From: an uncultured Acidobacteriota bacterium
GTDB lineage: Bacteria > Acidobacteriota > Terriglobia > Terriglobales > Acidobacteriaceae
NCBI GenBank assembly: GCA_963808795.1
Contig: CAWEGL010000001.1
Span: forward strand, 127,381-191,380
Length of the DNA stretch: 64,000 nucleotides
Direction of reading: 5' to 3'
Shown here: positions 1 through 64,000 of the stretch, piece after piece
How the letters are laid out: the number at the start of each line of letters is the position of its first letter
How positions within the stretch are numbered: position 1 is the first letter of the stretch
The notes under the pieces: model-generated
Database searches by the model: none
Seen by the model: the letters and a program-made list of their open reading frames with translations, nothing else
Told to the model about the DNA's origin: nothing
Made by a program: the position numbers and the translations under genes

Positions 1-2
1 CG

Positions 3-1488
3 ACGTTGGGGCATCAGGATCAGGCCGGAGCGCTCTACCGCAAGAGCGCCCTCCTAATCGACTCCTTGCTCGAGAATGTTCCAACCCCCTTCGTCGAGCG
101 GCTGCTGCTCACCGAAATGGGTGAGGTCTACGCCGGCTATTTTGTTCTGAAGTGCCGTAGTCACGACTACGATCAGGCTCTTCGCATACTGGAGGAAGCA
201 CGGGGGAGGATCGAGGCACAGGCGCTGGAACATCATGGTTATCCGGCACCACACGCACCCACATCCGCCGAGCGGCATCTGGCGATGCTGAATGTGGCGC
301 TTCTGGACACCGACGATCCAGCCACACGGCAGGAACTTTCGGATCAGGTTCAGGATTCCGAGTCGACGCTCGATCAGCGGTCTCTGGCATCGGCCGCCAT
401 CGAACATTCGGTCAGTCTCGGGCATCTTGAAGCAGATCTCTCCAAAAACGAATTATTCGTGGAATACGTTCTTGCCGATCCCCATTCCTATGCGCTCGCC
501 GTGACACATACCTCTGCCCACGCCTACGAACTTGCGAGCAGGACCAGGATCGAAACCGACGCCAAAGAATATCGCGCGAGTATTCGGGATCAGCACGCAA
601 ATTCAGCCCTCGGCGACGCCCTCTTTCACGAACTCTTCGGCAAGATTCCCGAGTATCGGGATCATTCAACCCTGATCGTTGTGCCAGACGGAGAACTGGA
701 TCTCCTCCCGTTCGGCGCCCTCACCGTTCAAGGGATTCCGCTGGTTGAGAGCCACATGATCGCCACCTGTCCCTCGGCCACAGTCTTTTCGCTCCTGGAA
801 AACAGACGGGCGGTGGACGCCGATCCTCCGCTGCCCTACTTAGGCGTGGCGGCATGGGTCACGGATGCAAAAGTCGTGGGCCCGGTCTTTCGCGTCTTCT
901 CCGGATTCAGCGAAGCAAGTCTAAAACCGCTCCCGGAGAGTAAGACCGAGGTCGAAACGATCGCATCGGATCTCCCCAAGCCGAGCACTCTCCTTCTCGG
1001 AGCGGGCGCTACGGCAAGGCGGTTCAAGGAACTGCCGCTCTCCAAATTCAATGTCCTCCACCTGGCCCTGCACGGCTACGTCGACACGAGCTACCCGGAC
1101 CAATCGGCGCTCATCTTCGCGCCGGAGCACAACGAATCTGTCCGAAAGCATGTTGCAGGTCCGGCAAATCCGAAACCTGCATCTTGACGCACGGCTTGTC
1201 ACCCTCTCTGCTTGCGATACAGGCGTCGGCCCGGTAGGAGAAGAGGGTGTCGACAATATCGTGAACGCATTCATTGAAGCCGGCGCGGACTCTGTCGTGT
1301 CGACCTTATGGGAGCTTGAGGACCATTCCACCGAACACCTCATGGCCGAGTTTTATGCACGCCTTGGCAAAGGCGAATCGAAAGGCGAGGCTCTTCGCGG
1401 CGCCCAACGCGAATTGATCAAAGAAGGAGTCAAACCTTACTATTGGGCCAGCTTCGAACTGGTTGGAGACCCCAACGGCACGATCTAA
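3..1488 (+). pseudogene. CHAT-domain (caspase-like) protein, 5' end outside the window, split by a +1 frameshift near 1140
   Basis: ORF 6..1187 has the CHAT motifs VPDGELDLLPF and LHLALHG. ORF 1051..1488 continues with LSACDTG, VVSTLWEL and PYYWASF. The frames switch around gaatctg/tccgaaagcatg. Confidence 0.85.
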
Positions 1489-1507
1489 CCCCCCGGAGGA
1501 TTCCCAC

Positions 1508-2743
1508 ATGACCCTCACGCGATCGGATCGGGAAGAGCTGCTGCAGCGAATCGAGAACACCGTTCAGGAGAAGTTCTACGATCCGCAGTTCAACGGCAAA
1601 AACTGGAAGGTAACCGTTGCAAACCACAGGCAGATGGTTGTCAATGCCGATTCAGATCCAGCCTTTGAGGCTGCGGTGACCAATATGCTGGATGAGCTTG
1701 GGTCCAGCGGTCTGGGTATTCTCGGCCCGCATACCGCTGTCACCCCTCGCAGCAGCATCAACGCCAGCTTCCGTGCCGTCTATACGCCGACTGACGGTCT
1801 TCGCTGGGCCTTCCAGGACATTCTGCCCGGCGGTGTTGCAGCGCGGGCGGAGATTAAACCCGCAGATCTCCTGATCGCGGTCGCCGGGCGTGAAGCGGAG
1901 CCTCCCCACTCGCCGGCCTTCGAAATGGATCGAGAGACTGAGATCACGATCTCGCGAGCAGGTGAAAGGCGCACCGTCCATATCGATCTCAGAACCAGGA
2001 AGCCCAAGTACAAAACCAATCCGTACTCCGAGCCACGAAGCGTCGCAGCCTCGCTCCTTGAGAAGTCCGTCGCGAACCTGAAGGTGAGTCTATTCCCGGG
2101 CTATATCGGCATCGACTTCGCAAACGAAGTGTCCGCAGCCTTCGACAGGACCTTCCAAAGCGCCGATGGCCTCCTCATCGACCTGCGGGGGAACCCTGGG
2201 GGTGGAATCGGCGGCCTTCGCATCATGAGCTACCTGACCCCCGGCAAAACGCCAATCGGCTTCAGCCTTGATCGCCCCATGGCCGAACATGGCTATGACA
2301 AGGAGAAACTGCCCCGGTTCGGACACATTCCCCGGTTCAAATTCGAGCTTCTGCCCCTGGCTCTCAAATTTGCCGGAAAGAGGTCCATCGCGCTCGTCAC
2401 CGAAGGCCTCGGCAAGCGCACTTTCCACGGGCGCGTGGTGATTCTGGTGAACGAGCACTCCACAGGGGCCGCTGAGATGCTGGCTCAATTTGCGCAGGAG
2501 AATCACCTTGCCATAATCGTTGGCAATCGTACCGCCGGTCGTTTGGTATCGCGATCCGGCGTCAAAATCGGGCATGATTACACCCTGGTACTTCCTGTGG
2601 CGGCATATACGAGCTGGAACGGTGTCCGGATCGAAGGCAAAGGGATCACGCCAGACATCCCCGTGGACTGGTCGTACGAAGCGGCGCTAGAGGGCCAGGA
2701 TCCGCAACTCCAAACAGCATTAGCGACGCTCAACGCCGCATAA
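1508..2743 (+). CDS. PDZ-containing S41-family peptidase homologue, probably inactive
   Basis: PDZ-like GGVAARAEIKPADLLIAV and S41 motifs IDLRGNPGG, VILVNEHSTGAAE, IEGKGITPD. GGAGGA RBS before ATG 1508. No signal peptide. Confidence 0.85.
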   Translation: MTLTRSDREELLQRIENTVQEKFYDPQFNGKNWKVTVANHRQMVVNADSDPAFEAAVTNMLDELGSSGLGILGPHTAVTPRSSINASFRAVYTPTDGLRWAFQDILPGGVAARAEIKPADLLIAVAGREAEPPHSPAFEMDRETEITISRAGERRTVHIDLRTRKPKYKTNPYSEPRSVAASLLEKSVANLKVSLFPGYIGIDFANEVSAAFDRTFQSADGLLIDLRGNPGGGIGGLRIMSYLTPGKTPIGFSLDRPMAEHGYDKEKLPRFGHIPRFKFELLPLALKFAGKRSIALVTEGLGKRTFHGRVVILVNEHSTGAAEMLAQFAQENHLAIIVGNRTAGRLVSRSGVKIGHDYTLVLPVAAYTSWNGVRIEGKGITPDIPVDWSYEAALEGQDPQLQTALATLNAA

Positions 2744-3045
2744 GGACCCGACGTGAGCTGAATCACGTTGGGTCACACTGGCCGGTTATCTGACCGGAAT
2801 GCCGAATCCTAGCGTAAATGCCATTCTTGAAGACCTGTTCTTACTGCTCGCGGCAAGCTGTGGGGAACTCACTCGACGTATTCAGGCATAGTTGGCATAG
2901 AAGCGTACATTCATTCAGTCCGCAAGGTCTCCACTGGGTCAACGTGGGCCGCGCGTCTCGGATGATCGGGATGTCGTCAATTCAACGGCTGGGGAACATA
3001 CGCCTGCCTGCTGCGAGCGATTGACGCAAACTCGGCATAATCTGG

Positions 3046-3801
3046 TTATCCGAACCTCGACTTCAAAAAGACTTCGGGGCTGTCGACGAGCAGTGGGCTT
3101 CGCGAGCGGAACGCCTCCGCGTACTGGACGTTTACAAGGCTGCCGACATACCGGTCCTCGGCGCTGTAACTGTCCGGCAGAGTGGACCGTTCGCCGCTGA
3201 AAACAGCGGCATAGGCACGAAGCGCCTCCAGTTTCCGATCATAAACGTCGCTCACATCGACAGCGAAGTCAAACCTGTCCCATGCGGGCTCCATTCTGCA
3301 GTGCCCGAAAAAGAGCCGCTCGATTTCGTGGGGCTCGGTACCATTCAAATAATCGCCGCCTGGAACATCGTTCCATTTTGGCAGTCTGGCATAGAAGACG
3401 CCGTTGACTACGATCCTTGTAACCGCTTCATGATCGGGATGCACGCCCGACCCCAGCGTGGTGAACACGATCCGGGGTCGGTACTCTCGTACGATGCGCG
3501 ATACCTGCAATCGCGCCTCTATCGAATCGACGATGAGTCTATCTCTGAGCGGGAGCGTGATCCGATCGACCCCCAATACCTCCGCGGCTTTTGTCGCTTG
3601 CTGGTGCCGTACGCCGCGTTCGGCATAGCGGGCCGGCTCCCCGTCGCACAAATCAACATACAATACTGAGCGCCCACTCCGAACCATTTTCACGCTGGTT
3701 CCACCCATGACCGCTTCGAGATCGTCGGGGTGCGCTCCGAAGGCAACGACGTCACACATTTTCGAACCATGTTCCTGGCCGGATGGAACTGAGGCGCTCA
3801 T
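3046..3801 (-). CDS. PIG-L family deacetylase (BshB1-like)
   Basis: AHPDD and HPDH metal-binding motifs; C-terminal YAEAF. Confidence 0.85.
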   Translation of the reverse strand: MSASVPSGQEHGSKMCDVVAFGAHPDDLEAVMGGTSVKMVRSGRSVLYVDLCDGEPARYAERGVRHQQATKAAEVLGVDRITLPLRDRLIVDSIEARLQVSRIVREYRPRIVFTTLGSGVHPDHEAVTRIVVNGVFYARLPKWNDVPGGDYLNGTEPHEIERLFFGHCRMEPAWDRFDFAVDVSDVYDRKLEALRAYAAVFSGERSTLPDSYSAEDRYVGSLVNVQYAEAFRSRSPLLVDSPEVFLKSRFG

Positions 3802-3854
3802 CGACTCCCTCCCGCAACGCGGTATCTGGACCTGTCATGCGCATTTCATCCAGG

Positions 3855-3985
3855 CAAAGGAACGAGACGCCTCCGTCTTCCGGAAAACTGCACCTCAGAC
3901 CGATGAGGAAATATCGTAGCGGATCAAGCAGGGTGATGCACTGCACCGCCTGTGGCATTTCTGCATTTGGCGTTGCGAAGCCGGA
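3855..3985 (-). pseudogene. Relic of an ABC-2 permease 3' region, homologous to about 51352..51485
   Basis: Reads MPQAVQCITLLDPLRYFLIGLRCSFPEDGG versus MPQAVQYITLLDPLRYFLIVLRGSFLEGGG in the intact gene; nucleotide similarity is visible by eye. Confidence 0.85.
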
Positions 3986-4225
3986 CGGAACACTCGCATC
4001 TCGAAGCGAGAGCGTCTTACCGGGCGCATGAGAGAAACAGCCCGTAAATCCGATGATCGCGGGCCGTTCGGGGATTTTTGCTTGATTCTGCTACCCTGAA
4101 TCCCTCAAGAACCCGAGGCTCCTGTGGCCCTTCCAACAAATCCAATCATCACCGTAGAAAAACAGTTCGCGATTCCTGAGGTTTACATCTGTTTTCAGAG
4201 GATCACGCCGGCTGTATACGGGGTC

Positions 4226-4241
4226 TGTGACGGCGATCACA
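4226..4241. promoter_or_regulatory. CRP-type binding site
   Basis: TGTGA-CGGCGA-TCACA, a perfect consensus. Confidence 0.75.
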
Positions 4242-4413
4242 TGCTTGGAGAGTCCGCGCCAGAAATCGTACTGGATTTGCAATCTCGCGCACTCTCTACA
4301 AAAAATGCCAAATACCGGTCAAGCACCTCCGTGAAACTCGCACACAACCCTGTGTGCTGCGAATGAATCCTCCGCCCGGTCCTAGGCTCTTTCGAGAATC
4401 GACCGAACCATGG

Positions 4414-4533
4414 TTTCCAGAGGCGGGGTAGCTGTTTGAATGGAGTACTTGCAATCGGGTGCGCCTTCGCCCTTCCCGCGAATCCCCAACCTTCTGTGCT
4501 TGCTTTACCATGCAGCTACCCCGCTTCTGGAAA
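4414..4533. repeat. 21-bp inverted repeat with a 78-bp spacer
   Basis: tttccagaggcggggtagctg (4414-4434) and cagctaccccgcttctggaaa (4513-4533), 1 mismatch. Confidence 0.9.
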
Positions 4534-4621
4534 TTTCTCTATTGACCGGCTGACGGACTCCTTGTAAAGATGAGCAACCGCCATTCGTCCCACCACGATC
4601 TCGCCAATGCCGCCAAGGGGG

Positions 4622-5107
4622 TCAGTTCTGTAACTCATGGAAAGCGGCCCGGTCCCAGGCTGGCGCGAATAAAGTCGCAGATAGATCGGTATCGCAATGA
4701 GGCAATGATCGTTTGGCGATGAACGCCTCGCCCAAAAATAGGTGAGCGTTGCCCTTCAAGTCGAGAAAGCCGACGCCGCTCTCCACGCACAGCGCCCGTG
4801 TCTCCGCCAGCAGAGAGGGCGCGATGAAGACAGGTGTCGCGCCTCCAGCAAAATGAGCAGCCTGGTTGCGCAACTTCAACAGAGTCGTACGGACATCCGT
4901 AGCCTGGCCGTCGGCTGCCACCTTACAAACAATCGTTTGGCAGTGACCCCACACGTCGATGTGCGCCATGACGTCGATGGCGTGGTCAACGGCCGGAGAT
5001 GCGCACCTGATTTCGAGCAATTTGATTGCGGAGATCTGTTCCATCAGTGCCTTGAGCGCGTCGGCCGCTCGGGCATTCAAATCTTTCCTTGCTATCGAAG
5101 TGGTCAT
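4622..5107 (-). CDS. Hypothetical protein resembling the N-terminal part of AbiEi-like (type IV TA antitoxin) proteins
   Basis: PVFIAPSL..ETRALC...GVGFLDLKGNAHLFL motif recognised from memory. Start placed at MTTSIARK after a purine-rich stretch. Confidence 0.45.
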   Translation of the reverse strand: MTTSIARKDLNARAADALKALMEQISAIKLLEIRCASPAVDHAIDVMAHIDVWGHCQTIVCKVAADGQATDVRTTLLKLRNQAAHFAGGATPVFIAPSLLAETRALCVESGVGFLDLKGNAHLFLGEAFIAKRSLPHCDTDLSATLFAPAWDRAAFHELQN

Positions 5108-5240
5108 TTCCGGGCTTCTCCCCCGTGCTCTAAGGTTGAAGTTGCTGGCGGTCATGGCGCTTCGTAACCAGCGGGCGAAGAGACATCGAGAACTGCGCGG
5201 CAGGCTTGACCCGTGGGCCGCGGAGCGTAAGAGGATACGG

Positions 5241-5954
5241 TTAAGCAGCAAGGCGTTCGAGTTGCTCGTGCCTGACGATAGTCAGGCACGAGCCGTGAAT
5301 GGTGATCCACTGGTTACGACGGAACTGGTTTAAGGAGCGCGTAACGGTTTCCCGCGATGTTCCGGTCATGTTGGCGATCTCTTCGTGCGTCAGCGCCATG
5401 GTGAAACGGATCTCGGATTTGCCGTCAGCCGCTGCGTGCCCCCATTCAAGCAAGAGACGCGCCAGCCTCCCTGCCGACGAGCCCGGCAGCGCCAGTCGCT
5501 GGGCATCGTGAAATGCAGTGAGGTACTCGGTGGAGAGCATCTGCGCCGCGTGCATGGAGGCGATACCGTGGCGGCCCAAGAACTCGATGAACTCACACTT
5601 GTGCATGATCTTGACTCGGCATGGCTCGATGGTCTCTGCGGTGGCTTCGTGCAAAACATTCTCGAGTATTGCGCTCAGGCCCAGCACCTCCCCGGGGCCG
5701 GCGATCTTCAAGATCATGGTTTTGCTATCGCGTGAGGTGGTAGAGATTTTCACCTGCCCGGAGCAAATCACGAAGACGTTCCGTACCGGGTCGCCCTCGG
5801 AAAACAGCTTGGCTCCGGGAGCCGGGCTCATCATGAATCCGATCTTTTCGTAATCGGTAAGCGTCGCCGCCGTGAAGTTGCAGAAGGTTAGTTGATGGCG
5901 AAACTCACAACTCAAACAGTCTTCCGGTGCGTGATGCAGGTAAAGCGAAGCCAT
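5241..5954 (-). CDS. Crp/Fnr family regulator with an N-terminal Cys cluster
   Basis: CLSC-x8-C at the N-terminus; cNMP-fold GPGEVLG; HTH EEIANMTGTSRETVTR. Confidence 0.92.
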   Translation of the reverse strand: MASLYLHHAPEDCLSCEFRHQLTFCNFTAATLTDYEKIGFMMSPAPGAKLFSEGDPVRNVFVICSGQVKISTTSRDSKTMILKIAGPGEVLGLSAILENVLHEATAETIEPCRVKIMHKCEFIEFLGRHGIASMHAAQMLSTEYLTAFHDAQRLALPGSSAGRLARLLLEWGHAAADGKSEIRFTMALTHEEIANMTGTSRETVTRSLNQFRRNQWITIHGSCLTIVRHEQLERLAA

Positions 5955-6172
5955 TGCGTTACTCCCGGGAATAAACGCTCCAGGTCCCGGAACACGACTG
6001 GGACGCGCCTCGGACACCCACAGGCATCGGCGCGCACATAGCGCCTACTCGGTGTCCTCAAGTGGTCGGAGACTTGAAGCTTTCACTTTGTTAGCTCGAA
6101 CGCGATCCCTCGGGGGACCTGGGAAACATCCAAGCGCTATGAGTAGCATGGCACCACCTCGTCACACGGATA

Positions 6173-6206
6173 TGTGACGGCGATCACATCTGTGATAGGG
6201 ATCACA
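6173..6206. promoter_or_regulatory. Two tandem perfect CRP-type boxes
   Basis: TGTGA-CGGCGA-TCACA (6173-6188) and TGTGA-TAGGGA-TCACA (6191-6206), in the divergent region upstream of the crp/fnr gene. Confidence 0.85.
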
Positions 6207-6349
6207 TTGTTAAGCGACGAAGGGAAAAACCAGTCACTGACCTGTGGGGGAGCTTGGCTCCGGAATGCAGTAACACCGGATTCGCTGTAGGGCTAATTGC
6301 GTGGGGATGGAATCGGTGCCATACTTAAGCCGGTTTTGGGGGGTGGCAA

Positions 6350-6682
6350 ATGAATCATTTGCTTCGACTGTCCGTAGTCGGCGGGCTGATCGCGTCCGCA
6401 GTCCTCATCCTTGCCGTGGGATTAGCCCGGCACGACGCCGATCTTCTGGCGCCGGTGCATCTGATCCTGTTCGTACTAGGAATAGCGGCGTATCTGTTGC
6501 CAACGATGCTGGCCTTGTATCGGAACAGCAAAGCAACGGTCTGGATTGCCGTTCTGAATGTCTTTCTCGGATGGACGCTCTTCGGCTGGTTTATAGCGAT
6601 TGGTTGGGCGGCAGGTGGCGAAGTTCGGGCACTGCCTTTCACAGTTCCGACTCCGCCCAAGCAGGCCCTTCAAGGGCATTGA
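6350..6682 (+). CDS. Superinfection immunity (T4 Imm-like) membrane protein
   Basis: YLLPT..A..R....IAVLNVFLGWTLFGW..A..WA signature; hydrophobic helices. Confidence 0.8.
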   Translation: MNHLLRLSVVGGLIASAVLILAVGLARHDADLLAPVHLILFVLGIAAYLLPTMLALYRNSKATVWIAVLNVFLGWTLFGWFIAIGWAAGGEVRALPFTVPTPPKQALQGH

Positions 6683-7197
6683 ACGATTTGCGGTCAGAGC
6701 ACTGCCACGTCGGCTGCATTGGCTCCGTCGGAGTTCAGAGCCACGCATGGGAGTATTCTGTGCTTGGAGACATCGAACGATTCCCAATGCTTCATCGTGC
6801 CCTCGGGTAGCAATTAGCAAGTCGTTGATCTGCGGAGATGGCTGCATGGCAGGGAAAACGAATAATGGGCACCTCGAAGAACTGAGCCAGTTTCTCCAGA
6901 TCGGAGATTGACGGTTTCTAAGTTGCAGTTTCCCATCGAGAGAGACGTGTGACTTAGCTCACTGACGTCTGTTCGCCCGGATGCTCCACTGTGCTCAAGA
7001 GGCCGGTTCTGTCCCTGGTGTGCTTTTCCCATTCCTTCATGACCGGGGCGACCCGGACTCCGTAGGTGTCCATAGGCCATTGCATCCGGCAATCTATGCC
7101 GAATGCCAGTGAGCCGCATACGCGTCACGCTCAAATCGGGAAATCTAGACCGCGGACTTCCGCACCAGCAAACCACCACAGGGCTGCACTCCATAGA

Positions 7198-7217
7198 CTT
7201 AACCCGTCTGGGTTAAG
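7198..7217. promoter_or_regulatory. Perfect palindrome, candidate operator
   Basis: CTTAACCC-gtct-GGGTTAAG about 30 bp upstream of ATG 7247. Confidence 0.45.
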
Positions 7218-7246
7218 TGGTATTCCGTTGAGCGGAGGGAGAGCAA

Positions 7247-8341
7247 ATGGACGCAATGACGCGATCCACCGAACCCGACCAAAGAAGACGTACTTTGGAA
7301 TACATTTTTGCTCACTTCCCCAAAGGCCAAGAGGCGGAAACACGAATGCTGCCCGATATACCCCGCGCCGGGGGCCTGGTCAGGAGCGGTCGCCGGTGGG
7401 GTGTCATTCTGGCTGGTGGCGACGGCGTGCGCCTGCGGCCCTTGACGAAACTGATCTGCGGCGACGATCGGCCCAAGCAGTTTTGCCCTCTGTTCGGCGG
7501 AAGGACGCTGTTGGGCCAAACTCTCAAACGCTCGGAGCGGACCATTCCGCGGGAGCAACTACTCGTTTCGCTTTCGGGCCTTCACAGGGAGTGGTATTCG
7601 CTGGAAGCGGGCCTGCGCCCGTCGCAGCGGGTGGTGCAACCGGAGAATAAAGGCACGGCTCCCGCCATTCTGCACAGCTTGCTCAGTCTCGCCCAGTTGG
7701 ATGCGCAAGCCATCGTCGCGATTCTGCCCTGCGATCACCATTATTCCGACGAGCAGTTGTTTGCATCCGCGCTGGAATGCGCGTTCCAAACTGCGGCGGA
7801 GCGGGCGGACTCCGTTATTCTGCTGGGAGCGAAGCCCGATTATCCGGAAGTCGAGTATGGGGGGATCGAACTGGGTTCGCCTCTCGGATGCAAGGGTCGC
7901 GATCTGTTTCGGGTGCGAAGCTTCCGGGAGAAGCCTGCCATCGACGTAGCCCGAAAGTTGCTTGATCAAGGCTCGGTGTGGAACACGTTCGTGATGGTGG
8001 GGCATGTGCATGCCTTCTTGCAGATGGTTCAAACCGCTCTTCCCGGCCTGCTCGATGTGCTTGCGTCGGCACGCATGTGGATAGGGGAGGAGACGCACAT
8101 CGAACGCTCCCTTTACCAGCGCATCCCCTCTGTCAATTTTTCCTGCCGGGTGTTGTCTGCGAATCCTGAATGCTTGGCAGTGCTCCGGCTGAAAAATGTC
8201 GGATGGATCGATCTGGGCGATCCGGGGCGGGCCTTCTTAGCGGCGTGCAAGAGCGGTTCCGACCCTGGGTGGATTCAAGACTGGGGAAGAGTGAGGCCAG
8301 TAGTAAGCGAGGCGCCAGAGAGGGTGCCTGCCGTCGCATAA
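7247..8341 (+). CDS. Sugar-phosphate nucleotidyltransferase (mannose-1-phosphate guanylyltransferase-like, no PMI domain)
   Basis: VILAGGDGVRL, PKQF, PCDH, FREKP and W.DLG motifs. Confidence 0.85.
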   Translation: MDAMTRSTEPDQRRRTLEYIFAHFPKGQEAETRMLPDIPRAGGLVRSGRRWGVILAGGDGVRLRPLTKLICGDDRPKQFCPLFGGRTLLGQTLKRSERTIPREQLLVSLSGLHREWYSLEAGLRPSQRVVQPENKGTAPAILHSLLSLAQLDAQAIVAILPCDHHYSDEQLFASALECAFQTAAERADSVILLGAKPDYPEVEYGGIELGSPLGCKGRDLFRVRSFREKPAIDVARKLLDQGSVWNTFVMVGHVHAFLQMVQTALPGLLDVLASARMWIGEETHIERSLYQRIPSVNFSCRVLSANPECLAVLRLKNVGWIDLGDPGRAFLAACKSGSDPGWIQDWGRVRPVVSEAPERVPAVA

Positions 8342-8949
8342 GTCATCGCCGGATCTAGGTGGGTTTGGACAGATTGGAAATGACAACAACGATGGCATCC
8401 CAGCCAGGCCTTTCCGGCGGCGGGCTCCCGAGTTCGTGGTCCGGGCCGACATCTCCTCGAATGCCCGATCGGGACAGCGAGTGCAACGTCCAGCAGCGAC
8501 TTCGGCGTTGCCGCAATCGCCGAATCGGGAGCCCGGGAGGGCTCGATACGCCTGGAGGAGTAACTCCACGGCAGGACGAGAACAACATAGGGCAAGCAAC
8601 AGAAGGACTGGAGCTGCGATGAAATTCCTCGAGAAAAGCGATGTAAAGAATCACCGGTCTGTCAGCCGGGGCAAAAGTCGCCACGCGCTCAGGCCAGTGG
8701 GCTACCCCGTGGGAGGCAGCTTCCCAAAGATCGAGCCGCGGTTAACAAGGAAGAATACACGATCTTTTGTTGACGACTTCTATTCGGAGCATTCCTCCCT
8801 GGGCATTTCAGTTGCACAGATAGCGATTTCCGCCAGTTCGAATTTTGTGGCACCCGCTATAACCGGAGGGCCACGGGGGCACGATCTAAGTTCTCCCAAT
8901 TGCGTATACTTCGGGTAATTCCTCGAAACATAGATTTCCGGCGCTCGCG

Positions 8950-9456
8950 CTATAGTCTCGGAATCCAGCGTGGCACGCTTTCGTAATAAGTCGCGTAAGA
9001 CGGTCCGAACTGCTTTCTCAGACGCGGCTCCTCGAGAGCAACGACCACGATATGCACGGCCAGGACGGCCAGAAGAGTGAGCAACAGAACGGAGACCGAA
9101 CGCCAGTCGAGTCCCAGGCCGCCGAGGAGCAGAAAAAGACCCAGATACATGGGGTTTCGGCAGTAATGGTAAGGACCGGTGGCCACAAATTCCCTTGGCG
9201 GATCGAAGGGAGCTGGAGTGCCGTGCCCCTGCCACACAAAGAACGCGACGCAGGCCAAGCCAATCGCTCCTCCCAGCGCCATCGAGGCCACGCCCACCGC
9301 ACAGGCCCAGGAAGGCAGCAACAGGCCGAGGGGTCTGTCGAACCGCCGGGCAAATTCAGCAACCATGGCCCAAAAAGCGAAGAACAGGGTCATGAAGACA
9401 ACCGTCCGCGCTGCGATCCACCAAGTTCTCATCTGCTGCCTTACAGAATGGTTCAT
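8950..9456 (-). CDS. Isoprenylcysteine carboxylmethyltransferase/PEMT family membrane methyltransferase
   Basis: GPY...RNPMYLG, EE..L...FG..Y..Y...VPRW motifs. Confidence 0.88.
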   Translation of the reverse strand: MNHSVRQQMRTWWIAARTVVFMTLFFAFWAMVAEFARRFDRPLGLLLPSWACAVGVASMALGGAIGLACVAFFVWQGHGTPAPFDPPREFVATGPYHYCRNPMYLGLFLLLGGLGLDWRSVSVLLLTLLAVLAVHIVVVALEEPRLRKQFGPSYATYYESVPRWIPRL

Positions 9457-9595
9457 AGATCGTGCACCAGAATGCCGCGCCGCCTGATGGCATCGCGCTT
9501 CCGAAGTTCTTTCCCGGCAAGAATAGTGGGCGCCGCACGTGGTCGCAATCGCTGTTTTCCGGTGGCGGCAAACCGCTCTGAAGCGCGATCACCGA

Positions 9596-10333
9596 TCACC
9601 CTGCTCTGGAAGCAGCCCCCACTACTTCCCTCGTCTCGGCGGCCGGCTCTTCGGAAGATCGATCGAGGTCTTTGAAACACAGAAACCCGTCGACGCAGCG
9701 GATCGAGGGATCTTTAGACTCTACTCGCTCTTTTGCCGCCCCGCACGAGCCAGGCGGCGGGACGATCACTTCCCCGCCGGGCTGCCAGTCGGCCGGAGTG
9801 GCCACGCCGTACTTGTCCGAGGTCTGCACCGCCACCAGGAGCCGCTTAATCTCCTGAAGGTTACGGCCGTTGCTTAGCGGGTAGTAAAGGATGGCTCTGA
9901 CTTTGCTCTCGGGATCGATGAGGAAAACAGCACGGACGGCCTGCGTGGTGCTGGCGGCAGGCTGCAACATGCCGTAGGCGCGCGCGACTTCCATCGTCAG
10001 GTCGGAAATGACCGGGAACATGACTTCAACCTGGCGGAAGTTGCGGAACTCAACCCTCTCGCGGATGGTGCGCAGCCACGCGATGTGGCTGAAGGTGCTG
10101 TCGATGGAGAGACCGAGAAGCTCGCAGTTCAGGCTGCGGAACTCCTCCTGCATGGATGCGAAGGTCATGAACTCGGTGGTGCAGACCGGGGTGAAGTCCG
10201 CGGGGTGACTGAAGAAGATTACCCACTTGCCCTTGTAATCGCCGGGGAATTTGATCTTTCCCTGCGTCGTATCTGCCTCAAATGATGGAGCATTCTCTCC
10301 GATCAATGGCAGATGATTCCCTGTTTCACACAT
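9596..10333 (-). CDS. Peroxiredoxin, Prx6 subfamily
   Basis: FFSHPADFTPVCTTE peroxidatic motif; GR ... ATPADW; extra C-terminal Cys residues. Confidence 0.93.
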   Translation of the reverse strand: MCETGNHLPLIGENAPSFEADTTQGKIKFPGDYKGKWVIFFSHPADFTPVCTTEFMTFASMQEEFRSLNCELLGLSIDSTFSHIAWLRTIRERVEFRNFRQVEVMFPVISDLTMEVARAYGMLQPAASTTQAVRAVFLIDPESKVRAILYYPLSNGRNLQEIKRLLVAVQTSDKYGVATPADWQPGGEVIVPPPGSCGAAKERVESKDPSIRCVDGFLCFKDLDRSSEEPAAETREVVGAASRAG

Positions 10334-10458
10334 AGTCGCCGCTCCTTTCCATTCTTACTGTCGGCTCAGGATGGCTGAGGGGACGCGTTGCGCACGAAAC
10401 TCGATCGACCGACGAATCCATCCGCACTTGTATCCAAGCGTGCAGCGAACCGCCCCGC

Positions 10459-10474
10459 CGTGATGGTGGTCACA
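10459..10474. promoter_or_regulatory. CRP-type box between the divergent prx and tolC genes
   Basis: CGTGA-TGGTGG-TCACA (9/10), with a further TCACA half-site at 10486-10490. Confidence 0.65.
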
Positions 10475-10602
10475 AGGGATGGCTGTCACAATGATTGACC
10501 GGCGACGCCAACTAGCCTCAAAAAATTCTTCGCTTCCTGTAACGAATCCACTCTGCGGTGACTTTCCTTCTACAGATGCAACCCAAAAGGACGGCCCTAA
10601 AG

Positions 10603-11958
10603 ATGAATTTGCTGAACAGTTGGGCTCGATGGCTCGTGCTCCTGTGCTGCATGGCAAGCCTCGGCGCCGCGGCACAAGAGCCGCTCACGCTTCGGCAGGC
10701 GATTCAGCAGGCGCTCGGCGCGAGCCCCGAAGCCAAGGTGGCGAGCGCGGAGACCCGGGAAGCGAACGCCAATGCGTCGCTTGCCCGCACGCAACTCTTT
10801 CCCCAGCTCAACTTTTCTGAGGACATCTCGCGTGGCGACGATCCGGTATATGTCTTCGGCTCGAGGCTGCGGCAACAGGCATTTACGCAGGCCGATTTTT
10901 CCCTGAATGCGTTGAACAGGCCCCAGCCCATTGGCGACTTTGCTTCGCGCTTCTCCGGTTCGTGGATGGCCTTCGATTCATTCAAAACAGAGAAGCAGAT
11001 CCAAGGCGCCGATTGGGCCAGGAGAAGCGCCGCGTCGTCCTCGAAAGCCGTGAACCAGCAGATCGTGCTGCATGTGGTTGGGGCATATCAGTCGGTGCTG
11101 TATGCGGACCGCGAAGTGGATGTGGCCGGGCACGAGGAGCAGACGGCCGAGGCGCTGCTTACGCAAGTGAATGGGCGCGTGAAGGCCGGCCTCGCGGTCG
11201 AGTCGGACCGCATGGCCGCCGAAGTGAATGTGGCCGCGCGCAAAGAGGATTCGATTGCGGCGCGCGGCGATCTGGAGCTTGCCTGGGCCGAGCTGGGCGA
11301 GGCGATGGGCGCGCCGGAGCTGCAGCCTTCACCGCTCGAGCCCATTGAGCCGCACACGTTTCCGCAGAGCTCATTGCAGGACGAGCTGGCGATGGCCGTG
11401 AAGACGCGCCCAGACCTTGCGGCGCTGAACGACGCACAGAAGGCACAGGCGGAATCGGTGGGCGCCGCGCGATCGGACTTTGGCCCGCGCATCGACGCCT
11501 ACGGCAACTGGGAGCAGGACCGCCCCACCTTTGCCGGCTCCGGGGGAAACAACTGGGTGGCCGGGGTCCAGATCAGCATCGACATTCTCCCTTTTGGCAA
11601 GCGCGACCAACTGGCGCGCGAGACCGCGGCCCGCGAGCGCCTTGACGCGCAGCAGACGCAAGCGCGCAACCAGATTCGTCTCGGCGTGAGCCGAGCGCAT
11701 ATCCAGCGTGAAACCGCCGAGCAGTCGCTGGAGACGGCGCGGGCGGCGATAGATCAGGCGGCGGAGAGTCTGCGCATCCTGAGGAACCGCTACAATGCGG
11801 GCCTTGCCACCATTACCGATTTGCTGCGTGCGGAAGATGCCGAACGCCAGAGCCAGACCAATTACTGGCACGCCGTCTACGGCAACGCCATGGCATACGC
11901 GCAACTGCTTTGCGCGGAAGGGACGCTGACTCCCGATGCGGCGGAGGAACTGCAATGA
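10603..11958 (+). CDS. TolC-family outer membrane efflux protein
   Basis: Signal peptide, duplicated OEP helices, RY.AGLAT..DLL.AE motif. Start may be 10576. Confidence 0.9.
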   Translation: MNLLNSWARWLVLLCCMASLGAAAQEPLTLRQAIQQALGASPEAKVASAETREANANASLARTQLFPQLNFSEDISRGDDPVYVFGSRLRQQAFTQADFSLNALNRPQPIGDFASRFSGSWMAFDSFKTEKQIQGADWARRSAASSSKAVNQQIVLHVVGAYQSVLYADREVDVAGHEEQTAEALLTQVNGRVKAGLAVESDRMAAEVNVAARKEDSIAARGDLELAWAELGEAMGAPELQPSPLEPIEPHTFPQSSLQDELAMAVKTRPDLAALNDAQKAQAESVGAARSDFGPRIDAYGNWEQDRPTFAGSGGNNWVAGVQISIDILPFGKRDQLARETAARERLDAQQTQARNQIRLGVSRAHIQRETAEQSLETARAAIDQAAESLRILRNRYNAGLATITDLLRAEDAERQSQTNYWHAVYGNAMAYAQLLCAEGTLTPDAAEELQ

Positions 11959-13064
11959 AGATGCTTTTGCCGGGTTGTTTGCTTGCCGCGTCCGCGGCGT
12001 TGATTGCCGGATGCCACGGTAACGAAACGGCCCCGCCGGCGGCCGTTGAAACCGTGCCCGCCCATGTCGTCCAGAGCAGCCAACAGCAGGTGCCCATCGA
12101 CCTGCGCGCCACCGGAACGATCCATGCGCGGGAGACGGCGACCATCTCCGCGCAGGTCATGGGCCGCATCGAGCAGGTGCTGGTGCGCGAAGGAGACACG
12201 GTGCGCGCCGGGCAAACGCTGGTTGTACTCGATGGCGCGGCGCTCAGCGCCTCCGCCGCACAGGCGCAGGCTGCCGCTGTCGCCGCACAAAATGAGCAGG
12301 CGGCGGCCGAAAGCAACGCCGGCCTCGCGGCCAGCACGCTTGCGCGCTACAAGCAACTCCAGGCCGAAAAGAGCGTGAGCCCCCAGGAAATGGACGAGGT
12401 GACGCGGCGCGCCCAAGCTGCCGAGGCCCAGCTTGAAGCGGCGAAAGCGCAGGTTCAAGCGGCGCGCGAGCAGGCCAGCGGCGCGCGCACCATGCTCGGC
12501 TACACGCAGCTTTTGGCGCCGTATGCCGGCATCGTCACGGACCGCATGGCCGATCCTGGGACCATGGCCGCGCCGGGCGTGCCGCTGCTGCAAGTGGACC
12601 GCGCGGGCGCGCTGCAATTGCAGGTCAACGTGGACGAGTCGGCCATCGCCGCCGTGCGCATGGGCATGAAGATGCCCGTCTCCGTGGATGGCGTCTTGCA
12701 GCCGCTTCAAGGCGCCGTCGCCGAGATCGTGCCCGCCGCCGATCCTTCCAGCCACAGCTTCCTTGTCAAAATCGATCTGCCTTCGTCGAGTCAACTGCGC
12801 GCCGGCATGTACGGCTCGGCGGATTTCCCCCACGGCATGCACGAGGCCATTCTCGTTCCGCAATCGGCCGTGGTCCTGCGCGGCGCGCTGGAGTGCGCTT
12901 ATGTGCTCGACAGCCAGGGAATCGCGCAGCTTCGCTACCTAACGCTGGGCGCAACCCACGGCGATCTGGTCGAAGTTCTCTCCGGCATTGCGGGCGGCGA
13001 ACGCCTCGTCGATACGCCCCAAGACCGCGATCTCGCCGGCAAGCGCATCGAGGTTCAGCCATGA
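11955..13064 (+). CDS. RND membrane fusion protein (lipoprotein)
   Basis: Lipobox LIAGC, hairpin and barrel motifs APYAGIV, DPSSHSFLVK; ATGA overlap with tolC. Confidence 0.9.
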   Translation: MKMLLPGCLLAASAALIAGCHGNETAPPAAVETVPAHVVQSSQQQVPIDLRATGTIHARETATISAQVMGRIEQVLVREGDTVRAGQTLVVLDGAALSASAAQAQAAAVAAQNEQAAAESNAGLAASTLARYKQLQAEKSVSPQEMDEVTRRAQAAEAQLEAAKAQVQAAREQASGARTMLGYTQLLAPYAGIVTDRMADPGTMAAPGVPLLQVDRAGALQLQVNVDESAIAAVRMGMKMPVSVDGVLQPLQGAVAEIVPAADPSSHSFLVKIDLPSSSQLRAGMYGSADFPHGMHEAILVPQSAVVLRGALECAYVLDSQGIAQLRYLTLGATHGDLVEVLSGIAGGERLVDTPQDRDLAGKRIEVQP

Positions 13065-16000
13065 ATCAAAACCTGGGACTGGCGGGAAGGGTAGCCAAGG
13101 CATTCCTCAACTCGAAGCTGACGCCGCTGTTCATCGTCACGGCGCTGGCGATCGGGATCTTCGCCACTGTGGTCATTCCGCGCGAAGAAGATCCGCAGAT
13201 TCTCGTTCCCATGCTCGACATCGCCACGGCTCTGGCGGGCGCATCGCCGGCGGAGGTTGAGAAGCGCGTCACCGAGCCCATCGAGATGCTGGTGCATCAG
13301 CTTTCGGGCGTCAAATACATCTATTCGACCTCGAGCCCCGGCCAGAGCCTGGTCATCGTGCGCTTCCTGGTCGGCACGCCGCAGGAAGAGGCGCTGATCA
13401 AGGTTTACAGCAAGCTTTATTCGAACTTCGACGTTCTGCCGCCCGGCGCATCGCAGCCCATCATCAAGGCGCGGTCCATTGACGACGTGCCTATTCTGAC
13501 GTTCTCGCTCTGGGGAGCGAATTACAACGGCTATCAGCTTCGCGCCATCGCCGACGAGATTCAGCATCACATCGAGCAGATTCCGAATGTGTCTGAGACC
13601 CACGTGGCCGGCGGGCTGCCGCGCACCATGCGCGTGGTGCTGAGCACGGCGAAGCTCAACGCGTACGGCCTCTCGCCGATGACCATCGTGGGACGCTTGC
13701 AGGCTGCGAACGCCAGGCTGCAGACGGGCAGCTTTGCCGAAAACAATCAGGAAATTGACGTAGACGCCGGCAATCTGTTCACCAGCACCAAGGATCTGGA
13801 ATCGGTTGTCGTGGCGGTCGATCAAGGCCGGCCCGTTTACCTGAGCGATGTTGCGGACAAGATCGTGGACGGGCCCGCAGAGCCTGCCAGCTACGTGCTC
13901 TTCGGCACCACAACCACGGGCTCGCGTCAGGCGCCCACGCAGTACCAGTCCGTGACGGTCAGCGTAGCCAAGCTCAAGGGCACCAACGCTACAAACATCG
14001 CCGACGCCGTGATGGCCAGTGTGCAACGGATGCGTGGCGACGCGATACCCACGGACGTACACATCACCGTCACGCGTAACTACGGCCAGACGGCGAAGGA
14101 CAAATCCAACGAGCTGCTCGAACACCTGCTGCTGGCCACGCTCTCGGTCACGTTCCTCATCGCGCTGTTCCTGGGCTGGCGCGAATCGGGCGTGGTGCTG
14201 CTGGCCATCCCTGTCACGCTGGCGCTCACCATGGCGGTCTTTTACTTCCTCGGCTACACCATCAACCGCGTCACGCTCTTCGCGCTGATTTTTTCCATCG
14301 GTATTTTGGTGGACGACGCCATTGTTGTCGTCGAAAACATCGTGCGCCACTATCGATTGCCGGAGAACCAGCACCGCTCCTGCAGCGATGTGACCATCGA
14401 AGCCGTCGCCGAGGTCGGCAACCCGACGATTCTGGCTACCTTCACGGTGCTGGCGGCGGTGCTGCCAATGGCCTTTGTGCGCGGGCTGATGGGCCCGTAC
14501 ATGCGGCCCATCCCCGTCGGTTCGTCCGCCGCCATGCTGTTTTCGCTGATGGTGGCCTTTGTGGTGTCGCCTTGGGCCGCAATGCGGCTGCTGGGCCGCC
14601 ATCTGGGCGGAGCGCACCTGCTCGAGCCGGAGAGCGAGAATTGGCGCACGCGGCTCTACCGGCGCGTGATGACGCCGCTCATCGCCTCAGCGCGCAATCG
14701 CATCCTCTTTTTCATCGCCGTGGCCGCATTGCTGCTCGCATCCGTGGCGCTCGTGCCGCTCGAACTGGTCCGCGTCAAGATGCTGCCCTTCGACAACAAG
14801 AGCGAGCTCCAGGTCGTCGTCAACATGCCCGAAGGCACGCCCCTGGAACAGACGCTCCATGTCACGCAGGCGCTGGGCAATGAGCTCGCCACGCAGCCCG
14901 ACGTTCTGAATTATCAGGTCTACGCGGGGACCTCGGCGCCCTACAATTTCAATGGCCTGGTGCGCCACTACTACATGCGCCGCGAGCCCAATGAGGCCGA
15001 TATCCAGGTGAATCTGGTGCCGCCCAACGAGCGCCATCTGCAGAGCCACGCCATCGCCAAGCGCCTGCGGCCGCTGCTTGACGCCGTCGCCGGCCGCTAC
15101 GGCGTGCGCAGCATTCAGGTGACCGAAGTGCCGCCCGGGCCGCCTGTGTTGCAGACGCTGGTGGCGGAGGTGTATGGACCCAACCTGCAAGGCCAGATCC
15201 GCGTGGCCGATCGGATCAAGTCGATCTTCGAGCACACGCCGGGCGTGGTGGACACCGACTGGTATGTCGACGATCCGCAGCCGCGGCTGGTGATTCGCGT
15301 CGACCAGGTCAAGGCTGCACAGAATGGCATCGCCGTGAGCGAAGTGGCGCATGCGCTTGCGCTTGCCACTTCAGGCATGGACGTGGGGTTGCTGCACGAT
15401 CCCAATGCGCGCGAGCCGATACCGCTGGTGGTCGAAATCGACCGGGCGGACCGCTCCTCCGAACAGGGTCTCGAAAACATCAAGCTGCCCGGCGCGGGCG
15501 GGACGATGGTCTCCCTGCGCGAGCTGGTCACCATCGACCGCACCATCATCCCGCAGAGCATCTACCACAAGAACCTGAAGCGCGTGGTCTATGTCACGGG
15601 CGATGTGGCCGGCGCAGAGGAGAGCCCCGTCTACGCGATCCTGAAGATGAACCAGCAGCTCGACCACCTGCGCCTGCCTGCCGGCTACATCCTCCAGCGC
15701 TACAACGCCGAGCAGCCGCAGTACACCAACCACTACTCGATGAAGTGGGACGGCGAATGGCAAATCACCATCGAAGTTTTCCGCGACCTGGGGATCGCCT
15801 TTGCCGCCGTCCTCGTGCTCATTTACATCCTCGTGGTCGGATGGTTCCGCTCCTTCGTGGTGCCGCTGATCATCATGGCGCCGATTCCGCTGACGCTGGT
15901 GGGCATTCTGCCCGCGCACGCGATGCTGGGCGCGTTCTTCACCGCGACTTCGATGATCGGCTTCATCGCCGGCGCCGGCATCATCGTGCGCAACTCCATC

Positions 16001-16300
16001 CTCATCGTTGACTTCATCGAGCTGCGCTGGCGGCAGGGAGTTCCGCTCGCCGAAGCCGTCATCGACGGAGGCGCCATTCGTTTCCGGCCCATGCTGCTGA
16101 CGGCGGCGGCGGTCGTGGTCGGCGCCAGCGTGATTCTCACCGATCCCATCTTCCAGGGACTTGCTATTTCGCTGATGGCGGGGGCCGTGGCTTCGACCTT
16201 CCTGTCGTGGCCCATGATTCCCATTCTCTACTACATGGTTCACCAGCATCGCAAACCCGAAATCGTCTGTGAACCCACACCCGAACCCGCAATCAAATGA
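13061..16300 (+). CDS. RND efflux permease (AcrB/CusA superfamily)
   Basis: About 1080 aa; GILVDDAIVVVENI and RFRPMLLT motifs. Confidence 0.93.
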   Translation: MNQNLGLAGRVAKAFLNSKLTPLFIVTALAIGIFATVVIPREEDPQILVPMLDIATALAGASPAEVEKRVTEPIEMLVHQLSGVKYIYSTSSPGQSLVIVRFLVGTPQEEALIKVYSKLYSNFDVLPPGASQPIIKARSIDDVPILTFSLWGANYNGYQLRAIADEIQHHIEQIPNVSETHVAGGLPRTMRVVLSTAKLNAYGLSPMTIVGRLQAANARLQTGSFAENNQEIDVDAGNLFTSTKDLESVVVAVDQGRPVYLSDVADKIVDGPAEPASYVLFGTTTTGSRQAPTQYQSVTVSVAKLKGTNATNIADAVMASVQRMRGDAIPTDVHITVTRNYGQTAKDKSNELLEHLLLATLSVTFLIALFLGWRESGVVLLAIPVTLALTMAVFYFLGYTINRVTLFALIFSIGILVDDAIVVVENIVRHYRLPENQHRSCSDVTIEAVAEVGNPTILATFTVLAAVLPMAFVRGLMGPYMRPIPVGSSAAMLFSLMVAFVVSPWAAMRLLGRHLGGAHLLEPESENWRTRLYRRVMTPLIASARNRILFFIAVAALLLASVALVPLELVRVKMLPFDNKSELQVVVNMPEGTPLEQTLHVTQALGNELATQPDVLNYQVYAGTSAPYNFNGLVRHYYMRREPNEADIQVNLVPPNERHLQSHAIAKRLRPLLDAVAGRYGVRSIQVTEVPPGPPVLQTLVAEVYGPNLQGQIRVADRIKSIFEHTPGVVDTDWYVDDPQPRLVIRVDQVKAAQNGIAVSEVAHALALATSGMDVGLLHDPNAREPIPLVVEIDRADRSSEQGLENIKLPGAGGTMVSLRELVTIDRTIIPQSIYHKNLKRVVYVTGDVAGAEESPVYAILKMNQQLDHLRLPAGYILQRYNAEQPQYTNHYSMKWDGEWQITIEVFRDLGIAFAAVLVLIYILVVGWFRSFVVPLIIMAPIPLTLVGILPAHAMLGAFFTATSMIGFIAGAGIIVRNSILIVDFIELRWRQGVPLAEAVIDGGAIRFRPMLLTAAAVVVGASVILTDPIFQGLAISLMAGAVASTFLSWPMIPILYYMVHQHRKPEIVCEPTPEPAIK

Positions 16301-16312
16301 AGGAGAATTCCA

Positions 16313-16519
16313 ATGACCGTTGAACGTGGACTACGCCTGATGGCCGGGGCGATCGTGCTGCTCTCTCTCGGCCTCGCTTACACCGTCTCCCCTTACTGGC
16401 TGTGGCTGGCAGCTTTCGTGGGCCTGAACCTGCTGCAATCGGCCTTCACCAACTGGTGTCCGGCGGTAGTCGTCCTGCGCGCCGCGGGGCTCAGAGACGC
16501 GAGTTCCGCATCGAAGTGA
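16313..16519 (+). CDS. DUF2892/YgaP-like small membrane protein
   Basis: VER.LRLMAG, GLNLLQSAFTNWCP. Confidence 0.9.
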   Translation: MTVERGLRLMAGAIVLLSLGLAYTVSPYWLWLAAFVGLNLLQSAFTNWCPAVVVLRAAGLRDASSASK

Positions 16520-16522
16520 GCC

Positions 16523-17113
16523 ATGCACGAAAGACGATTTGACGCGGCTCTGGCTCACCGTCTCGATCTGCCGGATCGAATCGCCTGGCTGCCGCCGGAT
16601 GATGTAATTCACGCTTTCGGTGTGCAACCCGGCGATACCGTAGTCGATCTGGGCGCAGGCACCGGGTATTTCTCCTTGCCGCTCGCGCTTGCCGTCGGCA
16701 GTCGCGGCCATGTAATTGCGGTCGACGCGCAAAGCGAGATGCTCGAGCACCTGCGAAAGAAGACCATCTCCTTCCCGGTGCCGAACATCGAGTTGATCCA
16801 CGCGGAAGGAGATGCCACCACTCTCCGAGGCGCATCCTGCGACCTCGTCTTCATGGCCAATGTGTGGCACGAGCTGCCCGATCGCGGCGCGGCTCTCGGA
16901 GAGGCAAAACGCATTCTCAAGACTCCGGGCCGCATCGCGATTCTCGATTGGAGACCCGACGTAGAGCCGGACCATGGCCCGCCCCTGACGCACCGGCTGA
17001 GCGCACAGAGCGCGGCGGCGGAATTGATCGTTGCGGGATTCGAATCGATCTCCAGGAGAGACATCGGCAAGTACTCCTGGCTGGTTCAAGCGGCCGTGGG
17101 CATCGGAAGATGA
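16523..17113 (+). CDS. Class I SAM-dependent methyltransferase
   Basis: VVDLGAGTG motif I; LKTPGRIAILDW. Confidence 0.88.
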   Translation: MHERRFDAALAHRLDLPDRIAWLPPDDVIHAFGVQPGDTVVDLGAGTGYFSLPLALAVGSRGHVIAVDAQSEMLEHLRKKTISFPVPNIELIHAEGDATTLRGASCDLVFMANVWHELPDRGAALGEAKRILKTPGRIAILDWRPDVEPDHGPPLTHRLSAQSAAAELIVAGFESISRRDIGKYSWLVQAAVGIGR

Positions 17114-17421
17114 AACGAGCTGTCACCATGACGAGGCGGAAGACCGATCCTGGATCGAGGCGGATCCATCGATTGATGGATGAGGTCTACCGCGAGATGT
17201 TTCAGCTGGAGGCGCGGCGTCCCGGAGCAGAGATGGGACTGGCGCTGGCCCTGTTGCGTGCGCGGGTTCGAGCGGATCTTCCATCGGAGAGGCGCAAGGA
17301 TTGGGACTGGCTGAAAGCCGTGTACCCGATCTGCCTCAAGATGATAGAGGATTCGCTTCGTCAGCTGAGCACGGTTGCTCCCTTGCCGCAGGACTCATGC
17401 GATTCCGCCCACAAATCCTGA
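17110..17421 (+). CDS. Hypothetical protein
   Basis: ATGA-coupled to the methyltransferase; helical sequence; no family recognised. Confidence 0.5.
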   Translation: MKRAVTMTRRKTDPGSRRIHRLMDEVYREMFQLEARRPGAEMGLALALLRARVRADLPSERRKDWDWLKAVYPICLKMIEDSLRQLSTVAPLPQDSCDSAHKS

Positions 17422-17482
17422 CGGCGCGCCATTCTTCGCATTCACGCGCTGGCGAATATACTGGTCACATAGCGTCTTCGCC

Positions 17483-18400
17483 ATGCGACCTGAGCTGATC
17501 CAAGCCTCAAATTTACTGCGCAGCAACACGCCCGAGGCCATCGCGGAGGCAATCGGGTTACTGCAGAACACGGTCTACTCTTTCAGCATGAAGATGTGCG
17601 GCCACCGTGAGGATGCCGAAGACACATCGCAGGAAGTGCTCTTCCGCTCCCTCAAGCATCTGCCCAAGCTTCAGGATCCTTCGGCCCTTGCGGCATGGCT
17701 TTATACCGTGACTCGAAATCGCTGCCGCCGCCTGCGCAGCACTGCCGACGAGTTACCGGCGCGCGGACTGTCGCTCGACGAACTGATGCCCGATGAAGCC
17801 GAGCTCAAGCGGCTCCTGCTCGACCCGGCCAAATCGCCTGAGAGCAGACTCCTGCACGCGGAGGAGCGCCATCTCCTGCACCAGGCCGCTCTGCGGATCC
17901 CGACCTCCCTGCGCCTCGTACTCGTTCTCCACGATATGGAGGAACTCGATACGGGCCAGGTGGCGCAGATTCTCAATCTTCAGGGAGGCACCGTGCGGGT
18001 CCGGCTGCACAGGGCGCGTCTCGCTTTGCGAAGGGAAATGGCCCGCATACTCAAGGGTGAGCTGACGGATACGTCTACCCCTTCAACGAAAGCTCCACTC
18101 AATAAAGTCCGTCAGGGCAAGCAAGGGCCAAAAGAATGTCGTGCGCTCTTCGCCAGCCTGTCTGAGTATCTGGATGGAAGAGTGGATACTGAAACCTGTG
18201 ACAAGATCAGCGCTCATATCGAGCAGTGCCCGGCCTGCGTGACGTTTCTGCGTGACTTGCGCGCCGCCATCGATCGTTGCCGCTCAATGGAAACTCCATG
18301 CGACCCTGCCGTTTCATCGCGCCTTCAGGCCATGCTTACCGAGGAATATCTCCGCATGTTGGGAAACGCCGCTCCCGCGCCAGCCGTAGCGCTTCTATAG
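17483..18400 (+). CDS. ECF sigma factor with a fused C-terminal ZAS (zf-HC) domain
   Basis: Region 2 DAEDTSQEV/AWLYTV; region 4 TVRVRLHRAR; C-terminal C..LFASLSEYLDG...H.EQCPAC. Confidence 0.88.
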   Translation: MRPELIQASNLLRSNTPEAIAEAIGLLQNTVYSFSMKMCGHREDAEDTSQEVLFRSLKHLPKLQDPSALAAWLYTVTRNRCRRLRSTADELPARGLSLDELMPDEAELKRLLLDPAKSPESRLLHAEERHLLHQAALRIPTSLRLVLVLHDMEELDTGQVAQILNLQGGTVRVRLHRARLALRREMARILKGELTDTSTPSTKAPLNKVRQGKQGPKECRALFASLSEYLDGRVDTETCDKISAHIEQCPACVTFLRDLRAAIDRCRSMETPCDPAVSSRLQAMLTEEYLRMLGNAAPAPAVALL

Positions 18401-18411
18401 CCTCTCCCTCT

Positions 18412-18456
18412 GGGCCGATCGCGTTCGTTAGGTCCGCCTCGAACGCAAAACGGCCC
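18412..18456. terminator. Hairpin between convergent genes
   Basis: gggccg/cggccc and gcgttcg/cgaacgc stems; weak U-tract. Confidence 0.5.
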
Positions 18457-18461
18457 ATTGG

Positions 18462-20036
18462 CTAAGACAGCTTTCGCGGGTCGATACCCAGCTTCTTCAT
18501 GCGCGTAATCAGGGTAGTGCGTTTTAGGCCCATGCGTGCGGCAGCGCCGTCGGCGCCGCCGACTCGTCCCTTGGTCTCTTTCAGGATGCGCACGATCCTG
18601 TCCCGCTCTTCGGACCTGCCGACTCTTGCGGGTGCAGCCTGCGCACCTCCATCGGCTAATTCCGGCACCGAGATCTCCAGTGTCTCCCCTCGCGAGAGAA
18701 CCACCGCGCGCTCGACCAGGTTCTCCAGCTCGCGAACGTTTCCCGGCCAATGCCAGCGCGCCAGCTTGCGCAGGGACGCAGCGGGAACACTTTCGATCTT
18801 CTTTTGCATAGGACGGGCATACTTCTGTGCAAAATACCGCACCAGCAATGGAATGTCTTCGGGGCGCTCGCGCAAGGGTGGAATGCGGATAGGAATCACA
18901 TTCAAGCGGTAGTAGAGGTCGCTTCGAAATTGTTTCTCTTCAACCATTTTTTGCAGGTCGCGATTGGTCGCGGCCACCAAACGAACATCGACCTTCTTCG
19001 TTCGTGTGCTGCCCAGGGGTTCGAATTCCCGTTCCTGCAAAGCGCGCATGAGTTTGGGCTGGACTTCCAGGGGTATGTCCCCCACCTCGTCCAGAAAAAG
19101 CGTGCCCCGATCCGCCAGTTCAAGCCGTCCGAACTTCTGTGCGACCGCTCCGGTGAAAGCGCCTCGCTCATGGCCGAACAATTCGCTCTCCAGCAAGCCT
19201 GCGGGAATCGCCGCGCAGTTGAGTTTAATCAAGGTCCGATCCTTGCGCCGGCTGCGATCGTGAATGGCGCGAGCGATCAGTTCCTTTCCGGTGCCTGTCT
19301 CTCCGAGCAGCAATACGGTTGAATCGCTTGCCGCCACGGTTTCGACCATCTGAAGCACTTGCCGGAGCGCCGAACTCTGCCCGACAATTCCTTCAAAGTC
19401 AGCCTCGCTGCGAATCTCTTCTTCGAGATAGAGTTTTTCCCGCGCGAGTTTGTCCTTCAGCTCTGCGATTTCGCGATAGGCCAGGGCATTCTCGATGGCG
19501 ATCGCTACTTGTCCTGCCGCTCGCATCAGGAACTCAACGTCCTCTGAGCTGGATGCGTTCTCGGCCCGCCAGCCAAGGCCCAAAACTCCAAGCGTCCGGT
19601 TGCGGCTTATCAGGGGCAGACAGCAGCCAGACGCGAGGCCCTCCGCGACGGCAAGGAGATGTTCGGGCTCACTCATCTCAGCGGCCTTGGTGGATACAAC
19701 GGGCCTGCCGGTCCTGAAAGCCTTGCCGACACCGGACCCTTCGACCCGCTGCAGCAAATCCTCCCTTGCGAATCCCTTGCCCTCCGGGAAGTCCATCGTC
19801 ACAGAGCGCAACTGGCGCTGCTCCGCATCCGGCAACCACACCGAAACGAGGTCGCTATGCATGCATTGCCGGATGCTCTCGGAAATCGCGCGAAGAAGAT
19901 CGCGAGGCTCGAGATTTGAAACCAGCGCATTGGTCAGCTCCAGGAGAAGCTGGAGCCGCTCGCTCTCGCGCTCGAAATCGCTCCCGGAAGGCGCGAACTT
20001 CTGGGATGCTTCACCAGACGGCAGCTTTGAGCCCAT
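18462..20036 (-). CDS. GAF-containing sigma54 enhancer-binding protein (FhlA-like)
   Basis: [29 protein letters not shown], Fis-type HTH; single GAF domain. Confidence 0.92.
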   Translation of the reverse strand: MGSKLPSGEASQKFAPSGSDFERESERLQLLLELTNALVSNLEPRDLLRAISESIRQCMHSDLVSVWLPDAEQRQLRSVTMDFPEGKGFAREDLLQRVEGSGVGKAFRTGRPVVSTKAAEMSEPEHLLAVAEGLASGCCLPLISRNRTLGVLGLGWRAENASSSEDVEFLMRAAGQVAIAIENALAYREIAELKDKLAREKLYLEEEIRSEADFEGIVGQSSALRQVLQMVETVAASDSTVLLLGETGTGKELIARAIHDRSRRKDRTLIKLNCAAIPAGLLESELFGHERGAFTGAVAQKFGRLELADRGTLFLDEVGDIPLEVQPKLMRALQEREFEPLGSTRTKKVDVRLVAATNRDLQKMVEEKQFRSDLYYRLNVIPIRIPPLRERPEDIPLLVRYFAQKYARPMQKKIESVPAASLRKLARWHWPGNVRELENLVERAVVLSRGETLEISVPELADGGAQAAPARVGRSEERDRIVRILKETKGRVGGADGAAARMGLKRTTLITRMKKLGIDPRKLS

Positions 20037-20334
20037 GCACGAAGCACCTCCGAGACAAGTGTCGCACAACGCCGACGATGGTCGGATTTGGTGTCGGGAC
20101 CGCCGACACGAGGCGGCCCTCGCGACCTTCCTCATGCCTCTTATCTTCCTTCTCTTCAGATGCTTATGCCCTGTCCACCCGCGGGAAGCTCTTCGGAATC
20201 CGAATTGCTTAATCCAAATCGGCCAGCAAATCCGGGTTGGCGGAAACGCGGTACGAAACAAGGCGTATCACGAGACCTGGTGGAGGCGGTCAGTTCGCAG
20301 TCGCGAATGGGACGTTGCGGCAAGGAAGTGGAAC

Positions 20335-21492
20335 GTGAATAAGCCGACCACAGTGGCCAGGAATGAGCGCGCGGAGAAAAAGGAACTGAATCGCCTTACG
20401 CGACAACCGCACCTTCATGCCAGGGGCGCATCGATAACTACGCGTGTCACGGAATCTCTTTGCGCGCTTATCCTCTGCGTGTCTGTCGCCACTTCGGCAA
20501 TCGCACAGCAGATTGTCGCGGCCGGACCGCAGCCAGGAAGTGTAAGCGGCAGTGAAATCGCCGCGCCCGACCCACAGCCGGGAAGCATCATGGGCACCGT
20601 AACCGACACAAACAACGACATTGTTCCAGGCGCCACGGTCGTTTTGGAAAGTCCTACCCCCGGAGAATACCGCACGGCCGTGGCGAAAGACGACGGATCG
20701 TTCTACTTCAATGCACTTAAGCCCGGAATCCCCTACCGCATCACCATCAGCGCCAATGGATTTGTCCATTGGACCTCCCCGACCATCATTCTCAACCCAG
20801 GCCAGTTTGTATTTCTGAAAGACAGCAGCATCGAGATCGCAGGGGGCACGAGCTCGGTGACGGTGTACTCCTCCTCCGCACAGATCGCCGTCCAGCAGGT
20901 CAAGTTCGAGGAACAGCAGCGTGTTCTGGGTTTTGTCCCTAACTTCTATGTGAGCTACGATCCGAACGCCGCGCCAATGCCTGCACGACTTAAGTTCAAG
21001 CTCGCCCTCAGGGCCGATACCGACCCGGTCACCTTCCTGGGAGTAGCCTTCGTCGCCGGCCTCGACCAGGGCGGCGCCACACCCAACTACGGCGGAGGCG
21101 CGGAAGGGTACGGTCAGCGCATGGGCGCGCTTTATGCCAACGGCTTTGCCGACATCATGATCGGCGGCGCCATCCTGCCATCGCTTCTGCACCAGGACCC
21201 ACGCTACTTTTACCAGGGAACGGGCACAACCAGGTCGCGCATTCTACATGCGCTATCCGCGCCCTTCATTTGCAAGGGAGACAACGGGCGGTGGCAGCCG
21301 AACTACTCGAGCGTGGGCGGCGACCTGGCCTCCGGAGCCATCTCCAATGCTTATTATCCCGAATCGAACCGCGGCGCCGGCCTGGTGTTTCAGAACGCGG
21401 CAATCATCACCGGCGGACGCATGGCCAATGGTCTGGTGCAGGAATTCCTTCTGCGCCGGCTAACGCCCAGCGCCAGGAAGCAAAGCTACTAA
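20335..21492 (+). CDS. Exported protein with a carboxypeptidase-regulatory-like domain (family common in Acidobacteria)
   Basis: Signal peptide; GTVTD....VPGATV.L; QRVLGFVPNFY; QDPRYFY. Start uncertain (20335 or 20445). Confidence 0.8.
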   Translation: MNKPTTVARNERAEKKELNRLTRQPHLHARGASITTRVTESLCALILCVSVATSAIAQQIVAAGPQPGSVSGSEIAAPDPQPGSIMGTVTDTNNDIVPGATVVLESPTPGEYRTAVAKDDGSFYFNALKPGIPYRITISANGFVHWTSPTIILNPGQFVFLKDSSIEIAGGTSSVTVYSSSAQIAVQQVKFEEQQRVLGFVPNFYVSYDPNAAPMPARLKFKLALRADTDPVTFLGVAFVAGLDQGGATPNYGGGAEGYGQRMGALYANGFADIMIGGAILPSLLHQDPRYFYQGTGTTRSRILHALSAPFICKGDNGRWQPNYSSVGGDLASGAISNAYYPESNRGAGLVFQNAAIITGGRMANGLVQEFLLRRLTPSARKQSY

Positions 21493-21710
21493 CTCCAGTT
21501 CATCTCATCGATCCCGTCATCCGCTTCATCCATCCATGCGCACTCACATGGGCCTCGATGTGCGGTGGCGCGAACATTCCAGCGCCGCCGGCTTCAGTTG
21601 CGGCGACGATGGCACAACGAAGCGTGACCGCCATCACCGCGCATGCAATCCAGCCATTCTATGCTAATGGCGTAATTGCGGAATTGCTCAAATACGGAGT
21701 AAGCGCCGGG

Positions 21711-22079
21711 ATGACTAATACCATCGGAGAAACATCGTGCGAAATGCTGGGCAACTTCTTTGCCACGCTTGCGCACACCACGCGCATGCGCATCTTCTGC
21801 GCGCTGCAGCACGAGGCGAAAACCGTTACAAAGATTGCCGATGAGGCGGGCATATCCATCACCAATGCGTCGCAGCATCTGCGCTTGATGCGGGACCGCG
21901 GCGCGGTGACCGCGGAAAAACACGCGCAGAGCGTGTACTACCGGATCGCCGATCCGCGGTTCTTGGAGGCGGCGATGTTGATCCGCGCGGCATTGTCGGA
22001 GCGGTTGCGCCAGAGCGCGGATCGTACTTCGGGCCGCGCGCCCCGCCGCGGGACGCAGAGAGTTCTTCAACCCGCGTGA
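21711..22079 (+). CDS. ArsR/SmtB family regulator (BigR/SqrR-like alpha2 Cys)
   Basis: LAHTTRMRIFCAL ... NASQHL ... VYY. Confidence 0.88.
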   Translation: MTNTIGETSCEMLGNFFATLAHTTRMRIFCALQHEAKTVTKIADEAGISITNASQHLRLMRDRGAVTAEKHAQSVYYRIADPRFLEAAMLIRAALSERLRQSADRTSGRAPRRGTQRVLQPA

Positions 22080-22120
22080 GCGCATTGAGCGCGTTTGCGC
22101 AAATCATGGAGGATTGTTCG

Positions 22121-22372
22121 ATGAGCGATGCAGTTGCAACCGTAACCGCCGACAAGGTGATCGACGCGCGGGGAACCGCGTGTCCCGGTCCCCTGCTCGA
22201 GGCCAAGAAGGGCATTGGCGCGGTAAAGGTGGGTCAGATTATCGAGATCAAATCCAACGACAAGGGTTCGCGCAAGGATATCGCTGCGTGGGCCGGCAAA
22301 ATGGGCCACGAGTTTCTCGGCTTCATCGAGGCCGAGGGATACGACCGTCTGCTGGTGCGCAGGAAGAAGTAG
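22121..22372 (+). CDS. tusA: TusA-family sulfur carrier
   Basis: IDARGTACPGP motif; GGAGG RBS. Confidence 0.92.
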   Translation: MSDAVATVTADKVIDARGTACPGPLLEAKKGIGAVKVGQIIEIKSNDKGSRKDIAAWAGKMGHEFLGFIEAEGYDRLLVRRKK

Positions 22373-22466
22373 CTTCTTCCCAAGAGTCGAACGCTCATGC
22401 GCCGGTGTCAGCGGGCCGGCGGCATTTGTGGCGCCCGATGCGGACGATGAAGCGACGAGGTGCGGC

Positions 22467-22961
22467 ATGAGTGAGCCGTTCATAGCGAAGATTCTGGTTC
22501 TGGCTACGGAAAGATGCGCATATCCAGGCGCAGATGCCGTGGGCAAGGCGCACCCGGAATATCCATCCAATGTGTACATTCTCCGCGTGCTTTCGCCGGT
22601 GCTCTTCCCCGAGGATTTCTATCTTAGCTGCTACGGCAAGGGCATCGACGGCATCTTGATTGCAGCCTGCGGCTCCGATTGCCCCTATTGCGGCGCCTAC
22701 GACCGGCTGGCTGCGCGAATCGACTCGCTGACTTCCCGGATGAGTGCAGGCAAGCTGGGAATTGAGCGCATTCGCCTCACCGCCATTTGCACGGTGTGCA
22801 TCAAAGCATTTCTCAAAGAAGTGGCGATGATGGGCGAGGCTCTTCAGCGGCTCGGACCGGTGGACCGGCCCCTGGCAGAGCGGCTGCGGTGCGAGTCGGT
22901 AGAGCGCCTACAGTCGGCCGCCCGCACTCCGCAGTTTGCCGCGGCGCACGGAGGGCTGTGA
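22467..22961 (+). CDS. MvhD/FlpD-like iron-sulfur subunit with a variant Cys set
   Basis: CAYPGAD, GIDGILIAACGSDCPY, ERIRL. Confidence 0.82.
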   Translation: MSEPFIAKILVLATERCAYPGADAVGKAHPEYPSNVYILRVLSPVLFPEDFYLSCYGKGIDGILIAACGSDCPYCGAYDRLAARIDSLTSRMSAGKLGIERIRLTAICTVCIKAFLKEVAMMGEALQRLGPVDRPLAERLRCESVERLQSAARTPQFAAAHGGL

Positions 22962-24274
22962 TGAACACTCACATCGACTCCAACTACGCGCCGGATGTGC
23001 TTGTGGTAGGAGGCGGAATCGCCGGGCTGCAATCGGCGCTCGATCTGGCCGACCAGGGGCTGAAGGTGCTTGTGGTGGAACGGCAGGCGAGCATCGGCGG
23101 ACACATGATCGGGCTCAGCAAAGTGTTTCCCACGCTGGACTGCGCAAGCTGCATCACCACGCCGAAGATGTCCGCTGCGGCGCATCACGAGAACATCGCC
23201 ATCCTTACTAACACCGAAGTGGAGGGTATCGAATCTACAAACGGAGTGCACCGCATGAGGCTTCTGCAGAAGCCTACTTATGTGAACTTCGACAAATGTG
23301 TCGGCTGCCGATTGTGCGAATACGCCTGCGATACGGAGTATCCCGATCCCTTCGAGGAGGGATTGGGCGCGGTGCGGGCCATCGCCGTTCCGTTTACGAA
23401 TGCGATTCCTCAGAAGGCCGTGTTGGATGCCGAGCATTGCGGCACCTGCGGGATCTGCGCGCGCGTTTGTCCGACGGAGGCGATCGAGTTCGACCAGCAG
23501 CCGCGGCGGCTGACGATTCAGACGGATGCGGTCATTTTGGCTTCGGGGTTCCGCCTGAATGCGATGACCGTGAAGTCGCAGTACAACGCTGCGCACAGCA
23601 GGAACATTGTTTCGCCGCTCACGCTGGAGCGGCTGCTGGCGCCGCACGGACCGTATGGCCGCGTGTTGCGGCCTTCGGACGGCAAGATTCCCTCTTCGAT
23701 TGCGTTCGTGCAATGCGCAGGGTCGCGCGATGAATCGATTGGCGTGCCCTATTGCTCGCGGGTCTGCTGCATGTACGCGATCAAGCAGGCCATGTTGCTT
23801 TCGGGCGCGCTGCCGCTGGCCGACATCGCGATCTACTACATGGACATTCGCGCCTTCGGCAAGGGGTACGAGCAGTTCTATCAGAACGCAAGGGCGATGG
23901 GCATCAACTTTGTGCGCGGCAAGGTGGCGCGCATTCAGCCAGTGGATAGCGGGGATCTGCTGCTGCGCCTGGAGAGCACGGAAGACGCGGAGAACCCATT
24001 GGCGGAGCACCGGCACGACCTGGTGGTGCTGGCGCAGGGGATGATTCCGGGCTGGAATCCAGGGGACGCCACGCCGGTTGCGTGCGCCAGCGACGGCTTT
24101 GTGTCCACGCCGGCGTTGACTGCGCCCACGGCGACCACGGCGCCGGGCATCTTTGTGGCGGGCGCGGCGTCGGGACCGAAGGACATTGTGGACACCATTG
24201 CCGAGGCGGGCGCGGCGGCCATGCAGGCCAGCGAGTACCTCTACCAAAAGAGGGCCGAGGTCCTGGCAGGGTAA
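22961..24274 (+). CDS. HdrA/QmoA-like flavoprotein lacking the HdrA N-terminal domain
   Basis: GGGIAG FAD motif, VFPTLDCASC, two CxxCxxCxxxC, QCAGSRD, YCSRVCC. Confidence 0.92.
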   Translation: MNTHIDSNYAPDVLVVGGGIAGLQSALDLADQGLKVLVVERQASIGGHMIGLSKVFPTLDCASCITTPKMSAAAHHENIAILTNTEVEGIESTNGVHRMRLLQKPTYVNFDKCVGCRLCEYACDTEYPDPFEEGLGAVRAIAVPFTNAIPQKAVLDAEHCGTCGICARVCPTEAIEFDQQPRRLTIQTDAVILASGFRLNAMTVKSQYNAAHSRNIVSPLTLERLLAPHGPYGRVLRPSDGKIPSSIAFVQCAGSRDESIGVPYCSRVCCMYAIKQAMLLSGALPLADIAIYYMDIRAFGKGYEQFYQNARAMGINFVRGKVARIQPVDSGDLLLRLESTEDAENPLAEHRHDLVVLAQGMIPGWNPGDATPVACASDGFVSTPALTAPTATTAPGIFVAGAASGPKDIVDTIAEAGAAAMQASEYLYQKRAEVLAG

Positions 24275-24307
24275 GACGCAATCGGGGGAGCGCACGAGAG
24301 GCGGGCG

Positions 24308-26203
24308 ATGAGCGAGAGCGATCGAAAGCGCAAGGATGAGCGGCACGGCGGAGACGAGAAGCTGCGCATCGGCGTGTACATCTGCCGCTGCGGCGGAAAC
24401 ATCTCCGACGTGGTCGACGTGGAGCGCGTGGCGGAGACGGTGCGGTCGATACCCGGCGTGGCCACCGCGAAAGTGCACACCTTTGTCTGCTCCGACCCCG
24501 GCCAACAGACGATCTCGAACGACATCCTCGAGGAGAGTCTCGACCGCGTTGTTGTGGCCTCGTGCTCGCCCTTCCTGCACGAGCAGACCTTCCGCGGCGC
24601 CGTCTCGCGCGGCGGCATGAATCCTTATCTCTACGAGCACGTGAACATCCGCGAGCAGGCGTCGTGGGCGCACAAGCACGATCCGGCTGGCGCAACCGCC
24701 AAGGCCATCCGCCTGATCGCCGCGGCGGTAGGCAAGCTACGGCACGCCACGCCTCTCGAACAAATCAAGCTGCCCAATCACCGGCGCGCATTGGTCATCG
24801 GCGGAGGCATTGCGGGAATGAAAGCGGCTTCCGATTTGGCCGGGCGCGGAATTAAGGTGCTGCTGGTGGAAACTTCGCAGCGGCTTGGAGGGTGGGTCAA
24901 CGAGGTGGGCCGCATCTACCCCAGCGAGCGCTCCGCCGATGAGCTGGTCCGCGAGTTGGAGCGCCAGGTGCGTCAGAACCCCAACATTGAAGTCCTACTT
25001 GAAAGCAAAGTCGTCACGGTGAGCGGTTTCATCGGCAACTTCAAGGTTGCGGTGGAGTCTGTGCGCGGCGATGCGGTCGCGCCACGGGTCGAGCCGAGGG
25101 CCGAAGCGACGGTGGGCGCCATCGTGATGGCGACGGGCTTTCGTCCTTACGTGCCACGGGACGGCGAATTCCTGTATAAGGCCGACCGCCATGTGCTGAC
25201 CATGCCGGAGTTTATCCGCCACATGCGGACCGTGGACCCCGCTGCGCGCCGGCTCGCCTTTGGCAACTGCGAGATCCGCAAGATTGCGTTTCTCCACTGC
25301 GTGGGCAGCCGGCAACTGGACGGCGTTCACGAGCCGCCACCGGGCGGAAAGCTGAACACCTACTGCTCGCGCACATGCTGCACCACGATCCTGCAGCAGG
25401 CGCTTGCGGTGCGCAGGCAGTTTCCGCGGGTCGGCGTCTTCGACTTCCATCGCGACATCCGCAGCTACGGCCGCGGCGAAGAGAGCTATTACACCGAGGC
25501 AAGCAAGGCTGGCGTGGTCTTCTTCTGCTACAACGGCGAAGAGCCTCCGCGCGTGGAGAAAACCGCTCCGGATCGGGCGCGAGACGGCGCGCTCTCCGTC
25601 ACCGTGAAGGATGCGCTCACATGGGGCGAGGAACTCACCGTCCCCGTGGATCTGGTTGTGCTCGGCGTGGGGATGATGCCGGGGCCGATAGGGGACCTTA
25701 TCGAACAAATGAAGCTGCCAACGGGCGAGGACGGGTTCCTCCAGGAGGTCCATCCCAAGCTGCGGCCGGTGGAGATGTCTGTAAACGGCGTGCTGCTGGC
25801 GGGCACGGCGCAGGGGCCGATGAATATCCAGGAGACGCTAGCCGCCGCCGGGGCAGCGGCTGCGAAGGCCGCGGCGATGTTCGCCAAAAAGGACGTGGAG
25901 CTGAATCCGCATGTGGCCGTCGTGGACCTTGCGCTCTGCCGCGGCGAGGCGCAGTGCGTCACGCAGTGCGATTACGAGGGCGCGCTGAAGATGGTTTCGA
26001 TGGAATTGGATGGCGAAACCATCGCGCACGCGCAGGTGAATGCCGGGCTGTGCGTTGGCTGCGGCGCGTGCGTTGCCGTGTGCCCCCACCGCGCCATCGA
26101 CCTGAACGGCTGGCGCATTGACCAGTACGAGGCCATGGTCGACGGTATTGCGGCCGGGATTCCCGGCCAGGAATGCCCAGCCGATCTGGTGGCCATTCAC
26201 TAA
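24308..26203 (+). CDS. Second HdrA-like flavoprotein with N-terminal domain and C-terminal ferredoxin
   Basis: GVYICRCGGNI, ASCSP, NIREQ, GGGIAG, HCVGSR, YCSRTCC, CVGCGACVAVCP. Confidence 0.92.
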   Translation: MSESDRKRKDERHGGDEKLRIGVYICRCGGNISDVVDVERVAETVRSIPGVATAKVHTFVCSDPGQQTISNDILEESLDRVVVASCSPFLHEQTFRGAVSRGGMNPYLYEHVNIREQASWAHKHDPAGATAKAIRLIAAAVGKLRHATPLEQIKLPNHRRALVIGGGIAGMKAASDLAGRGIKVLLVETSQRLGGWVNEVGRIYPSERSADELVRELERQVRQNPNIEVLLESKVVTVSGFIGNFKVAVESVRGDAVAPRVEPRAEATVGAIVMATGFRPYVPRDGEFLYKADRHVLTMPEFIRHMRTVDPAARRLAFGNCEIRKIAFLHCVGSRQLDGVHEPPPGGKLNTYCSRTCCTTILQQALAVRRQFPRVGVFDFHRDIRSYGRGEESYYTEASKAGVVFFCYNGEEPPRVEKTAPDRARDGALSVTVKDALTWGEELTVPVDLVVLGVGMMPGPIGDLIEQMKLPTGEDGFLQEVHPKLRPVEMSVNGVLLAGTAQGPMNIQETLAAAGAAAAKAAAMFAKKDVELNPHVAVVDLALCRGEAQCVTQCDYEGALKMVSMELDGETIAHAQVNAGLCVGCGACVAVCPHRAIDLNGWRIDQYEAMVDGIAAGIPGQECPADLVAIH

Positions 26204-26223
26204 CGGCAGAGAGGAGACGAGCC

Positions 26224-26541
26224 ATGGCAATGAGGGCGCTGACTCAGGAGCAGAAAAAGGCGTTGGCCGCATTGCGCCAACGCATCGGCGGCATCGGCGA
26301 AGAGAAGCGCCAGGCGCAGCGGCATCTTATGACCGCGCGCAAGTCGATCCTGAAGTTTTTAGAGGCGAAGCCCGCAACCGTTCCGCAGATCGCCCGGGCG
26401 CTTGAGATGCCTGCCGATGAGGCGCTGTGGCATGTAACGGGAATGCGCAAGTACGGGAAGGTCATCGAGACCGGCGAAGACGGCGACTATCCGCTTTACG
26501 CGCCGGTCGTCTTTGAAGAACAGGCTGCGGCCGGGCACTGA
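26224..26541 (+). CDS. Small winged-helix-like protein
   Basis: ATVPQIARALEMP...WHVTGMRKYGKV; located inside the operon. Confidence 0.65.
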   Translation: MAMRALTQEQKKALAALRQRIGGIGEEKRQAQRHLMTARKSILKFLEAKPATVPQIARALEMPADEALWHVTGMRKYGKVIETGEDGDYPLYAPVVFEEQAAAGH

Positions 26542-26554
26542 GAGAAGGTTCGAC

Positions 26555-27727
26555 ATGGCGCGCATTGTGGATAGCTCGTTGTTGCGGAAGATCGAGCTGC
26601 ACGGAGCCGGGGGCGCTCTGGATGTGGGCGCCTGCTTCAACTGCGGGAACTGCACGGCGGTGTGCCCCCTGGCCGAGGATACGGGCGGCTTTCCGCGGCG
26701 CATGATCCGCATGGCCCAGGTGGGGATGGAACGCGAACTGCTGGCCGGCGAAGACTTGTGGCGCTGCTACGCATGCGGCGAGTGCACGCGCACCTGTCCG
26801 CGCCAGGCCGACCCGGCTGAATTCATGGCCGCCGCGCGCAGCTACGCCATCTCGCGTTACGACTTTACCGGGCTCGCAGGGCTGGTGAATCGCTCCGCAT
26901 TCGGCAATCTGCTCGTCTTCGCTCTCTTTTCCGTGATCTTTGAGTTTGTTCTCTCGATCGAAGCGAATCCCGTGGGACCGCAGGCCGCGCTCTTCGACTT
27001 TCTTCCAGGATGGTGGGTTCACTCGATTGGCGTGGCGCTCTTTGCGGTTGTGGGCCTCAGCATGATTTTCGGAATGGCCTCGATGTGCGCGCACTTCCGG
27101 GCCGTACGCTGCCGCGAAGGTTCGGCGATGCGGCTCGCGGCGTTTCCGGGCGCCGCGATTTCGGGCCTCCTCGACGCGCTGCTGCATAGGCGCTTCCGGC
27201 AGTGTACCTCGGCCCAAGACGCCGCGGATTCGCCTAAAGAGCCCATCCTTCTGCGCACGTGGTTCGTGCATGCAACAGTAATGGGCGGCTTTCTGGCCAT
27301 GCTGCTCGCCACCACCCTCGACTATCTCTTCAAGCCCATCGGCTCGCCGGTCCCGCCTTGGTATCCGGTGCGCCTGCTCGGCGCCGTGGGCGGCGTGGTG
27401 TGCCTCTACGGCCTCACCGTCGTTCTGGTGCGCCGTCTTCGAGCCCGGGACGTTCCCTGGCGCAAGAGCGCATTATCCGACTGGTTCTTTCCCTTGCTGC
27501 TTTACGCCACGGTGCTCACCGGACTGGCAACGGAGCTTGCCGTCTATCTGCCTTTGGGCACGCTTGGCCATGCGGTCTTCTTCGTCCACGTGGTGCTGGC
27601 CATGGACCTGATCGCAATGCTGCCGCTCACAAAGTTTGCTCATGTGCTCTACCGCACGCTGGCGCTGGTTTTGTTTTCATGGCAGCGCGCGTCGGTGCGG
27701 ATAACCGCGGCCGACGCGCAGGCTTAG
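26555..27727 (+). CDS. QmoC-like protein: HdrC-type 2x[4Fe-4S] plus a heme-b-type membrane domain
   Basis: CFNCGNCTAVCP and CYACGECTRTCP, then about 6 TM helices with His residues (FVHA, VHVV, FAHV). Confidence 0.85.
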   Translation: MARIVDSSLLRKIELHGAGGALDVGACFNCGNCTAVCPLAEDTGGFPRRMIRMAQVGMERELLAGEDLWRCYACGECTRTCPRQADPAEFMAAARSYAISRYDFTGLAGLVNRSAFGNLLVFALFSVIFEFVLSIEANPVGPQAALFDFLPGWWVHSIGVALFAVVGLSMIFGMASMCAHFRAVRCREGSAMRLAAFPGAAISGLLDALLHRRFRQCTSAQDAADSPKEPILLRTWFVHATVMGGFLAMLLATTLDYLFKPIGSPVPPWYPVRLLGAVGGVVCLYGLTVVLVRRLRARDVPWRKSALSDWFFPLLLYATVLTGLATELAVYLPLGTLGHAVFFVHVVLAMDLIAMLPLTKFAHVLYRTLALVLFSWQRASVRITAADAQA

Positions 27728-27765
27728 CGTCTCGATGTCCGTTTTCTTGAAAGGAGCTGAAAAAC

Positions 27766-28326
27766 ATGACCGAAACAGCAACCGCACCCGATCTGCAACA
27801 GGCGATCGAGCAGTTGACGGCGCGCGTCGATGCGCTTGAGCAATCCGCCGGCAACGGGAGGCTCTCCATCGGCGTGATGAGCGGCAACCTGGATACGACC
27901 ATGGCCGCGTTCATCATCGCGCTTGGCGCCGTGGCCTACGACCTGGAAGTGGATATGTTCTTTACCTTCTGGGCCACCGCGGCGCTGCGCGATCCGAAGA
28001 AGTCGCCGCACAAGGGATTTCTCGACAGAATGTTCGGCTGGATGCTGCCACGCAGCTCCTACGTCCTGCCGCTCTCCAAGATGCAAATGGCCGGCATCGG
28101 ACCCAGGATGATCCGCTCGGTGATGAAGTCGCGCGGCGTCAAGTCTCTCGAACAACTGATGAAGGATGCCGCCGAGTTCGGGGTTCGCATCCACGTCTGC
28201 GAGATGTCGATGGGCGTGATGGGGCTAAAGGAGGAGGAGATGATCGACTACCCCGGCATCGACTACGTGGGCGTAGGTTCGTTCATTCAGATGATCGGCG
28301 AATCGAAGCAGGTTGTGTTCCTATGA
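27766..28326 (+). CDS. DsrE/DsrF/DrsH-like sulfurtransferase
   Basis: MFFTFWA..ALR ... HVCEMSMGVMG. Confidence 0.88.
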   Translation: MTETATAPDLQQAIEQLTARVDALEQSAGNGRLSIGVMSGNLDTTMAAFIIALGAVAYDLEVDMFFTFWATAALRDPKKSPHKGFLDRMFGWMLPRSSYVLPLSKMQMAGIGPRMIRSVMKSRGVKSLEQLMKDAAEFGVRIHVCEMSMGVMGLKEEEMIDYPGIDYVGVGSFIQMIGESKQVVFL

Positions 28327-28467
28327 CAGCGAAGTTCACAAATCGCACATCCGCAAGTCAATCGCCGGGAGCTACCCCGTGTCCTCATTGCGATCTCGGA
28401 CTCTCGGTGGCTTTTGCGGTCGCATCTTTGCAAGGCGCCAAATTTCAAGAGCAGAGGTTATCCGGCT

Positions 28468-29778
28468 ATGGCATCGAACAGTCTCACAATCACAGACAAT
28501 CGTACAGATCGCACTTACACATTGCCCATTGAGAACGGAACGGTCCGGTCCACGGACATGCGTCAGATTCGGACCGACGACGAGGATTTCGGGCTCATGA
28601 TGTACGATCCAGCGTTCGTGAACACGGCCTCCTGCCGGAGCAATATCACTTTCATCGACGGCGAGCGGGGCATCCTCGAGTATCGTGGCTATCCGATCGA
28701 AGTGCTCGCAGAGCACTGCACGTTTCTCGAAGTTGCCTATCTGTTGCTTTTCGGAGAACTGCCGAATGAAGCGGAACTCAAGAGCTGGGTATATGAAATC
28801 ACGCTCCACACCATGTTGCACGAGACGACCAGGAAATTCATGGAGGGCTTCCGCTACGATGCGCATCCCATGTCCATGCTGGTGAGCACCGTGGCGGCGC
28901 TGTCCACGGTATATCCGGAAGCGAAGAACGTTTACGATCCTGCCAACCGCTTGCGCCAGATCAAGCGGCTGATTGCCAAGATGCCAACCATGGCCGCCAT
29001 GTCCTATCGCCACAGCGTAGGATTCCCTTACGTCTACCCCGACAACGATCTGAGCTATACCGAAAACTTCATGAACATGCTGTGGAGGATGGTGGAGCCG
29101 AAGTATGCGGCCAACCCGGTCCTAGCCAGGGCGCTGGACATTCTCTTCATCCTGCACGCCGACCATGAGCAGAATTGCAGCACCAACGCGATGCGCTCGG
29201 TGGGCAGCTCGGAAGCGGATCCTTACCTTTCCGTCGCCGCCGCCGCGGCGGCTCTGTCGGGGCCGCTGCATGGCGGCGCAAACGAGCAAGTTCTCAAAAT
29301 GCTCGCCGAGATAGGCACGAAAGACAACGTGCCGGCCTATATTCGGAGTGTGAAAGAGGGGCACGGCAAGTTGATGGGCTTCGGACACCGTGTGTACAAG
29401 AATTACGACCCGCGCGCCAAAATCATCAAGTGGACGGCCGAACAGGTATTTCAGGTCACGGGGCGGAATCCCAAGCTCGATATCGCCCTGGAGCTGGAGA
29501 AGATCGCACTGGAGGACGAATATTTCGTCAGCCGAAAGCTATATCCCAACGTCGACTTTTACTCCGGGATCATCTACCAGGCCATGGGTTTCAAGCCGGA
29601 ACTGTTTACCGTGCTTTTTGCCATTCCGCGAACGGTCGGCTGGCTGGCTCAATGGGAGGAAATGCACGTGGACCCCGAACGGAAGATTGCGCGTCCGCGG
29701 CAGATCTACGCGGGGCAACGTGCGCGCCGTTTTCTTCCCCTGGAAGAGCGCCAGACCGTCGGCGCGTCGAAGGGATAG
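28468..29778 (+). CDS. gltA: Citrate synthase
   Basis: [44 protein letters not shown]. Confidence 0.96.
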
Positions 29779-29873
29779 CTTTTTGCCTGCCGGGCACGGA
29801 AATGGCTGGGCCGCAGCGACCGCTCGCGCCAGCGGGAGCACGTCGGAGGAATCGAGCGGAGGAGGTGGTAACG

Positions 29874-39964: not shown

Positions 39965-40250
39965 CCGCTTCGCCGCATCCGCAATCGCCAACGGAAGGCT
40001 TACCTGGCCCAGTTCGCCCCAGTATTCTGCGTCCGGCCGCCAGTGGTTTCTCCATCCGGGCGACCGTATCGGATCCCAGCGCCTCCATGACACACTGTCG
40101 TTTCAGCATGGCGGCAAGGATGCGCAGCGTTTCATCCACATCTTGCCACGAACTCCCTTGTGCCAGTGCCTGCGTCACCATCTTTTCGGTGCATGGCTCG
40201 CAGCCGCCTACAACGACTACGGCGATAGGTATCAGATTCTGAAGATTGCA
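39933..40250 (-). pseudogene. AhpD/CMD-like CxxC protein with a disrupted 5' end
   Basis: Extending ORF 39933..40181 upstream gives NLIPIAVVVVGGCEPCTEKMVTQALAQG..WQDVDETL, bounded by an in-frame TAA at 40253-40251. The nearby ATG (40251) is in another frame. Confidence 0.6.
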
Positions 40251-40622
40251 TTATGCCGGTCCCGGCATAACGGCGGGCCAGCGCACGGTCAACAAAGTCG
40301 ACATCCTTCCTCTGATAAGGACGAGCAGGGTTATCGTCTTTTAGTTCACGAATGAGGCGTCCTCGGTTCTTGCACGCCGATGTGTACGCCCAGATGGCGC
40401 AGGCATGGAGCGATGTCGAGGATGATCTCCCGAAGCGGCCCTAAACACCAGTCTATAAAAGGATGCTGGTTGCGCATGGCGAATGGCGAATGGCGCCTCG
40501 CGACCTGTTGCCCCCTGCGGAATCCTGATTGTGGGCACAAGAATTCTGATTGCCGCGAACAAACTACCAGAAAGTGCAGTCGAGACGCGAGCCGGGACGC
40601 TCCAACCATTCTTTGCTGCTCC

Positions 40623-40662
40623 CGTGACGGCGATCACAGACCGTAGGTTGGCTATATGGCAA
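40623..40662. promoter_or_regulatory. CRP-type box plus a candidate ArsR operator
   Basis: CGTGA-CGGCGA-TCACA (40623-40638); imperfect palindrome TTGGCTATATGGCAA (40648-40662) just before arsR. Confidence 0.65.
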
Positions 40663-40691
40663 TGTGGTCAATAAGGAAACTTAGTGGCACG

Positions 40692-40985
40692 ATGGACAAA
40701 CGGAATCCCTTTATGAAACAGGCCAGGATGCTCAAGGCGTTGGCTCACGAGTCCCGCCTGATGATTGTGGACCGGCTGAGTCGCGGAGAATGCTCCGTTG
40801 GGGATCTTAGGGATCTCGTCGGCGGCGATCTGTCGACCGTTTCCAAACATCTGGCCCTGCTGCGTGCGCACGGGATCGTCGAGGACAGGCGTGAGGGCAC
40901 GACTGTGTACTACAGGTTGCTGACGCCCTGCGTGTGCAACTTCTTCACCTGCGCTACGCAGGTTCTCAAGGAAAGATCGAGGTAG
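40692..40985 (+). CDS. ArsR-family regulator with a C-terminal Cys cluster
   Basis: LKALAHESRL, STVSKHL, PCVCNFFTC. Confidence 0.9.
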   Translation: MDKRNPFMKQARMLKALAHESRLMIVDRLSRGECSVGDLRDLVGGDLSTVSKHLALLRAHGIVEDRREGTTVYYRLLTPCVCNFFTCATQVLKERSR

Positions 40986-40988
40986 ATC

Positions 40989-41234
40989 ATGCAGATCCAA
41001 ATATTGGGCACGGGCTGCAGTAAATGCGAGATGCTGACGGCGAACGCAGAGAAAGCGGTTCAGGAGCTTGGGTTGAATGCGGAGATCGAGAAGGTCACGG
41101 ACATTCAGGACATCATGAAGTTCCAGATTCTGATGACTCCCGGTTTGGTGATTGACGGAAAGGTCAAGACTGCAGGCCGCATACCACCTCCGGAAGAAAT
41201 CAAGAAGATGCTCCAGGAAGCGGGAGGTAATTAA
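40989..41234 (+). CDS. Small thioredoxin-like redox-active disulfide protein (MTH895/TM0996 type)
   Basis: ILGTGCSKC, MTPGLVIDG. Confidence 0.9.
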   Translation: MQIQILGTGCSKCEMLTANAEKAVQELGLNAEIEKVTDIQDIMKFQILMTPGLVIDGKVKTAGRIPPPEEIKKMLQEAGGN

Positions 41235-41612
41235 ATGGCTGACGAACGTCCTGGTTTGGTGATGTGTGTCTGCACCGGCAAGTGTCCCGGCTTCGAGAAG
41301 ATGGATATCTGGGATTTCATCAATCGGGCTCGCGTCGAACTGCCGGTCGAATTTGGCGTGATTCATCCGCAACTGTGCGAACAGGATGGAGACCGCTTCC
41401 TGGCCGATTTTCTTGAGGCCAAGCGGCCTCTGGTCATCGCGGCCTGCGCACCCAACATGCAGTTCAAGATGTTCCGCGATGCCTTTGCAGCGAAGGGGAT
41501 GGATGTGAAGCGGGACATGACTCCGCTGGACATCCGTGACATGACAACCGACGAGGCCGTCGAGAAGGTCGCTACAGCTCTCCGCGAAATGGGGGTAAAA
41601 GAAGATGTCTGA
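41235..41612 (+). CDS. Stand-alone homologue of the HdrA N-terminal domain
   Basis: MCVCTGKC..HPQLC..LVIAACAP..FR..DIR aligns by eye with ICRCGG..TFVC..VVVASCSP..FR..NIR of 24308..26203. Confidence 0.65.
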   Translation: MADERPGLVMCVCTGKCPGFEKMDIWDFINRARVELPVEFGVIHPQLCEQDGDRFLADFLEAKRPLVIAACAPNMQFKMFRDAFAAKGMDVKRDMTPLDIRDMTTDEAVEKVATALREMGVKEDV

Positions 41613-41892
41613 CACGACTTTCATGGGAGTGCCGCGAGATAAAATCCCGTGGTTTCCGACGATTGACTACAACAAATGCACTTTCTGTATGGAGTGCGAC
41701 ACCTTCTGTCCACACCACGTGTATGAGCGGCGGGATGGCGACCGGAAACTGGTGGTGGCGAACCCGAACAATTGCGTCGTGTTTTGCCGCGCCTGCTCGA
41801 AGACCTGCGGCCCGGAAGCTCTGTCGTTTCCCGACAAGACAGAAATTCTTGCCCAAATCAAGCAAATTCGCGCCGAGGAGAGTGTCAAATGA
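41605..41892 (+). CDS. 2x[4Fe-4S] ferredoxin
   Basis: CTFCMECDTFCP and CVVFCRACSKTC. Confidence 0.9.
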   Translation: MSDTTFMGVPRDKIPWFPTIDYNKCTFCMECDTFCPHHVYERRDGDRKLVVANPNNCVVFCRACSKTCGPEALSFPDKTEILAQIKQIRAEESVK

Positions 41893-42734
41893 CTCGCGCC
41901 ATTCTCGCCTGCAGCGGTCTGGACAAACCCGAAGGCTCGGTAGCGCGGGAAGTGGCAATCCGCGTCGCCGCGGCCACGGGCAGCGAAATCATTTGCCCGG
42001 TGCTGCTGAATCGGGCACCGGCGCGCTATAAGAAGGCGCTCGGTGAGAGCGCTCTGATCGTTGTCGATGGTTGCCCCACACGCTGTGCGAGCAAACTGGC
42101 AACCACCCTTCAGGCGACCGTAGATCGGAAGGTTCTGATTTCCGATGCCGTAAAGGCAACCGGCCGGTCGCTGAAGCCCGCGCTCACGCTCGCGCCGGAT
42201 GACCTTGCACTGACGCAGTCTATCGTCGATGAGCTGGTGCGCAACCTGAACACGCCCGCACCAGTTGAGGAGCTGGCGAGTGCATTCGAATCGCCAACCG
42301 AATACCTGGTCGTAACTCACGACAAGTTTGAATTCCGCATTCCCGCTGTGGACTACCTCTTCAATGAGAACGACGTCTGGGTCCGGGCACTGGACGGCGT
42401 TGCGCGCGTCGGTATCTCCGACTACATGCAGCAGAAGCTGACCGACATCAACTACTTCGATCCGCCGAAGACGGATGGATCCGTGGAACAGTTCGGTGAA
42501 CTGGGCACGCTCGAATCGGCCAAAGCTGTATTCGAGATCATTGCGCCGGGAAGCGGTTCCATCGTTGCCGTTAACCCGGCCGTCGTCGCCAATCCGGGAC
42601 TCATCAACGAAGATCCTTACGGCGCCGGCTGGCTTGTTGAACTGAAACTGACCGCCTGGCAGCAGGATGTCGAGTTGCTCCTGGACGGCGGCGCGTATGC
42701 GGATGTGGTCAAGCGCAAAGCAGCCGAGGATTGA
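41889..42734 (+). CDS. DGC-domain (putative Zn/Cys) protein fused to a GcvH-like lipoyl carrier
   Basis: N-terminal ACSG..ICP..VDGCPTRCA; C-terminal RVGISDY, LESAKAV (lipoyl Lys), NEDPYGAGWL. Confidence 0.88.
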   Translation: MTRAILACSGLDKPEGSVAREVAIRVAAATGSEIICPVLLNRAPARYKKALGESALIVVDGCPTRCASKLATTLQATVDRKVLISDAVKATGRSLKPALTLAPDDLALTQSIVDELVRNLNTPAPVEELASAFESPTEYLVVTHDKFEFRIPAVDYLFNENDVWVRALDGVARVGISDYMQQKLTDINYFDPPKTDGSVEQFGELGTLESAKAVFEIIAPGSGSIVAVNPAVVANPGLINEDPYGAGWLVELKLTAWQQDVELLLDGGAYADVVKRKAAED

Positions 42735-42747
42735 GAGGGTGAGCCGA

Positions 42748-43176
42748 ATGACGAACGACTTTCGAGAAAAGACGGTATTGGTGATCCCGTGCAGCGGGAT
42801 CGGAAAAGTCCACGGTTTGATTGGCCGCGAGGCGACCTACCAGGTGACAGAAGAGCTGGCGCCCCAACAGACCGAAACGATGTGTCTCGCGCTTCTCGTG
42901 AAAGGCGACACGGATGCGGTCGCCGCAGTGCAGACGCATCCCTGCATCACCATCGACGGCTGCGCCAAGGCCTGCGCGCAGAAGAATGTTGAGATGGCCC
43001 GCGGTCAGGTCGCGAAGGCAATTCAGGTGGCCGAAGCCTTCAGAAACTTTCGCGGTGCGAAGCCGGGCAGCGCCACGTCCCTGACAGAAGACGGATGGAA
43101 CATTACGCGGCACGTCGCCGGCGCCGTTGCTTGCGAGGCGAGCCGCGTAGCAGCGAGCGGGGAGACGATTCGATGA
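42748..43176 (+). CDS. DGC-domain protein
   Basis: IPCSG, MCL, IDGCAKACA. Confidence 0.88.
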   Translation: MTNDFREKTVLVIPCSGIGKVHGLIGREATYQVTEELAPQQTETMCLALLVKGDTDAVAAVQTHPCITIDGCAKACAQKNVEMARGQVAKAIQVAEAFRNFRGAKPGSATSLTEDGWNITRHVAGAVACEASRVAASGETIR

Positions 43177-43871
43177 GCGCGGACGTCACGAAGGTTGGCA
43201 TCATCTCGTGCAGCGGCGAGGCAATTCCGGAGGGCACGGTTTCGCGCCTCGCAACACGCAGGGTCCTGGAACTGCTGCGCCCGGATGTGACCGTCACGCT
43301 TTGTCTGCCGCTGTTTTTAGCGGGCAACGAAGGCGAGCGAAACTTTGCCCGGACCCATCCGACCATTACAGTGGATGGCTGCTCGAAGCAGTGCGCCAAG
43401 TGGGGCACCGAGAAGCACAGCAGCCCGGTAAGCAGCGCTCTGGTGGTATCGGAGATTCTGGGGAACGCGGGCGCCGCGTGTCATCGCTCCTGCCGCGAGG
43501 TATCGGAGACAGACCTGGAAGCAGTTTGGGCCGTTGCCGAGCGCATCGCTGCCGAAGTGGATGCGGTCCTGGCGACGGACGCCCCGCGCGACGCGGCAGC
43601 AAAAACCAGCAAGGGCCAGTGCGCCTGCTCCAGCCCGATTCCTGGAGGAACCGTCACGGTCAGGGAAACGAATGTGACCATACCCGGTCTGACCTTGATC
43701 TTTGCGCAATGCGCAGAGCGCGGCATTCCGGCCGAAGGCGGAGATGGCGCGGCGTTAATCGATGCCGTCAGAATCTATCACGCGATCGGCCCGGAAGATG
43801 AGGCAGAATATCGAGCCGCTCTTATCGAGGCATATCGAAAGTTCCGGAGCGGAATGAGCGGAGGAAAATGA
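43173..43871 (+). CDS. DGC-domain protein with an extra C-terminal domain (CxC)
   Basis: ISCSG, LCL, VDGCSKQCA; CHRSC; QCACSS. Confidence 0.85.
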   Translation: MSADVTKVGIISCSGEAIPEGTVSRLATRRVLELLRPDVTVTLCLPLFLAGNEGERNFARTHPTITVDGCSKQCAKWGTEKHSSPVSSALVVSEILGNAGAACHRSCREVSETDLEAVWAVAERIAAEVDAVLATDAPRDAAAKTSKGQCACSSPIPGGTVTVRETNVTIPGLTLIFAQCAERGIPAEGGDGAALIDAVRIYHAIGPEDEAEYRAALIEAYRKFRSGMSGGK

Positions 43872-44620
43872 TGGACGTCCTCTGTTGGTCAGCTCCAAGT
43901 GTCGCCGAGAATCTCGCCCTCGATGTGGAGTTGGCGAAATCGGCCTGGTCGACGGGTCGGCGACTCGTTCGCTTCTGGTGGGGCGATGGGCCTGCGGTCG
44001 TGATGGGATCGAGCGAGCGGCCCGAGGATGTAGTGGACGCGTCCGCCTGCGAAGCGTTTGGCGTTGCGGTTCTCAAACGATGCAGCGGAGGAGGCACGGT
44101 ACTCCAGACCAGCGGAGTGCTGAACTACTCGCTGATTACCCCGGCACCCGGCGATCTCAACGTGGGAGCGTCCTTTCGCCACGGCACAAATCTGATCTGC
44201 GCAATTCTTGCCGGCCTTGGGGTAACAGGCGTACCGCAGGGCACCTCGGATGTAACCGTTGGAAACTGCAAGATCTCAGGCAACGCGCAGGCCCGGCGCT
44301 GGAAGGCGCTGCTGGTGCACGGCACGCTGCTGGTGGATTTTGATTTTGCCCTGGCGGAGAGGGCTCTACTTCATCCGCCACGCGAGCCGGAGTATCGCCG
44401 GGGACGGAACCATCGCGACTTTCTGGTGACCCTGGGTGCTCTGGGCGTTCATGCAAGCCGCATTGAGATCGAGAAGGCGGCGATTCATGCTGCGGGGGAA
44501 CTCTTCGGCGGCGCGAGCCTGCGACCGGGTTCCACCGCTTCGCACCTCCCGGCGCCTGTCATTCCGTCGGCGTCAAGCATCCAGCCGGAAATCTTCGAGG
44601 CTCAGGAACGTCAGCCTTAG
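43868..44620 (+). CDS. Lipoate-protein ligase (BPL/LplA catalytic domain only)
   Basis: ENLALD, KRCSGGGTV, KISGNAQ, LVHGTLL. Confidence 0.9.
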   Translation: MMDVLCWSAPSVAENLALDVELAKSAWSTGRRLVRFWWGDGPAVVMGSSERPEDVVDASACEAFGVAVLKRCSGGGTVLQTSGVLNYSLITPAPGDLNVGASFRHGTNLICAILAGLGVTGVPQGTSDVTVGNCKISGNAQARRWKALLVHGTLLVDFDFALAERALLHPPREPEYRRGRNHRDFLVTLGALGVHASRIEIEKAAIHAAGELFGGASLRPGSTASHLPAPVIPSASSIQPEIFEAQERQP

Positions 44621-44655
44621 GAGAATTTTTGCATTGTGAATGAGAGGAGATATTC

Positions 44656-45030
44656 GTGAATTCTGAACAGAAACCCACCGTGGATCAAGTCTTCGGTATG
44701 ATGCGCAAAACCATGGGGTCAATCCCATCCGCGATTGAGAAGGCGACCTCCGTCGATGAAGGGCTGCTCTATGAGCATCTGCGTTCGAGAGCCTACGCAA
44801 TGCCTGCGGAGGGGGCTCTCGATGAAGAGACGCGCACCCTGATCTATCTTGCGTCGGCGCTTGCTGGCAGCAGCAAGGCGTGCATTCAAGCAATGGCTAA
44901 CAAGGCGAAGATGCAGGGCATCGCGCCGGAAAAAGTGTTGGAGACGGTACGCATTGTGCGGTTCGCACTGGCGACCAAGGTCGTCGGGGATGCGGAGCCG
45001 GTTTTCGAGGCGCTGCGAAGCGTCGAGTGA
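44656..45030 (+). CDS. CMD/AhpD-like protein with one Cys
   Basis: GALDEETRTLIYLASALA..SKAC..A...G...E...E. Confidence 0.7.
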   Translation: MNSEQKPTVDQVFGMMRKTMGSIPSAIEKATSVDEGLLYEHLRSRAYAMPAEGALDEETRTLIYLASALAGSSKACIQAMANKAKMQGIAPEKVLETVRIVRFALATKVVGDAEPVFEALRSVE

Positions 45031-45081
45031 AAGCGCTGTGCACGGCGAGAACGGAACAATGACTTACTCAGGTGGAGTGAA

Positions 45082-46485
45082 ATGACAGTGTTCTCGATCA
45101 GAAGCATCTTCTACAACTCGTCCAGAACGAAGAACTCCATTCTGCTCAGGCGTTTTTCCTCGGCGCTCTCACTTGTCTTACTGTTGATCTTGTGGAGCGC
45201 GACACTCGCCGCGGCGCAAACGGCCGGGGAGGATCTCGAAACAGCCTATCAGCAAGCGGCTAGTTCTTCTCCGCTGATTGCCCAGGCCCGCGCACAACTG
45301 GATGCGGATCTGGCGGGTAAACCTCTGGCGCGCTCGGCGTTGCTTCCCCATGTCAACGCGGCTGCCAGCGGCGGCATGAATACGGGACGCGTGACGGGTT
45401 TCGGCGCTCAGACAATTTCTACTGGCTACCACTCCGATACATTCAGCGCCAGCTTGACAGAGTCGCTCTTCGATGGCCAGAGTCTCATTGCCATGAGGCA
45501 GGCGGACAGCCGGATTCAGTCGAGTGAGGCAGCCTTGGCGTACGTGCAGCAGGTCGTTGCACTGGAGGTCACGCAGGCTTACTTCGGCGTTCTGCAAGCG
45601 CAAGCGAACGAGCGGGTCGCGCAGCAGCAGGTTGAGTTGTTGCAAAGCATCTATGGCCAGACAAATGCCAGCCTTAAGGTTGGGACGGGAGACATCATCT
45701 CTGTCCAGGAGGCGCGTGCACAACTGGATGCTGCAAATGCCGATCTGATCACGGCGAAGAATGCGGTCGCGGTGGCACAGAGCCAGTTGGAACGTCTCAC
45801 GCATCATCCGGTTGGGGTCCTGCAGGACGTAACGACTTTGCAGGCAATTGGTCCCCAGCCGGATACCGTGGATGCCTGGGTCGCTGCCGCCCTTAAGAAC
45901 CAGCCGCTCCTGCGACAGGCCAGGGCGACCCTGCACGTTTCCGTACAACAGGTCCAGTATGCAGAGCGAGCACGCTGGCCAACCCTGACCCTGAGCGGAG
46001 TCGGACAGCACGCTGCGGGCACATTGATACCGCCGGTTGCTATTGACCAGGTCGGCGCTTCACTCAACCTTTCGATTCCGATCTTTGAGGGTGGACACAC
46101 GCGGGCAAGCATTCATCAGGCCCAGGCACTCGCGCGAGCGAGCAAAGAGAACCTCGCGAATGCGCAGGATCAGATCACATTGGATACGCAAACCGCATTC
46201 CTTGATCTCGAGAACAGTGTTGCTCAGTACCGGGCCGCCGAGCAGTCGGTCACTTCCGCGAAGGTATCGCTCGATGGCACCCGCAAAGGCTATGAAATCG
46301 GGAGCCGGTCGATCATCGATCTGCTGACAGCGACGACGAACTACGCGGCAGCGCAGCGCACCTACTATCTGGCTCTCTATACGCAACTGGTAGCGAGAAC
46401 ACAGCTCAAGGCGGCAGCGGGGGTATTGACACCTCTGGATATTGAAGACATCAATTCGCTGCTCGATGGCAACACCTCCAAGTGA
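45082..46485 (+). CDS. TolC-family outer membrane protein
   Basis: Signal peptide; GTGD..SV.EA and GYEIGSRSIIDLL repeats. Confidence 0.9.
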   Translation: MTVFSIRSIFYNSSRTKNSILLRRFSSALSLVLLLILWSATLAAAQTAGEDLETAYQQAASSSPLIAQARAQLDADLAGKPLARSALLPHVNAAASGGMNTGRVTGFGAQTISTGYHSDTFSASLTESLFDGQSLIAMRQADSRIQSSEAALAYVQQVVALEVTQAYFGVLQAQANERVAQQQVELLQSIYGQTNASLKVGTGDIISVQEARAQLDAANADLITAKNAVAVAQSQLERLTHHPVGVLQDVTTLQAIGPQPDTVDAWVAAALKNQPLLRQARATLHVSVQQVQYAERARWPTLTLSGVGQHAAGTLIPPVAIDQVGASLNLSIPIFEGGHTRASIHQAQALARASKENLANAQDQITLDTQTAFLDLENSVAQYRAAEQSVTSAKVSLDGTRKGYEIGSRSIIDLLTATTNYAAAQRTYYLALYTQLVARTQLKAAAGVLTPLDIEDINSLLDGNTSK

Positions 46486-46516
46486 GTACGAACGCGGGTT
46501 GATTGGGAGATTCTCC

Positions 46517-47599
46517 ATGATTTCGGTCAGGAAGCGCATTTCGATTCTGGCAATTGTGATCCTTCTTGCTGCGGGTTTCTTCGTCTGGCGCAGGCTCCAG
46601 CAGAAGGGCGCGGCCAGCGACAGCATCACGCTTTATGGCAACGTCGACATCCGCCAGGTGCAAGTCGCCTTTAATGACAGTGAGCGCATCGACAAACTGC
46701 TGGTGGATGAAGGCAGCGCGGTGCACGCCGGGCAGTTGATTGGCCAGCTGGTTCAGCAGCGCATTTCCGATGCCGTCGCACAGGACCAAGCAGTCGTCGC
46801 TGCGCAACAGCAGGTGGTTGCAAGGCTGCGGGCTGGGAGCCGTCCGGAGGAAGTCGCAGAGGCGCGCGCCGATGTGGCTGCCGCGCAAGCGAACGTGGCC
46901 GCCGCTCAGGCCAATGTGAAGAATGCCGAGCTGCTTTACCACCGTCAGCAAACCCTGGCGAAACAGCAATACGTCTCCCTGCAAATTCGCGACGATGCCG
47001 AACGCGCGTATCTGGCCCAGCAGGCCGACCTGACAGCCAGGCAACAGATACTGGCTGCCCAACAGCAGGCCTTGCAACTCGCCGTCATCGGCCCTCGCAA
47101 AGAGGACATCGCCGCAGCGGAAGCCACACTCCAGGCAGATATCGCAGCGTTAGCTCTGGCGCAAAAGCAGCTGGCCGATACGCAGCTCTATGCTCCTTCA
47201 GAAGGTGTCATTCAGAATCGAATTCTGGAGCCGGGCGATATGGCCACTCCACAAACGCCGGTGTTTACGCTGGCCCTCGACAATCCTCTCTGGGTGCGTG
47301 CCTACCTGCCCGAACCGCAGATGGGCAAGGTGGCTCTTGGCATGCGTGCGTGGATCGAGTCGGACAGCTTCCCCGGCCAGCGTTTTCCTGGATGGATCGG
47401 CTTCATCTCTCCGGTATCGGAGTTTACGCCAAAGAACGTCGAGACCACGGAGCTGCGCTCGCAGCTTGTCTATCGCGTGCGCGTCTATGCCTGCAACCCC
47501 GACCATCGCCTGCGTCTGGGCATGCCGGCAACGGTCATCATCCCGCTTAGCAACAATCCTGCCCACGGAATCGATGCCCATCCTTGCGAGGGAAAGTGA
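46517..47599 (+). CDS. HlyD-family adaptor (YbhG-like)
   Basis: TLYGNVDIR, SEFTPKNVET..LR..LVYRVR. Confidence 0.9.
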   Translation: MISVRKRISILAIVILLAAGFFVWRRLQQKGAASDSITLYGNVDIRQVQVAFNDSERIDKLLVDEGSAVHAGQLIGQLVQQRISDAVAQDQAVVAAQQQVVARLRAGSRPEEVAEARADVAAAQANVAAAQANVKNAELLYHRQQTLAKQQYVSLQIRDDAERAYLAQQADLTARQQILAAQQQALQLAVIGPRKEDIAAAEATLQADIAALALAQKQLADTQLYAPSEGVIQNRILEPGDMATPQTPVFTLALDNPLWVRAYLPEPQMGKVALGMRAWIESDSFPGQRFPGWIGFISPVSEFTPKNVETTELRSQLVYRVRVYACNPDHRLRLGMPATVIIPLSNNPAHGIDAHPCEGK

Positions 47600-47600
47600 G

Positions 47601-49334
47601 ATGGGGGCCGTCGTCGTAAGCAATCTGCGCAAGTCCTTCGGTAAAGGAGCGGGGCGCACAGAGGCGCTCAGGAATATCTCCTTCGAGATTTCGCAGGGGA
47701 GCATGACGGCGCTGATCGGTCCGGACGGTGCGGGGAAGACCACGCTGCTGCGGCTGCTGGCCGGCATCCTGGAGCCCAACTCCGGCGATCTTCGCGTACT
47801 CGGGCACGCGTTGCCGCGCGAGGTGCTGCAACTGCAGGCCAGGATCGGCTATATGCCGCAGCGCTTCGGGCTCTATGAAAGCCTCACGGTCGAAGAGAAT
47901 CTCGTGCTGTTCGCTGACCTGCACAACGTGCCGCAAGACGCGCGCGCGGCCCGCTTCGATGAGTTGCTCACTATGACGGCGCTCGGGCCCTTTCGCACGC
48001 GCCGCGCAGGGCAGTTATCCGGCGGCATGAAACAGAAACTCGGCCTCGCCTGTACCTTGATCCACCCTCCCGAACTGTTGCTCCTGGATGAAGCCAGCGT
48101 AGGCGTAGACCCCATTTCGCGGCGGGAACTGTGGAGCATCATCCAGCAGCAGGTCGTCGGCCAGCAGGTGACTGTTCTGCTGAGTACGGCTTATATGGAT
48201 GAAGCCGAGCGCTGCGATCACGTCATCCTCTTACACGAGGGGGAGATTCTCGCACAGGGGAGTCCCTCGCAACTCATCGCGCCCATGGAGGGCCACTCCT
48301 TCCTTCTGGAGGAAATCTCCACTGGCCCGCGCAATCTTCAGTCTCAGATCGCCCGGTTGCCGGGTGTGGTCGATACGGCGATCCAGGGTGACGGACTGCG
48401 CATCGTGATGGAAAAGGTTGAAGCGCCACCCTTACCCGCGAGTCTGGCTGTCCACGGTCTCTTGAAGCCGGTTGCGGCCCGGCTGGAAGATGCGTTCGTC
48501 AGTCTGCTCTTCAAGCGAACTTCGCATCATTCCATCCCGCTGCCTCCGCACCGGAATTCGGCAGGCGATGATGCCGCCGTTGTCGAGGTCAAGGGTCTTT
48601 CCCGTTATTTCGGCGCCTTCGCTGCGGTGAAGGATGTCAGTTTCTCTGTGCGCAGAGGAGAGATATTTGGGCTGCTCGGAGCCAACGGCGCCGGAAAGTC
48701 CACAACGTTCCGGATGCTCTGCGGCCTGCTTCCAGCCTCATCGGGAACGCTGAGGGTCGCAGGCGCAGATCTACGCACGGGTGCCGCGGCAGCGCGGGCA
48801 CGCATTGGATATGTGTCGCAGAAGTTCTCTCTTTATGGGGCTTTAAGTGTCCAGCAGAATCTGACTTTCTTCGCCAATGTCTATGGCCTTGAGAACCGCC
48901 GCAAAGGAGACCGAATCGCGTGGGCGCTCGATGAACTCGAACTGAAAGAATACATCGCCATGAACGCCGCGGAGTTGCCCCTGGGATACAAACAGCGCCT
49001 TGCGCTGGCCTGCGCGTTGATGCATGAGCCGAGCATTCTCTTTCTCGATGAGCCGACCTCCGGCGTCGATCCCTTGGCGCGCCGTGAATTCTGGGCGCGC
49101 GTGAATGCACTCGCGGAGGGTGGGACAACCTGTCTGGTGACCACTCACTTCATGGAAGAGGCGGAATACTGCGACCGTTTGGTCCTGATGTCACTGGGAG
49201 AAGTGCTTGCAGAAGGAACGCCCGCAGAGATCAAGACAAGGGTCCGCAGTGCAGACTATCCCAAACCGAGCATGGAAGATGCCTTCATCTCTCTGATTGA
49301 GGAACATGAGCGCGTGAGCCGGAGGGCCTCATGA
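47601..49334 (+). CDS. Dual-ATPase ABC subunit (YbhF-like)
   Basis: GPDGAGKT/LSGGMKQ and GANGAGKS/LPLGYKQ. Confidence 0.93.
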   Translation: MGAVVVSNLRKSFGKGAGRTEALRNISFEISQGSMTALIGPDGAGKTTLLRLLAGILEPNSGDLRVLGHALPREVLQLQARIGYMPQRFGLYESLTVEENLVLFADLHNVPQDARAARFDELLTMTALGPFRTRRAGQLSGGMKQKLGLACTLIHPPELLLLDEASVGVDPISRRELWSIIQQQVVGQQVTVLLSTAYMDEAERCDHVILLHEGEILAQGSPSQLIAPMEGHSFLLEEISTGPRNLQSQIARLPGVVDTAIQGDGLRIVMEKVEAPPLPASLAVHGLLKPVAARLEDAFVSLLFKRTSHHSIPLPPHRNSAGDDAAVVEVKGLSRYFGAFAAVKDVSFSVRRGEIFGLLGANGAGKSTTFRMLCGLLPASSGTLRVAGADLRTGAAAARARIGYVSQKFSLYGALSVQQNLTFFANVYGLENRRKGDRIAWALDELELKEYIAMNAAELPLGYKQRLALACALMHEPSILFLDEPTSGVDPLARREFWARVNALAEGGTTCLVTTHFMEEAEYCDRLVLMSLGEVLAEGTPAEIKTRVRSADYPKPSMEDAFISLIEEHERVSRRAS

Positions 49335-50446
49335 ACTGGATGCGTATAAAGGGTTTGATGCGGAAGGAGGTCTATGAAATACTCCGCGATCCTTCCAGCA
49401 TCGCCATTGCGTTCGTGCTGCCCCTGGTGCTTCTGTTGATCTTCGGGTACGGCGTCTCACTCGACGCTCGAAGTATCTCCATTGCGGAGGTTGTTGACCA
49501 GCCAACGCATCTCACAGCATCTTTCCTCGCGGAGTTGCAACGCAATCAGTGGTTTCACCCGATCCTCTATCCGGATCAGGCATCTGCGGAGCAGGCATTG
49601 TTGCATGGCCGAGCCGAAGCCATTCTTTGGCTGCGCAGCGATTTTTCCCAGATCGCCTTGAGTAGCGGGAGCGCTCCGATTCATCTTACCGTGAACGGCG
49701 TCGATGCCAATCAGGCTCGCATCATTCAGAACTACATCAGTGGAACATGGCAAGTTTGGCTTCAGCAGGAGGCGACAGCACAGGGTGGGCATCTCGCAGC
49801 GCCCGTGGTAGCGGATACGCGAGTGTGGTTCAACCCTGCGCTCGCCAGCCGTGACTATCTGATTCCCGGACTGATCGCCATCATCATGACGCTCATCGGA
49901 GGGTTGTTGACAGCACTGGTTGTAGCCAGAGAGTGGGAGCGCGGCACGATGGAAGGCATTATGGTTACGCCCGTCGCCAAAACAGAAATTCTGCTGGGAA
50001 AGCTGGTCCCATATTTTGTCATGGGGATGGGCGGAATGATGATGTCCACTGCGATGGCGGTCTTCCTGTTTCATGTGCCGCTGCGTGGCTCGTTCGCGGT
50101 GCTCTTTGGTACTGCCGCACTCTTCCTGCTCACCGCCCTGGGCATGGGATTGGCGATCTCCGTCCTGGCGCGCAGCCAGTTCGTCGCCGCCATGGTGGCC
50201 ATTGTTACCACGTTCCTTCCTGCGTTCATTCTGTCGGGATTCCTGTTCGACATTCGTTCCATGCCGCAAGTCATTCAGGTTCTGACCCACATCGTGGCAG
50301 CCCGCTACTTCGTGACCATGCTGCAAACTACCTTTCTGGCGGGCGACATGTGGTCCGTCCTTTTGCCCAATGCGCTGGGATTGGCCATCCTCTGTGTGCT
50401 CTTTCTGGGCCTCTCCGTATTGCGGTTTCGTAAGAGGTTGGACTGA
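49331..50446 (+). CDS. ABC-2 permease (YbhS-like)
   Basis: AREWERGTME..VTP; LSGFLF..MP. Confidence 0.92.
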   Translation: MNWMRIKGLMRKEVYEILRDPSSIAIAFVLPLVLLLIFGYGVSLDARSISIAEVVDQPTHLTASFLAELQRNQWFHPILYPDQASAEQALLHGRAEAILWLRSDFSQIALSSGSAPIHLTVNGVDANQARIIQNYISGTWQVWLQQEATAQGGHLAAPVVADTRVWFNPALASRDYLIPGLIAIIMTLIGGLLTALVVAREWERGTMEGIMVTPVAKTEILLGKLVPYFVMGMGGMMMSTAMAVFLFHVPLRGSFAVLFGTAALFLLTALGMGLAISVLARSQFVAAMVAIVTTFLPAFILSGFLFDIRSMPQVIQVLTHIVAARYFVTMLQTTFLAGDMWSVLLPNALGLAILCVLFLGLSVLRFRKRLD

Positions 50447-51564
50447 TGCGGGCGATTCTCCAACGCGTATTCGCGCTCGCCGTTAAGGAGCTTCTGGCAC
50501 TGTTGCGCGATCCGGCAAGCCGAGCCGTCCTGATCGGCCCGCCGATCATTCAACTGTTGGTTTTTGGCTATGCGGCAACATTCGATCTCACACATGTTCC
50601 CTTTGTTGTCTACAACCAGGACCAGGGACAAGCCTCGCGCGAGCTCATCGCTCGTTTTGCCGGCGCGCCCAGCTTCGATCTGCTGCGCCCGGTTCACAAT
50701 CAAAAGGAGCTGGAGCAGGCCATTGACGACCAGTCTGCGCTCATGGCCATGGACATTGGCCCCAACTTTAGTGCCGATCTGGAACGAGGACAAACTGCGC
50801 ACATCCAACTCATTCTGGACGGCAGAGACTCGAATACGGCCGCACTTGCAATGGGCTACGCGCAATCCATCGTAGCCCGGTTCAATGAAGCGGAAATCGT
50901 GCAGCACGGAATGAAACCACCTCCAGCGGTACTTCTGGATCGCGCATGGTTCAATCCAAATCTCGACTCACGCTGGTTTATTGTCCCCGGCATCTGCGGC
51001 ATCCTCACTCTGCTGGTAAGTATGCTGACGACGGGGCTTTCGGTGGCGCGCGAGCGTGAGATGGGGACCTTTGACCAGCTTCTCGTAACCCCAATGCCTC
51101 CGACGGAGATTCTGGTAGGGAAAACTCTGCCCGGCTTTCTGGTTGGTACGGCCGAAGGCTCTCTCATCATTTTCATGGCGATATTTTGGTTTCACGTTCC
51201 ATTCACCGGAAGCCTCTTGGGTCTCTACATCGGTTTGCTCTGCTTCTTGGTTTCAACGTTGGGCATAGGATTGATGTTCTCGTCTTTAGCTGTCACACAG
51301 CAGCAAGGGCTGTTAGGCGTCTTTCTCTTCCTGGTGCCGGCCATTGTTCTCTCCGGTTTCGCAACTCCGATTGCCAATATGCCACAAGCAGTGCAGTACA
51401 TCACGCTCCTTGATCCGCTGCGATATTTCCTGATCGTTCTGCGTGGCAGCTTTCTGGAAGGCGGGGGGGCATCCCTGTTCTGGCCGCAATATTGGCCATT
51501 GCTCGTGATTGGACTGGCCAGCATGACCGTGGCTGCCAGCCTTTTCCGCCGTCGGCTTTCCTGA
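50446..51564 (+). CDS. ABC-2 permease (YbhR-like)
   Basis: AREREMGTFDQLLVTP; LSGFATPIANMP. Confidence 0.92.
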   Translation: MRAILQRVFALAVKELLALLRDPASRAVLIGPPIIQLLVFGYAATFDLTHVPFVVYNQDQGQASRELIARFAGAPSFDLLRPVHNQKELEQAIDDQSALMAMDIGPNFSADLERGQTAHIQLILDGRDSNTAALAMGYAQSIVARFNEAEIVQHGMKPPPAVLLDRAWFNPNLDSRWFIVPGICGILTLLVSMLTTGLSVAREREMGTFDQLLVTPMPPTEILVGKTLPGFLVGTAEGSLIIFMAIFWFHVPFTGSLLGLYIGLLCFLVSTLGIGLMFSSLAVTQQQGLLGVFLFLVPAIVLSGFATPIANMPQAVQYITLLDPLRYFLIVLRGSFLEGGGASLFWPQYWPLLVIGLASMTVAASLFRRRLS

Positions 51565-51698
51565 TCTGAGGCAAGCCGGGAGCCGGGTCGATTCACCATA
51601 CCGCGCGTGCGCTGGATCACGGCGTCAACCTGCGGAGTTTCGCTATTTCATAGGTTGTCGATGCTGTTCCTTGCTGCGTCGCCGCCTGAAAGGATTCA

Positions 51699-53759
51699 TT
51701 GAACATTATGTCGATTGTGGGCAGTCTTGCCCTGCTGTTCGCTCTGGCGCTTTCCATGTATAACCTGGCTTTCGGCGCCATCGCTCAGCGTCAGATTTCT
51801 ACGGGGAGCCGAGGCCGAATATCACCAGCACGACTGGCTGGGACCGCCCGATACGCGGGAATGGCGGCATTCGCCGCGGTCTCGGCGGCGGTCTTCGCGC
51901 TGGAGTGGGCGATTTTTGCCAACGACTTCTCTCTCGCCTATGTCGTGCATGAATCCAACCGCGCGCTTCCAGGAGCGTACAAGTTTGCCGCGCTCTGGTC
52001 CGGCCAGGAAGGTTCTCTGCTGCTGTGGGCGTGGCTGCTTACGGGCTGTGGATTCGTGCTCCGTTTACGCCATAGAGTCGCCCCCCGGCTGGTCTCATTC
52101 GCGTCCACAATCATTGCCGGGATTGAGGTCTTCTTTCTCCTTCTTCTGAACTTCGAGGCCTTGCCTTTCGCCCAGGTGGTGGGCGCCATACCTGCCGATG
52201 GCTTCGGGATGAATCCCCTGTTGCAATATCCGGAGATGGTCATTCATCCTCCGTTGCTCTATCTGGGTTACGTCGGCTTCAGCGTGCCATTTGCGCTCGC
52301 GCTTGGGGCGCTCATCATGCGTTATCCGGGAGAGAAGTGGCTGCCTGTCACTCGTCGCTGGGCGATGTTGAGCTGGATCTTTTTGACTGCGGGAATCCTG
52401 CTCGGCATGCACTGGGCCTATGCGGTGCTCGGCTGGGGAGGTTACTGGGGCTGGGACCCGGTGGAAAATGCATCGCTGATGCCCTGGCTTACCGGCACAG
52501 CGTTTCTGCATTCGACCATCATGCAGCAGCGGCGCGGCATGATGAAGAACTGGAATGTCTGGCTCATTTTTTCAACCTTCATGCTCTGCATCCTGGGCAC
52601 ACTGCTTACCCGTTCCGGCATCGTCAGTTCCGTACACGCCTTCGGGGAATCCTCCATTGGGAACTGGTTCTGGATCTTTCTAGTGCTCGTCCTGCTGGTT
52701 TGCGCGCTTACCACTGCACGCCGGCGCGACTACTTGAAATCGGAGCACGAAATTGACTCGCTGGTCTCGCGCGAAGCGAGTGTTCTGTTTGGTGTACTGG
52801 TGCTGCTGGGTGCATGCGCCGCAGTCTTCCTCGGTACGCTCTTCCCCGTCTTCTCTGCGCTCGTGGACGGCAACAAGGTCACTGTCGGGCCACCGTTCTA
52901 CAACCGCGTGGTCATACCCATCGGACTCTTTCTGCTCCTGCTCACCGGGGTCACTCCGCTGCTCTCAGGCCGAAGCAAATCTTTCACGGGCATCCTAAAG
53001 AGCTTCGTATTTCCGGGGCTTGCTGGCGCGTTCAGCGCATTCGTACTCATCGTGTTCGGTATTCGCCCGTGGGCGGATCGAGGCGTGTTCTTTTCCTGGC
53101 TGTGTTTCTCTCTTGCCGCTTTCGTCATCACAGCCATCGGCACGGAGTTTATGCGCGGAGTACTGCTGAGCCAACGGCAGTCCGGAAACGCTCTGCTCTC
53201 TTCGATGCGCCAGCATGCCTTCGCCAATACCCGGCGGTATGGCGCCTACATCGTTCATTTCGGCATCGTGCTGATGTTCGTCGGCTTCGCTGGTTCGGCC
53301 TTCAATCGCAGCATCGAGAAGCAACTTGATGCCGGACAGAGCATGAACATAGGCCCCTATCAGCTTGTCTCTCGGGGCTACGTGCAGGAGTCAAACGACA
53401 ACTATATCGCCGAGCGCTCTCAGATCGATGTCTACCGGGATGGCAAGATTCAGTTCCAACTTGGTCCGGAAGCGCGGCTCTACCGGACCAGCCAGAATGT
53501 TCAGACCGTTGTAGCGAATCGCTCCACGCTGCTCTGGGATCTCTACGTAGTCTATGAAGGGCGCGACCAGAACAGCGGACTCCCGGAGATCAAGGCATTC
53601 CTGAATCCGCTCGTCCTCTGGATTTGGATCGGCGCAGGCATCGTGCTCCTGGGTACGCTGGTCGCGCTGACACCAAACCTCCGCGTGCGGCCCGTGGCCA
53701 ATTCAGCAAGTGAGGCCGCAGCGCTACTTCGCCTGGCAGCTGGACCGTCTTGGCGGTGA
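51699..53759 (+). CDS. ccmF: Cytochrome c heme lyase CcmF/NrfE
   Basis: WSGQEGSLL, IHPP.LY.GY, WGGYWGWDPVENAS, SVHAF. Confidence 0.93.
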   Translation: MNIMSIVGSLALLFALALSMYNLAFGAIAQRQISTGSRGRISPARLAGTARYAGMAAFAAVSAAVFALEWAIFANDFSLAYVVHESNRALPGAYKFAALWSGQEGSLLLWAWLLTGCGFVLRLRHRVAPRLVSFASTIIAGIEVFFLLLLNFEALPFAQVVGAIPADGFGMNPLLQYPEMVIHPPLLYLGYVGFSVPFALALGALIMRYPGEKWLPVTRRWAMLSWIFLTAGILLGMHWAYAVLGWGGYWGWDPVENASLMPWLTGTAFLHSTIMQQRRGMMKNWNVWLIFSTFMLCILGTLLTRSGIVSSVHAFGESSIGNWFWIFLVLVLLVCALTTARRRDYLKSEHEIDSLVSREASVLFGVLVLLGACAAVFLGTLFPVFSALVDGNKVTVGPPFYNRVVIPIGLFLLLLTGVTPLLSGRSKSFTGILKSFVFPGLAGAFSAFVLIVFGIRPWADRGVFFSWLCFSLAAFVITAIGTEFMRGVLLSQRQSGNALLSSMRQHAFANTRRYGAYIVHFGIVLMFVGFAGSAFNRSIEKQLDAGQSMNIGPYQLVSRGYVQESNDNYIAERSQIDVYRDGKIQFQLGPEARLYRTSQNVQTVVANRSTLLWDLYVVYEGRDQNSGLPEIKAFLNPLVLWIWIGAGIVLLGTLVALTPNLRVRPVANSASEAAALLRLAAGPSWR

Positions 53760-53811
53760 TCTGTGACCACTACCGTGGCAATATTGGGCCATTTGACTTT
53801 AACTTGCCCGC

Positions 53812-53897
53812 GACCTCTGCCGATCAACGGCACAGGTCAAATCGCGCCAGACCTCTGCTGTGCCGCGGCAACGGTCCATTCTTGTGCAGACCTCTGC
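53812..53897. repeat. Three copies of GACCTCTGC at 38-39 bp spacing
   Basis: Copies start at 53812, 53850 and 53889; copies 2 and 3 share CAGACCTCTGC. Confidence 0.6.
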
Positions 53898-54243
53898 CTT
53901 CGGAAAGCAGCAAACTGGAGATACATGGCGAGGGTGCTGTCGAGGGTACTGAAGTAGTTTCCACAAGTGTTTTCCACTCCTTTTGAGTGCTCTTGATTGC
54001 CATTCAGTGTCCATAGTTTCAATGGGTTACGATCAATAGCACTTCTGTCGCGCTTTTCGCCGGGGCAACTTACACTCAACTTTCCGGCGATCCGGCAGCC
54101 TACGTCGGCACTCCTTCCAGCCTGACGAGCGCCCAGGGGGCGTTCGACGCTTCGGCGGGCTTGGCCCTCCCCGCGTACTCAATCACGCTGCTCACCGCCC
54201 GAGTTGTGCATGCGGAGCAAGCCAATGAAGTCTCGGAGCCGGT

Positions 54244-55566
54244 TTATCGGGGCAGGGAAACTTCAGGTGCGGGGCGGAACCTCCGCCGCCCGCGCCACGC
54301 TATGAGGCTGAGTTCGAGAAGGATGGCCGCGCCGTAGAAAGCCCCCAGCCAGACAAGCTCGGCCGGGGACTCGACCCAAGTGTGCCAGACCAAAATCAGC
54401 AGGCTGGCACTCGCGAGGCATCCTCCTGTCAGCGGTAAAAAGGAATGAAGCCCGATACGGCTGGAGAGCCGCAGTGCGGCAAAATTGACCGCAGCGAATA
54501 TCACGAGAAATGTGGCGCTGGCGAAGAGCGAAATCATTGCCAGCGACGCCGTGAGGGTAAATACCAGCGAAAGGGCCGTCAGCACGACGAGCGAGACGAT
54601 TGGGACCGGACGGGTGCGCTCGCGCATGGAGAAGATGGCAGGAAGGGCGTGTTCGCGCGCCATCACCATGGCCAGCCGCGCAGACCCGAAGAGCGTTGCG
54701 TTGATGGCAGACGCCGTAGACAGCAGGGCCGCTATGGCGATGAGGACAAACCCTGCGTGGCCGAGCAGGGGCTGCGCTGCAACCGCCAGCACATATTCCT
54801 GATCGTGCTGTATTTGCTGCGGTGTAAGATTGCCCAGCGCGGCAATGGACACCACGACATAGATGGCTGTCGTAACCAGGATCGCAATGATGATCGACCG
54901 CCGCAGGTTGCGCTCGGGGTTCTTCATCTCATCGACGGCGTTCGGAATCAGCTCGAAGCCTTCATACGCCACGAAAATGAGGGCGATTGCGGCCAGCGGC
55001 GTCACCGGTCCTTTGTCGAATAACGGAACGAAATGTGATAGCCGCACCCGCGCCAGACCGACTACCGCAAACAGCGCCAGGATGGCCAGCTTGGTGGCGA
55101 CGACGCTCAATTCAACGCCGCCTGAAAGCTTGGCGCCGGTGAGATTGATGACCAGGAATGCCCCCAGGACAAGCGCTGAAAGCAGGCCGGTCGTGACAGC
55201 CGAAGCGCCGATGCCGCCCACCAGTGTCGCGCCATAAGCTCCGAAGGCGGTCGCGTAAAGCGCCAGGGTGCCGACATAGCCCGCCACCAGAAGCCAACCG
55301 GCGATGCCGGCGAAGGCGGGAGCGGCGAATGCCTTTTCGATATACGTGAAGCTGCCGCCATCGTCGCGAAACGCCAGCCCCAGATGGGCGTAGGAAATGC
55401 CCGTCAAAAGCGCGATGACGCCGCCCACAGCCAGCGTCAGCGCCACCGCATGCCCTGCCACAGCGATAGCCAGCCCCAGAACCGCAAAAATGCCGCCGCC
55501 GATCATGCCGCCTATGCCAATGGCGGTCACCTCAACCAATCCAAGCTTTTCTCCATCGTCCGTCAT
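54244..55566 (-). CDS. APC-family amino acid permease
   Basis: GIGGMIGGGIF, FVAYEGFE, EMKNPERN; 12 TM pattern. Confidence 0.92.
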   Translation of the reverse strand: MTDDGEKLGLVEVTAIGIGGMIGGGIFAVLGLAIAVAGHAVALTLAVGGVIALLTGISYAHLGLAFRDDGGSFTYIEKAFAAPAFAGIAGWLLVAGYVGTLALYATAFGAYGATLVGGIGASAVTTGLLSALVLGAFLVINLTGAKLSGGVELSVVATKLAILALFAVVGLARVRLSHFVPLFDKGPVTPLAAIALIFVAYEGFELIPNAVDEMKNPERNLRRSIIIAILVTTAIYVVVSIAALGNLTPQQIQHDQEYVLAVAAQPLLGHAGFVLIAIAALLSTASAINATLFGSARLAMVMAREHALPAIFSMRERTRPVPIVSLVVLTALSLVFTLTASLAMISLFASATFLVIFAAVNFAALRLSSRIGLHSFLPLTGGCLASASLLILVWHTWVESPAELVWLGAFYGAAILLELSLIAWRGRRRFRPAPEVSLPR

Positions 55567-55851
55567 CGAAAGTGCTTCCTTTCGCAGACCCCCCGGTGGG
55601 CAAAGTCTGCTACTCGTAGTCTGGGGATGACTTTGCTATTCCTGTATCGATCCTAGCAACTCATCGTCACAGCCACCCACACGACAAGCGCAGAATCCCT
55701 TCAGGTACTGAACTGCGCCAAGCCGTTGCTTCGGCTGGATCCGGGCGAGCAGCCGGACCCAATCAGGATTCAGGTCTGAGTCGCTGCCGCGGACCGGCAA
55801 GGATTTGCCTGGAATCCGGAACCGTGCTCTGATTCCCCAAGCGAGGCCGCT

Positions 55852-56103
55852 ATGCCCCTCAAGCTGATTCGAGCCACAGAACTCGCGGAATTCGTCTATT
55901 GCTCGCGCGCATGGGAGCTGAAGTACCTCCGAGGTGTTGAGCCGTCACGCGAAGCCCGGCAACTTCAGATCGAAGGAAACGCCTGGCACGCCGCTCAAGG
56001 GCAGGTGCTCGCCCGCATCGACAGCCTTCGCTGGGCGGCTTACGCCGCTCTGGCGCTTGCAGCGCTTCTCTTCGCATTCTCCTGGCTGGGGTGGGCGCGA
56101 TGA
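55852..56103 (+). CDS. Cas4 N-terminal fragment with a C-terminal TM helix
   Basis: IRATELAEFVYCSRAW (first Fe-S Cys), GNAWH, then a hydrophobic helix. Confidence 0.75.
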   Translation: MPLKLIRATELAEFVYCSRAWELKYLRGVEPSREARQLQIEGNAWHAAQGQVLARIDSLRWAAYAALALAALLFAFSWLGWAR

Positions 56104-56630
56104 CTCTTTCCGTCATGGCGGCAACCCTCGCCGTTCTCGCGCTCGTGCTCTTCCTGCTGGCGGCGCAGTCGAGGAAACGAATCGGAATCCCCGCCGGTGC
56201 GCTCTTCTATCAGGATCTGCCCGGACAACCGTTTTATGGAAAGCCGCTGCGTTCGCACACCCTCGGCATTTCCGGAAAGCCCGATTGCCTGATCCGCACC
56301 GCCGAGGGCATTGTCCCCGTCGAATTGAAGAACGCGAGCAAGCCTCCAGCCCGCGGAGAGGTCTATCCAAGCCACATTATCCAGGCTGTGGCGTACTGCG
56401 CCCTGGTCGAGGATCAGATGAAGATCTCCGCACGCTACGCCCTGGTGATCTATGCCGGCCACCAGGTGCGCAGGGTAGAGTTTACCGACCAGCGCCGGCG
56501 GTGGCTTCTCGACACGATCCGACAGGTCCAAGTCGCGCGTGAGCGCAACACCGCGAATCGCAACCACGATCACCGGGCGCGGTGCGCCTGCTGTGGCGTC
56601 CGTTCACACTGCGATCAGGCGCTTCCGTGA
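56100..56630 (+). CDS. cas4: Cas4-like PD-(D/E)xK nuclease with an N-terminal TM helix
   Basis: GKPDCL, PVELK, QAVAY, C-x2-C-x5-C (CACCGVRSHC); ATGA overlap. Confidence 0.85.
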   Translation: MTLSVMAATLAVLALVLFLLAAQSRKRIGIPAGALFYQDLPGQPFYGKPLRSHTLGISGKPDCLIRTAEGIVPVELKNASKPPARGEVYPSHIIQAVAYCALVEDQMKISARYALVIYAGHQVRRVEFTDQRRRWLLDTIRQVQVARERNTANRNHDHRARCACCGVRSHCDQALP

Positions 56631-56644
56631 TAGCCTCTTGTGTC

Positions 56645-57307
56645 CTAAAGGTATTCGCCTCGCTCGAAGGCCTCCTGTTCCCGTTTGGCCTCGCGTGAAC
56701 GTATGAGGTCTGCGTGCTTCGGCGCAAAGATGCACTCTTCAAGAAAGAGCATTCTGCAGGGAGAAGAGCGTCGCGTGATAATCAGGTCCGGGTGCTTCTT
56801 GCAGAACCTGTGAAGCTCGTCGATTTCGATGACGTAGCTCGCGCTGCCCGACTTGAATTCATGCCGCTTCGCCTTCAGTAGTCCCTGCTCAACCCATTCT
56901 CGAACCCGGCTGTACCTCATTCGCAGATGCGCAGAGACCTGGTGCAGACTCATCGTGTCCTTGCCCATTTTAGTATGTTCCTGCCGGTAAAGAAGGTTGT
57001 AGAGGCTCTTCGCGCCGTATCCGAACCGGCGCGCAGCCGCCTGGACGCCGTGGTCGGAGATGTACTCGATCAATTTGTCGCTCTTGTCGCGATCAAATCT
57101 GTGCCTGGTCGCAGAGCCGGGACGCTGGATACCGTGCCTGGTCATGAACCTCCAACACGCGCCCTTGTTTTTCCCGGTTAGGGCAGCCAGCTCTTCGCAA
57201 ATGGCTACCGGGTGTTTGTTTTGGCGCACGATCTCAATCGCTTCTGGCGGACATCGCCGCCAAGTCCGGCGTTTGGGAGCGGAATCGATAGGGGAAGAAG
57301 AAGGCAT
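56645..57307 (-). CDS. Multi-HTH DNA-binding protein with an excisionase/MerR-like segment
   Basis: SLHQVSAHL..RYSRVREWVEQGLLKA; a second HTH GVQAAARRFGYGAKSLY. Confidence 0.55.
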   Translation of the reverse strand: MPSSSPIDSAPKRRTWRRCPPEAIEIVRQNKHPVAICEELAALTGKNKGACWRFMTRHGIQRPGSATRHRFDRDKSDKLIEYISDHGVQAAARRFGYGAKSLYNLLYRQEHTKMGKDTMSLHQVSAHLRMRYSRVREWVEQGLLKAKRHEFKSGSASYVIEIDELHRFCKKHPDLIITRRSSPCRMLFLEECIFAPKHADLIRSREAKREQEAFERGEYL

Positions 57308-57705
57308 ACCTCACCTCTGTCTCCATATACACACGAGTGGGCGAAAAGGAAGAGAGGGATAGCACTTTTTCTCTGACGTTCTATTCCAACCTGGTACAGG
57401 CAGAGAAGACTGCAATAAAACTCGCTATGTGGAAAATTGGCCCTCTATATCTATAAGGCATTCTGTTAACGCCTTTTGTTCACTTGTAACGAAATTTTCA
57501 CAATTCCCCCTTGACCCGCTGCCCACTTCATGTCAGTCGCGCATCGTCTCTCGCTTACTCATGGGGCCAGTCTTCCGCGTCAACCTGCATCTTCGAAGGA
57601 GACTCCGGAATCTCCGCAATCACGTTACAATCGACACATCGGCGTTGCGGCGTTAGCCCGTTTCTCCGCTGCGCCCCAAAGATTTGCTAGCGATGCAGAG
57701 CCCCC

Positions 57706-58284
57706 ATGGATCCGGAGCCTCCCCTCTCTGCCCGCGATTACTGGTACCTGGGCTCGCCTGATCCGGCGATCGATCTGCTGTTTCGGCGAGCGTGCGTCCT
57801 CGCGTGGCCATACGCGGTTTATTGCGCGAAGCGCTATCACAACGATCCCGATTTCGCCTACGATTTGATGGATGAAGCGGTCCGGAAGGCCGAGCATTAC
57901 TATGAGCGCTTCAACGGCCAGCGTACCGCCATTCAGCTTTCCTACCGCATTTTCCGCGCCATCAAGCGAGTATCGAAGCAATACACCAACAGAAATGAAG
58001 TGGCGGTCGGCTCGCTTTCGGACCTTGAGTTTTTGGCGCAAAGTTTTGAGGCCAGGACCGACTTCGAGCAGGACGCGTACATTCGGCAGGTTCTCGATCG
58101 CATGACCGATCGAACGCGCCAAGTCGTCCTCTGGCACCAAGCCGGCCACAGCTGGCCGCAAATTGCGAAGGTACTTGGCGTAAACCGCATCACTCTATGG
58201 CGGGAGGTTCAGAAGGAAGTCCGTGGACTCCTCCAGCTCCGGTCTGATACCCATGATCTGGACGAAAGAGGCGAGAGCGATTAA
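57706..58284 (+). CDS. Divergent ECF-type sigma factor
   Basis: Region 2-like AYDLMDEA; region 4 VLDRM..RTRQVV..AGHSWPQIAKVLGVNR. Confidence 0.7.
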   Translation: MDPEPPLSARDYWYLGSPDPAIDLLFRRACVLAWPYAVYCAKRYHNDPDFAYDLMDEAVRKAEHYYERFNGQRTAIQLSYRIFRAIKRVSKQYTNRNEVAVGSLSDLEFLAQSFEARTDFEQDAYIRQVLDRMTDRTRQVVLWHQAGHSWPQIAKVLGVNRITLWREVQKEVRGLLQLRSDTHDLDERGESD

Positions 58285-58993
58285 AGAACAAGTCAATCCC
58301 GAACAGTGGTTTGTTGAACAACTGCGCGCCTATACGCAGAGGCAGCCGAGGGGAGAAAGAACGCCGGAGTGCCCGGACGATTCCTTCCTTCACGCCTATG
58401 CGGCCAGGCCTGGTTCCGTCTCCCTTTTGGATCCGCGAGTCCGGCACGTGACGTCGTGTAATCACTGTCTGCCGCGGCTTCTTGAGCTTCGCTCGACAGA
58501 AGGCGCCCATCGTCCCGCGTTTACCCGTGCGGCAGCGATTGCGGCTTTGTGCGCCGTCTGCCTGGTTGCCGGCTTTCTCGGAGCCAGATACTGGAATCGT
58601 CAGCATGCACGGCCGATTGCGAATCAGGCAGCCAACTCGCAACCAGCCGCCGCTGTTATCGACAGGACCCTGGACCTGACCAACTATGGAACTTATCGAG
58701 GCCTCGGCTCCCATCCTTCACAACCTCCGCTCAACCTGCCGGCCACTCTCTTGCACCTGAATCTGATCCTTCCGCGATTCAGCCAGCCGGGTGCATACAC
58801 GATCATGGTCGCCGGCGATCGAGATGGCAACGGCCGCATGGCCTGCACGACCGGAATCGCAACGACGGCCGGCAATCAAACCAAGCTGACAGTAACGCTG
58901 GACTTGCGCGGCGCGAAACCAGGCGCCTACTTCCTTCTGACCGAACTCAGCGGAGAACAGAACTTCTACTCCTATCAGTTGAACATCCAGTAG
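58253..58993 (+). CDS. Anti-sigma-like protein: ZAS motif, TM helix, exported beta domain
   Basis: CPDD.FL..YA...HVTSCNHC; TM AAAIAALCAVCLVAGFLG; overlaps the sigma gene. Confidence 0.72.
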   Translation: MIWTKEARAIKEQVNPEQWFVEQLRAYTQRQPRGERTPECPDDSFLHAYAARPGSVSLLDPRVRHVTSCNHCLPRLLELRSTEGAHRPAFTRAAAIAALCAVCLVAGFLGARYWNRQHARPIANQAANSQPAAAVIDRTLDLTNYGTYRGLGSHPSQPPLNLPATLLHLNLILPRFSQPGAYTIMVAGDRDGNGRMACTTGIATTAGNQTKLTVTLDLRGAKPGAYFLLTELSGEQNFYSYQLNIQ

Positions 58994-59040
58994 CGCTCAC
59001 GGCGAGGCTCGCGCTTGCAGCGATTCCAACCGCGCACCAC

Positions 59041-59874
59041 TCACGCATCCGCTCTGCCTTCGTGCAGTGGTGCAGCGCGGTCGAAGTCTTCGACCAGACC
59101 CGACCAGTATTCAAGACGCCTCTGGCAGCGCGAGCAGATCGCCAGGTGCTTTGCTCGTTCGGTCAGGAAGAGCTTGCGGACATCAAACGCAAACGCGCGG
59201 ATCTCGTCATCCGTGTAACATGCAAAATCCACCTCCTGAAATGGAGATCGAGCCGACGCAGCCGCCAACAGCTCCGCTTTCCGCCTGGCCACCATGTCCT
59301 CGAAGTGAATCCGCCGGCTCGGCGCCTTCACCCAAAGCGTATCGTCCTGCGCCCAAAGGTCTTCGAGCAGGGCGCTGGCATTGAGAGCGAGGTAGCGGAC
59401 GGCATCGTCTCTTCCTCCGAACGCCTTCCCCTGGTCTGCAAGCGCGGCACACGCAATCTTCGCAAGCCCGACGATCTCCTCGTCGGCGAACGATCGGGCA
59501 AGCTCGCGAAAATCTCTGATTTCTTCCCGCGCGATTTCCGCAAATTCCGAATCTCGACGTGCGACCACTGCTACATCGGAGGTCAGCGCCGGCAGTTCAA
59601 TCATCGTTCCGGGAGCCGCCTCCCACGCCGGATGGTTGGAGGTGTACATGCCGGGATCGAAGATTTCGAGCAGCGAATCCTTGCGGTCCTCCGGACCGCG
59701 AAAGCGGTTCAGCAGGTCGAGAAACCAGATCAACTGCGATGGACTGAACTCCCGGGAAGCAGCCCCCGCGGCGTCTTCCCGCCAGGTGTCGAAACTTTCC
59801 ATCAGCGAGCTCGGCACTTGAAATCGATTCAGTTCTTTGATCATTTCCTGAATGTCCGTGGTTGGATTCTGCAT
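59041..59874 (-). CDS. Hypothetical soluble protein with a C-terminal ZAS-like motif
   Basis: CYTDDEIRAFA...KHLAICSRC. Confidence 0.6.
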   Translation of the reverse strand: MQNPTTDIQEMIKELNRFQVPSSLMESFDTWREDAAGAASREFSPSQLIWFLDLLNRFRGPEDRKDSLLEIFDPGMYTSNHPAWEAAPGTMIELPALTSDVAVVARRDSEFAEIAREEIRDFRELARSFADEEIVGLAKIACAALADQGKAFGGRDDAVRYLALNASALLEDLWAQDDTLWVKAPSRRIHFEDMVARRKAELLAAASARSPFQEVDFACYTDDEIRAFAFDVRKLFLTERAKHLAICSRCQRRLEYWSGLVEDFDRAAPLHEGRADA

Positions 59875-59923
59875 GACTGGGGTCCCTCTTAGGGGTCTGT
59901 TTTCCCACGGAATCCCGCCTCTG

Positions 59924-61486
59924 TCAAATGGCCCTGGAACCGAGCCGATCCCCCTCCCGGAAGCTCCTCAAATTACGGCGCTTGCCGCGAAACTCAATCA
60001 GACAGCTTCCCCGCATCCCAACCTGCGGAGCAAGATCCCAGCACAGGGCTTCGAGGCTAAACCTCCCTTGTCTGATCCGTACCCACCGATTCTTCAAGTT
60101 GACGATCTCGATCGCACGCAGCAGGAATATGGGGGCAGGGTTTCCTTCGCCGAACGGCTCGAGCAGCGCGAGCTGTTCATCGAAGTGTTTGCCCGCCGTC
60201 ACCAGCACCAGTTCCGCGTCCTCACGGATCTGATGGTTGCGATCCAAATTGAGACTGCCAACGAAGGAGGTCAATTCTCTGGCGAATGCTTCAATCTGGC
60301 CGATAGGCATAGTCAGTCCGACAGCCTGGGCATGGCCGCCGAACCGTTTGAAGAATCCACGGAACAGTTCAAGCGCGTCCGCCAGATCGAAACCAGCCAC
60401 GCTCCTGCCCGATCCGACCACGAGACCCGGTTCCGGCGACGGCGCCAGCACAATGCTTGGCACCCGGAAGCGTTCGACGCACTTGGCGGCGAGCAGCCCG
60501 GCGATGCCTTTGGGACAGGACTCCCGGTAAAGCACGAGAGCGGATGGGGCCGGCTGCGGAATCTCCGCGCACAGACCACCAAAATGGGCTGCCACGAGCT
60601 GGCGCCGCTGCTGGTTGAGCTGATCCAGTCCCTCGACGCTCCTGCGTGCGGAGTCCTCGTCTCTTGCCGCCTCGAAGACCGACAGCGCGCGTGCCGGATG
60701 GTCGATCCGCCCGGCAGCATTGATGCGCGGCGCGACTCCGAATGCCAGGTCGTTCGAATCGGGGCTCGCCGGGTCGGCACAAGAAACCCGCAGTAGCTCT
60801 CGAAGGCCACAATTCTCGGCGTGACCGAGTTCGCGCATTCCCAATCGTGCCAGGGTCCGAGTCCCGTGGAGCAGCGGAACACAATCGGCAATCGAAGCGA
60901 TTGCAGCATACTGGCTTACCGCCGACCGCAGACCCTCGACTCGCTTGTCCTTCCAGCCGGCTCGACGAGCTAAAGCAATTGCGAACAGGGCTGCAAGGCC
61001 CGCGCCGCAGAACTCCTGCGACCAAACAGCGATTGTCTTCGCCTGTTCCTGAATGCGGTGATGGTCGATGACGATCACATCTACACCCAGCCGCTGCGCG
61101 AGCATAATCTCTCGCTGCGCGTTGATGCCGTTGTCGACTGTGATCAGCAGGTCGGTGCCGCTCAGGGAGAATTTGTGGACCTCCCACGAGCTGAGACCAT
61201 ATCCCTCGTCTCTGTGCGGCAGATACGCCCGCGCCTGAACGCCGAGGCTGGCCAGAACCGAACGCAAAATGTGAGTTCCGAGGATCCCATCGCAGTCATA
61301 GTCCCCGAAGACCGTGATTCGCTGCTTCTCCCGGACTGCCGAAAGGACGCGATCGACAGCCTGCGTCATCCCAGGAATCGATTCCGGATCGGGAAGATCA
61401 TTCCAGGACGGGGGTTGAATGAAGGAATCAATGTCCTCGATCCCGCGGGCGATGAGGACGTCGAGCAGTGGCTGACACAGAAACAT
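59924..61486 (-). CDS. recJ: RecJ-like DHH ssDNA exonuclease
   Basis: GDYDCDG, ITVDNG, IDHH, PRINAAGR, GSGRS, FGGH. Confidence 0.92.
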   Translation of the reverse strand: MFLCQPLLDVLIARGIEDIDSFIQPPSWNDLPDPESIPGMTQAVDRVLSAVREKQRITVFGDYDCDGILGTHILRSVLASLGVQARAYLPHRDEGYGLSSWEVHKFSLSGTDLLITVDNGINAQREIMLAQRLGVDVIVIDHHRIQEQAKTIAVWSQEFCGAGLAALFAIALARRAGWKDKRVEGLRSAVSQYAAIASIADCVPLLHGTRTLARLGMRELGHAENCGLRELLRVSCADPASPDSNDLAFGVAPRINAAGRIDHPARALSVFEAARDEDSARRSVEGLDQLNQQRRQLVAAHFGGLCAEIPQPAPSALVLYRESCPKGIAGLLAAKCVERFRVPSIVLAPSPEPGLVVGSGRSVAGFDLADALELFRGFFKRFGGHAQAVGLTMPIGQIEAFARELTSFVGSLNLDRNHQIREDAELVLVTAGKHFDEQLALLEPFGEGNPAPIFLLRAIEIVNLKNRWVRIRQGRFSLEALCWDLAPQVGMRGSCLIEFRGKRRNLRSFREGDRLGSRAI

Positions 61487-61669
61487 ACCGCCTCCTCACG
61501 GCCCGGATTGGGCGTTTTGTCAGTTGTTGAATTGAGAATTGGGACCAAAGAGATCATCAATTTAGGCTCACGCGTGTATGCTCGGTGTGACCTCTTTGGA
61601 GGTCGATCCAAGGAATCGAATCGCGATTTTCGCGGCTATGGCGACGAAAGGCCTCGGAGGGAATTGGTT

Positions 61670-62737
61670 ATGAGAATTGGATATATCGTTGCCGCTGGAC
61701 TGGTGGCGGCGTCCATGGTGGGCGGAGCGGCGCGGGCGCAGGAGAGCGGACCGTGTAAGGTCACCCGGATTCAACTGACGGGCGGCGAGGGTGGGTGGGA
61801 CTATATCACCGCGGACCCGGACGGGCGGCATTTGTTCGTGGCGCGATCCGGACCGGCGGGGCATATCGGCGTCTACAATCTGGACACGCTGGAGCAGGTG
61901 GGCGACATTCCCGACGTGAGCGCGCACGGCGGCGAGGTGGACACGGAGACGGGGCACGGGTTCGCCACCTCCAACCCGGTGACGATGTTCGACGCGAAGA
62001 CCTTCGCGGTGATCAAGAAGATCGATACGGGGGGCCATCCCGACGGGTATCTGAACGACACGTACAATCACCACTTCTACGTGCTGAGTCACGTGGCTCC
62101 GGAGATCACGGTGCTGGACGATAAGGACGGGAGCATCCTGGGGACCATTGATATCGGCGGCGCGCCGGAAGAGGCGGCGGCGGATGGGCATGGCCGGATT
62201 TACGTGGACATCGTGAACAAGGCGGCGATTGCGGTGATCGACGCCAACACGATGAAGATGGTGGCCAAGTACGATCTGTCGCCGCGGGGCTCGGAATGCG
62301 CGGGGCTGGCGCTCGACGCCGAGAACGGCATCCTGTTTGCGGCGTGCCGCGAGAAGAACAACATGGTGATCCTTTCCGCAGCCGACGGGCATATCATCAC
62401 CGACCTGCCGATCGGGGAGGGTTGCGACGGGGTGACGTTCAATCCCGCAACCATGGAGGCGGTCAGCTCGCAGGGCGACGGAACCATGACGATCATCAAG
62501 GAAGATTCGCCGACGAGCTTCCGGGTGGAGCAGACGGTGTTTACGCCGATGGGGGCGAGGACGCACACGCTGGATCCGAAGACCGGCAATCTCTACACCA
62601 TCACCTCGGAATTCGGGCCGGTGCCGAAGACGCCTCCGGCGAACCTGCCGGCGAACGCGCCTGCATGGATGCGGAGGCCGCGGCCGCCGATGATCCCTCA
62701 CTCGTTCCAGATTCTGGTTATTGGGAAGGGCGAGTAG
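61670..62737 (+). CDS. Exported YncE/YVTN-type beta-propeller protein
   Basis: Signal peptide; GGWDY; repeated propeller blades; GARTHTLDPKT. Confidence 0.85.
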   Translation: MRIGYIVAAGLVAASMVGGAARAQESGPCKVTRIQLTGGEGGWDYITADPDGRHLFVARSGPAGHIGVYNLDTLEQVGDIPDVSAHGGEVDTETGHGFATSNPVTMFDAKTFAVIKKIDTGGHPDGYLNDTYNHHFYVLSHVAPEITVLDDKDGSILGTIDIGGAPEEAAADGHGRIYVDIVNKAAIAVIDANTMKMVAKYDLSPRGSECAGLALDAENGILFAACREKNNMVILSAADGHIITDLPIGEGCDGVTFNPATMEAVSSQGDGTMTIIKEDSPTSFRVEQTVFTPMGARTHTLDPKTGNLYTITSEFGPVPKTPPANLPANAPAWMRRPRPPMIPHSFQILVIGKGE

Positions 62738-62788
62738 CTCGCCTATGCCCTGGGGTCGATTCGGTTCCTGAAGGTCGTGCAGTGACAT

Positions 62789-63394
62789 TTACGCCACGCG
62801 CAGGTGGTCGCCGCGGTAGACTTCGGCGCCGGGAACGGCCACCTGGTTTTGGACAGCCTGTTTGATGGCCTCGTTGTTGGGTGCCGCGTCCTGAATCGAT
62901 GCCATGAGCGGACGACTGAGGTCCTCCGGGAGGCTCTCGATCAATCTTTCCCACAAGGGCCCGTCGATTCGCGCCGCAACGATTCGATAGTGCATCGGTA
63001 CCTGCGTCTCATCGGTGAACCGGACTGAATCCTGACTGTTCTTCTGGATTCGGAGCGTGAATTCTCGGCCTTCGATCTTCTTGAGATCACGGCTCTTGAG
63101 GTAATACATCACCATGTACTTCGTCTGCGTCGATTTGCGCTCGCTGCTGCGAGCGCGCTCCTGTAGTCGAGTTGCTTCGCTCCGGCAGTACTGGATGCGC
63201 GCCTCCATCATGCGGAGGAAGCGTCCAATACGGTCGGCCTTTTCGCTGTGCGCCTCGCAGAACTGCTGGAATCGCTCCATCAATTTGGCAGAAGCCTCAC
63301 CGTGACTCTCGATCTCTTCTTCGATCTCGTCGAGGAAGGTGTCGAGTTCGCGGTCGATTTCAAACAATGAATGTTCCTGCGCCAGTGATGACAT
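62789..63394 (-). CDS. Siphovirus Gp157-family protein
   Basis: SLFEI..EL; coiled coil; KIEG..FTLRIQKN; PNNEAIK.A...V.VPGAEV..G.HLR; AGGAGG RBS. Confidence 0.85.
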   Translation of the reverse strand: MSSLAQEHSLFEIDRELDTFLDEIEEEIESHGEASAKLMERFQQFCEAHSEKADRIGRFLRMMEARIQYCRSEATRLQERARSSERKSTQTKYMVMYYLKSRDLKKIEGREFTLRIQKNSQDSVRFTDETQVPMHYRIVAARIDGPLWERLIESLPEDLSRPLMASIQDAAPNNEAIKQAVQNQVAVPGAEVYRGDHLRVA

Positions 63395-63414
63395 GAGAAA
63401 CCTCCTGCATGCGC

Positions 63415-63448
63415 AAAAAGCCCACGCAGAGAAGGGGCGTGGGCGTTT
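63415..63448 (-). terminator. Intrinsic terminator directly upstream of the gp157 RBS
   Basis: gcccacgc/gcgtgggc stem followed by TTTTT on the minus strand. Confidence 0.7.
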
Positions 63449-63606
63449 CAAAGCCTGTTTGTTGCTTGTTCAGAATTCAGGATGAGTCGGTATCAGCGTT
63501 CTCGAAGCGTTCCGCGAAAGCGACGCATTCGAAAAAACAGAACTCAAGCGCTAGATGAAGCGAAGTGGGGATGCTCAATCCGCCGAGAGTGGCGGCGGAC
63601 TCCGCG

Positions 63607-64000
63607 CTACGGCAAAGACATCTGCCGCCGATGCAACGTGGCGCCCGACTGATCTAATTGTCTCTGCGCACCGTCCACCTGCTCCGGATCGCATCGGGAT
63701 AGAAGATCGTTCAGGTCCGATTCCTTGGTCAACTTGTGAAACGCCTTTTCCGGCGAGAGATAGACGAGAACCGCTTTCTGTTCGTGCAGGAGATTGTGAA
63801 TGTTATTGAGGGTTCCCTTGCTCTTGCCGTCCCAGAACATCACGCCGCAGCGCGCTTCACGAGCCATTGCCAGGTCTTTCTGCGCGAAATAGGAGAAATC
63901 TCGCTTGCCTCCATGATGGGATATCGGGCGAACCTGCCAGTTCCCAACGTTATTTCGGCAATGATCCATACAATAGACGACCACATTGCCGTAGCCTCGA
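63607..64000 (-). CDS. SLOG/DprA-like Rossmann-fold protein, 5' end outside the window
   Basis: CRNNVG.W, F.QKD.AMA, MFWDGKSKGTLNN. Confidence 0.65.
   Translation of the reverse strand, partial: RGYGNVVVYCMDHCRNNVGNWQVRPISHHGGKRDFSYFAQKDLAMAREARCGVMFWDGKSKGTLNNIHNLLHEQKAVLVYLSPEKAFHKLTKESDLNDLLSRCDPEQVDGAQRQLDQSGATLHRRQMSLP

Follow-up and report, generated by a model that had tools for sequence, protein, structure and literature searches.

An operon of a soil acidobacterium encoding a predicted Hdr/Qmo-type membrane complex with TusA and DsrE-family sulfur carriers, distinct from canonical Qmo and sHdr

Among the described systems closest to the locus studied here, the type I QmoABC complex of sulfate reducers and Chlorobi (aprBA-qmoABC) combines two HdrA-derived flavoproteins and an MvhD module with the anchor QmoC, in which an HdrC-like 2x[4Fe-4S] domain is joined to a diheme b domain, and its partner enzyme is AprAB. 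The MvhAGD-HdrABC complex of methanogens carries out flavin-based electron bifurcation, the sHdr-LbpA system (dsrE3-tusA-hdrC1B1A-hyp-hdrC2B2-lbpA) is cytoplasmic, and operons dealing with reactive sulfur species bring together sulfide:quinone reductase (SQR), CoA-persulfide reductase (Npsr), rhodanese/TusA and repressors such as CstR, SqrR or BigR. The signature of sHdr consists of TusA, a DsrE-family protein, an HdrA-like protein and an ArsR-type regulator (PMC11094781, PMC6067878). What has been termed 'type II' Qmo (Chernyh 2020; Neukirchen 2023, PMC10504309) has been noted both in organisms that have Dsr/Apr and in others that lack it, and experiments are needed to establish its role (PMC10504309). 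Finally, some peat Acidobacteria carry aprBA-qmoABC, and those bearing dsr/apr are devoid of tusA, dsrE2 and sqr (PMC6018796).

The stretch of DNA that we analysed, 64 kb in length and here called the window, comes from a soil acidobacterium and carries an eight-gene operon on the + strand, running from the ATG start of arsR at 21711 to the stop of dsrE at 28326. Its genes, identified by Pfam and NCBIfam profile matches, are, in order:

21711..22079, +, ArsR/SmtB regulator, 122 aa (HTH_20 1.6e-11; NF033788 4e-20)
22121..22372, +, TusA sulfur carrier, 83 aa (PF01206 1e-19; active-site ACPGP, CPxP)
22467..22961, +, stand-alone MvhD/FlpD-like iron-sulfur protein, 164 aa (PF02662 1e-15)
22961..24274, +, short HdrA ('QmoA-like'), 437 aa (HdrA2 model positions 139-564, 1e-134)
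24308..26203, +, long HdrA ('QmoB-like'), 631 aa (9e-137; no FlpD domain)
26224..26541, +, winged-helix protein, 105 aa (HTH_20 7e-6)
26555..27727, +, QmoC-like membrane subunit, 390 aa (NF038018 202 bits, cut-off 300; Fer4 and NarI-like)
27766..28326, +, DsrE-family (DrsE_2) sulfur-carrier-like protein, 186 aa (PF13686 8e-43)

The spacing between these genes ranges from a 1-nt overlap, of the mvhD stop with the start of the short HdrA, to 94 nt, and such short gaps point to a single operon with co-translated subunits. An earlier note on this DNA had listed the same eight genes, and all of them are present in the order and on the strand it gave. Its claim that HdrB/CCG, AprAB, Sat and DsrAB are missing from the window is likewise borne out: a six-frame HMM scan of the 64 kb yielded no AprA, Sat or CCG domain, and Pfam scans of approximately 70 of its ORFs yielded no Apr, Sat, DsrAB or HdrB.

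The cofactor-binding residues are intact in all redox subunits. In particular, C17, C68, C72, C108 and C111 of MvhD are invariant within its clade, while the short HdrA, with 14 invariant Cys, is built on a FAD/thioredoxin-reductase-like core into which a 2x[4Fe-4S] ferredoxin domain is inserted, and carries a CxxCC cluster. The long HdrA, with 15 conserved Cys, consists of the HdrA N-terminal cluster domain, the FAD core and a C-terminal ferredoxin domain. The QmoC-like subunit has an HdrC-like 2x[4Fe-4S] domain, approximately six transmembrane helices and conserved His for two hemes b, its 8 Cys together with H239, H345, H363 and H156/H211 being kept across the family. In at least eight variant loci the short HdrA reaches approximately 900 aa; in one of these (L058) a GltD-like NAD(P)H module makes up the extra portion, the remaining variants being assigned solely by the same pattern of repeated HdrA-domain matches, and such variants point to a second, soluble electron carrier. 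No site for thiol or persulfide chemistry is recognisable in any subunit: the CCG/HdrB noncubane cluster, molybdopterin and siroheme are all absent, and apart from the cluster ligands no redox-active CxxC occurs. Since, to our knowledge, HdrA and MvhD have no role other than that of electron relays, a catalytic partner may be encoded elsewhere.

Is this, then, a Qmo complex or an sHdr system? The earlier note had argued that it is neither, and this held under family cut-offs, bit-score comparison, the family tree and context surveys. With type I QmoABC the operon shares the paired flavoproteins, the MvhD module, an anchor with the same Cys/His ligands and, presumably, the link to menaquinone. 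However, both flavoproteins score 362-383 bits against methanogen HdrA (the short one 362-382 against solved structures) and 185 bits against canonical QmoA/B, to which they are approximately 31% identical. The QmoC-like protein falls below its family cut-off and outside the type I clade of the family tree, in which Apr-linked QmoC proteins occupy at least two places. Moreover, mvhD is a separate gene ahead of the flavoproteins, a winged-helix protein of approximately 100 aa is added between the B and C subunits, and TusA and DsrE-family genes stand in place of aprBA. In the Apr-linked loci L059 and L061, on the other hand, MvhD is fused to QmoB, and the small protein, TusA and DsrE are lacking. 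For these reasons, namely the QmoC score, the HdrA-like flavoproteins, the unfused MvhD and the lack of AprA/Sat in the window, we rejected canonical QmoABC. The likeness to type II Qmo is greater in that its flavoproteins, too, are nearer to true HdrA than to type I QmoAB, and its QmoC lies outside the type I clade. Yet the type II locus L061 (Desulfofundulus-like Firmicutes; sat-aprBA-qmoAB-hdrD-qmoC) has, besides its fused MvhD, an HdrD-like CCG protein, and the module described here is the opposite of it on each point.

With sHdr-LbpA the operon has in common the company of TusA/DsrE-family carriers and an HdrA-like flavoprotein, the ArsR-type regulator and the idea of carrier-bound sulfur as substrate. 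It is not sHdr, because HdrB is absent; it also has neither a soluble HdrC nor an adjacent LbpA or ligase, and has instead MvhD, two complete HdrA and a quinone-linked membrane anchor. The methanogen MvhAGD-HdrABC complex provides the best match for the flavoprotein sequences, contains MvhD, has an HdrC that the HdrC-like domain matches (53 bits) and possesses the full set of HdrA cluster motifs, here split over two proteins. It differs in having HdrB and a hydrogenase; in the window HdrC forms one protein with a diheme membrane domain, and the HdrA homodimer would give way to a heterodimer in which one paralogue is truncated and the other full-length. Reactive-sulfur-species operons, for their part, resemble the locus in their thiol-containing repressor, in their TusA/DsrE carriers, in having SQR nearby, and in the principle that sulfane sulfur is produced as well as reduced; a CoA-disulfide-reductase-rhodanese (CoADR-rhodanese) fusion even directly follows dsrE in 14 related loci. 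In contrast to them, the candidate reductase here is a multi-subunit membrane complex of the Hdr/Qmo type and no single flavoprotein, and the ArsR protein fails the BigR model (38 bits, cut-off 155), its Cys pattern being different.

The module is by no means confined to this genome. All eight genes occur in the same order in 34 of 48 loci from Acidobacteriaceae metagenome-assembled genomes (MAGs), four further loci lack only a detectable arsR, and the remainder are cut by a contig end. The core, which we define as tusA to qmoC plus the DsrE-family gene, was found in seven distant lineages at a QmoC identity of 27-41%. In a survey of 80 metagenome loci, TusA and MvhD lie upstream in 24 of the 25 loci with room for them, and a DsrE-family gene is present in 19 of 25. 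AprA/Sat was found in none of these 80 loci and in none of the 48 genome loci, within fetched flanks of up to 8-10 kb on each side, many contigs being shorter. The gene arrangement is thus far beyond chance. The earlier note had proposed a synteny survey but missed this spread; the module is indeed uncharacterised, but it is widespread and no single-genome oddity. All of its carriers that could be named are MAGs, and Desulfofundulus, the sole cultured member of the QmoC-like family that was found, is of the Apr-linked type.

The most conserved subunit is TusA, which shares 46-58% identity with its counterparts in distant modules; that it has changed less than the redox subunits agrees with a specific contact between proteins. 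The DsrE-family protein is extended at its N-terminus by a helical segment, and its invariant Cys145 (VCEMS) is found in 31 of 31 true orthologues. The co-occurrence of both genes with the module across deep lineages supports their being an integral part of it, in keeping with the earlier picture of a complex accompanied by sulfur carriers. The winged-helix protein contains no Cys, its gene invariably stands between those of the long HdrA and QmoC, and its 117 homologues all come from the clade of this module; the fold of its AF2 model (pLDDT 86) resembles the winged helices of ArsR/SmtB and Z-alpha proteins. Small homologues are encoded at the corresponding place in seven distant lineages and in 62 of 65 metagenome loci, or 63 with L062, which failed the distance cut-off only. 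That said, the winged-helix protein could be merely a second regulator.

Upstream of arsR, two palindromes are conserved in a 40-locus alignment, and a candidate regulator is encoded further away:

21624..21637, +, Crp/Fnr-type palindrome GTGACCGCCATCAC (GTGA-N6-TCAC), conserved upstream of arsR
21673..21695, +, putative ArsR operator, a palindrome that follows the -10 element and precedes the ribosome-binding site
5241..6017, -, Crp/Fnr-family regulator with a Cys cluster (CxxC-x9-C) at its N-terminus and a motif copy at 6174-6187 upstream of its own gene

The first site is centred at approximately -41.5 with respect to a -10-like TATGCT (21660-21665), i.e. at class II distance. The motif GTGAC-N4-RTCAC has 5 copies in the window against 0.09 expected, a number matched by none of 100 shuffles. 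It stands just upstream of arsR in 26 related Acidobacteriaceae loci (anywhere in 28), and also upstream of the ArsR gene of the distant locus L057; Crp/Fnr genes adjoin the module in L054 and lie near it in L057. We infer that the regulator at 5241..6017 is a candidate binder of the GTGAC-N4-GTCAC sites. The second palindrome, with the consensus TAgTTGCGgAATTaCGCAAaTAC (TTGCG-N6-CGCAA), of which the window copy TAATTGCGGAATTGCTCAAATAC differs by two right-arm substitutions, would be the operator of ArsR itself, a protein in which two Cys, C10 ('SCE') and C30 ('RIFCAL'), are conserved among aligned orthologues.

The setting of the operon, to which the earlier note had not referred, includes besides the Crp/Fnr site an SQR/TusE/DsrE2 operon and a sigma-54 activator with a FadL-like porin; a lipoyl protein and a ligase are encoded further downstream:

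30993..32417, +, sigma-54 enhancer-binding activator (close orthologue, 64-77% identity, in 21 related loci)
32528..32543, +, sigma-54 -24/-12 promoter TGGCACGCAAGGTGCT (TTGGC-N7-GTGC conserved in 11 loci)
32619..33953, +, FadL/TodX-like outer-membrane protein, 444 aa (26-28% identical to proteins matching PF03349)
34059-35291, +, type III sulfide:quinone reductase (SQR III 629 bits, cut-off 525)
35288-35992, +, DUF1641 protein
35996-36313, +, TusE/DsrC-family protein with a single C-terminal Cys
36338-36808, +, second DrsE_2 protein (DsrE2)
41889-42734, GcvH-like lipoyl protein in fusion with a DGC domain
43868-44620, LplA-like ligase

In the 21 related loci the activator orthologues lie within approximately 5 kb upstream of arsR, and the activator is associated with the operon while standing outside the operon proper. 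The GTTGCAAC repeats upstream of the sigma-54 promoter are also conserved in the 11 loci, and a FadL-like gene directly precedes arsR in 20 (10 close orthologues, 10 at 26-28% identity). In L024 and L049 the four genes SQR-DUF1641-TusE-DsrE2 are found no more than 10 kb from the module, as are the last two of them in L019.

Judging from gene content and motifs, we propose that the operon encodes a membrane-bound electron-transfer complex acting as a quinone-linked, possibly electron-bifurcating oxidoreductase for sulfane sulfur on TusA/DsrE, a proposal we hold to be about equally likely right or wrong. The quinone-coupled persulfide oxidoreductase of the earlier note is partly supported in this way. 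In this complex the two HdrA-type flavoproteins would pair as a heterodimer, the long one retaining the N-terminal cluster domain and the short one contributing a conserved DCxxC motif. MvhD would be a separate iron-sulfur subunit and the winged-helix protein a small one, while the QmoC-type anchor, with its 2x[4Fe-4S] and two hemes b, would link the flavins to the menaquinone pool. The partners would be the carriers of the same operon, TusA and the DsrE-family protein, in place of AprAB. The most likely reaction would be the two-electron conversion of carrier-bound sulfane sulfur, Cys-S-SH + 2[H] <-> Cys-SH + H2S, or alternatively the cleavage or formation of bridged carrier-S(n)-carrier species, coupled to menaquinone/menaquinol. 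A second, low-potential carrier would probably act via the HdrA ferredoxin-type domains, namely ferredoxin or, in the GltD-like fusions, NAD(P)H. With E0' of approximately -270 mV for S0/HS-, -74 mV for menaquinone and approximately -450 mV for ferredoxin, the sulfur couple lies near the mean of the other two, and a reversible bifurcating scheme is therefore feasible; since quinol alone cannot reduce a persulfide exergonically, the hypothetical scheme needs confurcation. The conserved DNA motifs suggest that an Fnr/Crp-type activator at the -41.5 site would switch the operon on and that the two-Cys ArsR repressor would keep it off, the operon being part of a wider sulfide/sulfane-sulfur response with the sigma-54-driven operon for the FadL-like porin, type III SQR, TusE and DsrE2. 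The favoured direction, and the least secure step, would be reduction, with sulfane sulfur/S0 as an electron sink or its detoxification at low oxygen.

Several other readings need to be weighed against this proposal. The complex could be a general flavin-based electron-bifurcating module between quinone, ferredoxin and NAD(P)H; its real partner would then dock on MvhD and be something other than a sulfur carrier, TusA/DsrE serving regulation, protection or cofactor sulfur supply. The relay role of HdrA and MvhD, the lack of a recognisable sulfur-active site, the GltD-fused variants and the docking of methanogen MvhD to hydrogenase or formate dehydrogenase (PDB matches) all speak for it. Nevertheless, we consider it rather unlikely: the gene content of eight lineages reveals no recurrent hydrogenase, formate dehydrogenase or other partner next to the module, nothing but TusA and DsrE-family proteins accompanies it invariably, TusA is conserved better than any other component, and the context is sulfur-responsive (SQR, TusE, CoADR-rhodanese, two-Cys ArsR). 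Another reading, which strikes us as quite improbable, is an analogue of APS reductase in which quinone is coupled to TusA-S-SO3(-) <-> TusA-SH + sulfite, TusA taking the role that AMP has for AprAB. Complexes serving the sulfite/APS couple are homologues of the module and alternate with it in the tree, and thiosulfonate groups have been reported on homologues of TusA and DsrE3A (Liu et al. 2014, cited in PMC8528874). Against this, the module is linked to no enzyme or transporter that handles sulfite, HdrA/MvhD offer no known precedent for such chemistry, and the neighbouring SQR and CoADR-rhodanese indicate sulfide and sulfane sulfur over sulfite.

It is very improbable, in our view, that the operon serves an sHdr-like, lipoate-dependent sulfur oxidation fed by TusA/DsrE, with HdrB-type subunits and LbpA encoded elsewhere. 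The sHdr signature is there, and LbpA could perhaps be sought in the operon at 40.6-45 kb, which holds the DGC-GcvH fusion, the LplA-like ligase, a ferredoxin and a stand-alone FeS protein resembling the HdrA N-terminus, and is also preceded by the GTGAC-N4-GTCAC motif. The absence of LbpA that the earlier note implies thus has to be amended, as GcvH-like and LplA-like proteins are encoded 14 kb downstream, but nothing indicates their membership of the system. This operon is missing from the flanks (up to 10 kb) of 48 of 48 related loci, the fusion is widespread in Terriglobales (708 matches) and, among its top matches, none lies on a contig that agrees in length with a QmoC-bearing one; the GcvH-like protein and the ligase are probably unrelated to our operon. 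Furthermore, the window is devoid of CCG domains, its HdrC-like domain shares one protein with a membrane anchor that sHdr does not have, and two full HdrA with MvhD stand against one reduced sHdrA. Least credible of all is an ordinary QmoABC passing electrons between menaquinone and an AprAB encoded elsewhere, with TusA/DsrE as incidental neighbours, even though the subunit logic is the same, aprBA-qmoABC does exist in peat Acidobacteria and Apr-linked QmoC recurs in the family tree. The bit scores, the unfused MvhD, the extra small subunit and the lack of AprA/Sat in the window and all surveyed flanks contradict it, as do the retention of TusA and DsrE with the module across deep lineages and the gene content of the dsr/apr-bearing peat Acidobacteria.

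In other words, one and the same uncharacterised module is present in many lineages, and it may represent a new coupling of sulfur chemistry to the quinone pool.

The Hdr/Qmo-like operon runs from 21711 to 28326 on the plus strand, and the identification of all eight of its open reading frames against Pfam and NCBIfam agrees exactly with the coordinates and the gene list put forward in an earlier note on this DNA:

21711-22079, +, ArsR/SmtB regulator, 122 aa (HTH_20, 1.6e-11)
22121-22372, +, TusA, 83 aa (PF01206, 1e-19; ACPGP motif)
22467-22961, +, stand-alone MvhD/FlpD, 164 aa (PF02662, 1e-15)
22961-24274, +, short HdrA, 437 aa, matching HdrA2 model positions 139-564
24308-26203, +, long HdrA, 631 aa, with N-terminal cluster domain, FAD core and C-terminal ferredoxin domain, and no FlpD
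26224-26541, +, winged-helix protein, 105 aa (HTH_20, 7e-6)
26555-27727, +, QmoC-like protein, 390 aa (NF038018, 202.2 bits; cut-off 300)
27766-28326, +, DrsE_2/DsrE-family protein, 186 aa (PF13686, 8e-43)

The spacing between these genes ranges from a 1-nt overlap up to 94 nt, and the operon is flanked by unrelated housekeeping and regulatory genes, namely those for a CarboxypepD_reg-domain protein and a GAF/sigma-54 activator upstream and for citrate synthase and malate dehydrogenase downstream. In alignments with orthologues, all expected cofactor ligands of the operon proteins are invariant. In particular, the QmoC-like protein carries two CxxCxxCxxxC motifs and conserved histidines (H156/H211, H239, H345 and H363) in or beside approximately six predicted membrane helices, and the operon shares with canonical QmoABC a pair of HdrA-like flavoproteins and a QmoC in which 2x[4Fe-4S] is combined with a diheme b membrane domain. 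The short HdrA has 14 invariant cysteines (DCxxC, two ferredoxin motifs and a C...CxxCC cluster) and the long one 15, five are invariant within the clade in MvhD, the CPxP cysteine of TusA is kept, and Cys145 of the DsrE-family protein, which reaches 61 bits against the DsrE2 model with its cut-off of 210, occurs in all 31 true orthologues. What is more, the short HdrA keeps the DCxxC motif and lacks the N-terminal domain, while the long HdrA has that domain and lacks DCxxC, a complementary pattern that would be expected of an HdrA-type heterodimer. These alignments show the Hdr/Qmo-type electron-transfer machinery to be intact, with a predicted quinone-facing anchor. Two QmoC cysteines considered as possible marks of TusA-linked modules were set aside, C217 being present in canonical QmoC as well and C283 being restricted to the window's own clade. 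As for the small winged-helix protein, which has no cysteine and a charge near neutral, its predicted structure (pLDDT 86) is matched by Foldseek only to generic ArsR/SmtB and Z-alpha winged helices, so that a DsrD-like or otherwise informative fold was set aside; the modelled fold would suit a subunit and a regulator alike and does not decide between these roles.

The module is conserved and is not a local accident. A scan of GTDB species genomes gave 48 loci from the window's own clade, all of them in MAGs (Acidobacteriaceae, Terracidiphilus, Granulicella, Acidobacterium and unclassified Acidobacteria/Acidobacteriota) and none in a cultured isolate. All eight genes stand in identical order in 34 of the 48, four more lack only a detectable arsR, and the remaining loci are interrupted by a contig end. 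A separate observation concerns a Granulicella MAG locus (L050:9026-11800), in which no more than a piece of the long HdrA precedes the small protein, a QmoC of 52% identity and dsrE; tusA, mvhD and the short HdrA were undetected upstream, and this copy appears degraded. The gene orders of more distant modules, and of two Apr-linked loci taken as controls, are as follows.

Gene order in distant modules and Apr-linked control loci, with QmoC identity where determined; (-) marks the minus strand.
L051, 41%: TusA-FlpD-HdrA434-HdrA596-wHTH101-QmoC-DsrE-ArsR-DrsE_2
L052/L053, 41%: DsrE-TusA-FlpD-HdrA-HdrA-101 aa-QmoC-PadR-hemerythrin
L054/L055, 37%: Crp/Fnr(-), DrsE_2-TusA-FlpD-HdrA-HdrA-wHTH97-QmoC
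L056, 31%: DrsE_2-DrsE_2-TusA-FlpD-HdrA-HdrA-93 aa-QmoC
L057, 27%: ArsR-TusA-FlpD-HdrA-HdrA-100 aa-QmoC
L058, 31%: sigma-54 activator(-), TusA-FlpD-[GltD-like module fused to HdrA, 902 aa]-HdrA-83 aa-QmoC-DsrE...DrsE_2
L060, 32%: DrsE_2-TusA-FlpD-HdrA-HdrA-105 aa-QmoC
L059, Apr-linked control: aprB-aprA-qmoA-qmoB(FlpD fused)-qmoC
L061, Apr-linked control, Desulfofundulus-type Firmicute: sat-aprB-aprA-qmoA-qmoB(FlpD fused)-HdrD(CCG)-qmoC

The two controls differ from the seven distant modules in exactly the module-specific parts. Between the window and the distant modules, TusA is the best conserved component (46-58% identity), and the small proteins are homologous to one another, with 19-34% identity and a common GP.TVPEIA...RKYG...Y.Y pattern. 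A metagenome scan added 80 loci with QmoC identities of 29-68%. In 62 of the 65 that have room for it (63 counting L062, missed by the distance cut-off only), the gene immediately before QmoC encodes the small protein, and among the 25 with at least 4.8 kb, TusA and MvhD are found upstream in 24 and a DsrE-family ORF in 19. Taken together, these surveys show that the genomic coupling of the TusA and DsrE-family carriers to the complex is obligatory. The module is widespread, occurring in soil and peat Acidobacteriaceae and in several other bacterial lineages; some QmoC relatives are placed in Heimdall-group archaea by cluster and protein names only. One distant module (L058, 3297-6005) has a 902-aa short HdrA that includes, as a fusion, a GltD/NfnB-like NAD(P)H-binding module (Fer4_20 and Pyr_redox_2), and at least eight metagenome loci have repeated HdrA-domain matches as in this fusion of approximately 900 aa, as judged by pattern only (L067, L070, L088, L095, L096, L104, L108, L115 and L122), which hints that NAD(P)H may act as a third electron carrier in those versions.

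Could the complex simply be a canonical Qmo that serves an AprAB encoded at a distance? We regard this as barely credible, since every test run contradicts it. The earlier note had held that HdrB, AprAB, Sat and DsrAB are missing from the window and that the architecture matches neither canonical QmoABC nor sHdr, and both statements stand. Namely, among the approximately 70 window ORFs, Pfam and NCBIfam scans detected neither AprA/B nor Sat, DsrAB or any protein with a CCG domain (HdrB/HdrD), and a six-frame HMM scan of the 64 kb, which form part of a 277-kb contig, with AprA, AprB, Sat and CCG profiles agreed, its sole "AprB" matches being cross-matches of 17-22 bits to ferredoxin domains. 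AprA and Sat are likewise absent from all 80 metagenome loci and from the 48 genome loci, which were examined together with at most 10 kb of flanking sequence, so that the module lacks, in the loci searched, the aprBA and often sat neighbours of canonical qmoABC; no CCG protein occurs in the gene contexts of the distant modules inspected. The QmoC-like protein falls below the NF038018 equivalog cut-off, and the proteins named QmoC by NCBI, 24-31% identical to it, form a distant clade. An exhaustive phmmer search of 1.84 billion representatives returned 2754 QmoC relatives, 146 of them at E <= 1e-30, the best full-length matches outside the window's clade being 35-44% identical, and in a quick neighbour-joining tree on representatives the window clade lies among uncharacterised sequences, with the NCBI-named QmoC as a distant group. 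Whereas canonical QmoB carries MvhD/FlpD on its C-terminus, the long HdrA has no PF02662 and MvhD is a separate upstream gene. Finally, whereas canonical flavoproteins group as QmoA and QmoB, the two of the window score nearer to methanogen HdrA: 362-383 bits against solved methanogen HdrA chains, which are also their best PDB matches, and 185-186 bits against the canonical pair from the aprBA-qmoABC locus L059. A sequence search of the PDB found no solved Qmo structure. Canonical Qmo was rejected on cut-off, bit scores, tree and gene context. FeS motif loss is not counted among these differences, because the QmoA of L059 retains the ferredoxin-insert cysteines. By bit-score comparison, the window flavoproteins fit the "type II" Qmo, which is nearer to HdrA, is found in organisms with or without Apr/Dsr and has a role that needs experiments (PMC10504309).

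The likeness to methanogen HdrABC-MvhD lies in FAD, the full cluster motifs and MvhD, all of which are present, with the motifs split over two paralogues. That said, the methanogen complex has a catalytic HdrB and a soluble HdrC, whereas here there is no CCG protein and the HdrC-like domain forms the N-terminus of a membrane protein. The resemblance to sHdr-LbpA lies in the sulfurtransferases, TusA and DsrE3-type in that cluster and TusA and DrsE_2 in this operon. An sHdr-like system with HdrB and LbpA encoded elsewhere might draw on a second ArsR-led operon in the window (40656-45030), which holds a GcvH-like protein and a ligase, 14-16 kb downstream of the module, and a protein resembling the N-terminal part of HdrA:

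40656-40985, +, second ArsR
40989-41234, +, thioredoxin-like CxxC protein
41235-41612, +, stand-alone protein like the HdrA N-terminal [4Fe-4S] domain
~41608-41892, +, 2x[4Fe-4S] ferredoxin
41889-42734, +, DGC-domain-GcvH fusion (GcvH part 105 bits; cut-off 117)
within the operon, +, two further DGC-domain proteins
43868-44620, +, LplA-like lipoate ligase
44656-45030, +, CMD/AhpD-like protein

However, LbpA and its dedicated ligase are linked to the hdr genes in sHdr clusters, whereas no GcvH-like/LplA-like operon occurs in the flanks (up to 10 kb) of related loci, and homologues of the DGC-GcvH fusion, 708 in all, are spread through Terriglobales on other contigs, with no top match recognised on a QmoC-bearing contig. 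No evidence of a link to the module emerged from this and, with HdrB1/HdrB2 and their noncubane-cluster CCG domains having no counterpart in the window, we consider an sHdr-like system highly improbable. The second operon may instead be an uncharacterised lipoyl-dependent redox system; a long minus-strand ORF over it (40668-41624) is probably spurious. The window also holds two other genes of note:

37342-38514, -, HgcAB-like fusion (NF043039, 431 bits; cut-off 285)
38511-39161, -, SAM-dependent methyltransferase, adjoining the fusion

The fusion, with a corrinoid-binding HgcA-like domain, a membrane part and an HgcB-like ferredoxin, is a predicted paralogue of the mercury-methylation pair in an acidobacterium. 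The rightmost part of the window may be a prophage remnant: it encodes a protein with a Cas4/DUF83-like nuclease domain and one resembling Siphovirus Gp157 (56091-56630 and 62789-63451, -), and several of its ORFs (57.7-64 kb) have no family match.

The regulation of the operon shows signals related to sulfur and redox. Alignment of the 200 nt upstream of arsR from 40 loci revealed two conserved palindromes:

21624-21637, +, GTGA-N6-TCAC, with its centre 41.5 bp before the start that a -10-like TAcAcT predicts
21673-21695, TTGCG-N6-CGCAA, with two substitutions in the window, downstream of the -10 element and ahead of the ribosome-binding site

The former has the geometry of a predicted class II Crp/Fnr promoter, and the latter is probably the ArsR operator. 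The motif GTGAC-N4-RTCAC occurs five times in the window (4227, 6174, 10460, 21624 and 40624) against 0.09 expected, a number reached in none of 100 shuffles. Besides the copies at the arsR operon itself, upstream of the second ArsR-led operon (40.6 kb) and at 4227, one lies upstream of a Crp/Fnr-family gene (5241-6017, -) whose product has an N-terminal CxxC-x9-C, and one in the interval that separates a 1-Cys peroxiredoxin from an RND efflux operon. The five copies suggest a local regulon of this Crp/Fnr-family regulator, which would span the Hdr/Qmo-like operon, the regulator's own gene, the peroxiredoxin/RND efflux divergon and the second ArsR operon. The motif stands just upstream of arsR in 26 related Acidobacteriaceae loci (and somewhere in 28) and also upstream of the ArsR gene in the distant module L057, and Crp/Fnr genes adjoin the module in L054 and lie near it in L057. 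The ArsR protein has conserved cysteines at C10 (N-terminal) and C30 (alpha2) in aligned orthologues and none near the C-terminus, whereas BigR/SqrR-type repressors have their pair in helices alpha2 and alpha5; it reaches 37.9 bits against the BigR model NF040642 (cut-off 155) and matches "TsoR" weakly (40 bits against 115), and both assignments were rejected. Thiol-based sensing by this protein is possible. Sigma-54 control of the arsR operon was likewise discarded: the only nearby site (21566) has no -12 GC, and the genuine sigma-54 promoter precedes a FadL-like gene in a further group of genes downstream in the window:

30993-32417, sigma-54 activator
32528-32543, sigma-54 -24/-12 promoter, preceding the FadL-like gene
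32619-33953, FadL/TodX-like outer-membrane protein
downstream, type III SQR (629 bits, above the 525 cut-off)
downstream, DUF1641 protein, TusE/DsrC-family protein with a single C-terminal Cys, and second DrsE_2 protein

Related loci repeat this company. A close orthologue of the sigma-54 activator lies within approximately 5 kb upstream of arsR in 21 of them, and a FadL-like gene directly upstream of arsR in 20; the promoter TTGGC-N7-GTGC, preceded by two or three GTTGCAAC-type repeats, is conserved before the FadL/TodX-like gene in 11 loci, the arrangement at 30993-33953 recurring in L009, L014-L016, L018, L026, L028, L029, L046 and L047. FadL family proteins import hydrophobic compounds, and the constant pairing of this one with sulfur genes raises the idea that it would admit elemental sulfur or polysulfane. 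The SQR-DUF1641-TusE-DsrE2 genes lie within 10 kb of the module in L024 and L049, and TusE-DsrE2 in L019. Immediately 3' of dsrE, 14 related loci (L040:11881-13578 and 13 others) have a CoA-disulfide-reductase-rhodanese fusion, an enzyme type that goes by the names NAD(P)H per/polysulfide reductase and CoA-persulfide reductase; in the window, citrate synthase and malate dehydrogenase occupy its position. All these neighbours point to a predicted handling of sulfide or sulfane sulfur. The dsrAB/aprBA-bearing Acidobacteria of peat lack sqr, tusA and dsrE2 (PMC6018796), and for this reason the module would represent a different kind of acidobacterial sulfur biology. Searches of the accessible full-text literature brought up no account of the TusA-MvhD-HdrA-HdrA-winged-helix-QmoC-DsrE module, though an earlier mention is possible, and a search for RNA runs bearing on expression returned none, only four DNA metagenomes (soil, freshwater sediment) being matched.

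As regards mechanism, the complex would most likely exchange electrons among menaquinone (via QmoC), a low-potential carrier and sulfur bound to TusA/DsrE, the low-potential carrier being reached through the ferredoxin domains, or being NAD(P)H in the fused variants. The simplest reaction would be Cys-S-SH + 2[H] <-> Cys-SH + H2S. The S0/HS- couple lies at approximately -270 mV, midway between menaquinone and ferredoxin, which makes a reversible bifurcating/confurcating scheme energetically reasonable, and the Fnr-type site together with the neighbouring NAD(P)H persulfide-reductase-type enzyme lead us to favour the reductive direction under oxygen limitation. In its specific form, a reversible flavin-based electron-bifurcating sulfide/persulfide oxidoreductase (TusA-SH + H2S <-> TusA-S-SH + 2e-), passing one electron to menaquinone via QmoC and one to ferredoxin, or to NAD(P)+ in GltD-fused variants, is a speculative proposal that we hold to be unlikely as it stands. 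The main weakness of the mechanism as a whole is that in none of the subunits can a site for thiol or persulfide reactions be recognised, and consequently an unlinked catalytic partner is possible. A generic bifurcating module whose partner is something other than a sulfur carrier would agree with the known role of MvhD, but it does not account for TusA and DsrE being the sole constant companions, and we think it rather improbable. The family relationship also suggests carrier-thiosulfonate or sulfite chemistry analogous to that of APS reductase; no neighbouring gene indicates sulfite, however, and this seems to us very doubtful.

Qmo and Hdr complexes occupy a key position in sulfate reduction, sulfur oxidation and methanogenesis, and the mechanism of Qmo, confurcation included, is unsettled. 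In the module described here, small sulfur-carrier proteins replace the enzyme partner of its Qmo/Hdr relatives, and its conserved promoter elements yield directly testable regulatory predictions. If the bifurcating reading were true, cells could draw low-potential reductant from sulfide, or use sulfane sulfur to dispose of surplus ferredoxin and quinol, and the module would stand for a wider and possibly ancestral family that gave rise at least twice to the Qmo serving AprAB, through fusion of MvhD and loss of TusA, DsrE and the small subunit. If the carriers are indeed the substrate, the module would help to explain "type II Qmo in organisms without Apr/Dsr" (PMC10504309) and, with carriers in place of AprAB, would offer a simpler system in which to examine whether Qmo-type complexes bifurcate. 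It would then also connect sulfane sulfur with the quinone pool by a new enzymatic route, in abundant soil bacteria regarded as "aerobic heterotrophs", with a bearing on cryptic sulfur cycling in wetlands.

Follow-up and report, generated by a model that had tools for sequence, protein, structure and literature searches.

The nine genes at 40692–45030 of the window, the whole 64-kb stretch of DNA analysed from a soil Acidobacterium, form a module built around a five-gene core, P3–ferredoxin–DGC-GcvH–DGC2–DGC3. This core is one unit, and the link of the module to arsenic is well supported. Our preferred but tentative interpretation, drawn like all functional readings below from gene context, is that the module may be an arsenic-regulated lipoyl/Fe-S thiol redox relay that feeds arsenic-handling steps as an accessory to ars islands. 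We found no paper that describes the module, which appears to be a hitherto undescribed component of arsenic detoxification that depends on lipoic acid.

All nine genes lie on the plus strand, in the order ArsR to CMD (Table 1). Successive genes are separated by +3, 0, −8, −4, +13, −4, −4 and +35 nt, a purine-rich ribosome-binding site precedes each of the nine start codons, and translational coupling across the set holds; the eight tightly coupled genes that a sequence-only reading had placed after arsR were all confirmed, coordinates included. For ArsR (97 aa), the ATG at 40692 is backed by an alignment of 48 module-linked ArsRs, the alternative ATG being at 40656. The pump genes that follow (45082–51564) are possibly co-transcribed with the module and are read from their sequences as YbhGFSR-like. 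On the 3′ side of the module in Acidobacteriota loci, HlyD-type genes occur in 18 of 30 and TolC-type genes in 16 of 30, the pumps being of the ABC or RND type.

Table 1 Genes of the module and of the efflux pump downstream of it
Feature	Position	Strand	Evidence
ArsR/SmtB metalloregulator	40692–40985	+	NF033788 84.7 bits vs cut-off 55; PF12840/PF01022
MTH895/ArsE thioredoxin-like protein, 81 aa	40989–41234	+	TIGR00412 107.3 bits vs 62; PF13192 95.9 bits
P3, 125 aa, HdrA N-terminal/MvhD-like fold	41235–41612	+	Predicted structure, Foldseek, phmmer
Ferredoxin, 95 aa	41605–41892	+	PF13237 and other Fer4 families
DGC-GcvH fusion, 281 aa	41889–42734	+	PF08859 60 bits; PF01597 97.6 bits
DGC2, stand-alone DGC protein, 142 aa	42748–43176	+	PF08859 56.4 bits
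DGC3, DGC domain with C-terminal extension	43173–43871	+	PF08859 55.1 bits
LplA/LipM-type lipoyl(octanoyl) transferase, catalytic domain only, 250 aa	43868–44620	+	PF21948 120 bits
CMD/AhpD-like protein, 124 aa, GTG start	44656–45030	+	PF02627 36.3 bits
TolC-like OMP	45082–46485	+	ORF calls
HlyD-type adaptor	about 46517–47599	+	ORF calls
Double ABC ATPase	47601–49334	+	ORF calls
Two ABC-2 permeases	49331–50446, 50446–51564	+	ORF calls

We compared 128 loci, 54 found from the DGC-GcvH fusion and a further 74 found from P3. The order of the five core genes is the same in all 54 fusion-found loci, and the block is intact in 71 of the 74 P3-found loci, two of the three exceptions being contig ends; kept in so many independent loci, the arrangement is not due to chance, and the gene set is conserved together in other genomes, as the sequence-only reading would have it. 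The core recurs in about 300 species, usually close to genes for arsenic resistance, distributed over Acidobacteriota, Actinomycetota, Planctomycetota, Verrucomicrobiota, Armatimonadota and Bacillota. Of the module's genes, P3 is conserved best (64–95% identity across phyla; 1346 homologues, with 73–94% identity among the matches listed) and the ferredoxin is present in every locus compared; the pair, previously taken for a peripheral electron supply, is instead the best-conserved part of an invariant core. The fusion has 708 homologues, of which clustering at 50% leaves about 30 full-length representatives. ArsR adjoins the core in 48 of 54 loci, an ArsE gene lies beside it in 43/54 fusion-found and 55/74 P3-found loci, and an LplA-type gene in 33/54 and 38/74. 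The CMD gene is an Acidobacteriota-specific accessory, present in 14 of 54 loci, every one from this phylum (identity 82–96%). Directly upstream of P3, 12 of 14 Bacillota loci carry a bona fide dihydrolipoyl dehydrogenase (Lpd) gene (TIGR01350 508 against a cut-off of 409). CcdA/ArsG together with an N-terminally anchored extracytoplasmic thioredoxin occurs in 20/54 and 26/74 loci, and in one of them (L055) the pair is embedded in the operon, with DGC3 on one side and the LplA-type gene on the other.

P3 matches no Pfam or NCBIfam family. The best Foldseek matches of its AF2 model (pLDDT 82.6) are to the HdrA N-terminal domain (7bkb_A, 5odc_A and 8rvy_A, E 5.5e-6 to 7.8e-5; 7bkb_A, E 5.5e-6 and TMq 0.64), and phmmer aligns P3 to HdrA residues 7–95 (E 0.047), matching the four HdrA cluster cysteines to C11, C13, C48 and C71. 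The guess of an HdrA-N domain for this unannotated protein is thereby borne out, and P3 is predicted to bind a [4Fe-4S] cluster. The N-terminal domain is the electron-entry Fe-S module in HdrA. P3 shares its fold with this domain and with MvhD (PDB 7bkb, 5odc, 8rvy), and four aligned cysteines with HdrA; however, it is a free-standing protein of 125 aa that lacks flavin and ferredoxin domains, has an extra, fifth invariant cysteine (C17), is far more conserved, and is always paired with the ferredoxin and three DGC proteins. The ferredoxin contains eight cysteines in two motifs (C25xxC28xxC31xxxC35P and C57xxxC61xxC64xxxC68), a pattern that points to a 2×[4Fe-4S] type; its weak best matches are HgcB-like (C-terminus of NF043039, E 4.8e-10; HgcB, E 3.2e-8), both below cut-off. 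An electron-transfer role is supported by the P3 fold with its four aligned cluster cysteines and by the eight-cysteine ferredoxin.

In the fusion, just four cysteines are present in the N-terminal DGC domain, all of them conserved across the 54 loci (C8, C36, C62, C66), and a conserved linker, hDKFEFRIP, connects it to the GcvH domain. The latter retains the lipoyl lysine noted earlier: K212 (codon 42522–42524), in the ESAK motif, aligns with the lipoyl lysine of solved GcvH proteins. The conserved cysteines are C15, C46, C66, C72 and C76 in DGC2, and C13, C44, C70 and C74 in the DGC domain of DGC3; hhalign relates DGC2 to the DGC domain of the fusion (E 7.6e-27) and to DGC3 (E 1.5e-54). Neither Foldseek nor a profile search found a solved relative for DGC. 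The family is annotated as zinc-binding. The C-terminal extension of DGC3, about 85 aa (about 43605–43868) with a CxC motif (C150/C152), matches no family, and a search with the extension alone returned one homologue only. It is lineage-restricted: Acidobacteriota keep it, as do two Verrucomicrobiota/unclassified loci and one Gaiellales locus, and Bacillota lack it. The LplA-type enzyme has K135 within KISGNAQ, a lysine motif matched in alignment to solved LplA catalytic domains; it lacks the C-terminal accessory domain of LplA and scores 89 bits against the ligase equivalog cut-off of 280 (TIGR00545). The label lipoate ligase was thus over-specific, and ATP-dependent ligation is not assured since the accessory domain is missing.

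The GcvH domain aligns full length with canonical H proteins and the JGI family annotation is 'glycine cleavage system H protein', as would suit a reserve H protein of the glycine cleavage system or a GcvH-type donor that relays lipoyl groups to E2 subunits. Such a housekeeping role is, however, extremely improbable: the domain misses both GcvH equivalog cut-offs (86.8 vs 115.85; 104.8 vs 117), it is always fused to DGC and locked to P3, ferredoxin, DGC2, DGC3 and ArsR, and gcvT, gcvP, lipA and E2 genes never adjoin the fusion. With the cut-offs missed and neither gcvT nor gcvP a conserved neighbour in the 128 loci, the earlier placement of the domain outside glycine cleavage stands. The sequence-only reading had also reported no GcvP/T/L, 2-oxoacid dehydrogenase or sHdr core genes in the window. 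Indeed, no GcvP, GcvT or 2-oxoacid dehydrogenase was found among the other large window ORFs examined, nor an Lpd homologue by tblastn within the 64 kb, but the statement on sHdr needs correction, in that genes for an HdrA-like flavoprotein (24308–26203), a QmoC-like protein (26513–27727), DsrE2, DsrC and SQR lie 4–16 kb upstream of the module, though none of them is sHdr B/C.

These SQR, DsrC/TusE-like, DsrE2-like and HdrA/QmoC-like genes, the LbpA precedent (PMC6067878) and the weak similarity of ArsR to BigR (61 bits against a cut-off of 155) would fit handling of sulfane sulfur or persulfide, with the ArsR-family regulator as a persulfide or sulfite sensor. sHdr-LbpA sulfur oxidation employs a GcvH-like lipoate-binding protein with sLpl(AB), LipS1 and LipS2 (PMC6067878, PMC10332631), and the module resembles it in having such a protein outside glycine cleavage, encoded alongside its own lipoate-attachment enzyme and Hdr-related Fe-S proteins. 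In contrast to that system, the module lacks the sHdrA flavoprotein, the sHdrB/C CCG proteins, radical-SAM LipS1/S2 and sulfur carriers, its sole Hdr-related element is an isolated homologue of the HdrA N-terminal domain, and its neighbours are ars genes. Moreover, none of sHdr B/C, TusA, DsrE3, rhodanese, LipS1/S2 and sLpl(AB) is a conserved neighbour in the 128 loci, and in other genomes the sulfur genes of the window show no synteny with the module. The sulfur alternative put forward previously therefore lacks synteny support and is very unlikely.

For the link to arsenic, flanks of 10 kb (54-locus set) and 6 kb (74-locus set) were scanned for a strict ars gene, i.e., ACR3, ArsM, ArsC, ArsD or ArsA. 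One is present in 24/54 and 42/74 loci (44–57%), and about half of the loci have none in the flank. ACR3, ArsM, ArsC, ArsD, ArsA, ArsP, ArsF and ArsG recur next to the module in different phyla (scores against curated cut-offs: ACR3 389/283, ArsM 290/263, ArsD 129/90, ArsA 785/650, ArsF 97.7/60, ArsG 262/200); all eight are absent from the window itself. In Actinomycetota, the operon order is ACR3–ArsM–P3–ferredoxin–DGC-GcvH–DGC2–DGC3–ArsR. The 48-sequence alignment further reveals the classic As(III) motif ELCVC in module-adjacent ArsRs outside Acidobacteriota, and together with the recurrent ars neighbours this upholds the metalloid link suggested earlier. The window ArsR has C34 and a C-terminal C80/C82/C87 cluster (PCVCNFFTC) and is without the classic CVC site, so that its effector in this Acidobacterium is not certain.

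In the relay that we favour, P3, the 2×[4Fe-4S] ferredoxin and the three paralogous Cys4 DGC proteins probably form one complex, in which one DGC protein would bear a GcvH-type lipoyl swinging arm. The cofactor would be placed on K212 by the adjacent LplA-type enzyme, and the arm would alternate between disulfide and dithiol, being reduced by Lpd and NADH; the Lpd is operon-encoded in Bacillota and for this Acidobacterium is presumably the housekeeping E3. Redox cycling of the arm, as already envisaged in the sequence-only reading, is supported by the retained lipoyl lysine, by the LplA-type enzyme in 33 of 54 loci and, with added strength, by the dedicated Lpd upstream in Bacillota. The arm may also contact the one-electron P3/ferredoxin cluster chain, at a DGC/P3 site. 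Reducing equivalents would pass to thiol-disulfide partners, chiefly the ArsE thioredoxin-like protein with its CxxC (C10-S-K-C13), and from ArsE to the catalytic disulfide of ArsM or, where present, along a CcdA/ArsG route to extracytoplasmic ArsF-type thioredoxins; the frequency of ArsE and the CcdA/ArsG–thioredoxin pairs support such an output. The AhpD-like protein of this operon is a possible further partner. The net result would be a dedicated reductant supply for arsenical methylation, reduction and export. P3 and ferredoxin are universal, unlike Lpd, ArsE and CcdA, and the essential chemistry may therefore sit in the Fe-S/DGC core and not in the ArsE relay.

Because dihydrolipoyl groups are prime As(III) targets, a lipoyl relay that works catalytically during arsenic stress runs against intuition, and a role in capture is favoured. 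In ArsD-like capture and hand-off, the dihydrolipoyl arm and the Cys4 DGC sites would bind As(III)/MAs(III) tightly, housekeeping lipoyl enzymes would be shielded, and the arsenical would be passed to ArsM, ACR3, ArsP or the downstream efflux pump, with Lpd and P3/ferredoxin serving solely to hold the dithiol reduced. That dihydrolipoamide is a classic high-affinity ligand of As(III)/MAs(III) is established chemistry; each operon encodes three paralogous Cys-rich proteins, transporters are the commonest neighbours (ACR3 and ArsP; TolC/HlyD pumps in Acidobacteriota), and a simpler ars operon pairs DGC with ArsP and ArsE. We nevertheless regard capture as somewhat unlikely, because the three predicted [4Fe-4S] clusters are not obviously needed by a stoichiometric binder, the most conserved parts are P3 and ferredoxin, four conserved cysteines per DGC domain are a better fit for Zn or Fe-S than for three-coordinate As(III), and embedded CcdA/thioredoxin pairs suggest electron export. 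The earlier notion of a substrate hand-over from DGC domains to the lipoyl arm is speculative.

Another alternative is a new cytoplasmic reductase that replaces or supplements ArsC and acts directly on arsenicals, with the DGC/P3 core as active site and the lipoyl arm (NADH via Lpd) and ferredoxin as electron donors; its substrates could be As(V), MAs(V)/DMAs(V) or thio-/nitro-aromatic arsenicals, or it might even carry out further reduction. Many ACR3–ArsM–core operons have no nearby ArsC (it accompanies ACR3 in only 7/16 and 7/23 loci), although ArsC may sit beyond flanks of only 6–10 kb. That P3 is so extremely conserved suggests a site for catalysis or for several partners, and its fifth invariant cysteine, adjacent to the predicted cluster (CxCxxxC), is reminiscent of disulfide or substrate chemistry assisted by a cluster. 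The module is also present (locus L051) in Fusibacter sp. 3D3, which grows on arsenate without ArrAB and for which a ferredoxin-linked route has been proposed (PMC9751042). Lacrimispora sp. 38-1 and Clostridium boliviensis E-1 are, like Fusibacter sp. 3D3, cultured bacteria that carry the module. We consider a reductase distinctly unlikely, however, as at least five proteins would be an uneconomical means to do the job of a 130-aa ArsC, some loci have both ArsC and the module, and no substrate-binding motif is known.

The relay reading has a precedent in M. tuberculosis. There, Lpd–DlaT(lipoyl)–AhpD–AhpC, described by Bryk et al. in 2002, reportedly forms an NADH-driven lipoyl-to-thioredoxin-like relay (NADH peroxidase). 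In both cases a protein-bound lipoyl arm reduced by Lpd would serve a thioredoxin-like or AhpD-type protein outside central metabolism, and the window operon encodes both a lipoyl carrier and an AhpD-family protein, to which the Bacillota versions add Lpd. The carrier is, however, a moonlighting E2 in M. tuberculosis and a dedicated DGC-fused GcvH domain in the module, which has no AhpC, whose three predicted Fe-S clusters and trio of DGC proteins are unmatched there, and whose context is arsenic instead of peroxide. A second relative is ArsEFG of Shewanella putrefaciens (Chen, Zhang & Rosen 2019; families TIGR00412, NF040494 and NF040495 of NCBIfam). The second gene of the window operon belongs to the ArsE family, and ArsF/ArsG (CcdA-like) lie beside or inside the module in 20–26 related loci, whereas the ArsEFG described so far lacks a lipoyl protein, DGC, P3 and ferredoxin, and the window has neither ArsF nor ArsG; the module may supply electrons upstream of ArsEFG-type systems. 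Finally, P. mercurii ND132 has an arsR-arsP-arsE-DGC operon according to an independent annotation (10.1101/2022.10.17.512643), which also speaks for the link to arsenic. Such anaerobe operons likewise place a PF08859 DGC and a PF13192 ArsE under ArsR in an ars context, but encode only one DGC protein and lack a lipoyl domain, P3, ferredoxin, an LplA-type enzyme and Lpd.

The CMD protein has a single cysteine (C76) and not the CxxC of the M. tuberculosis relay. It weakly matches the AhpD domain of ArsM-AhpD fusions and an arsenosugar-associated peroxidase-like family.

The nine genes at 40692-45030 are predicted to form a single, translationally coupled operon that runs from arsR to a gene for a CMD/AhpD-like protein, with intergenic spacings of +3, 0, -8, -4, +13, -4, -4 and +35 nt and a purine-rich ribosome-binding site at each of the nine gene starts. 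An ORF listing combined with profile searches of the window confirms the plus-strand gene list of the sequence-only reading. The source is a soil bacterium of the Terriglobia (Acidobacteriota), and its closest genome locus (L001) shows 96% protein identity. Ahead of arsR lie ~330 nt of apparently non-coding DNA with no recognizable promoter, operator or Rfam element; the regulatory-signal search gave no excess of sigma-70 promoters or terminators, no inverted repeat was found upstream of arsR, and no Rfam element was found in the window. In soil data the operon is present only in DNA metagenomes. The sole RNA trace found for a close relative comes from a mine-drainage metatranscriptome (run X17): a contig of 167 nt matches 41734-41901 at the ferredoxin/fusion junction with 95-99% identity, which tells us little beyond the fact that the close relative is transcribed.

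Features of the operon and of its surroundings in the window, with profile scores against the respective cut-offs
Feature	Position	Strand	Evidence
HdrA-like Fe-S flavoprotein (631 aa), small HTH protein, QmoC-like membrane Fe-S protein, DsrE2-like protein	24308-28326	+	QmoC-like protein: NF038018 202 bits, under cut-off
Sulfur cluster	34059-36808	+	
Type III sulfide:quinone reductase	within 34059-36808	+	NF049943 629 bits vs 525, full ORF on read-through
DsrC/TusE-family protein	35996-36313	+	
DsrE2-like carrier	36338-36808	+	
HgcAB-like fusion protein and CpaM methyltransferase	37342-39161	-	NF043039 430.8 bits vs 285; NF043040 260 vs 180
ECF-type sigma factor	39392-39964	+	
Region of the sigma factor gene and a possible small ORF after it	39392-40355	+	
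Antisense ORF, 318 aa	40668-41624	-	
ArsR	40692-40985	+	NF033788 84.7 bits vs 55
MTH895/ArsE-family thioredoxin-like protein	40989-41234	+	TIGR00412 107.3 bits vs 62; C10-S-K-C13
P3, unannotated, 125 aa	41235-41612	+	
Ferredoxin, eight Cys	41605-41892	+	
DGC-GcvH fusion	41889-42734	+	PF08859 and PF01597
DGC2	42748-43176	+	PF08859
DGC3	43173-43871	+	PF08859
C-terminal extension of DGC3 (~85 aa)	43605-43868	+	
LplA/B catalytic-domain protein (Lpl)	43868-44620	+	PF21948 120 bits
CMD/AhpD-like protein	44656-45030	+	PF02627
Efflux pump: TolC-like, HlyD-like, double-ATPase ABC and two ABC-2 permeases (YbhGFSR-like)	45082-51564	+	51 nt after the CMD gene

A search of species-representative genomes with the DGC-GcvH fusion returned 54 loci, all of which (54/54) carry P3, the ferredoxin, the fusion, DGC2 and DGC3 in the same order. 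P3 itself has relatives in 308 genomes, and the fusion and both DGC paralogues are present in 71 of the 74 new loci fetched from that search, two of the three exceptions being contig ends. The survey of gene-set conservation proposed by the sequence-only reading thus finds the core kept together, and because of this co-occurrence the five core genes are regarded as an obligate unit; that their products constitute a functional unit can be securely inferred. The core ranges over Acidobacteriota, Actinomycetota (Thermoleophilia, Gaiellales), Planctomycetota, Verrucomicrobiota, Armatimonadota and Bacillota, the last including Lachnospiraceae, Oscillospiraceae, Fusibacter sp. 3D3, Lacrimispora sp. 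38-1 (two copies), Clostridium boliviensis and Paraclostridium. Lacrimispora sp. 38-1 (L037 and L038) and the Acidobacteria MAG WY4.bin103 (L015 and L021) each hold the complete module twice, on separate contigs.

When neighboring ORFs were clustered and the cluster representatives named by NCBIfam, the clusters around the module proved to be arsenic genes: ACR3 (389 vs cut-off 283), ArsM (290 vs 263), ArsD (129 vs 90), ArsA (785 vs 650), ArsF (97.7 vs 60) and the CcdA-like ArsG (262 vs 200), together with ArsP (PF03773) and a thioredoxin-type ArsC that was the top match but scored under its cut-off. A strict ars gene (ACR3, ArsM, ArsC, ArsD or ArsA) lies within 10 kb in 24/54 fusion-found loci, or 18/34 of those at least 15 kb long, and within 6 kb in 42/74 P3-found loci, against a rough estimate of ~1% expected by chance. 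ArsR is found near the core in 48/54 loci, and in Actinomycetota the gene order is ACR3>ArsM>P3>Fdx>DGC-H>DGC2>DGC3>ArsR, DGC-H being the fusion. The metalloid link first proposed from the sequence therefore holds, with ars genes as recurrent neighbors across loci, and the core almost certainly belongs to the arsenic-resistance gene repertoire. No canonical ars gene was found in the window itself.

A CcdA/ArsG membrane thiol-disulfide transporter and an N-terminally anchored thioredoxin-like protein accompany the core in 20/54 and 26/74 loci, and in one related locus (L055) this pair is placed within the operon, between DGC3 and Lpl. Homologues of ArsF and ArsG are absent from the window but occur in related loci. 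The window thioredoxin-like protein has the features of the ArsE family, i.e., a thioredoxin fold of ~80 aa, an N-terminal CxxC and a TIGR00412 score above cut-off. As(III)-responsive ArsRs have a site of three Cys, either of the ELCVCDL type or as a C-terminal Cys triad. As judged from its motifs, the window ArsR is atypical: it has ECSVG, with one Cys, and a C-terminal PCVCNFFTC, a type shared with other Acidobacteriota, whereas module-linked ArsRs outside this phylum carry the classic ELCVC As(III) motif. In Acidobacteriota a tripartite efflux pump usually comes after the module, and the window has one too; ABC or RND types occupy the same place in related loci, and this position suggests export of some product across both membranes.

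Residues 148-281 of the fusion align end to end with 13 solved GcvH proteins (E to 6.7e-20), and K212 in the motif ESAK, which follows the E-S-x-K pattern, is aligned on the lipoyl Lys of GcvH (PF01597 97.6 bits). The protein scores under both GcvH equivalog cut-offs, however (TIGR00527 86.8 vs 115.85; NF002270 104.8 vs 117). GcvH works with GcvP, GcvT and GcvL, and its gene is as a rule linked to gcvT or gcvP. GcvP, GcvT and Lpd (dihydrolipoyl dehydrogenase, E3) are absent among the window ORFs examined, in agreement with the first reading, and neither gcvP nor gcvT recurs as a neighbor across the 128 loci. A housekeeping role in glycine cleavage or in a lipoyl relay, with which the GcvH-like domain would be compatible, accordingly has a probability close to negligible.

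Lpl has K135 in KISGNAQ aligned with KVSGNAQ of solved LplA, conforming to K-x-S-G-x-A. Its catalytic-domain match is limited to residues 12-174, there is no C-terminal accessory domain, and the protein scores far under the LplA equivalog cut-off (TIGR00545 89 bits vs 280). The operon contains no LplB-like gene, and Lpl may be a partner-requiring ligase or a LipM/LipL-like transferase. In 12/14 Bacillota loci Lpd (TIGR01350, 508 vs 409) is encoded directly upstream of P3. Because the lipoyl Lys is retained, a dedicated attachment enzyme stands beside it and anaerobes have a dedicated E3, we securely infer that the core employs a protein-bound lipoyl group, and the idea of a dedicated lipoyl system stands.

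Neither gcvT/gcvP, E1/E2, sHdr, TusA, rhodanese nor radical-SAM lipoyl synthase genes recur among the module neighbors. The alternative of sulfane-sulfur handling, which had been offered together with the metalloid role, finds no support here, given that no sHdr, TusA or rhodanese gene recurs near the module. The sHdr-LbpA system resembles the module in having its own ligase alongside a lipoyl carrier. However, LbpA consists of one GcvH-like domain, and its gene stands with shdrC1B1AHC2B2, sLpl(AB) and LipS1/S2, whereas the window domain is fused to DGC, and sHdr B/C, radical-SAM and two-domain sLpl genes are absent from the window operon and related loci; sHdr-like sulfur handling is very improbable. 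The earlier statement that the window holds no sHdr core genes needs qualification: HdrA-like and QmoC-like genes are present at 24308-28326, in what looks like a Qmo/Hdr-like electron module, but the operon has no sHdr B/C, and the genes at 24308-28326 show no synteny with the lipoyl module in other genomes.

P3 has no match in Pfam or NCBIfam, and its 1346 homologues in a word-indexed search include none that is informatively named. Its AF2 model (pLDDT 82.6) resembles the HdrA N-terminal domain in six solved Hdr chains or complexes (Foldseek E 5.5e-6 to 7.8e-5, probability 1.00) and an MvhD-type chain (7bkb_F, probability 0.85). It has the flavodoxin-like fold and the predicted cluster Cys at the ends of strands 1-3 that characterize HdrA-N/MvhD-like proteins. 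With phmmer, P3 aligns with HdrA residues 7-95, HdrA Cys standing opposite C11, C13, C48 and C71; C17 is the fifth invariant Cys. The HdrA-N assignment made at first reading was thus right. P3 is the most conserved core member, with 64-95% identity across phyla and 50 invariant columns in an alignment of 40 sequences. That the core includes an Fe-S electron-transfer element is a secure reading. Homology between P3 and DGC was rejected at the sequence level (hhalign probability ≤0.5%), and the placement of Cys at the ends of strands 1-3 in both is only an analogy. A tblastn search of PLSDB gave no match for plasmid carriage of P3.

All three window DGC proteins score above the PF08859 cut-off (55-60 bits vs 27) and have the ~100-aa domain of the family, in which four Cys, that of the D-G-C motif among them, are conserved. 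The DGC domains of the fusion, DGC2 and DGC3 are paralogues (hhalign E 7.6e-27 to 1.5e-54); the four Cys are kept in every DGC domain of the operon, and their columns (C8/C36/C62/C66-type) show little or no variation across 70 aligned sequences. In the AF2 model of the fusion, usable for residues 1-125 alone (pLDDT ~75-90; GcvH part <50), these Cys lie at the C-terminal ends of strands 1-3 and at the start of the following helix. Foldseek matches in the PDB were generic Rossmann-like (best E 0.04) and were rejected as structural relatives, the 70-sequence profile had no match among PDB sequences, and phmmer with DGC2 found nothing meaningful; the predicted DGC fold thus resembles solved structures no further than a generic Rossmann-like sandwich. 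The fusion has 708 homologues in a word-indexed search, none informatively named, and an exhaustive HMMER scan gave ~30 full-length representatives at 50% clustering. A role in which the dihydrolipoyl arm and the Cys4 sites would capture As(III)/MAs(III) and then hand it off is unlikely. The first reading's transfer of substrate from the DGC domains to the lipoyl arm is speculative.

The C-terminal extension of DGC3 is an unannotated domain with a CxC motif and the conserved pattern GL.LIF...LLD.VKIYH..P..E.EY..AL. Acidobacteriota carry it, as do two Verrucomicrobiota/unclassified loci and one Gaiellales locus, and Bacillota lack it; a Pfam match was not found, and the word-indexed search gave a single homologue.

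As the mechanism we tentatively prefer, at somewhat less than an even chance, a lipoyl/Fe-S thiol redox relay. NADH would reduce the lipoyl arm through Lpd, and the arm would exchange electrons with the P3/ferredoxin chain at the DGC/P3 site and pass reducing equivalents to ArsE, and from there to the catalytic disulfide of ArsM and/or by way of CcdA/ArsG to extracytoplasmic ArsF-type thioredoxins. The window AhpD-like protein might be another thiol-disulfide partner of the arm; it matches PF02627 (36.3 bits vs 23) and has a single Cys (C76) and no CxxC, and so lacks the AhpD-type thiol-disulfide active site. The main weaknesses of this interpretation include the lack of canonical ars genes in the window, the atypical ArsR, and the fact that P3 and the ferredoxin are universal, yet theirs is the role least accounted for by a simple ArsE relay. 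There is a substantial, though well below even, chance that the core is an enzyme complex of a kind not seen before, which would reduce arsenicals or arsenical-protein adducts directly, the lipoyl arm serving at Cys4 DGC sites as the link between the two-electron chemistry of NADH/Lpd and the one-electron [4Fe-4S] chain of P3 and the ferredoxin. If true, it would bring a cofactor principle new to arsenic metabolism, and would be a candidate MAs(V)/DMAs(V) reductase, anaerobic ArsM reductant system or basis of the ArrAB-independent arsenate-linked metabolism of Fusibacter. A direct arsenical reductase standing in for ArsC is quite improbable; the scarcity of ArsC beside ACR3 in module loci fits it, as does the fact that Fusibacter sp. 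3D3 shows arsenate-dependent growth independent of ArrAB (PMC9751042).

We tentatively rate the module as a lipoyl-carrier redox relay and an ars accessory redox module, a logic known from other systems. The Lpd-DlaT-AhpD-AhpC relay of M. tuberculosis is the mechanistic precedent for a lipoyl relay, and Lpd-DlaT-AhpD and sHdr-LbpA, like the module, place a lipoyl carrier outside 2-oxoacid and glycine metabolism. Parts are also shared with ArsEFG and with arsR-arsP-arsE-DGC operons; ArsEFG, however, needs ArsE, ArsF (NF040494) and ArsG (NF040495), whereas the window has ArsE alone. The module's proteins fall outside the GcvH, LbpA, canonical LplA, CxxC-type AhpD and ArsEFG classes, and a full-text literature search returned no description of a DGC-GcvH fusion, the P3 family or a lipoyl protein in ars operons.

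Lipoyl dithiols are textbook victims of arsenite, and a dedicated protein of the lipoylated type, present within ars operons in six phyla or more, turns this picture around. It is accompanied by a dedicated attachment enzyme, by a dedicated E3 in anaerobes and by invariant Fe-S partners. The context also defines two uncharacterized families, DGC and P3, the latter without a Pfam entry. Widespread, invariant in its parts and unstudied, the module touches several questions of anaerobic arsenic metabolism, being a candidate for re-reduction of ArsM and ArsE in anaerobes, for reduction of pentavalent methylarsenicals and for gain from arsenate without ArrAB in some Firmicutes. Some carriers are in culture (Fusibacter sp. 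3D3, Lacrimispora sp. 38-1 and Clostridium boliviensis E-1), and peat, paddy-like and mine-drainage soils, in which the speciation of arsenic bears on food safety, harbor carriers in abundance.

Several other features of the window deserve mention. The antisense ORF overlapping arsR, arsE and P3 is taken as a shadow ORF and not a gene; comparable ORFs recur in related high-GC loci and beat short real genes in naive longest-ORF calling. Upstream, the sulfur cluster precedes the HgcAB-like/CpaM pair, and the ECF-type sigma factor gene lies between that pair and arsR. The pair was rejected as part of the module, as it is found near it only in one related locus (L004) besides the window. A proposed HgcAB-arsenic link (preprint 10.1101/2022.10.17.512643) nevertheless lends interest to this pair, which is found 1.5 kb ahead of the ars-type operon in divergent orientation and whose HgcAB-like fusion carries the corrinoid cap-helix-like motif NVWCGAAG.

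Follow-up and report, generated by a model that had tools for sequence, protein, structure and literature searches.

Two overlapping genes encoding a putative split, membrane-tethered Cas4-family nuclease in an acidobacterial genome

The window, i.e., the whole 64,000-nucleotide stretch of DNA analyzed, carries two short overlapping genes, ORF1 and ORF2 (Table 1). The original prediction described the product of the first as an 83-residue protein that holds the first Fe-S cysteine in a YCSR motif and ends in a transmembrane (TM) helix, and both features are found, the cysteine as C17 and the hydrophobic segment at residues 62 to 80. ORF2 was predicted to start with a TM helix and to carry the last three cysteines together with the nuclease motifs. 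The helix, the cysteines, and the RecB core are indeed on ORF2, but the nuclease motifs are not confined to it, as His46 lies on ORF1. The G-rich stretch GGGGTGGG is located 5 to 12 nt upstream of the gene overlap, within the conserved codons for WLGWAR. Identical two-ORF DNA is present in two independent assemblies (L003 and L004).

Table 1. Genes, protein features, and neighbors of the ORF1-ORF2 locus, with positions in the window.
Feature	Position	Strand	Remarks
Promoter-like and ribosome-binding region of the ORF1-ORF2 operon	55804..55846	+	conserved pattern, putative function
ORF1 ("Cas4N", 83 aa)	55852..56103	+	exact coordinates confirmed from sequence
ORF1 Fe-S ligand Cys17 within YCSR	55900-55902	+	in N-terminal helices, predicted cytoplasmic
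ORF1 invariant His46	55987-55989	+	in N-terminal helices, predicted cytoplasmic
ORF1 TM helix 1, residues 62-80	56035-56091	+	predicted by hydropathy; followed by a 3-residue outside tail
ATGA, ORF2 ATG overlapping ORF1 TGA	56100-56103	+	putative translational coupling
ORF2 ("Cas4C", 176 aa)	56100..56630	+	ATG at 56100, stop 56630
ORF2 TM helix 2, N-out, residues 3-22	56106-56165	+	predicted by hydropathy; RSRKR stop-transfer behind
ORF2 RecB/Cas4 core D62	56283-56285	+	
ORF2 E75-x-K77	56322-56330	+	
ORF2 Q95...Y99	56382-56396	+	
ORF2 Fe-S ligands C162-x2-C165-x5-C171	56583-56612	+	
Convergent HTH protein, 220 aa	56645..57307	-	weak MerR/HTH_17-type motif at residues 119-168, Pfam below cutoff
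Divergent ECF-type sigma factor, 192 aa	57706..58284	+	TIGR02937 sigma70-ECF and Sigma70_r4_2
Probable anti-sigma-like protein, up to 256 aa	58223..58993	+	start codon uncertain

Upstream of ORF1, the promoter-like elements TTTGCC (55804-55809) and TCTGAT (55828-55833) are separated by an 18-nt spacer, and GAGG (55843-55846) ends 5 nt ahead of the ATG. The pattern TTTGC-N18-19-TCT(G/C)AT followed by AGCGAGG is kept 5' of ORF1 in most group 1 acidobacterial loci, and this conserved motif looks sigma-70-like. A generic consensus promoter and terminator scan gave no match at the locus, and an ECF-type promoter (GGAAC...CGT) was rejected because its GGAAC at 55818 is not kept in relatives. In loci closely related to L016, ORF1 is represented in soil metatranscriptome contigs; none of the RNA runs searched contains the window's own sequence.

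What do the two genes encode? ORF2 scores 36.0 bits with Pfam Cas_Cas4 (PF01930; cutoff, 22.7) and matches 11 Cas4-type models of PADLOC, beyond which only weak DruK matches were obtained. With TIGR00372 cas4 (cutoff, 65), ORF2 alone reaches 62.8 bits and the concatenated ORF1 and ORF2 reach 72.1 bits; the concatenation is also matched end to end by PDDEXK_1 (residues 8 to 255). ORF1 itself shows weak matches to the N-terminal 45 to 50 positions of the cas4, PDDEXK_1, and phage exonuclease models, and an ORF1-only profile found no Cas4 among PDB sequences. The solved Cas4 proteins matched by the ORF2 sequence are 4R5Q, 8D3L, 7MI4, and 4IC1. Across 22 diverse relatives D62 never varies, and E75, K77, Q95, and Y99 vary rarely if at all; all five residues, together with C17, W21, and H46 of ORF1, are invariant in 43 real ORF1/ORF2 pairs. 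The four cluster-type cysteines, C17 on one protein and C162, C165, and C171 on the other, are all invariant. In a sequence alignment, His46 falls on the His of "EGQHLH" in type I-C Cas4 (8D3L), and in SSO0001 His62 binds Mn2+ together with an Asp and a Glu (PMC12501428). His46 is a probable metal ligand on the strength of this alignment, and with this invariant ORF1 residue matched to the N-terminal His of Cas4, both chains probably contribute to the active site.

The model of the concatenated chain is confident (pLDDT 94.9, pTM 0.90) and consists of one Cas4 domain with a long helical hairpin at residues 33 to 111. Its top Foldseek match is chain I of 8D3L (E value, 9e-7; TM-score on the target, 0.65), followed in the PDB by 7MI5 and 7MI4 and then by Dna2 and MGME1. 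A model in the permuted order, ORF2 before ORF1, built with ORF2 homologues only, has a pTM of 0.73, and the N terminus of ORF1 falls below a pLDDT of 50. From the concatenated fold and the existence of naturally fused homologues, we infer that the two chains assemble with each other.

The two-gene arrangement is widespread, being kept in soil bacteria and in some archaea. ORF1 has about 100 homologue clusters, mostly stand-alone, which are 55 to 100% identical and mostly 78 to 94 aa long, and ORF2 has >120 clusters of 171 to 182 aa, most of them separate proteins. A library search returned 1051 cluster representatives at E values up to 0.001, and among the best 150 of these 1051, 106 are membrane anchored, comprising 89 of split type with an N-terminal TM helix and 17 single chains with an inserted TM hairpin, versus 1 classic soluble Cas4. 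The outcome that the original prediction named as its refutation, close homologues that are single chains free of TM helices, is not what these representatives show. The rarer single-chain relatives (243 to 559 aa) have the same Cys/His N-terminal motif, a TM hairpin at the same place, and 2, 4, or 8 TM helices where the count could be resolved; the window locus is the split form of the clade that includes them, with two ORFs in different frames. A rough neighbor-joining tree suggests at least 9 changes between fused and split forms and is too crude to tell the ancestral state. Against group 1 loci, dN/dS is 0.09 to 0.19 for ORF1 and, where dS was estimable, 0.05 to 0.09 for ORF2, values to be read with dS >1 and thus saturated; for ORF1 it is 0.35 against the paralogue L022. 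Of the intact acidobacterial pairs, among them those of paralogue group 2, only L006, with an earlier TAG, lacks the 4-nt ATGA overlap; the junction is kept across Acidobacteriaceae, and the isolate Edaphobacter aggregans DSM 19364 has it too. The narrower alignment used for the genome scan reached Acidobacteriota only; more distant split relatives are L028 (an unclassified bacterium, with ATGA), L029 (Anaerolineae), L030 (a Methanotrichaceae archaeon), and L035. Separation in most of >100 clusters, purifying selection, and conservation of both the TM helices and the ATGA support a conserved design, as originally suggested, and not decay.

Could ORF2 do without its partner? It might be a functional, TM-anchored nuclease by itself, with ORF1 an accessory or dispensable small membrane protein, such as a regulator or stabilizer. 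ORF1 is broken or missing beside an intact ORF2 at L019, L023, L025, L031, and L034 and in 9 of 67 evaluable metagenome loci; in some of these lineages either ORF2 may act by itself, or ORF1 may be encoded at another genomic site. Moreover, ORF2 passes the Pfam Cas4 cutoff unaided, and a Methanosarcina solo-Cas4 mutant that has lost its Fe-S cluster is still catalytically active (PMC13621843). However, ORF1 is itself under purifying selection with C17 and H46 invariant, its segment is the enzyme's own N terminus in single-chain relatives, and it is the concatenation that spans PDDEXK_1 and lifts the cas4 score above the cutoff. We consider an independent ORF2 nuclease quite unlikely at this locus.

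The membrane helices were called, like the topology, from hydropathy and charge; on the Kyte-Doolittle scale the 19-residue mean of ORF1 residues 62 to 80 is 1.87 (average of 2.42 across 101 homologues), and the mean of ORF2 residues 3 to 22 is 2.71 (2.59 across 120 homologues). By this measure both predicted helices are conserved across the families. The charges of ORF2 obey the positive-inside rule, with RSRKR behind TM2, and no Sec- or Tat-type N-terminal region was found in its sequence ahead of the hydrophobic helix. The even numbers of TM helices in single-chain relatives fit soluble ends on one side of the membrane. Hydropathy by itself would also be compatible with a cleavable signal peptide at the N terminus of ORF2 and an exported nuclease, or with helices that serve as oligomerization elements of a soluble protein. 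Against these options stand a hydrophobic core that has no preceding positive region or twin arginine, the RSRKR coming after it, the 2, 4, or 8 hydrophobic helices of single-chain relatives, and 19-residue means of 2.4 to 2.6 across families, which are typical of TM segments; Sec export of an Fe-S enzyme is not expected. Both options are very improbable.

The junction bears on the idea that a programmed -1 ribosomal frameshift yields one fused polypeptide and that the split is only apparent. Here, and in the majority of acidobacterial loci, ORF2 does occupy the -1 frame with respect to ORF1, but the GGGTGGGCGCGATGA junction contains no slippery heptamer. In metagenome loci, where ORF1 is upstream of ORF2 in 56 of 80 cases, the junctions show all three relative frames with spacers of 0 to 36 nt; 15 of 37 adjacent distant pairs overlap as ATGA, GTGA, or TTGA, and some distant pairs are parted by whole genes of ~650 to 1700 nt. 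Because distant pairs occur in all three frames or whole genes apart, frameshifting cannot be the general mechanism, and we give it a very slight chance. Decay of a frameshifted single-chain gene, or an error of assembly, might be suggested by the single-chain relatives and by clear pseudogenes at L020, L024 (on a Tunturiibacter plasmid), L026, and L027; judging from conservation, this explanation is already refuted by the same two-gene structure in independent assemblies and an isolate genome, the separation of most of ~100 ORF1 and >120 ORF2 clusters, dN/dS values of 0.05 to 0.19 (at saturated dS), and the conserved start codon and overlap.

The statement that no cas1, cas2, or array accompanies the genes agrees, for cas1 and arrays, with our searches of the window: no CRISPR-like repeats were found in its 64,000 nt, an Rfam search gave no match, and PADLOC found no cas1 among the 59 ORFs of at least 150 aa, a size above that of cas2 (~100 aa). 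One ORF among these 59 is matched by PADLOC Cas4 models; matches to Cas1g and Cas1b, which represent the Cas4-Cas1 fusion, were taken as reflecting the Cas4 part of ORF2 because ORF2 had near-identical E values. No cas genes were found in 10 other loci, as judged from called genes with Pfam families. With no CRISPR element having come to light in the window, these results support a solo Cas4, one that takes no part in CRISPR adaptation. The gene pair is chromosomal and outside any defense island. A candidate island indicated by PADLOC hits to mad3, AriA, and mad8 was rejected, since all three come from one 714-aa ORF (47190-49331), whose PADLOC matches we read as probably generic ATPase-type. 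In tblastn searches, ORF2 had no match in the phage records searched and one weak match in plasmids.

The neighbors in the window are an amino-acid permease, an HTH protein, a sigma/anti-sigma pair, and RecJ. Within Terriglobia, ORF1 and ORF2 form a five-gene module with the HTH protein and the ECF sigma/anti-sigma pair, and one genome contains the module twice. In 18 of 23 acidobacterial loci, from both paralogue groups, the gene next downstream encodes an HTH homologue; the two HTH proteins of the genome with two modules share 37% identity. The sigma factor scores 35.5 bits with TIGR02937, below the cutoff of 42.9, and its position is kept in both paralogue groups. The protein encoded behind it, conserved in both groups and 33% identical between modules of one genome, has no family match; it is read as anti-sigma-like because of its single hydrophobic stretch (AAIAALCAVCLVAGFLG) and its position after the sigma gene. 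PDB sequence searches with the HTH protein and a 277-aa neighbor yielded nothing useful. In another clade the partners are SSB, DUF3467, and a translin-like protein. Neighbors thus differ between lineages, and among the loci compared no partner is conserved across all lineages in a way that points to a role. The Terriglobia nuclease may work with, or be co-controlled with, the adjacent HTH protein and ECF sigma/anti-sigma pair.

We propose, with a probability of roughly 0.7, that the locus encodes an obligate two-subunit nuclease of the Cas4 family (RecB-like PD-(D/E)XK, Fe-S) that is anchored in the inner membrane and faces the cytoplasm. In the ancestral architecture, a two-TM hairpin would have stood as an insert behind the N-terminal "Cys + His" helices of Cas4 and ahead of the nuclease core, and in the window locus and most relatives the gene would have been cut in the short outside loop of this hairpin. 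ORF1 would contribute the first Fe-S ligand Cys17, the probable metal ligand His46, and TM1, and ORF2 would contribute TM2, the D...ExK...QxxxY core, and the CxxCx5C triad, with translation of the two linked by the ATGA overlap. In the membrane TM1 would pair with TM2, the soluble parts of both proteins would be cytoplasmic, and the Fe-S cluster would staple the N-terminal helix of ORF1 onto the C terminus of ORF2. Because the active site would be composite, neither protein alone should be fully active.

What would such an enzyme do? As a homologue of Cas4 enzymes, it should cut single-stranded DNA or DNA ends. Our best guess at its role is DNA-end or single-strand processing at the membrane, in either repair or the handling of incoming DNA. 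The original suggestion, that the nuclease possibly acts on DNA arriving through conjugation or injected by phage, is not supported by the evidence obtained. A fuller version makes the protein a stand-alone membrane surveillance nuclease that cuts entering DNA (phage injection, conjugation, or transformation) and, in Terriglobia, is wired to the ECF sigma/anti-sigma pair as an envelope sensor and to the HTH protein in a five-gene system; we regard this as unlikely. If true, it would represent a new Cas4-derived class of membrane-based DNA defense or uptake control and explain the function of at least one large solo-Cas4 group.

The established picture of Cas4 is that of a soluble enzyme serving CRISPR adaptation. 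The literature searched for a membrane-anchored or split Cas4 gave no description of either, and we found the split, membrane-tethered architecture in no paper. The homologues compared point to a large clade, both bacterial and archaeal, in which Cas4 is membrane held and, in most members, encoded by two genes with the cut in the loop of the hairpin. A nuclease of this kind, in which two chains divide the Fe-S ligands and probably also those for the metal, would be a naturally split Fe-S enzyme, and its assembly could require both the cluster and the pairing of the TM helices. Annotation pipelines name ORF2 "CRISPR-associated exonuclease Cas4" and leave ORF1 as a "hypothetical protein" or uncalled; therefore, the two-gene architecture is invisible in databases. 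The lineage-specific partners, i.e., the HTH protein and ECF pair in Terriglobia and SSB, DUF3467, and the translin-like protein elsewhere, are testable leads, and E. aggregans DSM 19364, as a cultured carrier, opens the way to experiments.

How does the locus compare with known systems? In AddB and Dna2, the nuclease domain has its N- and C-terminal portions stapled together by an Fe-S cluster. The PD-(D/E)XK fold is common to the nuclease domains of AddB, the RecB family, Dna2, and MGME1; unlike these, ORF1/ORF2 is much smaller, is without helicase or other domains, and is predicted to be membrane anchored and split. Shedu variants with N-terminal TM helices and the Kiwa membrane complex are examples of a membrane-held defense nuclease or effector. 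No sequence relationship of ORF1/ORF2 to Shedu or Kiwa was found, and the likeness, a membrane-held nuclease or effector suited to sensing or cutting incoming DNA, is a lead only. The solo-Cas4 proteins (Hudaiberdiev et al. 2017, PMC5704561) are likewise encoded by stand-alone chromosomal Cas4-family genes outside cas loci; the words "transmembrane" and "split" are absent from that survey. The Methanosarcina mazei Solo-Cas4 has a bound [4Fe-4S] cluster and needs metal to cut DNA, and unlike ORF1/ORF2 it is a soluble single chain of ~31 kDa that forms a large oligomer; the word "membrane" is absent from the paper describing it (PMC12501428). The CRISPR-associated Cas4 proteins (SSO0001, 4IC1; Pcal_0546, 4R5Q; type I-C, 8D3L; Cas4-Cas1 fusion, 7MI4) share with ORF1/ORF2 the D, ExK, and QxxxY RecB-like core, one N-terminal and three C-terminal cysteines, an N-terminal His, and HMM and fold matches. 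They differ in that ORF1/ORF2 consists of two polypeptides with one predicted TM helix flanking the break on either side and has fused relatives with a TM hairpin insert. Unlike in every described member of the Cas4 family, the cluster cysteines of ORF1/ORF2 are spread over two polypeptides.

Taken together, ORF1 and ORF2 encode a Cas4-family enzyme by motifs, profile scores, and fold, and a solo-Cas4 by genomic context. The original prediction of a Cas4 split between two genes is correct at the coordinates it gave. ORF1 has F-V-Y-C17-S-R-A-W near its N terminus and a C-terminal hydrophobic stretch (residues 62 to 80); ORF2 has a hydrophobic start (residues 3 to 22), then RSRKR, G-K-P-D62, V-P-V-E75-L-K77, Q95-x3-Y99, and C162-x2-C165-x5-C171. 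ORF2 passes the Pfam Cas_Cas4 cutoff (36.0 versus 22.7), falls just below that of TIGR00372 cas4 when alone (62.8 versus 65), and passes it when joined to ORF1 (72.1). The joined sequence matches PDDEXK_1 at positions 4 to 247 of 247, and ORF1 alone weakly matches models of cas4, Cas4g/Cas1g, PDDEXK_1, and phage exonuclease over their first 45 to 50 positions. The window ORF2 carries one additional cysteine, C164, its cluster motif reading CACC versus the family consensus C-A-G-C.

Coordinates of the split Cas4 genes, their neighbors, and selected features at homologous loci
Feature	Sequence	Positions	Strand	Remark
Promoter-like motif and ribosome-binding site	window	55804-55846		TTTGCC, 18 nt, TCTGAT; GAGG; upstream of ORF1
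ORF1	window	55852-56103		83 aa
ORF2	window	56100-56630		176 aa; ATG at 56100, stop at 56630
ATGA overlap	window	56100-56103		4 nt shared by ORF2 ATG and ORF1 TGA
C164 codon	window	56589-56591		in ORF2
Five-gene block	window	55852-58993		split Cas4 pair, convergent HTH, ECF sigma/anti-sigma
277-aa protein	window	59041-59874	-	no family match
RecJ-family ssDNA exonuclease	window	59924-61486	-	TIGR00644, 338 bits, below 397 cutoff
714-aa ORF	window	47190-49331	+	PADLOC mad3, AriA, mad8
Two ~371-aa ORFs	window	49331-50446, 50446-51564		follow the 714-aa ORF
Sigma-54 activator-like AAA+ protein	window	18462-20258	-	PADLOC RtcR_PspF2, 340 bits
DUF3467, translin-like, and SSB locus	L028	3368-5516		
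HEAT-like gene	L048	353-985		
HEAT-like gene	L050	2336-2968		
ORF1 homolog matched by RNA contigs	L016	4754-5005		

The split is conserved among close relatives. A genome scan assigns the locus to the Acidobacteriaceae/Terriglobales. Terracidiphilus and Granulicella are among the relatives, as is the isolate Edaphobacter aggregans DSM 19364; the split Cas4 could be tested in a cultured host. The joined sequence retrieved >120 clusters of ORF2 homologs, nearly all 171 to 182 aa and 60 to 100% identical, none of which covers the ORF1 part; an ORF1 search gave ~100 clusters, mostly stand-alone proteins of 78 to 94 aa. Two independent assemblies carry the same two proteins, the ATGA overlap occurs in all intact acidobacterial pairs but one (L006, with an earlier TAG), and pairwise dN/dS against group 1 loci is 0.09 to 0.19 for ORF1 and 0.05 to 0.09 for ORF2, at dS of >1. 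Decay or assembly error is therefore excluded, and the proposal of a designed split stands. Membrane anchoring holds as well, since hydrophobicity is kept in both segments across the alignments (mean Kyte-Doolittle values over 19 residues of 2.42 for ORF1 and 2.59 for ORF2). Individual copies do degenerate: ORF2 is frameshifted or truncated at four loci (L020, L024, L026, and L027), one of them (L024) on Tunturiibacter gelidiferens plasmid NZ_CP132940.1; in paralog group 2, ORF1 is broken and ORF2 intact at three (L019, L023, and L025). The ORF1 variants of one lineage (P0214 to P0220) diverge after residue 42.

How do two small proteins make one nuclease? Concatenated ORF1 and ORF2, modeled with an alignment including natural fused relatives (mean pLDDT 94.9, pTM 0.90), form short N-terminal helices, a long helical hairpin (residues 33 to 78 and 83 to 111), and an alpha/beta core. 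The best PDB structural matches are type I-C Cas4 (8D3L) and the Cas4-Cas1 fusion of Geobacter in its Cas4 portion (7MI5/7MI4), followed by Dna2 and MGME1; sequence profiles also reach 4R5Q, 8D3L, 7MI4, and 4IC1. Nuclease motifs had been assigned entirely to ORF2, which needs correction: across 43 aligned real ORF2+ORF1 pairs, C17, W21, and H46 of ORF1 never vary, and His46 lines up with the N-terminal His of 8D3L. In SSO0001, Mn2+ is bound by His (His62), Asp, and Glu (PMC12501428). These residues and their alignment suggest that ORF1 probably supplies a cluster ligand and, in addition, a ligand of the catalytic metal; an obligate heterodimer is then the most economical explanation. A permuted ORF2+ORF1 model built without ORF1 homologs in the alignment was weaker, with a pTM of 0.73 and a pLDDT of <50 at the ORF1 N terminus. 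We infer that both soluble parts would be cytoplasmic, with only 3 to 5 residues outside, because a positive cluster follows the second transmembrane (TM) helix, no Sec- or Tat-type N-terminal region is present, and fused relatives have even TM numbers.

The split membrane-anchored architecture is old and widespread. Among the best 150 of 1,051 cluster representatives from an exhaustive search (E up to 0.001), 89 are of the split type: they span ~165 to 185 aa, start with a TM helix, and lack the N-terminal Cys motif. Another 17 carry the Cys motif ahead of their TM helices on a single chain, and one is a classic soluble Cas4. Where the TM helices of fused relatives could be counted, there are 2, 4, or 8; in some (P0337 and P0369, 557 to 559 aa; P0371, P0372, P0374, and P0388, 330 to 363 aa), the membrane segment inserted between the Cys/His N terminus and the Cas4 core is expanded to 4 or 8. 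Distant split-type genes have the same ORF1 partner upstream on the DNA: as 80 aa plus 171 aa with an ATGA overlap in an unclassified bacterium (L028), uncalled by annotators in an Anaerolineae locus (L029), as a pair in a Methanotrichaceae archaeon (L030), and 0.9 kb upstream with a gene in between in L035. A fused form is absent from the 80 metagenome loci read for one distant clade; ORF1 lies upstream in 56 (37 adjacent, 19 separated) and is absent within 2.2 kb in 9, and 13 could not be judged. Of the adjacent junctions in this clade, 15 are overlaps of the ATGA, GTGA, or TTGA type, and others have spacers that fall in all three relative frames; programmed frameshifting is thus ruled out as a general route to the protein. 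Several switches between fused and split forms are suggested by a rough tree, which is compatible with either form having come first.

Neighbors of the pair differ among lineages, with two lineage-specific associations standing out. At most Acidobacteriaceae loci of both paralog groups, the pair is followed by a convergent 220-aa HTH gene, a divergent gene for an ECF-type sigma factor, and a probable anti-sigma gene. One Terriglobales genome (CAVPBA010000002.1) has two complete modules 3.6 Mb apart, L008 and its paralog L022, with identities of 43% (ORF1), 52% (ORF2), 37% (HTH), 25% (sigma), and 33% (anti-sigma). Occurrence in both groups and as two diverged copies in one genome argues for a functional five-gene unit. 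The flank upstream of the block is not conserved; downstream, the RecJ-family and 277-aa genes recur in several relatives, including a group 2 locus (L021), possibly through synteny alone. In the distant clade, overlapping DUF3467 and translin-like genes directly precede ORF1 in 29 loci (L028, which also has SSB, L035, L036, L039, L043, and ~24 further metagenome loci). In 17 loci (among them L048, L050, L058, L084, L085, L093, L096, and L097), the pair is joined by a conserved gene of ~210 aa that weakly matches HEAT repeats. Its place is between ORF1 and ORF2 at each locus where both were seen, and in L054 only a remnant of it is left.

The sigma-70-like promoter motif and GAGG before ORF1 are conserved in most close relatives, unlike the GGAAC at 55818. 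In three RNA libraries from soil or rhizosphere, contigs ~90 to 98% identical to the L016 locus cover ORF1 of its relatives, and all start ≤6 nt from the start codon; their depth is low, and DNA carry-over is a possible source.

That the locus lacks CRISPR was borne out as far as repeats and cas1 go: the window contains no CRISPR-like repeats and no Rfam match, and PADLOC found no cas1 among 59 long ORFs. The family itself matches only Cas4 models and, weakly, DruK in PADLOC. Defense-like matches elsewhere in the window are confined to sigma-54 activator-like ORFs, two of which match RtcR_PspF2-type models, and the 714-aa ORF, whose match looks generically ATPase type; we suspect an ABC transporter over a defense system. 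ORF2 searches gave no match in phage records and one weak match in plasmids; the family is chromosomal. A role in processing DNA or single strands at the membrane would fit, whether in repair, in control of incoming DNA, or in defense.

The words "transmembrane" and "split" are absent from the 2017 Cas4-family survey (Hudaiberdiev et al. 2017, PMC5704561), and no description of a membrane-anchored or two-gene Cas4 was found in the literature searched, where paywalled work may have been missed. The split TM-Cas4 is a widespread architecture undescribed in that literature, and the pair a predicted natural split Fe-S nuclease. Both the membrane anchor and the two-gene makeup set it apart from every described Cas4: the characterized Methanosarcina mazei solo-Cas4 is a soluble oligomer (PMC12501428), whereas the window form is predicted to be anchored in the membrane.
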